Source: Bacteroidales bacterium (GTDB lineage: Bacteria; Bacteroidota; Bacteroidia; Bacteroidales; UBA4181). From it: a DNA stretch of 21,930 nucleotides. The notes below the pieces were generated by a model. The model saw only the letters and a program-made list of their open reading frames with translations. It was not told where the DNA came from and did not search any database. The stretch covers positions 1 to 21,930 of the forward strand of contig JAISCQ010000206.1 in assembly GCA_031265445.1 (NCBI GenBank), read 5' to 3'. The position numbers and the translations under genes are program-made. Positions 1 through 21,930 of the stretch are shown one piece after another. How positions within the stretch are numbered: the first letter of the stretch is position 1; each line of letters starts with the position of its first letter.

Positions 1-311
1 GATCCGGTACTTTTCCCTATCCGTACTCCGAGTTTGTTCCGGGCAACCATCCTGCAAAAGAAATCAGCAGCCGAGGCAGTAAGTTCGCTTTGCAGTACAT
101 ACAGATTTCCGTTGAATCCTGCTTCGTTCGGCAAACAAAAAACTTCGCTCTGATAAGGCTGGTATATGATATCGTCATCATTTAAAGGTTTTATAAAACG
201 GGCATAGTTGAAATAAACGGTATCGTGGCGGAAACATTCGAAGAGTTTTTCTATTCCTGCATCTCCTCCTCCATTCGTGCTGACATCGATAAACAAAAGT
301 ATCCCGCTCTG
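1..311 (-). pseudogene. S41-family (C-terminal processing) peptidase-like catalytic-domain fragment, N-terminally truncated, running off the left window edge
   Basis: A minus-strand frame is open from the in-frame stop (plus 312-314) to position 1 and contains no ATG. Its translation (QSGILLFIDVSTNGGGDAGIEKLFECF ... LQSELTASAADFFCRMVARNKLGVRIGKSTG) matches the S41 NGGG loop and the TASA(A/S)E-x-f...G.R..G.xTfGkG Ser-nucleophile region. Only about 5 codons precede the NGGG motif, so the PDZ/N-terminal half is absent. It is therefore a fragment, or a gene with an unusual TTG start near 296. Confidence 0.35.
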
Positions 312-1051
312 TTATATCAACAGGCTCATTGAACTTCTATTTGCCTATTGGTCAGACACGTACTTTAGCATACGATCGCCTTTCATCATTGCAACCTGAT
401 ATACATTGGGCTTTTCCGCAATAATTTTCGATCCGACCAAGTAACAGCTACCAATAATATATTAGGTTCCAAAGATAATATACTTTTTTCGAATCGAAAC
501 ATTTTTTTTGAAACTATTTTTATTTTACTTGTAATCAACAGAATTATAATGAGAGAAATATATATACCAAAATGTCCATTAGCGCATTCATATCCCTTTG
601 AGCAGTCCATATTTTCTAATGGACACCATTAGGAAAAATGGTTGATAATATATTGGAGTACACGTCAGTATATTGCATTAATTAATTAGGTAAATCTGTA
701 GCATAAGAGGAAGATATCATGCAGCATGATCATAGAATTCGTGATTCAAGAGATCACATCATGGGGCTCCTACCCTACCCTATCCCTATCCTGCATACTT
801 TTTATCGGTTGGCTGCGGTGCGACCCGAAGACAATCTTCTGCGCCCAGTGTATAAGCTATACCTATCCCGTTATACTTGTTGGAAATCTTAATGGCATTG
901 ATCATTTCCTCGAAATTGCGGATCACTGCCATGACGAACGTCTTTTGGATTGATAAACTGACTTTCTGGCATTTTTATATTTATTTGCTTTCATATTTAC
1001 TTTGGTTATTTTTGATATTCATGTCTTATACTTGATCAGCATAATGACAGG

Positions 1052-1083
1052 ATTTGATTCTTCACGAAAAAACCATATCTTTG
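1052..1083 (+). promoter_or_regulatory. Candidate Bacteroidetes sigma-A promoter (-33 TTTG at 1052-1055; -7 TAtcTTTG at 1076-1083) for the dehydrogenase/ackA genes
   Basis: There is an exact TAnnTTTG match with a TTTG 21 bp upstream. It lies 16 bp before the ATG at 1099. Confidence 0.45.
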
Positions 1084-1098
1084 GTCAAAAATTGAGCG

Positions 1099-2127
1099 AT
1101 GTTGAAAAGTGATCATGATGACACGATACGGACTCAAAATATTGAACATATGTCAGAATCATTAGAGAAGTTTGCATTAAACAAAAAAATTGCGAAACAG
1201 GGGCTGATCCACAAGGTAGGCCTGATCGGTTGTGGGGAAGTAGGACAAGAAGTTGCACGCATCGTCAGCCAGGCGGGTATCGAATTGGTATTCATCGAAA
1301 TAAACGAGTTGCGAGTTGTTGAAGCCGACAGGTTCATACAGATGCAGCTGGATGAAATGATCAACCGCTGGGGACTTACGCAAGGCGACAAGCGGGTGAT
1401 CCTTTCGCGTATCAAGGGTACTACCGATTACAATTCCATTCGTAATTGCGACCTGATCATTGAAACCATCAGTTCGGATAACCCGTTGCACGACCGTATC
1501 GAGTTGTTTCGGCGTATCGAAGATTACGTAACTCCCGAAACCCCAATCACCAGCAGTGTATCGACCCTGATGATTACCGATATCGCTGCCGGTATGAAAT
1601 TTCCCGAAAGGGCGCTGGCGCTGAATTTCTTTGCTTCGCCGTCGTCAGTACGGATTGTGGAGGTGGTGTGCGGATTGCAAACCGACGAGCGATCGCACAA
1701 ACTGGTGTGCCGTTTCGCGAAGATGATCGGTAAGGAACCCATTACTGTCAACGAATCGCCCGGCAGTATCAGTACCCGATTAATCGTTACATTGATCAAC
1801 GAAGCATGCAATACGTTGGTGGAAGGCGTAGCGAGTGTCGAAAACATCGACAATATCATGAAACTCGGGTTCGGGATGCAACACGGCCCGCTCGAATTGG
1901 CCGACCGCATCGGACTCGATAAGGTACTGCGATACATGGATCATCTTTTTGCTGAGTTCGGATTCAACAAATTCAAGGCTTCGCCCCTGATCAAACGCCT
2001 GGTGAGGGCCAACCACCTGGGTATACGTACCGGTAAAGGGTTTTATGTATACGGCCAAAACGGGTACAAGACAGGCATGAACGTGCTGTCGACACAAATC
2101 GTGAGCCACCGGGACAATGAACAATGA
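1099..2127 (+). CDS. 3-hydroxyacyl-CoA / 3-hydroxybutyryl-CoA dehydrogenase family protein (Hbd-like)
   Basis: The protein aligns along its full length to clostridial Hbd. It has the N-terminal Rossmann GxGxxG (GLIGCGEVGQEV), an ITSSVS...ESPGSISTRL core, and a C-terminal domain reading LGFGMQHGPLELADRIGLD ... VRANHLGIRTGKGFYVY. The true start could be the internal Met at about 1150 (MSESLEK). Confidence 0.85.
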   Translation: MLKSDHDDTIRTQNIEHMSESLEKFALNKKIAKQGLIHKVGLIGCGEVGQEVARIVSQAGIELVFIEINELRVVEADRFIQMQLDEMINRWGLTQGDKRVILSRIKGTTDYNSIRNCDLIIETISSDNPLHDRIELFRRIEDYVTPETPITSSVSTLMITDIAAGMKFPERALALNFFASPSSVRIVEVVCGLQTDERSHKLVCRFAKMIGKEPITVNESPGSISTRLIVTLINEACNTLVEGVASVENIDNIMKLGFGMQHGPLELADRIGLDKVLRYMDHLFAEFGFNKFKASPLIKRLVRANHLGIRTGKGFYVYGQNGYKTGMNVLSTQIVSHRDNEQ

Positions 2128-2136
2128 ACATTTAAA

Positions 2137-2168
2137 ATTTTGAATTTTGAATTTTGAATTTTGAATCC
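2137..2168. repeat. Microsatellite (ATTTTGAA)x4 in the 5' leader of ackA
   Basis: The sequence aaaattttgaattttgaattttgaattttgaatcc is read directly. Each unit carries a TTTG (-33-like) motif. Confidence 0.8.
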
Positions 2169-2200
2169 GAAACTTTAAACCTAAACTTTGCATATTCATC

Positions 2201-3400
2201 ATGAAAATTATAGTCATTAATTGCGGAAGTTCATCCATCAAATATCAATTATTCGATATGGGCGGTCCTACCATCCTGGCCAAAGGGGTGGTGGAAAAGA
2301 TCGGTCTTAACGGATCGTTTATCAAACACGAATCTAACGGTTTCAAAAACACATTCGAAGGCGAAATTATCGACCACCAGGCAGGTATCGAATACATGCT
2401 CGGTATCCTGATCAGCAAGAAGCACGGCTGCATCAAGAGTTTCGACGAGATTGACGCTGTGGGTCACCGGGTAGTACATGGCGGCGAAAAATTCAACTCC
2501 AGCGTGCTCATCACCGATGAGGTGGTAGCCATGCTTGAGGAATGTATCCAGCTGGCCCCTTTGCATAACCCGCCTAATTTAAGTGGTATATACGCTATGA
2601 GCAGCCTCCTTCCTGATGTCCCGCAGGTAGGCGCTTTCGATACGGCTTTCCATCAAACCATGCCCGATCACGCTTACATGTATGCCATACCTTATTCGCT
2701 GTATACGAAGCATGCCATCCGCAGGTACGGATTTCACGGTACGAGCCACCGGTACGTATCGCAACGCGCACTCGAAATATTAGCCGGCAGGAATGTCCGT
2801 AAAATTATTACCTGCCATCTGGGTAATGGCGCGTCCGTAGCTGCCATTGTCGATGGCAAGTCGGCGGATACATCCATGGGACTTACGCCCGTGGAAGGCC
2901 TGGTGATGGGCACCCGTTGCGGCGACCTCGATCCGGGTATTATCACTTATGTGATGCAATGCGAGGACATTAGCCGGGGAACGGTGAATACACTGATCAA
3001 CAAGCACAGCGGACTGCTGGGAGTAAGCGGGGTATCGTCGGATATGCGCGAACTGGAAGATGCTTCGGCAAAAGGAAACGAACGCGCCCAATTAGCATTG
3101 CGCATGTTTCGCTATCGAGTTCGCAAATATATCGGCGCCTATGCGGCTGCTATGGGCGGAGTGGATGTGGTGGTGTTTACCGGCGGTATCGGCGAAAATT
3201 CGGATAATACACGCTACGAAATCGCGAAAGACCTGGAATTTCTCGGTCTCGAATTCGATAAAGATAAAAATACCGGCGTACGCGGCGAAGAAAAGATCAT
3301 CAGCAAGGACGGTTCGCGTGTCACAGCAATGGTAATCCCAACCGACGAAGAATTAGTAATTGCGCAGGATACCGAAATAATTATCCGGGAAAAGAAGTAA
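2201..3400 (+). CDS. ackA: Acetate kinase
   Basis: The N-terminus MKIIVINCGSSSIKYQLF is the classical acetate/propionate kinase signature. Conserved HRVVHGG, FDTAFHQTMP, GFHGTSH and VVFTGGIGEN motifs are present. Length is 399 aa. Confidence 0.95.
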   Translation: MKIIVINCGSSSIKYQLFDMGGPTILAKGVVEKIGLNGSFIKHESNGFKNTFEGEIIDHQAGIEYMLGILISKKHGCIKSFDEIDAVGHRVVHGGEKFNSSVLITDEVVAMLEECIQLAPLHNPPNLSGIYAMSSLLPDVPQVGAFDTAFHQTMPDHAYMYAIPYSLYTKHAIRRYGFHGTSHRYVSQRALEILAGRNVRKIITCHLGNGASVAAIVDGKSADTSMGLTPVEGLVMGTRCGDLDPGIITYVMQCEDISRGTVNTLINKHSGLLGVSGVSSDMRELEDASAKGNERAQLALRMFRYRVRKYIGAYAAAMGGVDVVVFTGGIGENSDNTRYEIAKDLEFLGLEFDKDKNTGVRGEEKIISKDGSRVTAMVIPTDEELVIAQDTEIIIREKK

Positions 3401-3409
3401 TAACCTTCC

Positions 3410-3490
3410 GGCGCATGCGAAAAATATTTTGACGCATGCGAAAAATGTTCTGACGCATGCGAAAAATGTTTCGGCGCATGCGAATTTTTC
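3410..3490. repeat. Four tandem 21-bp direct repeats, each containing the 8-bp palindrome CGCATGCG (consensus GrCGCATGCGAAAAATrTTyt)
   Basis: Units at 3410-3430, 3431-3451 and 3452-3472, plus a diverged fourth at 3473-3490. The array lies between the convergent 3' ends of ackA (+) and the helicase gene (-). A 21-bp unit is two helical turns. Confidence 0.8.
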
Positions 3491-3640
3491 ACAGCGTCAT
3501 CCGGAAAAACCGGGGAACAGTCCATCCGGACACGGCGACATCTCCCATATTCCATTATAAAGACCTGTTCCATGGAAAAGGAGAACGCGCATATCGAACT
3601 GTTGAGCCTGCTAAGCGGCATCATCTGTATTTTGCATCAA

Positions 3641-3671
3641 CCCTGTCAGCAAGTCCGCAGACCTGACAGGG
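3641..3671. other. Hairpin CCCTGTCAG-N13-CTGACAGGG, a member of the CCTGTCA..TGACAGG hairpin family, 3' of the helicase gene
   Basis: A 9-bp perfect inverted repeat is read directly. The loop contains CGCAG, as does the copy at 7096-7126. Confidence 0.6.
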
Positions 3672-3724
3672 TCGAAATCGCAGTGGAGACATTCTTGCAG
3701 ACCGCCAGTCATATTATAAGTCTA

Positions 3725-6700
3725 TTAACCAAACAGATCCTTCAACGATACTTCTCTTTCCCTCACTTCTTCCACCTTATTGAGGCTCACGTACCACAGG
3801 AATCCCTTTACAGAAGCGTATCCCATTTTTCGCAGGTGTTCCATGTAGCGCAGCACCTGGTTCCGGTATTTTCCAGATTCTACTTCGCCGAACTTATAAT
3901 CGATCACTTGTATGTGCCCCTTTTCGAAAACGATCCGGTCAGGACGGGCAATGGAACCGTCGGGAAGCAGGATTTCCGCTTCGGTTTTCACCTGCATGCC
4001 CGGTGCAAACCATCGCCTGACGGTTGGGTTGACAAGCGCCTGATGTACCATATCAATAATGTGTGTCCGTTCCGCTTCTGACAGTTTGCCTTCGGTGATC
4101 ATCGTATTGAGGGTATGTTCCAGGTCGGCGGTGGTAACAATACTGCGGAAAATATCGTGTAACAGCCGGCCCTTGTTCATTTGGGCGCCAGATACAACGT
4201 CGGAGACAAAGTAGGCGCTGTTCCGCGTGATGTGCGGAACAAAATCCCAGGTACGCGGGGCTGATCGGCTCAAATACGATGCCTGCTCAGCGATCTTTTC
4301 TTCCTTTCCGGTTTCTTTTCCAGTCAAAATGCCTAATTCGAAACATAAAACACCCTTCTCACCCCTTTTCCAGGAGGGGAAATCCGTGCTGTTTGAGAGA
4401 GGTTGATGGTATATTCTGTGAATCAAATCTTTTATCCCGGTAAACTCGTTTTTCTCCTGTTGCGGAATCGAAATGAACAATGCTTTGCGGGCGCGGGTGA
4501 AAGCCACGTACAGCAGGTTCAGATTGTCGATGTACGACAGCATTTTTTCGCGCAGATATTCCTTCACAAAAACGGTGTTGCGCAGCGCCGGCTCGAATTT
4601 TAGCGGCAGGAGTTTCATATCGTTGAACGGCTCCCCTGCAGGCTGGCACCACAGCGTTTTTCCGGCCTTGCACAATGGCCAGTCGCAGAAAGGAATGATC
4701 ACGGCGTCGAACTCCAATCCCTTCGATTTGTGAATGGTGATCAGCCGGATGGCATCCTGGCTGTCGGGCATGGTCATGTATTTCCGGTTCTTTTCTCCTT
4801 CCCACCAGTCTAAAAACGAACGGACGTCGGTGGCTTCCCGCCGGGTGTACTGTAGCAAAATATCCTGAAATGCCTGCAAAAAAGGTGCTTGCCCGGCATT
4901 TTGATACAGATTGTATTGATGGATCAGCTTGTCGGACAGTTCGTATACAGGCAGGGAACTCTCCGTTTCTCCGCAGGAGAAAAGCGATGTGCTGTCCAAC
5001 AGTGATCCGGACGGGGACTCAACTCCTCCCCCCCTGTGGGAAGGGGGTTGGGGGGAGAGATATGTTTCGTACTCGTGTTGCAGGTACGCGCGGTTGATCA
5101 GGTCGTTGGGCTCCACGATATAGCGCATGGCCGCAACCAGCCATTTCACCGCGGGCGAATTACCAATCAGTAACGATTCGTTCGACAACACGTCGTAACG
5201 GTACTTCGAATCGGGGTTTGCCCGACGGTATGCGAGCAGCATATCGGCAATGGTTTGCGCCTCCCTGTTCTCGCGTACCAGTATGGCGATGTCCGACAAT
5301 CCGTATCCCATATCCTGCAGATGCTCTATACGCCGGGTCAGTTCTTCGAGCGCCTTGTCGCGCCATGTTTTTTCTGCATCCTTTTCTTCAGCAATTGCCG
5401 ACAGATGTACATAACCCTTTTCCTCTTTCTGCCGTTCGGGCAAATGTTGATAGCTGTCCTTATATGCTTCGGTCATCGACGCTGCCAGACCATGCAGATA
5501 TTCTTCATCGGCTGTTTTTTCCTCGTCGGTCAGGAAGGCTCCGCATAACTGCAATACGGCTTCCCGGAAAAAAGCATTGTTGAAGTGAACCACTTCGGGG
5601 GCGCTTCGCCAGTTCTTATCTAAGTTCCGCACCTTCACGTACTGTGAACCCAGGTCGCGTTCCACCTGTTCCGACAGGATTTTCCAGTCGGTATTACGCC
5701 AGCGGTAAATCGCCTGTTTCACATCGCCCACAATCCACTCCCGGTAACCCGAAGCGATGCTGTTGGCGACGAGCGGCCGGAAATTATCCCACTGGATGGA
5801 TGATGTATCCTGGAACTCATCGATCATGAAATGATTATAGAAACTGCCCACGCGTTCGTAGATGAACGGCGCGTCGGCATTGGCGATGATCGTTTTCAGG
5901 AATCCCGACGCTTCCGAGAGCAGGAACAGGTTCTGATTGCGGGTATACTCGTTCACGTAGCGCATCAGATCGCACAGCACGCCCAATACGTTGATTTGTT
6001 TCAGGATTACGGCGGCTGTGGCCACTTCCCGTGCATGTTCGGTTTGGTAGGTCACCATGTTTTGCAACATTTCACCTAATCCACCTTCATATGCATTCCT
6101 GACAGGGGTTTTCCAGTGCGAATATTTGCCATGCCAGCCTTCGATACCTTTGAGCGCCAGCATTACATAAGTATTGATCTTTGCTTCCTTCCGTTTGGAG
6201 AGTTTGTCAAAATATCCTCCCACTCCACTGCTTTTCCTGGTAAAATGATCGACTTCAAGTCCGTAACTTTCCATGATGGATATTGCCATCTGGCCGTATC
6301 CTTGCAGGTAATCCCAGTAACTATCGACCAATTGCTGCAATTTCATGCGGTAACGCTCCAAACTTTCCTTGTCGGTAGTTTCGCGCAATATCTCAGGCTC
6401 GATGTTTTGCAGTTCTTCGCTGAAAATCTCGCTTCCGAGCCGCAATACATCCGACTTGAAGTTCCATGACTTACCTTCTTCGATCTTCCGTTTGGCCCAT
6501 CCTACCAGCCAGTCCTTCAGAAAATCGTTCTTGTCGATATCGTCCAGCATCAGTCCGGTCGACTCGTCGAGTACCGAATCCTGGTCGAGTTCCACGTTAT
6601 ATCCGGCATACAGACCCATTTCGCGAGCAAACGAGCGGATTACCTTCTGGAAAAAACTGTCGATAGTGACTACCGAAAAATGAGAATAGTCATGCAGCAG

Positions 6701-7078
6701 GTATTTCAATACTTTCCCGGCTATGGCGGGCAGGTCGTTTTCGCGTATCCCTGTTGCTTCCGCCATATCCCCGATATACTTTTCGTCCTTGCGGTTAGCC
6801 ATACGGTGTAAGTCGCGCACAATGCGGCTTTTCATCTCTTCCGTGGCCTTGTTGGTAAATGTTACGGCAAGGATGCGCCGGTGATAGTTGCTGCTGCTCA
6901 GCAGCAACTTGATGTATTCGGCGGTAAGGGTATAGGTTTTTCCGGAACCGGCCGATGCGCGGTATATGGCAAGGTGGCTGATAAGCGGTACAATTTGGTT
7001 TATACGGCAAATGTAAGCAATTTTTGATTTTTGAAAGACGATTTGCGCTCGTATTTTTTGTAAAAAAAATACGAGCAT
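3725..7078 (-). CDS. UvrD/Rep-family superfamily-1 helicase fused to a C-terminal RecB-type PD-(D/E)xK nuclease (AddA/RecB-like helicase-nuclease)
   Basis: An N-terminal Walker A (IYRASAGSGKTYTLT) is followed by UvrD-like helicase motifs (MIDEFQDTS, VGDVKQAIYRWR). A C-terminal RecB-nuclease motif reads HIQVIDYKFGE followed by QVLRYMEHL (the QxxxY motif). Length is 1117 aa. Confidence 0.9.
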   Translation of the reverse strand: MLVFFLQKIRAQIVFQKSKIAYICRINQIVPLISHLAIYRASAGSGKTYTLTAEYIKLLLSSSNYHRRILAVTFTNKATEEMKSRIVRDLHRMANRKDEKYIGDMAEATGIRENDLPAIAGKVLKYLLHDYSHFSVVTIDSFFQKVIRSFAREMGLYAGYNVELDQDSVLDESTGLMLDDIDKNDFLKDWLVGWAKRKIEEGKSWNFKSDVLRLGSEIFSEELQNIEPEILRETTDKESLERYRMKLQQLVDSYWDYLQGYGQMAISIMESYGLEVDHFTRKSSGVGGYFDKLSKRKEAKINTYVMLALKGIEGWHGKYSHWKTPVRNAYEGGLGEMLQNMVTYQTEHAREVATAAVILKQINVLGVLCDLMRYVNEYTRNQNLFLLSEASGFLKTIIANADAPFIYERVGSFYNHFMIDEFQDTSSIQWDNFRPLVANSIASGYREWIVGDVKQAIYRWRNTDWKILSEQVERDLGSQYVKVRNLDKNWRSAPEVVHFNNAFFREAVLQLCGAFLTDEEKTADEEYLHGLAASMTEAYKDSYQHLPERQKEEKGYVHLSAIAEEKDAEKTWRDKALEELTRRIEHLQDMGYGLSDIAILVRENREAQTIADMLLAYRRANPDSKYRYDVLSNESLLIGNSPAVKWLVAAMRYIVEPNDLINRAYLQHEYETYLSPQPPSHRGGGVESPSGSLLDSTSLFSCGETESSLPVYELSDKLIHQYNLYQNAGQAPFLQAFQDILLQYTRREATDVRSFLDWWEGEKNRKYMTMPDSQDAIRLITIHKSKGLEFDAVIIPFCDWPLCKAGKTLWCQPAGEPFNDMKLLPLKFEPALRNTVFVKEYLREKMLSYIDNLNLLYVAFTRARKALFISIPQQEKNEFTGIKDLIHRIYHQPLSNSTDFPSWKRGEKGVLCFELGILTGKETGKEEKIAEQASYLSRSAPRTWDFVPHITRNSAYFVSDVVSGAQMNKGRLLHDIFRSIVTTADLEHTLNTMITEGKLSEAERTHIIDMVHQALVNPTVRRWFAPGMQVKTEAEILLPDGSIARPDRIVFEKGHIQVIDYKFGEVESGKYRNQVLRYMEHLRKMGYASVKGFLWYVSLNKVEEVREREVSLKDLFG
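5024..5060. repeat. GC-rich hairpin (CTCCTCCCCCC ... GGGGGGAGAG) embedded in-frame in the helicase CDS
   Basis: An inverted repeat of C- and G-runs is read directly. It encodes a Pro/Gly/Ser-rich low-complexity segment (PQPPSHRGGGVESPSGS) inside the helicase. Confidence 0.5.
7047..7076. promoter_or_regulatory. Perfect 13-bp inverted repeat GCTCGTATTTTTT-gtaa-AAAAAATACGAGC overlapping the first codons of the helicase gene
   Basis: A perfect palindrome is read directly. The helicase ATG (plus 7076-7078) abuts it, and codons 2-10 lie within it. It may be an operator or a translational control element. Confidence 0.4.
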
Positions 7079-7095
7079 GCGTTCCTTAGCCGTTC

Positions 7096-7126
7096 CAACC
7101 TGTCAACTTCGCAGTCTGACAGGTTG
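7096..7126. other. Hairpin CAACCTGTCA-N11-TGACAGGTTG, a member of the CCTGTCA..TGACAGG family, just upstream of the helicase start
   Basis: A 10-bp perfect inverted repeat with a loop containing CGCAG. It has the same core and loop motif as the hairpin at 3641-3671. Confidence 0.6.
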
Positions 7127-7142
7127 ATATACGCAACCATGA

Positions 7143-7184
7143 TAAAAGCCTAACTGATCTATTTTCAATTAGGCTTTTATTTTT
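7143..7184. terminator. Terminator-like hairpin (12-bp perfect stem ATAAAAGCCTAA / TTAGGCTTTTAT, 14-nt loop) plus a T-run, immediately 3' of the tRNA
   Basis: Read directly. It abuts the tRNA-Leu 3' end at 7187, and the stem is U-rich. It likely terminates the tRNA transcript or aids its processing. Confidence 0.5.
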
Positions 7185-7186
7185 AG

Positions 7187-7270
7187 TACCCAGGGCCGGG
7201 ATCGAACCGGCACGAGTGTTATCTCACTGGTGTTTGAGACCAGCGCGTCTACCAATTCCGCCACCTGGGC
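7187..7270 (-). tRNA. tRNA-Leu (anticodon CAA), type II with a long variable arm
   Basis: Folded by hand from the reverse complement GCCCAGG-TG-GCG-GAATTGGTAGA-CGC-G-CTGGT-CTCAAAC-ACCAG-TGAGATAACACTCGTG-GCCGG-TTCGATC-CCGGC-CCTGGGT-A. The acceptor stem has a G1:U72 pair, the D-stem is 3 bp, and the anticodon loop has U33 followed by CAA. The T-loop reads TTCGATC, the discriminator is A, and no CCA is encoded. Confidence 0.85.
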
Positions 7271-7290
7271 GTGGTGTCAAATTGCGGGTG

Positions 7291-7321
7291 CAAAGATACA
7301 GGTTTCTTTATTTCGGCCAAA
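7291..7321 (-). promoter_or_regulatory. Candidate tRNA-Leu promoter (-7 TAtcTTTG at 7298..7291 and -33 TTTG at 7321..7318 on the minus strand)
   Basis: An exact Bacteroidetes -7 consensus lies 20 bp from a TTTG. The predicted TSS is about 10 nt upstream of the tRNA 5' end. Confidence 0.5.
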
Positions 7322-7347
7322 TATTTTTAGATTTTTTCTTTACGGTT

Positions 7348-8661
7348 CTAAAAAAAGAAGCAAATCAGCAGGTTCGTGCGGAAGTTGGCTACTTCGGAGG
7401 CATCAACGATTTTTGCTTTATGATCGTTTTGTACCCTCCCGAATGCGGCTGCCGTGTATTCGAATTCGGCGGCAAACTGCCAGTTGTTCACGTTATAGAA
7501 CACATGCGGCGAAATGCGGTACATGTATTTAATGTCATGGGCGCGGGCGTACCAGGCTGCGCCTACTGCGTTGTCGAGCGTTCCCAGGCTGTTGAGGTAT
7601 CCGGCCAGCAAGCCTGCCTGCAATTTCTTGCCGTAGTCCACATTCACCCAGTAGTTCATGTGTTGCGTGGGTGTGTATTGCTCGTGCCCGGTATTCGGGT
7701 CAATAGCGCTCACCGCATAACCGCCGATCATCAACGACTCGGTGGTATTTTGCGCATAAGTGGCTTGCGCTTTGAACACCCAACTGCCGGCCTGATACTG
7801 TGCATAAGCCTGTACGGCATAAGTAGTGAGTTTTTCGTCGGTCTTGTATTTCGGTCCGTTGGTATCGGTATAGTCGGTCATTGTATAAAGGCGCGGTTTA
7901 ATGGATTTTATGCTTCCAACGATTCCAGCCTGGAACGCCGGGGTTTTGTATGCGACATTGACGGCAAATTCGGGCCACAGGGCATCGCGCAGATAGGTCG
8001 GACTTTTAACCGAGGTAGATGCGGTGCCGGGCGCAGGCCCCAGCGAAGCGTAGTCGCTTTGGTATACGGCAATGGCCGAGAGGAGCCAATGTCCCGGCTT
8101 GTAGTCGAACCGTACCTGATCGCTCCGGTTGAACGCCCAGAACGGCGCCCCGGTATTGAGTGCAATTACGTTAGGAACACAACCGGCGGCCAGCGGGTGC
8201 CATGTACGCCCCACGAGCAGGTTGGCTTTGGACCAGGCAAGGCCGGTATATGCCTGACGCAGGCGCACTCCGTTGGTATTGGAAGTTCCCGTGAAGTCGA
8301 ACTCAATGTAAGCCGACGATTTGGCGCCAAACACATCGGGAGCATAAAATCGCGTGCAAAGGCGCGATGCAATGGAAACAAAGTTGGCTTTGGGCGCGGC
8401 ATTAAGATCCTTGCCGTTGGCATCGAGCATTTTGTTCGAGGGGTAAAACGTAAACAATCCTTCAACAGCTTCGGCAGTCTGACGCGTATCATAGATGTAG
8501 TCGATCCGGGCAAACCCCGAAATTTGCAACCCAAACGAGCGGCCCAGCCGGATTGTGTCGTTACGGGAAAAAACCGGCAGGCAAAACAACTGTAAAACAG
8601 TGAATAACAAGAAAAAACATCGCGAAATAATTCTCATGGTTGTGCTATTTTCGGGACGCAA
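7348..8661 (-). CDS. Outer-membrane beta-barrel protein / putative porin with N-terminal signal peptide
   Basis: There is a hydrophobic signal peptide (MRIISRCFFLLFTVLQLFCLPVFS). Alternating amphipathic strands are rich in Y/F/W/N/G, and the protein ends in an aromatic residue (CFFF) typical of OM barrels. Length is 437 aa. Confidence 0.7.
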   Translation of the reverse strand: MRPENSTTMRIISRCFFLLFTVLQLFCLPVFSRNDTIRLGRSFGLQISGFARIDYIYDTRQTAEAVEGLFTFYPSNKMLDANGKDLNAAPKANFVSIASRLCTRFYAPDVFGAKSSAYIEFDFTGTSNTNGVRLRQAYTGLAWSKANLLVGRTWHPLAAGCVPNVIALNTGAPFWAFNRSDQVRFDYKPGHWLLSAIAVYQSDYASLGPAPGTASTSVKSPTYLRDALWPEFAVNVAYKTPAFQAGIVGSIKSIKPRLYTMTDYTDTNGPKYKTDEKLTTYAVQAYAQYQAGSWVFKAQATYAQNTTESLMIGGYAVSAIDPNTGHEQYTPTQHMNYWVNVDYGKKLQAGLLAGYLNSLGTLDNAVGAAWYARAHDIKYMYRISPHVFYNVNNWQFAAEFEYTAAAFGRVQNDHKAKIVDASEVANFRTNLLICFFF

Positions 8662-8687
8662 GATACAATAAATTCATGATTTTTACA

Positions 8688-8695
8688 TAAATTTG
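8688..8695 (+). promoter_or_regulatory. Candidate -7 box TAaaTTTG for the DUF362 gene
   Basis: An exact TAnnTTTG lies about 34 bp upstream of the ATG at 8729. No clear -33 TTTG was found. Confidence 0.35.
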
Positions 8696-8728
8696 CATGT
8701 TGTATCGCAACTCATCAAAAAATCAAAA

Positions 8729-9838
8729 ATGTCAAAGGTTTATTTCACCAATTTAAGGATCAAAAATGGGCGTAGCTTGTTGGACAAGCTGGAAACGCTG
8801 ATCAGGAAAGCCGGAATCGAACAGATCGATTTTGCAGGGAAGTTCACTGCTGTGAAAATTCATTTCGGCGAACCGGGTAACCTGGCTTACATCCGTCCGA
8901 ATTATGCCGCACGGGTGGTACAATTCCTGCAAAAGAAGGATGCCAAGGTTTTTCTTACCGACTCCAATACACTGTATTCCGGTCGTCGCTCAAATGCGGT
9001 GGATCATCTGCAAGCCGCTATGGAGAACGGGTTCAATCCTATTGCTGTGCCGTGTCCGGTAATTATTGCCGACGGACTCAAAGCCATTGATTACCGCGAG
9101 GTGGTCATAGACTGCGAATATTGCAGCACCGCCAAAATAGGCGCCGCCATTGCCGACGCCGACATCATCATTTCCATGACGCACTTCAAGGGACACGAAC
9201 AAACCGGATTTGGCGGAGCGCTCAAGAACCTGGGCATGGGTTCGGCTTCGGCGGCAGGAAAGCTGGAGTTACACTCGTCGTCACAACCGGTCATTAACGA
9301 AGAAAAATGCACTTCGTGCGGACAGTGCGTCAAGTATTGCGCATCGGATGCCGTTCGACTCAACGAAAAGAAAAAAGCGGAGATCGACTGTGCAAATTGC
9401 GTTGGATGCGGTCAATGCGTTGCCGTGTGCCAGTACGACGCCGCACAGGTGGTGTGGAACAACTCGTCGGACATCACCAATTACAAGGTAGCCGAGTATT
9501 CGCTGGCTGTGGTGAAGGATAAACCGAATTTCCACATCAGTTTTATCATGGATGTATCGCCGTTGTGCGATTGTTGGGGTTGCAACGATGCCGCCATCGT
9601 GCCGAACATTGGTATTGCCGCTTCGTTCGATCCGGTAGCGCTCGATAAGGCTTGCGCCGATATGGTAACCGCAGCGGCAGCCAACACCGGAACCTGCCTC
9701 GATGTTCACGAATACGGTAAATTACAGGGAGAAGACAAGTTTCATCTGCTCTATCCCAAAACAGACTGGAAAGTTGGATTGGCCCATGCCGAAAAAATCG
9801 GGTTGGGAAGCATCGAATACGAATTGGTTACAGTATAA
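8729..9838 (+). CDS. DUF362-domain protein with a tandem 4Fe-4S ferredoxin domain
   Basis: Two CxxCxxCxxxC ferredoxin motifs are present (CTSCGQCVKYCASDA and CANCVGCGQCVAVCQYDA). They sit within a DUF362-type scaffold (FAGKFTAVKIHFGEPGNLAYIRP ... HFKGHEQTGFGGALKNLGMG ... SPLCDCWG). The listed ORF starts at 8693, and the Met at 8729 (MSKVYFTN) is the more likely start. Confidence 0.85.
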   Translation: MSKVYFTNLRIKNGRSLLDKLETLIRKAGIEQIDFAGKFTAVKIHFGEPGNLAYIRPNYAARVVQFLQKKDAKVFLTDSNTLYSGRRSNAVDHLQAAMENGFNPIAVPCPVIIADGLKAIDYREVVIDCEYCSTAKIGAAIADADIIISMTHFKGHEQTGFGGALKNLGMGSASAAGKLELHSSSQPVINEEKCTSCGQCVKYCASDAVRLNEKKKAEIDCANCVGCGQCVAVCQYDAAQVVWNNSSDITNYKVAEYSLAVVKDKPNFHISFIMDVSPLCDCWGCNDAAIVPNIGIAASFDPVALDKACADMVTAAAANTGTCLDVHEYGKLQGEDKFHLLYPKTDWKVGLAHAEKIGLGSIEYELVTV

Positions 9839-9886
9839 AAGCCCCCTTACACATCTTGCGATTTTACATGTCTTACACGTTCTACC

Positions 9887-10798
9887 ATGTGGGAACAAGC
9901 AGTTAAAGATTTCGTTGCCTACCTGAAAATCGAGAAATCCTTGTCCATTAACACCATCGAGGCATATATCGACGACATGAACAAACTGCAGGCATATTTG
10001 CAGTCAATCGGTTCGTCGGCCGCGCCACAGGAAGTAACTCCTGCGATGTTGTCGGATTTTCTGGTATACGAAGGGGAGCTGGGCATGCGGGCGCGTTCGC
10101 AGGCGCGTATGCTATCCGGTATCCGTGCGTTTTACAAATACCTGCTGATGGATAACCTGATTGACGCGGATCCCACTCGTCTGGTGGATTACCCGAAGAT
10201 TGGCCGCAAGTTGCCCGACGTGCTCACCGTGCAGGAAATAGATGCGCTGTTGGGCGCTATCGACCTGAGCCTGCCGGAAAGTCAGCGTAATAAGGCGATG
10301 ATCGAAACCATGTATAGTTGCGGACTGCGGGTATCAGAGCTGACAGGATTGCATCTTTCCGATTTGTATCTGAAGGAAAGTTTTATTAAAGTGAAAGGCA
10401 AAGGCAGCAAGGAACGGATGGTGCCCATCAGCGATAAGGCCATACACGAAATCAAGCTGTATATGTCCGATCGCGCCAAGCTGGATATTGCTCGCGGACA
10501 CGAGGATTTCCTGTTTCTCAACCGGCGTGGCAAAATGCTTTCGCGTGTGATGGTGTTCACCATCATCAAGAACCTGTCGGCAACCATTGGTTTGCAGAAA
10601 AGCATCAGTCCGCATACGTTCCGTCATTCATTTGCCACACACCTGGTGGAAGGCGGCGCCGACCTGCGTGCCGTACAGGAGATGCTCGGACACGAATCGA
10701 TTCTTACCACCGAAATATACACCCACTTGGACCGTAGCTTTTTGAGGCAGACCATTGTGGAATTTCATCCGCGAAGTCGAAAAAGGAGTGAAGAGTGA
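9887..10798 (+). CDS. xerD: Site-specific tyrosine recombinase XerD
   Basis: There is an N-terminal core-binding domain (FVAYLKIEKSLSINTIEAYIDDMNKL). The catalytic domain carries the R...HxxR...Y signature (GLRVSELTGL ... HTFRHSFATHLVEGGADLRAVQEMLGHESILTTEIYTHL). Length is 303 aa. Confidence 0.9.
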   Translation: MWEQAVKDFVAYLKIEKSLSINTIEAYIDDMNKLQAYLQSIGSSAAPQEVTPAMLSDFLVYEGELGMRARSQARMLSGIRAFYKYLLMDNLIDADPTRLVDYPKIGRKLPDVLTVQEIDALLGAIDLSLPESQRNKAMIETMYSCGLRVSELTGLHLSDLYLKESFIKVKGKGSKERMVPISDKAIHEIKLYMSDRAKLDIARGHEDFLFLNRRGKMLSRVMVFTIIKNLSATIGLQKSISPHTFRHSFATHLVEGGADLRAVQEMLGHESILTTEIYTHLDRSFLRQTIVEFHPRSRKRSEE

Positions 10799-10829
10799 AG
10801 AACATCTTATATATATCTGTCAGGGATTC

Positions 10830-11125
10830 CATGCAAGCTTGCAAAGATCGCTTGAAAGCGATCGGGAGCGCTTTACACGCCTGCAAAGCATCCGTAATTT
10901 CTTTCGGACATGGTTTGCAAGCCTGCAAAGCATGTCGATACATGTTCAAAAGGTGTTTGCAAGGTTACAAAGCATATCGGTACATGTTCAAAAGGTGTTT
11001 GCACGGCTGCAAACCATTCAAAACAGTTTACGGGGATAGCTTGCAGGCTTGCAAACTGCTTCTAACCGGTTACATGAATACTTTGCAAGCCTGCAAAGCA
11101 TGGGTGAAGGATTTAGATGGAATCA
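10830..11125. repeat. About 7-unit degenerate tandem repeat array with 42-bp period. The conserved palindromic core is TTGCAAGCCTGCAAAGCATG (TTGCA-N4-TGCAA), separated by roughly 22-bp variable segments
   Basis: Core copies begin near 10832, 10879, 10916, 10958, 11000, 11042 and 11084, with spacing of 41-43 bp. Units at 10916 and 10958 also share their variable segment. An extra palindrome GATCGCTT-ga-AAGCGATC lies at 10845-10863. The array fills the xerD-GNAT intergenic region. Confidence 0.75.
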
Positions 11126-11136
11126 TGTACAATCTA

Positions 11137-11627
11137 TGAACATCAGGAAAGCAACATCGGACGATGCCCGCGCTATTTGTAATATCTACAATTATTACAT
11201 CGAAAACACCGCAATCACTTTTGAAACGGCGCCTGTTTCGGAGAGAGAGATGAAACGGCGCATCAGCGAAGTCTTCGAGTCGGGTTACTCATTCTTCGCG
11301 GGTGAAAACGAAGGTAAAATCATCGGGTATTACTATACGCACCGATGGAACAGTCGCCGCGCCTATGCCACTACCGTCGAAGAAAGCATATACCTGGACA
11401 AGGACGAAAAGGGCAAGGGATATGGCACGCAAATGTTCGAGCATCTGTTACAGCGCATCGACCGAAGCAAAATCCACGTACTTCTGGGCGTTATTTGCAT
11501 CCCGAATGAAGGTAGCGTACGGCTGCATGAGAAATTCGGCTTCAAACAGGTATCGTATATGAAAGAGATCGGGCGCAAGTTCGATCAGTGGCGGGACGTG
11601 GGACATTGGCAACTAACGTTTTGCTGA
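11137..11627 (+). CDS. GNAT family N-acetyltransferase (YncA / phosphinothricin-acetyltransferase-like)
   Basis: Residues MNIRKATSDDARAICNIYNYYIENTAITFE are followed by acetyl-CoA motif A (KGKGYGTQMFEHLL) and a C-terminal YncA/PAT-like tail (VRLHEKFGFKQV). The listed ORF starts at 11049 inside the repeat array. The Met at 11137 gives a typical 163-aa GNAT. Confidence 0.85.
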
Positions 11628-11649
11628 TGCAGTAGCCGGCGTCATGAAA

Positions 11650-12591
11650 TTACTGTCCGTTTTGCTTTAAGCGGGTAATTTCAGCAAGAAGGCCGGCCCG
11701 TTCTTTTTCGAATTTTTCATGTTCCTTTTCGAATTTTTCACGTTCCTTTTCGAGTTCTGCACGTTTTTTTTCGAGTTCTTTTTTGAATTCTTCGCGCTCT
11801 ATCCGTCCTTCTTCCAGACCTTCCTTTCTACCTTTCGCAATTCCTTCATCTCTTGCGGAAGATACGTCGCTCAAATCCTTACTGCGCATTTCCATTGCAT
11901 AATCGTATGCCTTCCGTTCTTCCGGCGTGAGATTGTTTCTGTCAAGAACTTCGCGCGCCTTTTGCAAGCCCCTGGCCTTAAATTCGTCCTTTACAGCATT
12001 ATTTTTCAGCATGTAAATCCATTCGTCAAGCGTATCCTTCGTGATGTCGTCAAAATTGTTGACTTTCAAAATGTAGTACTCGGGATAAATATCGCCCGCC
12101 ATTTCCTTGCCGAATGTCTGGCGCTGAACTTCGGAGAGACGGAGTTCATCCCTGTTGTGCATGCCTGTGAAACTTGTTTTGCCATGATAGACATAATCGC
12201 TTCCCTGCCCCAAATCGAAATACACGATGTTGATGGAATAAATTTTACTTACTTCCTTATATTTCATTCCCTGAACCATGCGCCCGGTTACCGCCTTGCT
12301 TGTCCCGAACAGCATGCGGTGCAAATAATCGAGTTCCGTCTCGAACTGCAATTCTATCAGCATGATTTCCCCCGATACATCCTCGACAAGAATGTCAACC
12401 CTGTTCTGTTTGTCTTTGGGGTATTCCCTGTTACTTTCGCTTTCGCCGATACTCTTTAGCGAAACCTCGCGCATCAGAAGCTCGCTCAAAAAGCCTTCCA
12501 GTATGTCAAAATGGGCTTTGTCGCGCAATAATAATTTTATCGCATAGTCGAATGATATCAATACCCGTTCGCCTTTTTTATCCTCTTCCAT
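11650..12591 (-). CDS. Rpn-family (YhgA-like) recombination-promoting nuclease / PD-(D/E)xK 'putative transposase' family protein with a C-terminal coiled-coil
   Basis: The nuclease core reads VDILVEDVSGEIMLIELQ (D...E.Q). The overall architecture matches the PDDEXK_2/Rpn family. The C-terminus contains EKFEKEHEKFEKER heptad repeats, encoded by 24-bp DNA tandem repeats at about 11700-11790. Length is 313 aa. Confidence 0.8.
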   Translation of the reverse strand: MEEDKKGERVLISFDYAIKLLLRDKAHFDILEGFLSELLMREVSLKSIGESESNREYPKDKQNRVDILVEDVSGEIMLIELQFETELDYLHRMLFGTSKAVTGRMVQGMKYKEVSKIYSINIVYFDLGQGSDYVYHGKTSFTGMHNRDELRLSEVQRQTFGKEMAGDIYPEYYILKVNNFDDITKDTLDEWIYMLKNNAVKDEFKARGLQKAREVLDRNNLTPEERKAYDYAMEMRSKDLSDVSSARDEGIAKGRKEGLEEGRIEREEFKKELEKKRAELEKEREKFEKEHEKFEKERAGLLAEITRLKQNGQ

Positions 12592-12619
12592 AACTCTCCT
12601 CTCTATATTTTTTATTATT

Positions 12620-13546
12620 TTATTGATTCAGTGTTTTAAGACGGGCAAGCTCTGCGAGCAGGAGTTCCTTTTCGGCAATAGCGGCTTCTTTTTCGGTGCG
12701 TTCACGGGCAAGAGCAACGTCTTTTTCGGCAAGAGCAGCGTCTTTTTCGGCAAGAGCAGCTTCCTGCTGTTCAATTTTTTGCAGGTTGTCTTTTTCCGAC
12801 GATTCCAGCAATTCCTGATAAGTCTCCCATGCTTCGATTTCGGCTTCTATCCTCGCGCGTTCTTTGGCGTCGGAAGCGCAATAATGCAGGATATCCGTTA
12901 TCCGGCGAATATTTTTGTCTTCAACCGGATAATGATAGTATTTTGTCATTTTGCTGTCGACAAAACTGTCCTGTATAAACACGCTCAGCAGCTTATCCAA
13001 ATCTGTCGTGTAACGTTCCTTTTCTATTTTGCGGGTTTGTACCACCACGCAGTTGTGCATTATGCGCTCTATAAAATGACTTTTTACATCCATGTCCGTT
13101 TCGTGGATTGCATCGAAATAGCTTTTGTTCACCCGAACACAGGACGTCGCAATCTCCGGCAATTCGAAACCTAAAATATAGATGGCGATTATCGGCAAGC
13201 CGGTTTCCCTGCCGTCAACCACATCATTCCGTTTATACTGCTCGGCAATATAGTTTCTGAACCGGCTGAGATTGGTTATTTTCAATGCTTTTTGAACTTC
13301 TATCAACACTTTCGTGTATTCACTGTCTCCGGTTTGGACGGTTGCAACAAAATCAAGCCGGTACATGCGCAGGGCTACTGCCAGCGCTTTTGCCTGTTCG
13401 TCTTCCATGTACATTACTTCCTGTGATTTCACTTCGATGGAAACTACAGGCTTGCCTAAAAGAGTACTTACGATGAACTTTGAAGTCTCGTTATCCTCCG
13501 TCAGTCTCTTGAAAACCGTGTCATATATTGGATTTGCTATAATCAT
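12620..13546 (-). CDS. Second Rpn-family (YhgA-like) PD-(D/E)xK nuclease paralog with a C-terminal coiled-coil
   Basis: The protein MIIANPIYDTVFKRL ... YRLDFVATVQTGDSEYTKVLIEVQ has the same fold family as its neighbour. The C-terminal repeats AALAEKDAALAEKDVALAR are encoded by 21-bp DNA tandem repeats at about 12690-12760. Length is 308 aa, and it lies 28 bp upstream of the first paralog on the same strand. Confidence 0.8.
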   Translation of the reverse strand: MIIANPIYDTVFKRLTEDNETSKFIVSTLLGKPVVSIEVKSQEVMYMEDEQAKALAVALRMYRLDFVATVQTGDSEYTKVLIEVQKALKITNLSRFRNYIAEQYKRNDVVDGRETGLPIIAIYILGFELPEIATSCVRVNKSYFDAIHETDMDVKSHFIERIMHNCVVVQTRKIEKERYTTDLDKLLSVFIQDSFVDSKMTKYYHYPVEDKNIRRITDILHYCASDAKERARIEAEIEAWETYQELLESSEKDNLQKIEQQEAALAEKDAALAEKDVALARERTEKEAAIAEKELLLAELARLKTLNQ

Positions 13547-13783
13547 GATCTTTAATTTTTTCCATGTGTTTTCATAAAATACCGTCTCTTTTTATGGTTT
13601 CGCCACGATCAGTCACATCCTGCCCAAGGCTACCCCAATAAACATGTTTTACAAGGGCCAAAGATAAATAGAATAATCCATACCGCGTTCCGAAATTTCA
13701 ATTTCATCGATTATTGGAATACATCATGTATCATTTTGATTTCTAACCGACATGTCATCCTTACAGGATTTAACTTATCGGTT

Positions 13784-16700
13784 TCATGGGTTAGAAACTC
13801 CGAATTTTCCATCCGGCGGAACAAGTGGCGCACTCGACGATACCGCCGTTGCCAGCGCCGCCTTGATTCCTTCCAATCCCTCATTGAATTGCGCCAATTG
13901 CGCAATCACTTGTCCCATCGGGTTGTCCTGTCCGATACCTGCCAGCTTGTTGTTTTTCAGGAAAATTGTTTTGATGGCTTCCCAACGGTTACGATCGCTG
14001 TCGGTGAGTTTCCCGGTGATTTCCTTTAATTTCAGCAGGTTTGCTTCGTTGTCGGAAGTCAGTGTCTGGGCTTCGCTTTCATAATGGTTCAGGATGAGGG
14101 TATCTACTTCGGCAGCGTTCATCAAGGGGAGGATGAGTCCTGTCATTTTGTTCATATCGCGGTACGAGCCTTGCAGTTTGAACGGCGGTTCGGTGCGGTA
14201 GGCATCCTTCGTGGCGGCACTGGCGATGTACTGCCGGTTCACTTGCAGTACTGTTTCGCGTACTTGCATGGCATGGCGCGCTACGGCAATGAAGTCGTCC
14301 ACATCCTGGCGGGTATGGTTGCCCTCGAGGTTGAGCAGCGTCTCGTCGCCGGTTTCCACGAACCGTATCAACCGATAGAAGTCGGCGAAACTTTTGCTGC
14401 CGACTTTTTGCAGGCAGGAGTTTTCGGCCATGGCGTTTTCGAGGAGACTCAGACGGAACAGGTCTTCCGAACCGCCGATGACGTCGCCGAGGTTGTACAC
14501 GTCGGCACGATTAGCGAGCATGTCGGGTATGCGGAACTTTTCGCCGCTCTCGGTGTAGGGGTTGCCGGCCATCACCACACAGAAGCGCTTGCCGCGAAGG
14601 TCGTAAGTTTTGCTTTCGCCGTCGAACGTGCCGTCCATCTTGCGCTGACCGTCGGCCAGCGAGATGAATTTTTGCAGAAATTCGGGGCTGCAGTGCTGTA
14701 TATCGTCGAGGTAGAGCATCACGCTGTCGGCCATCTCGAATGAGAGATTGATTTTTTTCAGTTCCTCGCGCGCGCCGGAAGTTTTGGCTTCGGACGGATC
14801 GATGGATGTGATGGAATGGCCGATGGTGGGGCCGTTGATCTTCACGAACGTCAATCCCATGGTCTTGGCCAGATATTCCATGAGTGTCGTTTTACCGTAT
14901 CCGGGAGGCGACACAAGCAGGAGCATCCCCATACGGGCGGTACGCTTGTCTTCTCCGGCTACGCCCAACTGTTTGGCAAGATTGGCGCCGATGAGCGGCA
15001 AGTATACTTCGTTGATGAGCTTATTGCGGACAAAGGATGTCAGTACGCGAGGTTTCAGTTCGTTCAGCTTCAATGTTTTCTTGAAATCTGCCACCAGCGT
15101 TTCTTTCAGATGGATAAACTCATTGTATGCCGGGACGCAGGTTTCCGTAAAGTAAGTCATCCTGTCGACAAAGCGATGGTAATCCTGTGCATAGAAACCG
15201 TTGACAATCACGGCATGGTTTCCTTTCAGACCGTCGGTGTCCATTTGGTCGCCGCTTCTGTGCAGGATATATTCGCCGCCGGTGTCGAATAACAACAGGC
15301 AGGCCGCTTCTTCCGGGTATTTTCGCAACTGTTCGCAGTTTTTCGATTCATCTATAAAAGACTCCAGCCAATTACATGTCAAATGGAAACGCTCCGCCTG
15401 ATCGAATGACTCGTCGCGGATGTCGGTTTCGAACCGGTGAAGGAAATCCTTTTTCCCGAGGTAATGAAGAAAATCCTTTTTTAGCGTTTCCGCCTGTTCG
15501 CTTTTGGTAAATGAGGGCGATGCGGAAAATTCGCGAAAGAGATATTCCGCTATGAGCGACTCCCTGCCCTCCTCTCCGCAAGGGAGGGAGAACACGCCGC
15601 CTGACGGTAACGGAAAACGAAGACTCTTCTCCGATTCCGGATCCTCTTTACGGAAGAGTTCTTTTATCCGCTCCATCACATATTTATAGTGATCCGATTC
15701 CGGGAAGACTTTCAGGACGGAACTTGCCGAAGCAATCATCTTTATCAGCCTGTCTCTCTGCATATCTTCAAGGCTGTACCAAAGCAGTTGCGCAGACGCC
15801 CGTATGCGGGGCGTGAACGAAAGTATTCCCAACTCTTTGTTTACAGCCTCGAGCATTTGGTAAATCCGCACCGCATCATCATCATGCACACCCTTGACAT
15901 ACGACTCCGAATAGCATTGCTCTACCTTGTGGGTGATGAAGGCTTTCGGGTCGAAATCTTTCGTCTTGCTCTTTTCTGCAAAAGTTTGCCAGGCAAGGTA
16001 TTCGGCGCGGTAAACCTGCGCATTTTCCGACACGGTTTCCTGCTCCCAGTAATCGCGGTAAGCGGCGAGACGTTCGCTGCGAAGCTCGTGGAAAAATCCC
16101 GTCCCCATGAGGTGGTAGAACAGACGGTTATCGCGCCGCACCACCGTGAGGTCGAGCGGCTGCCTGTTCACGGTAAACTTATGCGTCCCGAGGCTGATGA
16201 TCTGCTGCCCGTCCACAAACAGTTCGTTACGGTCTTTGAGCACGCGCAGCGCATCCTCGCGCGAGGTTTTCAGGCTGTTTTCGAGATTTTCGGCTTTCGA
16301 TACATCGCCGAGGCTTTTCAGGTCGTCCACCAATTGCCGTACCTTGTCAATCATCAGGTCGGATGAGAAAAACGATTGTATCTCCTCTTTGGTCTTGAAC
16401 GATTGTGCCTTGTTTTCAATGTTTTTCAACACCCGAAGCCCGATTTGCTCGAGCGATGAGCTGCGCCGGTTGATCTGCTCCATCAGTTGCGCTTTGCGAC
16501 CGTCGAATGCTTTGGTGATTTCGTCGCGCTTATCGGCAATCTTACCGATAAACTCGTCGAAATCGGCAAACTTGCCTTCCATTTCTTCCACCTGAATGCT
16601 CGCCTTGGCGAAATATTCGTCGCATTTGGGCAGCGAGGCGGCCAGTTCGAGGTAGTTTGCCACGCTCTGTTCGAGCAGGGTAAGCTGTGCGCTGAACTCG

Positions 16701-18784
16701 GCTACGGCTTCGCGATTGCGTAACGAGTCGATCTTCCGCTTGAGCTGCGCCCGCAGTTCGTTGAGCGACGAGAAGATGAGCGATATTTTTTCGATGATGC
16801 GCGTGGCTTGTGTGGTATCCTCTATTTTCAGGCTGTTGAGGATGTCGATAAGCAATTCCAGTTCCGACGAGATGAGTTTGCAGTTTTCGTCCACCCTGTT
16901 GGCATCGATCACCTTGGTTACTTCCTCCACGCGCGCTTTTTCGGCAACCGTTTTTTCTTCGTAGGGCGCCAGCGCTTCGTCGCGGAGCAGAAATTCGACA
17001 GTCTTTGCAGACAGGATCGTATTGGTTTCGGCCAACCGGTTTTTCAATTCGTTTACACGGGTTATATCCGCGTACTTCACGTTGCCCAGTTCAATAACTT
17101 CACCTTGCAGGCGTCGTGTTTCGGCCAGCAGTTTTACCAACGAGTCCAGCGTATCGAATTTGGCGTGCTTGATGCGGAACATCAGCGCATCCACCTTGTC
17201 GACCGTGATCGTGAGTTGCTGTGCGGCGTGCTTTTTCTGCGCCTGCACCTTTTCGAACTCATCAATGGCAGTGTTGGCTATTTTCTTGATTTCCTTCAAC
17301 GGATCGGACATCCTGAAAGCAGCATCGTCCGACACCCAGAAATAGGCATCGACAATGTCGTTCGACTTCTTCACAATATCCTCATAAAGGCCTTCGTACG
17401 AGTCCTCTTTGTTGATCAGGTAAATGACCTCCTGACATTCGGCCATTACCTTCACAATATCCTTGTTGCCGATCTTGTAGAGTTGGTTACCGCATTTTTC
17501 CGGATTCTCGATGAGTCGTTCCTGATAAGGCGTCTGCCAAATCTGCACCTGGTGATGGCGCGTGGCTTCCACCTCGGAGCGGAAATAAATGAGCGCGCCG
17601 TCGCCAAAGAACGTGAAACCGTTGCAGATAATCGGCGTTTCCACTTGCTGCCGGATGATGTTGTACGACATCAGCACGTAGATATTGCGCTCATGCTGGT
17701 AAAAGATGTACAGGAAATCCTCGCCGTTGGGCGATGTCATTTTGCGGAAAAATTCGAGGTTCGACAGGTCATTGTCGAAAATTTTGTATTCGCCGTTTTG
17801 CAGGTAATAGCCATTGGGGAAGATCACGCCGTGATGGTCGGGCAGCAGGATACCGGCATCATTGAGCATCGGTATGTTGTGCACTTCCCTGGTCCGGGTA
17901 TTGAACACGAACGCGCGGTAACTTTCCTGATAGGGCTTGATGCGCACCAGGATCAGGTTGCCCAGGTCGGCGTAGTAATACTCGGCGTCGTCTAACTGCT
18001 GGTCTTTATTTTCGACTTTTTCGGCATAGATACCCTTGCCGGTCTGCGTATTGTCCTCAATCTTGAAGGTAATATCGCCGCCAACGGCTTCAATAAAAAC
18101 CCTGTCGAGCACCGACACATGCGGATATACGCCTAACCGGCGGTCTTCGAGGGTCGTTTTCGTCCATTTAAATTCGTGCTGTTCGGCGCGTTTCACCTCG
18201 TGGATGCTGCGATCATCCCGATATATCAGCCTGTCGCCCTTGATCAGCCACTTGAAGGCTTTCAGGTCGTCGACATTCTTTCCGGTCTGGAAAATCATGT
18301 ACAGGTAATTTTCCGTCCGGCGGAAACGCGAAAAGATGGAGTCGCGGTAATATCTGTACAGGTTTTTATAATCGTTCACAAACTGTTCATCATCGATCAG
18401 GTCGAGCGATTGCGGTATAAACTGGTGGTCCTCGAAACGGTAGATGCTGAACACGTCGCTCAACTGTATGTCCGATCGCAGCCCGAAATGCACGTTGTAG
18501 CCGAAAATACAAAGTTTCCCGAAGGCCATGATACCGCGCGACACGCAATTGTTCTCGGTGTTGATGCGCTGGTTGGCCAGCAGTGTGAAATCGATGGCGC
18601 GGAAAACCTCCTTGCGGGCATCGTTGAGCCGGCCAAGCCGCTGCGACAGATCGTCGCGCTGTGCAAAAAGCCGCTTGCGGATGATTTCGTATGTGCCGGC
18701 GTCTAATGTCTCGGCTGGCTGGTTGGTGTCTTGCATTGATGTCTTTGTTGATTCGGAATTTTTTCCCGTCAAGGATACATTCAT
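13784..18784 (-). CDS. Giant (1666 aa) uncharacterized multidomain protein containing a MoxR/AAA_5-type AAA+ ATPase module near its C-terminus
   Basis: A long uninterrupted ORF with strong codon structure. The AAA_5 signature reads LLLVSPPGYGKTTLMEYLAKTMG (Walker A), then LYLDDIQHCSPEFLQKFISLADGQRKMDG (Walker B), then RFCVVMAGNPYTESGEKFRIPDMLANRADVY (sensor-1). The N-terminal ~480 aa are aromatic- and beta-strand-rich, and residues ~500-850 form an extended charged coiled-coil. No TM segment or signal peptide is present. It is co-directional with, and 50 bp downstream of, the flotillin gene. Confidence 0.85.
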   Translation of the reverse strand: MNVSLTGKNSESTKTSMQDTNQPAETLDAGTYEIIRKRLFAQRDDLSQRLGRLNDARKEVFRAIDFTLLANQRINTENNCVSRGIMAFGKLCIFGYNVHFGLRSDIQLSDVFSIYRFEDHQFIPQSLDLIDDEQFVNDYKNLYRYYRDSIFSRFRRTENYLYMIFQTGKNVDDLKAFKWLIKGDRLIYRDDRSIHEVKRAEQHEFKWTKTTLEDRRLGVYPHVSVLDRVFIEAVGGDITFKIEDNTQTGKGIYAEKVENKDQQLDDAEYYYADLGNLILVRIKPYQESYRAFVFNTRTREVHNIPMLNDAGILLPDHHGVIFPNGYYLQNGEYKIFDNDLSNLEFFRKMTSPNGEDFLYIFYQHERNIYVLMSYNIIRQQVETPIICNGFTFFGDGALIYFRSEVEATRHHQVQIWQTPYQERLIENPEKCGNQLYKIGNKDIVKVMAECQEVIYLINKEDSYEGLYEDIVKKSNDIVDAYFWVSDDAAFRMSDPLKEIKKIANTAIDEFEKVQAQKKHAAQQLTITVDKVDALMFRIKHAKFDTLDSLVKLLAETRRLQGEVIELGNVKYADITRVNELKNRLAETNTILSAKTVEFLLRDEALAPYEEKTVAEKARVEEVTKVIDANRVDENCKLISSELELLIDILNSLKIEDTTQATRIIEKISLIFSSLNELRAQLKRKIDSLRNREAVAEFSAQLTLLEQSVANYLELAASLPKCDEYFAKASIQVEEMEGKFADFDEFIGKIADKRDEITKAFDGRKAQLMEQINRRSSSLEQIGLRVLKNIENKAQSFKTKEEIQSFFSSDLMIDKVRQLVDDLKSLGDVSKAENLENSLKTSREDALRVLKDRNELFVDGQQIISLGTHKFTVNRQPLDLTVVRRDNRLFYHLMGTGFFHELRSERLAAYRDYWEQETVSENAQVYRAEYLAWQTFAEKSKTKDFDPKAFITHKVEQCYSESYVKGVHDDDAVRIYQMLEAVNKELGILSFTPRIRASAQLLWYSLEDMQRDRLIKMIASASSVLKVFPESDHYKYVMERIKELFRKEDPESEKSLRFPLPSGGVFSLPCGEEGRESLIAEYLFREFSASPSFTKSEQAETLKKDFLHYLGKKDFLHRFETDIRDESFDQAERFHLTCNWLESFIDESKNCEQLRKYPEEAACLLLFDTGGEYILHRSGDQMDTDGLKGNHAVIVNGFYAQDYHRFVDRMTYFTETCVPAYNEFIHLKETLVADFKKTLKLNELKPRVLTSFVRNKLINEVYLPLIGANLAKQLGVAGEDKRTARMGMLLLVSPPGYGKTTLMEYLAKTMGLTFVKINGPTIGHSITSIDPSEAKTSGAREELKKINLSFEMADSVMLYLDDIQHCSPEFLQKFISLADGQRKMDGTFDGESKTYDLRGKRFCVVMAGNPYTESGEKFRIPDMLANRADVYNLGDVIGGSEDLFRLSLLENAMAENSCLQKVGSKSFADFYRLIRFVETGDETLLNLEGNHTRQDVDDFIAVARHAMQVRETVLQVNRQYIASAATKDAYRTEPPFKLQGSYRDMNKMTGLILPLMNAAEVDTLILNHYESEAQTLTSDNEANLLKLKEITGKLTDSDRNRWEAIKTIFLKNNKLAGIGQDNPMGQVIAQLAQFNEGLEGIKAALATAVSSSAPLVPPDGKFGVSNP

Positions 18785-18790
18785 GTAAGA

Positions 18791-18820
18791 CCTGATCAGG
18801 TTTTTGAAAAACCTGACAGG
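18791..18820. other. Intra-operon hairpin CCTGATCAGGTTTTT-g-AAAAACCTGACAGG between the flotillin stop and the giant ATPase start
   Basis: A 10-bp perfect stem (TCAGGTTTTT/AAAAACCTGA) with flanking near-complementary arms. It contains the same CCTGACAGG motif as the hairpins at 3641 and 7096. The internal CCTGATCAGG is itself palindromic. Confidence 0.55.
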
Positions 18821-18834
18821 TCATGACGTTCGGC

Positions 18835-20952
18835 TTACACCAGCTTTTTGTTCGATACGCCCAATGCTTTTGCGGCGCTTAGCAACCGCCCCAGCATGCC
18901 TTTTTCCCCATCGTCCGAGCGTTGCTGCATTTTGAGGATCAGGCCGGCGATACTCAGATTCTTGATGTCTTCGGACGAGATATTCAATTTATCGGCAAAC
19001 TCGCGGATCTTGCCGTATAAGTCGCCGCTGCCGTTCACATCCAGCAGGGCATCCCTGATCTGCCTGGCGGTAGCGCTTTCTTCCACCAGCCGGTCGAAGC
19101 CCCTGGCAGTGGATATCTGCTTGATGATGTTGTCGAAGAACATGGTTTCGCCACCCACGATATCGATGTCCGCCGACTTCATGGCTTCGGCCAATACTTC
19201 GGCCTGCGCTTCGGCAATATCCTTCTGGATGCTGATTTGCGCCAGTTCCACGTCTTTTTCCTTCTGCAACAGGAGTTTAAATTCTTCATGTTCCTTACCC
19301 ACGCCGTCGAATTTCTTCATCGCCTCGGCTTTTTCTTCGATACCGGCTGCGTCGGCCAGCGCTTTTTCTTTCACGCCTGCTGCTTCGGCCAGCGCTTTCT
19401 GCTTGATCACTTCGGCTTCAGCCAGTCCTTCTTTCTTTTTAGCTTCGGCGCGCGCTTCGATACCAGCGGCTTCGGCGCGTGCTCTCTTTTCGATGACGGC
19501 TGCTTCGGCTTGTCCCTGTTTTTCGATAGCGGCTGCCTGCGCATGCATTACTTCGGCTTCGGCCAGTCCCTTGGTCGCTTCTTCGCGGGCTTGCGCTTCC
19601 ACAAGTACCTTACGGGCTTCGGCCTGTTTTACCGATGCTTCCTTGCGGGCTTCAGCGTCAATCAGCAATTCTTTTGCGCTTGCTTCGGCGTCGATCACTT
19701 TCTGCGCGGCTTTTTCTGCGGCGGCTTTCTTCTCCGCTTCGGCTTCCTTTACGGTGATGATCAGGCGCTGCTCGGCTTCCTGACTGGCGGCAGTGATCCC
19801 TACCTGTTTCTGGCGGTCGATTTCGCGGAACGCTTCGATATCCTTCATGTTCTGTTTTTCTTCTACCACGCTTTTTTCCAATTGTACCCGTTCGCGGATC
19901 ACGTCCTGGATGTTCTTCTTTTCTTCTTCAATTACCTTTTCCTTGTCGATCTGCGCCAGGGTCACGATCCGTTCGCGTTCGGTCTGTTCCAGCGCACGGT
20001 CTTTTTCCACGCGTTCCTTTTCCACGGCTTCGGTGCGTTCCTTGTTCTTTTCGGCGATGATGATCTGGCGCAGCTTGTTTTCTTCCTGTACGGCAAGGCT
20101 TTCCTCAGTATTGATGCGTACGCTCTGGCATTTTAGACGTTCTTCCTCACGCACCTTGATAATTTCCGCTTCTTCGCGGGCTTTCACGTTGTCGATTTCG
20201 CGCTTCTGCTTTTCTTCTTTTTCGGCCAATTGGCGTTCGAGTTCCAGGATTGCTTCGCGGGCTTCCACATTCTGTTTCTTGATGGTTCTCTCCTCATCGC
20301 GGCGGATCTGGTTTGCCTTGATATTCTGGGCTGCGGTAAGTTCGGTAATCTTCTTGATACCTTCCGAGTCGAGGATATTTTCGGGACTCAAGTATTGCAA
20401 GTCGGTCTGCTCGAGGTAGTCAATGGCACAGTCGTCCAGAATATAGCCATTCAGGTCGGTCCCGATGATGTTCAGTATCTCGTCGCGGAACTCGCGGCGG
20501 GCTTCATATAACTCGATGAAATCGAATTTTTTCCCTACGGTTTTCAAGGCTTCCGAAAACTTCGACTCGAAAAGACTTTTCAGCGTCAATACGTCGCTGG
20601 CTCGCTCGCAACCAATGGTTTGCGCTACGTTGATCACATCGCCGGCCGATTTGTTCACGCGGATAAAAAACGCCACCTTAATGTCGGCGCGGATGTTGTC
20701 CTTACAGATCAGCCCGTCGTGTCGCGAACGCTCGATTTCGAGCTTTTTCACGGAAATATCCATGATTTCCATCTTGTGGAAAACAGGAATGACATACATC
20801 CCTTTGTTGAAGGCGATTTTGGTACCCCCGACGCCCGTTCGTACAATGGATTTCCCTTGCGGTATTTTCTTGTAGAACGATGCTAATAAAGCCAGCAAGA
20901 CTAATATCACAAAAAATACAGTCCCTGCTAAGATGACAATGATTTGTCCCAT
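18835..20952 (-). CDS. Flotillin-like SPFH/band-7 family protein (FloT/YqiK-like) with an N-terminal TM anchor and an extended Glu/Ala-rich coiled-coil
   Basis: An N-terminal TM helix (IIVILAGTVFFVILVLLALLASF) is followed by an SPFH domain (GKSIVRTGVGGTKIAFNKGMYVIPVFHKMEIMDISVKKLEIER ... DNIRADIKVAFFIRV). Long EA/K-rich flotillin repeats follow (AEAEVIKQKALAEAAGVKEKALADAAG...). Length is 705 aa. Confidence 0.85.
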   Translation of the reverse strand: MGQIIVILAGTVFFVILVLLALLASFYKKIPQGKSIVRTGVGGTKIAFNKGMYVIPVFHKMEIMDISVKKLEIERSRHDGLICKDNIRADIKVAFFIRVNKSAGDVINVAQTIGCERASDVLTLKSLFESKFSEALKTVGKKFDFIELYEARREFRDEILNIIGTDLNGYILDDCAIDYLEQTDLQYLSPENILDSEGIKKITELTAAQNIKANQIRRDEERTIKKQNVEAREAILELERQLAEKEEKQKREIDNVKAREEAEIIKVREEERLKCQSVRINTEESLAVQEENKLRQIIIAEKNKERTEAVEKERVEKDRALEQTERERIVTLAQIDKEKVIEEEKKNIQDVIRERVQLEKSVVEEKQNMKDIEAFREIDRQKQVGITAASQEAEQRLIITVKEAEAEKKAAAEKAAQKVIDAEASAKELLIDAEARKEASVKQAEARKVLVEAQAREEATKGLAEAEVMHAQAAAIEKQGQAEAAVIEKRARAEAAGIEARAEAKKKEGLAEAEVIKQKALAEAAGVKEKALADAAGIEEKAEAMKKFDGVGKEHEEFKLLLQKEKDVELAQISIQKDIAEAQAEVLAEAMKSADIDIVGGETMFFDNIIKQISTARGFDRLVEESATARQIRDALLDVNGSGDLYGKIREFADKLNISSEDIKNLSIAGLILKMQQRSDDGEKGMLGRLLSAAKALGVSNKKLV

Positions 20953-21364
20953 ATTTGTTGATTTTTATTGGTTTATGATTGTTAATTATGATTCTCAATT
21001 AGAAGGTTCGAAATTTCCGAAATTATCTTTTTATTTCGTCCCTGCGGTACGATTTGAGGGTTGAAGTCTGCTTTGACTTGCCTTTGCCTGCATAAAACTG
21101 CGGTGCAAATTTACTGTTTTTTCCGAAACCACATCAATATTTCGTGATTTTGTCCATAAACAGGGGCAAAATCAGGACACTTCCCAAAAACTACCTTCCA
21201 AAAATTTCCTGTTCATTGCTAAGCCAATTTTCGACAGCGCACAGACAATATCGGACATAATAATTGGTATTGACGGTTTACTATACCGTATCTTTGCGGC
21301 CCGGAAAAATAATATATGAATAAAAAGCGTTACCTTTGTGCCGTTTGATTGTCAGGACAATAAT

Positions 21365-21537
21365 ATGCCAAAAATATACGATAACATAGAAAATCACCTT
21401 TCAAAAGGACTTAACGAAACGCTTGGTTTGTCGCAGCGGACAGATTTTGCGTGGGATATTTCAATTTAAGAGGATGATTTTATCATCAATTACGATATAA
21501 AATATCGGATGGGCAAAGAGTTAAACGAGGATGAGTA
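21365..21537 (+). pseudogene. Decayed N-terminal remnant of a PLD/HKD-nuclease-helicase-type (defense-island helicase) gene
   Basis: A 34-codon ORF (MPKIYDNIENHLSKGLNETLGLSQRTDFAWDISI, then stop) resembles the characteristic N-terminus of HKD/PLD-domain-fused SF2 helicases (M-K-[IL]-x-D-N-x(4)-L-x(3)-L-x(3)-L-x(2)-[SG]-x-R-x-[DK]-[FI]-A). The same frame continues after the stop (EDDFIINYDIKYRMGKELNEDE, then stop), and no downstream body follows. Confidence 0.3.
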
Positions 21538-21559
21538 AGAATTAGAACAGAAAATTATT

Positions 21560-21930
21560 ATGATAAATTTAGAAAAAATATCGGAATACAAAGAAAACAA
21601 CCAACTTGAACTGAAATTGGCACAGGGGCGAGATGGTCGGGGTGCAATTCCTGCGTCAATATGGGAAACATATTCGGCGTTTGCAAATACTGACGGCGGC
21701 TTGATTTTACTTGGAGTAAACGACAATCTTGAAGTTGTCGGCATTGCAAATCCCGAAAAATTAGTGCAGGACTTTTGGAACCTGCTCAACAGTAAGAGCA
21801 AAGTAAATCGTAATATTTTAATGGAGCGCAATGTCAAAATTGAGGCGGCAGAAGGGAAGAAAATTATTTCTATCACAGTGCCGCGAGCCGAAAGGAGTTT
21901 GCGACCGATATTTCTTGGCAAAGACCCTTA
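21560..21930 (+). CDS. AlbA_2 / 'divergent AAA' (Schlafen-like) putative DNA-binding domain protein, 5' partial, running off the right edge
   Basis: The ATG at 21560 is open to the window end. The translation MINLEKISEYKENNQLELKLAQGRDGRGAIPASIWETYSAFANTDGGLILLGVNDNLEVVGIANPEKL... matches the AlbA_2 (PF04326) N-terminal signature (E.....E.K.....lp..i...isAfAN..GG.i.iGv.d.g.v.G). It is absent from the ORF track only because no stop lies within the window. Confidence 0.7.
   Translation, partial: MINLEKISEYKENNQLELKLAQGRDGRGAIPASIWETYSAFANTDGGLILLGVNDNLEVVGIANPEKLVQDFWNLLNSKSKVNRNILMERNVKIEAAEGKKIISITVPRAERSLRPIFLGKDP

What the first reader, a model, noticed from the sequence alone, without database searches (positions are those of the whole stretch)
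10830..11125. Phased 42-bp x about 7 tandem array with palindromic core TTGCAAGCCTGCAAAGCATG immediately 3' of xerD
A strict period of about 42 bp (four helical turns) combines a roughly 20-bp conserved inverted-repeat core with about 22-bp variable segments. This architecture resembles plasmid centromeres such as F sopC (12 x 43 bp, each with a short inverted repeat) and iteron arrays. It suggests cooperative same-face binding by a dimeric DNA-binding protein. The array sits directly after the XerD recombinase gene and fills the entire intergenic region up to the GNAT gene. All three forward frames and one reverse frame stay partly open across it, which is typical of non-coding periodic DNA, although a small Cys-rich repeat peptide cannot be fully excluded. 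It is not CRISPR-like: the core is degenerate, the spacers are too short, and two spacers are duplicated.
Basis: seen in the sequence. Interest (0 to 1): 0.65.

Follow-up and report, generated by a model that had tools for sequence, protein, structure and literature searches.

The report
Mobile palindromic 42-bp repeat insertion
The seven-unit 42-bp array after xerD is real, but it is a 324-bp non-coding repeat element that inserted between two genes. It belongs to a widespread, apparently unnamed class of phased palindromic tandem repeats, and is not a plasmid-type centromere, an iteron array or a peptide gene.

Summary
Seven cores (TTTGCA-N4-TGCAAA) lie exactly 42 bp apart at 10830-11101.

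- **Insertion.** A relative with about 94% nucleotide identity (L204) has xerD and the GNAT gene only 11 bp apart. The window carries 324 extra bases (10805-11128) flanked by a 3-bp ACA duplication.
- **Second copy.** The same 271-bp array (90.8% identical, no indels) sits in unrelated flanks on another contig (L001).
- **Not coding.** Codon usage of the 114-aa ORF falls below every real-gene segment of the window. All six frames are equally conserved between the copies. An exhaustive search of 1.84 billion proteins finds only the L001 copy. Related arrays carry stops in the equivalent frames.
- **Class.** A metagenome scan found at least 120 loci. The dominant group is intergenic 42-bp (also 21/84-bp) arrays with the same core and about 18 unrelated second halves, between unrelated genes.
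- **Context.** The window is chromosomal, with no par or rep genes and no Rfam match.

Best reading: an interspersed, BOX/REP-like palindromic minisatellite. Its function and mobilising factor are unknown. The palindrome arms and the spacing look constrained while the rest drifts at the neutral rate, so phased protein binding remains a live minority hypothesis.

The parts
10802..10804 (+). Left copy of the 3-bp direct duplication ACA (putative target-site duplication or microhomology)
   Evidence: BLAST of the empty-site locus L204 against the window ends at 10804 and resumes at 11129, with L204 bases 3689-3691 (ACA) used twice.
10805..11128 (+). Inserted element, 324 nt, absent from the xerD-GNAT spacer of the relative L204
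   Evidence: The L204 spacer is 11 nt (AAGAACAATCT) against 337 nt here. The flanks align at 93.6% and 94.8% overall and are nearly identical close to the junction.
10805..10830 (+). Left non-repeat arm of the insertion (26 nt, TCTTATATATATCTGTCAGGGATTCC)
   Evidence: It lies inside the insertion but is not shared with the L001 copy (local alignment p = 0.66).
10825..10832 (+). GATTCCAT, left arm of an 8-bp subterminal inverted repeat
   Evidence: It pairs with 11117-11124 in the predicted fold; read directly from the sequence.
10831..11101 (+). 271-bp array block shared with L001:1730-2000 (90.8% identity, 25 substitutions, no indels)
10830..10871 (+). Unit 1: core cATGCAAGCTTGCAAA plus a strong second palindrome GATCGCTT-GA-AAGCGATC
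   Evidence: 8-bp stem, no shuffle of 5000 as good.
10872..10913 (+). Unit 2: core TTTACACGCCTGCAAA
10914..10955 (+). Unit 3: core TTTGCAAGCCTGCAAA plus CATGT-CGAT-ACATG
10956..10997 (+). Unit 4: core TTTGCAAGGTTACAAA; near-duplicate of unit 3 (88%)
10998..11039 (+). Unit 5: core TTTGCACGGCTGCAAA
11040..11081 (+). Unit 6: core CTTGCAGGCTTGCAAA plus TAACCGGTTA
11082..11101 (+). Unit 7 (truncated): core TTTGCAAGCCTGCAAA plus GCAT; end of the shared block
11102..11128 (+). Right non-repeat arm of the insertion (27 nt), containing ATGGAATC (11117-11124)
   Evidence: not significantly shared with L001 (p = 0.15).
11129..11131 (+). Right copy of the ACA duplication
10795..11139 (+). 114-aa ORF (GTG start overlapping the xerD stop, TGA overlapping the GNAT ATG); judged a by-product of the repeat, not a gene
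   Evidence: No gene was called here by the pipeline that annotated L082.

Best explanation
This is a non-coding, non-autonomous interspersed repeat element. It consists of seven 42-bp modules, each built around the palindrome TTTGCA-N4-TGCAAA, plus short arms of 26 and 27 nt.

Shown:
- It inserted into what was an 11-bp spacer between xerD and a GNAT acetyltransferase gene on a Bacteroidales chromosome.
- It belongs to a broad class of 21/42-bp-phased palindromic tandem arrays scattered between unrelated genes.
- The 114-aa ORF exists only because a stop-free unit whose length is a multiple of three keeps a frame open.

Inferred:
- The element spreads as a block, mobilised in trans by an unidentified enzyme or by illegitimate recombination.
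- It has no function tied to xerD.
- It is co-transcribed inside a DUF362-xerD-GNAT operon, where its hairpins act as REP/BIME and BOX elements do: they attenuate read-through or protect the upstream mRNA, and they uncouple GNAT from xerD.
For: - **Empty site.** L204 (93.6-94.8% nucleotide identity over 4.2 kb) has the same DUF362-xerD-GNAT order with an 11-nt spacer. The window has 324 extra nt bounded by ACA/ACA.
- **Second copy.** The same 271-bp block lies in unrelated flanks on L001.
- **Neutral overall rate.** The two copies differ by 9.2%, the same as the four-fold-site divergence of the flanking genes (50/541).
- **Not coding.** In the ORF frame, 6 changed codons are synonymous and 13 are not. 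All six frames are 80-85% conserved. Codon-usage log-odds is -0.118 per codon, against a mean of 0.43 and a minimum of 0.00 for 110 real-gene segments. There is no Pfam or NCBIfam hit. Only the L001 ORF is a real hit among 1.84 billion representatives. The equivalent frames are closed on both strands in at least 15 of 34 related arrays, and some arrays have stops in all six frames.
- **Class.** At least 120 metagenome loci match the two-core pattern. The array period is 42 bp in 29 loci, plus 84 (5), 21 (3) and 41-43 (6). The arrays lie between genes, with no enriched neighbouring family. The same array families occur in different flanks.
- **Operon context.** There is no -7 box (TAnnTTTG) between 8695 and 12910 and no terminator-like site on the + strand.
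- **Published analogues.** BOX elements form ORFs on both strands and are transcribed as parts of operons (PMC3049150). REPs are reiterated in tandem (PMC3733652).
Against: - No transposase, and no inverted repeat at the very ends, was found.
- The 26- and 27-nt arms are not shared with the second copy, so the unit that moves is not defined.
- A 3-bp duplication could be microhomology rather than a target-site duplication.
- Polarity (insertion versus precise deletion) rests on parsimony, because the outgroups do not keep the xerD-GNAT adjacency.
- Only two copies of this particular element are known.
- The palindrome arms changed at 3 of 83 positions against 22 of 188 elsewhere (p = 0.04). 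There are no indels, although two orthologous spacers of the same genome pair differ by 24 and 29 nt. Both points hint at a constraint that a purely selfish element would not need.
- Transcription and any hairpin effect are untested.
Confidence: 0.72

Rival explanations
1. The array is a phased protein-binding array. A dimeric DNA-binding protein (a nucleoid-associated protein, a regulator, or the enzyme that mobilises the element) binds the TTTGCA-N4-TGCAAA dyads on one face of the helix, much as centromere-binding or iteron-binding proteins do. The array then acts as a landing pad that shapes local DNA structure or expression.
For: - The period is exactly 42 bp (four helical turns) in seven units whose second halves are unrelated.
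- In about half of the families a second palindrome is centred exactly 21.0 bp from the core centre.
- The arms are conserved while the centre and the spacers drift at the neutral rate, and there are no indels.
- Core orientation shows no consistent relation to gene direction, which argues against a strand-specific RNA role.
Against: - No candidate protein was found. Nothing is enriched next to the arrays, and the window has no par or rep genes and no nearby helix-turn-helix gene.
- The array is dispensable at this locus (L204).
- The second palindromes differ completely between arrays, and even within this one, so they cannot all be sites for one protein.
- Arm conservation could come from homogenisation between units.
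- The arm-versus-rest statistic is weak (p = 0.04).
Confidence: 0.17
2. The array is a structured non-coding RNA. Transcribed, it gives a chain of hairpins that acts as a small RNA, a sponge for an RNA-binding protein, or a processing or termination signal.
For: - Both strands fold better than shuffled sequences (z = -5.5 and -7.7).
- In related arrays the second palindromes keep their symmetry through paired changes, for example ATTACG..CGTAAT to ATTAGC..GCTAAT in L113 versus L115.
- The array probably lies inside a transcript.
Against: - No Rfam family matches, even at E-values up to 1.
- No promoter-like or terminator-like site bounds it.
- Both strands fold equally well, as any palindromic DNA would.
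- There is no orientation bias relative to genes.
- The spacers evolve at the neutral rate.
- The array is absent from the sister lineage.
Confidence: 0.06
3. The array is a small Cys/Lys-rich repeat protein: the 114-aa ORF (14-residue repeat xxLQACKAxxxxxx) is translated, coupled to xerD and GNAT.
For: - The frame is open in both copies.
- The start overlaps the xerD stop (GTGA) with AGGAG 6 nt upstream, and the stop overlaps the GNAT ATG (ATGA).
- The period is 14 codons.
Against: - Codon usage is below that of every real-gene segment.
- The ratio of non-synonymous to synonymous change is close to neutral, and the ORF frame is no better conserved than the other five.
- No family or homologue exists apart from the other copy.
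- The ORF consists almost entirely of inserted DNA that the relative lacks.
- No pipeline called it: there is no self-hit in the protein collection although the xerD of this contig is there.
- Class arrays carry stops in this frame.
- A stop-free 42-nt unit keeps a frame open by construction, as seen in BOX elements (PMC3049150).
Confidence: 0.04
4. The array is a degenerate or orphan CRISPR-like array.
For: A partly palindromic repeat alternates with variable segments of fixed length.
Against: - The conserved part is only 16-20 bp and degenerate, and the 'spacers' are 22-26 bp.
- One spacer pair is duplicated.
- There are no cas genes in 21.9 kb; the only Cas4-like match is the nuclease domain of an AddA-type helicase.
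- In most arrays of the class the second halves are identical from unit to unit.
Confidence: 0.01

Closest known systems
BOX elements of Streptococcus pneumoniae and S. suis (boxA - boxB(n) - boxC)
   Same: Both are small interspersed intergenic elements with an internal module (boxB, 45 bp) repeated in tandem. Both are rich in hairpins, are inserted into transcribed regions, and form ORFs on both strands that gene callers sometimes annotate. The mobilising enzyme is unknown in both (PMC3049150).
   Different: The phylum and the sequence are unrelated. No conserved terminal modules are shared by the two copies here. Each unit here is centred on a palindrome, and the 42-bp lattice is strict.
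REP / BIME clusters associated with RAYT (TnpA-REP) transposases
   Same: Both have palindromic extragenic units that can be reiterated in tandem with flanking DNA. Both are found between cistrons and can lie inside ORFs. Known effects are on mRNA stability and attenuation (PMC3733652, PMC3049150).
   Different: The array has no GTAG/GTGG or CGTC tag (0 occurrences). It has no match among the REP sequences listed for the Bacteroidetes subclass 2.6 (supplement of PMC6006769). No RAYT gene is in view. REP clusters are not known for a fixed 42-bp lattice.
BrickBuilt MITE and minisatellite of Porphyromonas gingivalis
   Same: Same phylum. Both are strictly intergenic multi-copy elements made of a tandem minisatellite, with possible effects on neighbouring transcription (PMC4596501).
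   Different: BrickBuilt has 23-nt repeats without spacers and has conserved leader and tail segments carrying terminal inverted repeats similar to those of IS elements. None of that is seen here.
Plasmid centromeres and iterons (F sopC 12 x 43 bp, R1 parC, pSK41 parC)
   Same: Both are tandem units of about four (or two) helical turns, each with a short inverted repeat. This is what the array could work like if a protein binds it.
   Different: The context here is chromosomal housekeeping genes, with no par, sop or rep genes. The array is absent from the sister lineage at this site and present elsewhere in other flanks. It belongs to a dispersed class.
CRISPR arrays
   Same: Both alternate a conserved repeat with variable segments of fixed length.
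   Different: The repeat and the spacers here are too short and degenerate. There are no cas genes and no leader. Most arrays of the class have identical second halves.

Membership tests
Plasmid partition centromere (sopC / parS / parC type) | Tandem phased repeats, each carrying an inverted repeat | tested here: met
   Seven cores lie exactly 42 bp apart, with palindrome TTTGCA-N4-TGCAAA.
Plasmid partition centromere (sopC / parS / parC type) | Lies next to, or on the same replicon as, cognate parA/parB (sopA/sopB, parM/parR) genes | tested here: not met
   Pfam and NCBIfam searches of all large ORFs in the 21.9-kb window gave: hydroxyacyl-CoA dehydrogenase, acetate kinase, AddA-like helicase, DUF362, XerD, GNAT, Rpn nucleases, DUF3686 ATPase. 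No partition genes. No plasmid BLAST hit.
Plasmid partition centromere (sopC / parS / parC type) | Kept at the locus in relatives | tested here: not met
   L204, about 94% identical, has an 11-bp spacer and no core motif.
Plasmid partition centromere (sopC / parS / parC type) | Bound by a centromere-binding protein | not testable with these tools
   Needs EMSA, a footprint or ChIP.
Iteron array of a replication origin | Adjacent rep gene, DnaA boxes and an AT-rich unwinding element | tested here: not met
   No Rep family was found. DnaA-box matches number 5 against 4.3 expected, and none is near the array. GC is 0.43-0.44 across the array, only slightly below the flanks.
CRISPR | Repeats of 23-50 bp, unique spacers of similar or greater length, cas genes or a leader | tested here: not met
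   The core is 16-20 bp and degenerate, the variable parts are 22-26 bp, and one pair is duplicated. There is no cas locus.
REP / BIME (RAYT-associated) | Short palindromic extragenic units, dispersed in many copies | tested here: inconclusive
   Two copies of this element are known (window, L001). The wider class is dispersed. The copy number in the source genome is unknown.
REP / BIME (RAYT-associated) | Conserved 5' tetranucleotide tag, GT[AG]G or CGTC, at the foot of the hairpin | tested here: not met
   GTAG, CTAC, GTGG, CCAC, CGTC and GACG each occur 0 times in 10831-11101.
REP / BIME (RAYT-associated) | Cognate tnpA-REP (RAYT) gene flanked by the same repeats | not testable with these tools
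   Only 21.9 kb of the genome is available, and no Y1 transposase is in it.
MITE | Terminal inverted repeats at the very ends | tested here: not met
   The insertion ends TCTTATATAT... and ...GGAATCATGT are not complementary. There is only an 8-bp subterminal inverted repeat, at unequal distances from the ends.
MITE | Target-site duplication, with an empty site in a relative | tested here: met
   An ACA duplication flanks the 324-nt insert, and L204 carries the empty site. Three bases could also be microhomology.
MITE | Small, no coding capacity, more than one copy | tested here: met
   324 nt; coding rejected; second copy in L001.
BOX-like modular element | Internal module repeated in tandem a variable number of times | tested here: inconclusive
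   Both copies have seven units. Copy numbers of 11.9-13.9 are reported for a 45-bp array family, but I did not verify that these are the same locus.
BOX-like modular element | Conserved terminal modules (boxA / boxC equivalents) | tested here: not met
   The arms of the window insertion are not shared with L001 (p = 0.66 and 0.15).
Protein-coding repeat gene | Codon usage of the host, purifying selection in one frame, homologues | tested here: not met

The most novel reading that the evidence does not exclude
The 42-bp arrays could form a phylum-wide, so far undescribed system. Dyads TTTGCA-N4-TGCAAA set on a strict lattice of 21 or 42 bp (two or four helical turns) would serve as landing pads for an unidentified dimeric DNA-binding protein or recombinase that both recognises and spreads them. 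On this reading, arm sequence and spacing are under selection while everything else drifts. That would make the arrays a new kind of mobile, phased protein-binding module acting on chromosome structure or operon expression in Bacteroidota.
Probability: 0.15. Interest if true: 0.7.

Novelty: new variant of a known kind. Interest (0 to 1): 0.4.

Why it matters
- **For annotation.** The result removes a false lead. The array is not a xerD-linked cis element, a centromere or a Cys-rich peptide gene. It also shows how a tandem unit whose length is a multiple of three can create a convincing ORF with 'operon-like' overlaps at both ends.
- **For biology.** It documents a clean filled-site/empty-site pair for a small repeat element in an uncultured Bacteroidales lineage. 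It also points to a large class of intergenic 42-bp palindromic arrays for which my limited literature and Rfam searches found no name.
- **What is unexplained.** The shared 42/21-bp lattice across unrelated array families, the conserved arms and the lack of indels are not accounted for by selfish spread alone. They make a concrete hypothesis, a binding or mobilising factor, testable.

Tried and rejected
- **Protein family searches** of the ORF (Pfam, NCBIfam) found nothing.
- **Word-indexed search** of 5.8 billion proteins found only P0001.
- **Exhaustive HMMER** against 1.84 billion representatives gave P0001 and three others. P0002 and P0003 look like ORFs translated from other tandem repeats. 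P0004 is a coiled-coil low-complexity match.
- **Rfam** found nothing relevant, at gathering threshold on the window and on 14 class loci, or at E-values up to 1 on the region.
- **Plasmid BLAST** (distant mode) found no match. A **viral contig scan** found 0.
- **80 xerD loci from GTDB genomes** (at most 64% identity) were too distant: none has the xerD-GNAT adjacency or the core motif. In hindsight this spent the only genome-collection scan, which a DNA pattern would have used better.
- **Neighbour-gene enrichment** around 45 arrays gave nothing beyond triplicates of the same loci.
- **Orientation** of the arrays relative to flanking genes showed no bias: about 3 sense and 5 antisense independent cases.
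- **Promoter and terminator scans** found no sigma-70-like promoter, no + strand terminator, and no Bacteroidota -7 box inside the element.
- **RNA folding z-scores** are strong on both strands but uninformative for palindromic DNA.
- **Element ends.** The arms are not shared with L001. The locus orthologous to L001 (L208) is rearranged rather than a clean empty site.
- **Literature.** I found no paper describing a TTTGCA-N4-TGCAAA array. BrickBuilt, REP and BOX are analogues only.
- **54-bp spacing group.** This group of pattern hits turned out to be an unrelated conserved regulatory region.

Full report
**Observation.** The array is real. The core pattern TTGCAAGCCTGCAAA (up to 3 mismatches) hits seven positions, on both strands: 10831, 10873, 10915, 10957, 10999, 11041 and 11083. 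The spacing is exactly 42 bp each time. The window holds one other hit, against 0.93 expected. The repeat finder gives the same register. TRF scores only units 3-5, because the 26-nt second halves of the other units are unrelated. The core is the imperfect palindrome TTTGCA-AGCC-TGCAAA, usually followed by GCAT. An independent assembly (L082) carries the identical sequence.

**Genomic context.**
- The upstream gene is a genuine chromosomal XerD: TIGR02225 scores 344 bits against a cut-off of 329.6.
- The downstream gene is a GNAT of the phosphinothricin/arsinothricin acetyltransferase type.
- The rest of the window encodes hydroxyacyl-CoA dehydrogenase, acetate kinase, an AddA-like helicase-nuclease, a tRNA, a DUF362 Fe-S protein, two Rpn-family nucleases and a DUF3686 ATPase.
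- There are no partition or replication-initiator genes, no cluster of DnaA boxes and no plasmid match.
- The contig is an NCBI 'MAG: Bacteroidales bacterium'.

**The ORF.** A 114-aa ORF (10795-11139) fills the gap exactly. Its GTG overlaps the xerD stop and its TGA overlaps the GNAT ATG. It reads as a 14-residue repeat, xxLQACKAxxxxxx. I took this seriously because 42 is 14 codons, and because 72 of 94 related arrays have periods that are multiples of three. Every test went against coding.
- There is no Pfam or NCBIfam family.
- One homologue exists in 5.8 billion proteins (P0001). In an exhaustive HMMER search of 1.84 billion representatives, nothing else is credible.
- Between the two copies, 6 changed codons are synonymous and 13 are not. 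tblastx identity is 80-85% in all six frames, so the ORF frame is not privileged.
- A codon-usage log-odds score trained on the window's own genes gives -0.118 per codon. For 110 real-gene segments the mean is 0.43 and the minimum 0.00; wrong frames average -0.49.
- In the wider class, the equivalent LQxCK frame is closed on both strands in at least 15 of 34 arrays, and some arrays have stops in all six frames.
- The gene callers behind the protein collection did not predict this ORF on this contig, although its xerD is on record from NCBI, JGI and Logan.
- A stop-free unit of 14 codons keeps a frame open by construction. The ATGA overlap follows automatically because GNAT starts ATG-AAC. The same artefact is documented for BOX elements (PMC3049150).

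**Decisive comparison: an empty site.** The closest XerD in the collection (94% amino-acid identity) lies on JGI contig Ga0466705_162422 (L204). The gene order is the same: a 435-aa ORF, DUF362, xerD, GNAT.
- L204 aligns to the window at 93.6% over 3.7 kb up to position 10804, and at 94.8% from 11129 onwards.
- In L204, xerD and GNAT are separated by 11 nt (AAGAACAATCT). In the window they are separated by 337 nt.
- The extra DNA is 10805-11128 (324 nt) and is flanked by ACA on both sides; L204 has a single ACA.
- The array is therefore an insertion into a formerly tight gene junction. Less parsimoniously, it was precisely deleted in the relative. More distant relatives do not keep the xerD-GNAT adjacency, so they cannot polarise the event.

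**A second copy.** P0001 lies on another contig of the same JGI sample (L001).
- The 271-bp block 10831-11101 recurs there at 90.8% identity, with the same seven units in the same order and no indel.
- It sits between a DUF3943 gene and a gene with a T9SS sorting domain, and the homology stops at the block edges.
- The 26- and 27-nt arms of the window insertion are not shared.
- The orthologous DUF3943 locus on a contig that is also in an NCBI MAG (L208) lacks any array and is rearranged about 80 nt upstream of the gene.
- Judged by source labels (an inference), the window and L208 belong to one population and L204 and L001 to a sister population. Each population would then carry the array at a different place.

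**Rates of change.**
- The two copies differ at 25 of 271 positions (9.2%). Four-fold degenerate sites of the four flanking genes between the window and L204 differ at 50 of 541 (9.2%). Overall, the element drifts at the neutral rate.
- The changes are not evenly spread. The palindrome arms changed at 3 of 83 positions, the four central bases at 4 of 28, and the rest at 18 of 160. Arms against all other positions gives Fisher p = 0.04.
- There is no indel in the array, whereas the two orthologous spacers of the same genome pair differ in length by 24 and 29 nt.
- Arm sequence and spacing therefore look constrained, or homogenised, and the second halves do not.

- TRF gives a period of 42 bp in 29 loci, 84 in 5, 21 in 3 and 41-43 in 6. 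The other periods are 51 (12 loci), 30 (9) and 45 (6).
- The 42-bp group has about 18 unrelated second halves.
- In about half of these families the second half is itself a significant palindrome centred exactly 21.0 bp from the core centre. These second palindromes keep their symmetry through paired changes between related loci.
- In the window, unit 1 has a strong second palindrome (8-bp stem) and units 3 and 6 moderate ones.
- The arrays lie between genes of unrelated function, in every orientation, and often at contig ends. Several array families occur in different flanks.
- They show no orientation bias relative to transcription and no Rfam match.
- I did not establish the taxonomy of all the loci. 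The window and its relatives are Bacteroidales, and many neighbouring genes are typical of that group.

**Interpretation.** What is shown: a non-coding repeat element, inserted here, present elsewhere, and belonging to a dispersed class. How it moves is not shown. There is no inverted repeat at the very ends, only an 8-bp subterminal one (10825-10832 and 11117-11124). The 3-bp duplication could be microhomology. There are no GTAG or CGTC tags, and no match to the REPs listed for Bacteroidetes RAYTs.

What it does is inferred. There is no Bacteroidota -7 box between 8695 and 12910 and no terminator-like site on the + strand. The element therefore probably sits inside a DUF362-xerD-GNAT transcript. 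There its hairpins could attenuate or stabilise the mRNA, as REP/BIME and BOX elements do, and it separates GNAT from xerD by 337 nt instead of 11.

As membership in the plasmid centromere or iteron families, however, it fails the tests of context and of conservation at the locus.

**Verdict.** The array is ordinary in kind: a small interspersed palindromic repeat. It is a new variant in its details. One feature is unexplained and of moderate interest: the shared 42/21-bp lattice.

Noticed in passing
window 3411-3490: A second small tandem array with a 21-bp period, 3.5 copies. Each unit holds GCGCATGCG and AAAAATnTTTT, both palindromic. It lies between acetate kinase (2201-3400, +) and the converging AddA-like helicase-nuclease gene (3725-7078, -). 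It shows the same 21-bp lattice idea with a different core.
   Followed up: partly
window 11630-21930, compared with L204:4190-7184: Synteny with the 94%-identical relative stops right after GNAT. The window continues with two Rpn-family PD-(D/E)XK nuclease genes, a 1666-aa DUF3686/DUF7902/AAA protein and a 705-aa ORF with no family. L204 has ATP synthase genes instead. The window segment may be an inserted island of 10 kb or more. PADLOC gave only a marginal mad8 hit.
   Followed up: partly
window 11699-11774 and 12707-12760: 21-bp tandem repeats lie inside the 3' ends of the two Rpn-like genes on the minus strand. They would encode heptad repeats in the protein tails.
   Followed up: no
L092:3440-3640, and about 17 other loci (L088, L091, L096, L097, L101, L104, L125, L134, L138, L152, L159, L160, L166, L183, L194, L195): A conserved intergenic region of about 190 bp carries four copies of the direct repeat TTTGCAAGTTTGCAAA / TTTGCAAA, upstream of a gene starting MSEHRYILEP. 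The search pattern picked it up. It is not a tandem array and is probably a regulatory region of a mobile element.
   Followed up: no
L122:1-500, L168:13544-14193, L089:6700-7040 (reverse-strand coordinates as printed): Composite arrays: a run of units with core TTTGCAGGGGTGCAAA lies directly next to a run with the symmetric variant core TTTGCCAAGGTGGCAAA. Each run has its own second palindrome. The mosaic is reminiscent of BIMEs.
   Followed up: partly
L001:1514-1729: The part of the P0001 ORF upstream of the array (72 aa...GGTHIPFEDLGIMWNIPKLVVFEPSADRYLRK...) looks like a fragment of a real protein rather than repeat-derived sequence. It may be the remnant of a gene disrupted near the array.
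   Followed up: no
L111:5470-5770 (reverse strand) and L175:140-470: One 42-bp array family does carry a GTAG tag at the foot of a long hairpin (on the opposite strand: CTGTAG-TGTATGCAAAA-CCA-TTTTGCACACG), that is, a canonical REP-like unit. Part of the class may therefore be linked to RAYT transposases.
   Followed up: no
window 7187-7270 (-): A tRNA gene (55 bits) overlaps the start of the mechanical ORF 7216-8595 (+). The real gene here is the minus-strand ORF 7348-8661, which is the one called in L204.
   Followed up: partly

Follow-up and report, generated by a model that had tools for sequence, protein, structure and literature searches.

What is a flotillin gene doing directly ahead of a gene for a giant AAA+ ATPase? 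The question is raised by a 21,930-nt contig of a Bacteroidales bacterium (JAISCQ010000206.1), here called the window, in which a first-pass annotation had described the two genes as a co-directional pair. Both open reading frames were found where they had been placed, on the minus strand and separated by 50 bp:

18835..20952, minus strand: flotillin-like SPFH gene, an ORF of 705 aa, upstream of the giant gene
13784..18784, minus strand: giant cytosolic ATPase gene, an ORF of 1666 codons at its longest
18789..18822, minus strand: hairpin of 16 bp, nearly perfect, located after the flotillin stop codon and before the giant gene

The NCBI model of the giant protein, 100% identical to that of the window, has 1650 aa, and the DNA homology with the closest relative starts about 20 nt before the ATG at 18736. 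Therefore, the true start is probably M17, which leaves a product of 1650 aa and a spacer of 98 bp. Folding of the RNA from 18737-18840 of the minus strand gave a minimum free energy of -29.1 kcal/mol (z -3.47), and none of 200 shuffled sequences was equally stable. The hairpin is not followed by a T-run and was not called in a terminator scan; it may be a candidate RNA processing or attenuation element. The locus is a two-gene form consisting of the flotillin and the giant ATPase alone. A frameshifted gene remnant lies directly upstream, and genes for YqiJ/YuaF, PspA, CesT/Tir or a divergent HTH regulator were not found within the contig.

The two genes had been proposed to form a functionally linked module, a view that homologs occurring mostly without an adjacent SPFH gene would have spoken against. 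Among 63 homologous loci with at least 3.5 kb of upstream DNA, an SPFH gene was found directly upstream and on the same strand in 60, and the adjacency was verified in eight phyla. The pair is also present in Streptomyces, and in Pseudomonas pQBR103 it comes after a YjfI-PspA block. The adjacency is not obligatory, since the two closest relatives, L003 (88% identical) and L083 (85%), have unrelated genes upstream and no flotillin gene, and three further loci also lack one. The earlier contrast with canonical operons, in which the flotillin partner is NfeD and not a giant AAA+ protein, proved misleading because 57 of the 63 relatives carry an NfeD-like gene (YqiJ_N) in the same operon; it is the window that is unusual in having none. 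PspA genes were found in 29 loci and CesT_Tir genes in 26; the CesT/Tir-PspA pair occurs in about 40%, mainly in Bacteroidota. The full operon, with the order divergent XRE-HTH regulator, then CesT/Tir - PspA - YqiJ (NfeD-like) - flotillin - giant AAA+ ATPase, was recovered in 26-29 of the 63 loci, one of them from a 74%-identical relative. Pfam identified YqiJ_N (E 4.5e-7), PspA_IM30 (E 2.7e-42) and CesT_Tir_1 (E 1.3e-49) at locus L004, and independent gene calls for L001 and L084 gave the same order.

The pairing is not new: it is the operon already described by Ravi et al. 2024 (mSystems, PMC11237479) in their comparative genomics of PspA systems, for which they proposed ATP-dependent membrane remodelling or assembly roles. 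Their example from Dokdonia donghaensis (ANH61663.1), CesT/Tir-PspA-YqiJ/YuaF-Band-7/flotillin-ATPase, shares with the window the ATPase architecture (beta-propeller, coiled coil and AAA), the gene order and the strand, but only its last two genes are found in the window. Abbreviated forms were also reported in that study, with YqiJ normally retained. On balance, we favor the interpretation that the pair is an abbreviated copy of this widespread chromosomal membrane stress/remodelling operon and that its ATPase acts on flotillin and/or PspA scaffolds.

The same locus could be read as a decaying remnant that lost YqiJ, PspA and CesT and whose two genes may no longer cooperate. The missing YqiJ-like, PspA, HTH regulator and CesT/Tir genes, the frameshifted remnant directly upstream, and the unrelated upstream genes of L003 and L083 are consistent with decay. 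However, both ORFs are full length with every family-invariant residue of the giant protein intact, and the two genes still run in the same direction across a short spacer in which no terminator was called. The flotillin itself also argues against decay, which we consider improbable. Its features are as follows:

20305..20868, minus strand: SPFH/Band_7 domain (aa 29-216), Pfam PF01145, scoring 45.7 bits (cutoff 23.6)
aa ~216-600, minus strand: EA-rich helical region, 20% E, 17% A and 0% P
aa 601-705, minus strand: C-terminal region after the EA-rich helical region

The SPFH domain shares 82-85% identity with its counterparts in full operons and 52-85% with those encoded upstream of giant-protein homologs at about 60 loci. 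Zero Pfam matches were obtained with the full-length 705-aa protein as the query, which we attribute to the EA-rich, low-complexity coiled coil; the first 283 aa matched Band_7 with an E of 1e-11. The protein had been described as membrane-anchored, in agreement with the single N-terminal hydrophobic anchor (aa 1 to ~30) seen in the hydropathy analysis. By the positive-inside rule, the SPFH domain and the long helical region are predicted to lie on the cytoplasmic side.

The other genes of the window had suggested a defence island, where an SPFH scaffold and an NTPase effector could constitute an anti-phage or abortive-infection module. PspA was originally found as a phage-induced protein. The window does include nuclease-type neighbours, namely a PDDEXK_2 gene, the AlbA_2 ORF identified earlier, and an AddA-like helicase-nuclease, and there is a weak PADLOC match to mad8 across the P-loop (E 1e-4). 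The PDDEXK_2 protein is one of two that had been taken for Rpn paralogs; the other is dissimilar (BLASTP E 2.1) and had no Pfam match, and HMM searches did not confirm an HKD-helicase remnant. PADLOC found nothing besides the P-loop match, and the nuclease genes are not a conserved feature of homologous loci. Among 135 genes flanking 80 homologous loci, only a handful match any PADLOC model; mad2 is the only model matched twice, and the one member checked by Pfam is a PrmA-type methyltransferase. The flanking genes, unrelated from locus to locus, are mostly of metabolic or housekeeping type, with no family present in more than three. Homologs were found in 0 of 50,697 phage records and in 13 of 72,556 plasmid records, mostly megaplasmids or chromids. 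These results do not support the defence-island context, and an anti-phage function is very improbable.

Although the giant protein had been considered to be outside any named family beyond its ATPase module, a Pfam search identified it as a typical member of the DUF3686 + DUF7902 + AAA family, named 'DNA repair ATPase' at NCBI. It has more than 4055 homologs, which form 677 clusters at 50% identity; no experimental work on any family member was found in the literature. From its N-terminus, the protein comprises a helix bundle together with a beta-propeller, about 370 aa of helical sequence, a middle domain that is also helical, and a single AAA+ module:

17339..18652, minus strand: DUF3686 domain (aa 45-482), PF12458, E 1e-168, beta-propeller-like, with flanking helices that form a bundle
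16235..17338, minus strand: long helical region, probably coiled-coil (aa 483-850), 0.8% P and 1.9% G, rich in E/K/L/A
16730-16978, minus strand: DUF7902 (aa 603-685), PF25472, E 6e-24, inside the long helical region
15065..16234, minus strand: conserved middle domain (aa 851-1240), helical after a short beta segment
14435..15037, minus strand: AAA+ ATPase core (aa ~1250-1450), with scores of 35.5 bits for Pfam AAA and 33.2 bits for AAA_5
14885-14911, minus strand: Walker A SPPGYGKTT (aa 1292-1300)
14693-14716, minus strand: Walker B LYLDDIQH (aa 1357-1364), with DD instead of DE
within the AAA+ core, minus strand: sensor-1 GNPYT
14507-14578, minus strand: candidate Arg finger PDMLANR
13787..14434, minus strand: C-terminal helical region (aa 1451-1666), helices in the AF2 model with pLDDT 65-84

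Both DUF models were matched over their full length together with AAA; family members have 1600-1900 aa, the length and motifs of the window's protein are typical, and nothing structural differs. As proposed before, it is cytoplasmic, with no hydrophobic segment in its sequence. Helices of the AF2 model enter the long helical region from either side. The middle domain was modelled with pLDDT mostly of 80-93. An alignment of 62 diverse members (28-61% identity) showed a common architecture and a shared set of invariant ATPase motifs. Invariant residues of the middle domain include D851, G866, E920, G965, H967 and D970, and a family-specific invariant motif, YRTEPPFKLQGSYR, is located at aa 1529-1542.

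The three ATPase motifs reported earlier, SPPGYGKTT, LYLDDIQH and VVMAGNP (aa 1403-1409), are all present and are invariant or near-invariant in the 62 members. The Walker A, sensor-1 and Arg motifs are intact, and Walker B has DD, not DE, in every member aligned. The DD pair may favor slow, switch-like hydrolysis instead of processive threading; manual alignment did not identify an aromatic-hydrophobic-Gly pore-loop motif after beta2. The 'AAA_5/MoxR-type' assignment was not established, as the AAA and AAA_5 scores tie. The best PDB matches of the core are classical AAA proteins (Rix7/NVL, VAT and p97) and also Rpt3, and a Foldseek search with the C-terminal model matched the AAA+ machines FtsH, Ycf2-FtsHi, dynein, Lon, p97 and RuvB. 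These structural neighbours are machines for remodelling or unfolding; the AAA core itself was modelled with low confidence (pLDDT 37-56).

Weak RuvB_N and RuvB matches over the P-loop region, together with the NCBI name and the Pfam description 'ATPase involved in DNA repair', point to a DNA repair enzyme whose adjacency to flotillin is incidental, and SbcCD is encoded about 6.6 kb downstream in Myroides. The RuvB matches, however, are far under the family cutoffs (22 bits vs 282), and SbcCD is not a conserved neighbour. Searches with the giant protein detected neither a DNA-binding nor a nuclease domain, and its conserved partners flotillin, YqiJ and PspA are all membrane-associated. No paper supporting the name was found; we infer that a spurious resemblance of the coiled coil to SbcC/Rad50 (COG0419, 'ATPase involved in DNA repair') gave rise to it. 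A role in DNA repair is thus extremely improbable.

Other known systems resemble the pair in part. The canonical flotillin-NfeD pairs, E. coli YqiK-YqiJ and B. subtilis FloT/YuaG-YuaF, also have an SPFH2-type flotillin that is anchored in the membrane and contains a long coiled coil, and the upstream YqiJ_N gene of the relatives corresponds to the YqiJ/YuaF partner. The flotillin of the window differs in its size (~700 aa), its longer EA-rich helical region, the giant ATPase gene next to it and the lack of an NfeD-like partner. No such giant ATPase is, to our knowledge, part of the flotillin operons of E. coli and B. subtilis; none is mentioned by Hinderhofer et al. 2009. HflK/C-FtsH, an SPFH cage around an AAA+ protease, likewise pairs an SPFH scaffold, genetically or physically, with an AAA+ machine, and FtsH is one of the AAA+ machines that the giant ATPase model resembles in fold. 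Nonetheless, FtsH is a membrane-embedded protein with an M41 protease domain, and HflK/C are exposed to the periplasm, whereas the ATPase of the window is a soluble protein that lacks a protease domain and carries very different accessory domains. The resemblance is an analogy and not membership. As in Vps4-ESCRT-III and the bacterial PspF-PspA system, the full operon genetically couples an AAA+ ATPase to an ESCRT-III-superfamily polymer, PspA, and the AAA core resembles classical AAA proteins in its N-terminal half. However, no MIT or Vps4 oligomerisation domain was detected in the giant protein, which is more than three times larger and, unlike PspF, has no sigma-54 activator or HTH region; there is also no PspA in the window. 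According to a 2025 review, bacterial PspA has no known ATPase of the Vps4 type.

The substrate of the ATPase could be a client and not the scaffold, in which case the enzyme would be a chaperone or assembly factor for membrane-protein complexes gathered by flotillin, and would remodel or extract clients in the manner of MoxR or CDC48. The PDB neighbours p97/CDC48, VAT, FtsH and Lon work on client proteins, AAA_5 and AAA both score above their Pfam cutoffs, and beta-propellers typically serve to bind substrates or adaptors. [quoted passage not shown] We consider this possibility rather unlikely: scaffold proteins are the only recurrent partners, with no conserved client gene nearby and no MoxR-typical VWA partner among the conserved neighbour clusters, and no protease domain was detected by Pfam.

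Returning to the membrane remodelling operon, the giant protein most likely works at the cytoplasmic face of the membrane, where it would use ATP to remodel assemblies of flotillin, PspA or both. The flotillin, if it resembles solved SPFH assemblies, would oligomerise into a cage or dome that sits on the membrane's inner face. The ATPase would also oligomerise and would dock through its propeller or coiled coil onto flotillin and, where PspA is present, onto PspA polymers. Its use of ATP might then assemble, reshape or dismantle these scaffolds, in parallel to the action of Vps4 on ESCRT-III or of NSF on SNAREs. In the genome that includes the window, the pair would act alone or with partners encoded elsewhere.

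The first-pass annotation described two co-directional ORFs separated by 50 bp. Both were recovered on the minus strand of the window, which is a whole contig of a Bacteroidales MAG, one with 705 aa (18835-20952) and one with 1666 codons (13784-18784), and every ATPase motif that the annotation had cited was found in the giant protein. The most likely start of the giant gene, judged from the sequence, is M17 (ATG at 18736) and not the first ATG at 18784, because the NCBI model, a 100%-identical protein, has 1650 aa and because the DNA homology with L003, one of the two closest homologous loci, begins about 20 nt upstream of ATG 18736. When the giant gene starts at M17 the flotillin-ATPase spacer measures 98 bp. 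In this spacer, after the flotillin stop codon and ahead of the giant gene, lies the following element:

18789-18822, minus strand: near-perfect 16-bp hairpin (GACCUGUCAGGUUUUUCAAAAACCUGAUCAGGUC)

The folded spacer had a minimum free energy of -29.1 kcal/mol (z = -3.47). No T-run follows the hairpin, and a terminator scan called no terminator-like site in the spacer.

The first-pass annotation could not place the giant protein in any family beyond its ATPase module. A comparison with Pfam corrected this point, since the protein belongs to a family of AAA+ proteins defined by DUF3686 and DUF7902. DUF3686 (PF12458) matched aa 45-482 over profile positions 1-448 of 448 (E 9.6e-169, 562 bits against a cutoff of 25), DUF7902 (PF25472) matched aa 603-685 (E 6e-24, 84.5 bits), and AAA/AAA_5 matched aa 1288-1412. 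The family signature is complete: a central DUF7902, a single C-terminal AAA+ module, and the motifs SPPGYGKT, DDxQH, GNPYT, PDMLxNR and YRxEPxF.LQGSYR. No hydrophobic segment was detected in the giant protein. More than 4055 homologs were found at E <= 1e-10, DUF3686 forms 677 clusters at 50% identity, and full-length members are mostly 1600-1900 aa long. When one genome was scanned for each species, at least 585 species carried a copy. The carriers among the matches listed include Bacteroidota, Planctomycetota, Verrucomicrobiota, Kiritimatiellota, Desulfobacterota and Clostridia, and further copies are found in Gammaproteobacteria, Actinomycetota and Deinococcus. An alignment of 62 members sharing 28-61% identity showed that Walker A, Walker B, sensor 1, a candidate arginine finger and a C-terminal YRTEPPFKLQGSYR motif are invariant. 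The nucleotide site is apparently competent.

The Walker B motif of the giant protein is DDIQH (aa 1360-1364, window positions 14693-14707), and all 62 diverse members share its DD, Q and H without exception. The presence of DD in place of DE, followed by Q/H, is unusual among AAA+ proteins and may indicate that ATP is hydrolysed slowly or in a switch-like manner. Manual alignment did not reveal a canonical aromatic pore loop. Together, the Walker B DD and the missing canonical pore loop would caution against a simple threading model. In an AF2 model of aa 840-1666 the helical middle domain reached pLDDT values of 80-93 and the AAA core values of 37-56. The Foldseek neighbours of this model were Ycf2-FtsHi, FtsH, dynein, Lon, ClpC, p97, RuvB and spastin; because the AAA core is poorly modelled, these matches identify an AAA+ machine and do not point to a clade.

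The firm AAA_5/MoxR-type label given in the first-pass annotation was not borne out, as AAA_5 scored 33.2 bits and PF00004 35.5 bits. When the whole-protein family profile was compared with the PDB no match was obtained, and a sub-profile of the AAA region, built from 17 diverse family members, was required. Its best PDB matches were the classical AAA proteins Rix7/NVL, VAT, p97, AFG2 and NSF, and the classical-AAA match extends over helix alpha0, Walker A and beta2 and no further. Across the single-sequence and profile searches of the PDB, midasin was matched once. The sensor-1/Arg segment (GNPYTESG...IPDMLANR, of the form 'NP.E..G...P..L.NR') resembles MoxR-type motifs more closely. Because of the Pfam tie, the partial classical-AAA match and this resemblance, we assigned the protein neither to the classical AAA clade nor to the AAA_5/MoxR clade. 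MoxR/AAA_5 proteins are about 300-350 aa long and usually accompany a VWA-domain gene, whereas the giant ATPase has 1650 aa and no VWA family occurs among the conserved neighbours of its homologs. The pair also differs from HflK/C-FtsH, in which the AAA+ protein carries an M41 metalloprotease domain and a membrane anchor; the giant ATPase has neither, and a Pfam search returned no Peptidase_M41 match. Furthermore, HflK/C is a periplasm-facing SPFH pair, while the window contains a single flotillin gene with a predicted cytoplasmic SPFH domain.

The sole hydrophobic segment of the flotillin is an N-terminal anchor (aa 1 to about 30) that precedes the Band_7/SPFH domain, and the cytoplasmic location of this domain is predicted from the anchor topology. 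The domain was recognized by Pfam in the first 283 aa (E 1e-11). Amino acids 216-600 (about 385 aa) are EA-rich, proline-free and helical. The order anchor, Band_7/SPFH and long coiled coil is that of SPFH2 (YqiK/FloT-type) proteins. The full-length flotillin had no match in Pfam, NCBIfam or PDB, a result that we attribute to the low-complexity coiled coil; the N-terminal fragment alone succeeded. The Pfam 'Flot' region (PF15975) was not detected on aa 460-705 or 560-705 at E <= 0.1, although compositional bias may mask it.

The genomic context of the family was surveyed at 80 homologous loci, taking up to 10 kb per side, calling ORFs, clustering their products and checking by tblastn; counts of upstream partners were limited to the 63 loci that offered 3.5 kb or more of upstream sequence. 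A same-strand SPFH gene lies directly upstream of the ATPase gene in 60 of the 63. At three loci a long antisense ORF crosses the EA-rich region of the flotillin, which was recognized there by tblastn. The functional pairing proposed in the first-pass annotation is therefore well supported by conserved linkage. The observation that would have spoken against it, homologs mostly without an adjacent SPFH gene, is not what the survey found. The linkage is old and strong. Upstream of the flotillin, 57 of the 63 loci encode a protein of about 230 aa that Pfam identifies as YqiJ_N, an NfeD-like family; PspA_IM30 is present in 29 and CesT_Tir_1 in 26. In Bacteroidota loci, CesT_Tir_1 and PspA_IM30 adjoin a divergent XRE-type HTH gene. 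Independent gene calls with precomputed Pfam assignments gave the same gene order in Myroides odoratus and in a 74%-identical Bacteroidales relative (L084), whose operon reads HTH, then, divergently, CesT_Tir-PspA-138 aa-YqiJ-DUF2007-flotillin-ATPase. Annotated records list 'flotillin family protein - DNA repair ATPase' in Streptomyces and, in the Pseudomonas plasmid pQBR103, 'SPFH domain-containing protein - DNA repair ATPase' after a YjfI-PspA-polyamine block.

Two side observations were made in the survey. In the 425-kb pQBR103 of Pseudomonas fluorescens SBW25 (L085, 84437-97641) the SPFH-ATPase pair closes a co-directional block of 10 genes, YjfI-PspA-rhomboid-DUF2491-DUF350-DUF1190-glutathionylspermidine synthase-hypothetical-SPFH-ATPase, which unites two PspA operon types kept apart by Ravi et al. 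At L014, L017, L019, L023, L026, L030, L047, L050, L053, L054 and other loci, a small ORF (100-240 aa) or a spacer of 0.5-1.7 kb separates flotillin and ATPase; the inserted ORFs share no cluster and may be lineage-specific genes or ORF-calling artefacts.

This operon has been described before. In a comparative-genomics study of PspA systems, Ravi et al. 2024 (PMC11237479; preprint 2020) reported operons that join CesT/Tir-PspA to three more genes, and found abbreviated forms (flotillin, YqiJ/YuaF and at times the ATPase) to be widespread. Their Dokdonia donghaensis example (Table S3) has a gene order identical to the one recovered here. The window pair almost certainly belongs to this PspA-associated flotillin/AAA+ operon family. 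The system is thus already catalogued in Pfam and NCBI, and its gene-neighbourhood association is already published. Literature searches found no article naming DUF3686 or DUF7902, none combining 'flotillin' with 'DNA repair ATPase', and no experimental study of the family; the giant ATPase is not mentioned in Hinderhofer 2009 or in a 2026 P. aeruginosa SPFH paper.

The window has the flotillin and giant ATPase arrangement of the published operon, and contains no YqiJ, PspA, CesT/Tir or HTH regulator gene. Neither YqiJ/YuaF, sought by tblastn with four YqiJ-like representatives, nor the CesT/Tir-PspA pair gave a tblastn match in the window, and the 978 bases upstream of the flotillin include no YqiJ-like ORF. 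This flank consists of about 400 bp without a convincing ORF, a short frameshifted ORF, and then an ORF on the opposite strand:

21560-21928, plus strand: SLFN_AlbA_2-domain ORF (E 1.6e-13), running off the contig end

Within 21365-21928 (+), a 34-aa ORF (MPKIYDNIENHL...) continues in a different frame with '...CVGYFNLRG' and a stop; from its sequence, this frameshifted ORF looks like what is left of the N-terminal part of a PLD/helicase-type gene. No flotillin lies upstream of the giant gene in its two closest relatives. At L003 (88% identical) a SEC-C-motif gene occupies that position (L003:1-511), and at L083 (85% identical) a HisKA/HATPase_c histidine kinase gene (L083:6034-7065) lies 20 bp upstream. 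Evidently the operon is being reshuffled within the Bacteroidales clade of the window. Both window genes are intact and all invariant residues are present. The window is a further, reduced example of an operon known from the literature and adds little by itself. It does illustrate that flotillin and ATPase can stay paired at a locus from which YqiJ, PspA and CesT are absent.

Further features of the window are as follows:

3725-7078, minus strand: AddA-like UvrD helicase with a C-terminal PD-(D/E)XK nuclease, 1117 aa
7186-7270, minus strand: tRNA-Leu(CAA), found by ARAGORN and Rfam, overlapping the 5' end of ORF 7216-8595 (+)
9887-10798, plus strand: XerC/D-type tyrosine recombinase
12620-13546, minus strand: 308-aa ORF flanked by the PDDEXK_2 (Rpn-like) gene and the giant gene

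The hint of a defence island, taken in the first-pass annotation from the surrounding nuclease genes, fails on PADLOC searches, phage and plasmid records, and flanking genes. The only PADLOC-DB 2.0 match of the giant protein was mad8 (E 1e-4), at the P-loop level. The family is absent from phages (none among 50,697 phage records) and was found in 13 of 72,556 plasmid records, mainly of megaplasmids or chromids. The 135 flanking genes of the homologous loci are mostly of unrelated metabolic or housekeeping type, with each Pfam family in three at most, no enrichment, and sporadic PADLOC matches. The nuclease-type neighbours seen in the window are not conserved around the homologs. The same annotation counted two Rpn paralogs, one of which is not detectably related to the other: the ORF at 12620-13546 was without a Pfam match, BLASTP did not relate it to the PDDEXK_2 protein (E 2.1), and on this comparison it is not a demonstrable Rpn paralog. 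Neither of the antisense-overlapping candidate ORFs 7216-8595 (+) and 7348-8661 (-) had a Pfam match. The AddA-like helicase-nuclease and the XerC/D recombinase resemble common chromosomal genes, and neither is conserved beside homologs of the flotillin-ATPase pair.

A role in DNA repair is suggested by the database name of the family. We rejected this reading, as neither a domain nor a genomic context in its favour was found; RuvB matches the P-loop only, far below family cutoffs. The name 'DNA repair ATPase' probably has its origin in a coiled-coil likeness to proteins of the SbcC/Rad50 type, annotated as 'ATPase involved in DNA repair'; as the window shows, it lacks contextual support.

In eight phyla, genes for a soluble giant ATPase and for an SPFH scaffold anchored in the membrane occur together; a gene for an NfeD-like protein usually accompanies them, and genes for PspA and a CesT/Tir chaperone often do. 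We consider it fairly probable that the ATPase acts in membrane stress or remodelling. The protein would oligomerise, would be recruited through its beta-propeller or coiled coil, and, driven by ATP, would build, reshape or take apart polymers of flotillin and/or PspA; the action of Vps4 on ESCRT-III offers a possible parallel. A 2025 review that considers bacterial PspA said of a Vps4-like ATPase that it 'appears absent in bacteria'. The giant ATPase family is genetically tied to flotillin and PspA and is, therefore, an obvious candidate for such a role. Then, we tentatively hypothesize that the DUF3686 ATPase might be a bacterial counterpart of Vps4/NSF that disassembles or reshapes flotillin cages and polymers of PspA, a member of the ESCRT-III superfamily, during membrane repair. 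The main competing explanation is that the ATPase remodels client proteins gathered by the flotillin scaffold. Should the Vps4/NSF-like role hold, it would account, in at least eight phyla, for the recycling of flotillin and PspA scaffolds that are otherwise nucleotide-independent. Much work has been devoted to flotillins and PspA as bacterial membrane scaffolds, and this large, conserved and experimentally untouched AAA+ family retains its interest for the question of what powers their turnover.
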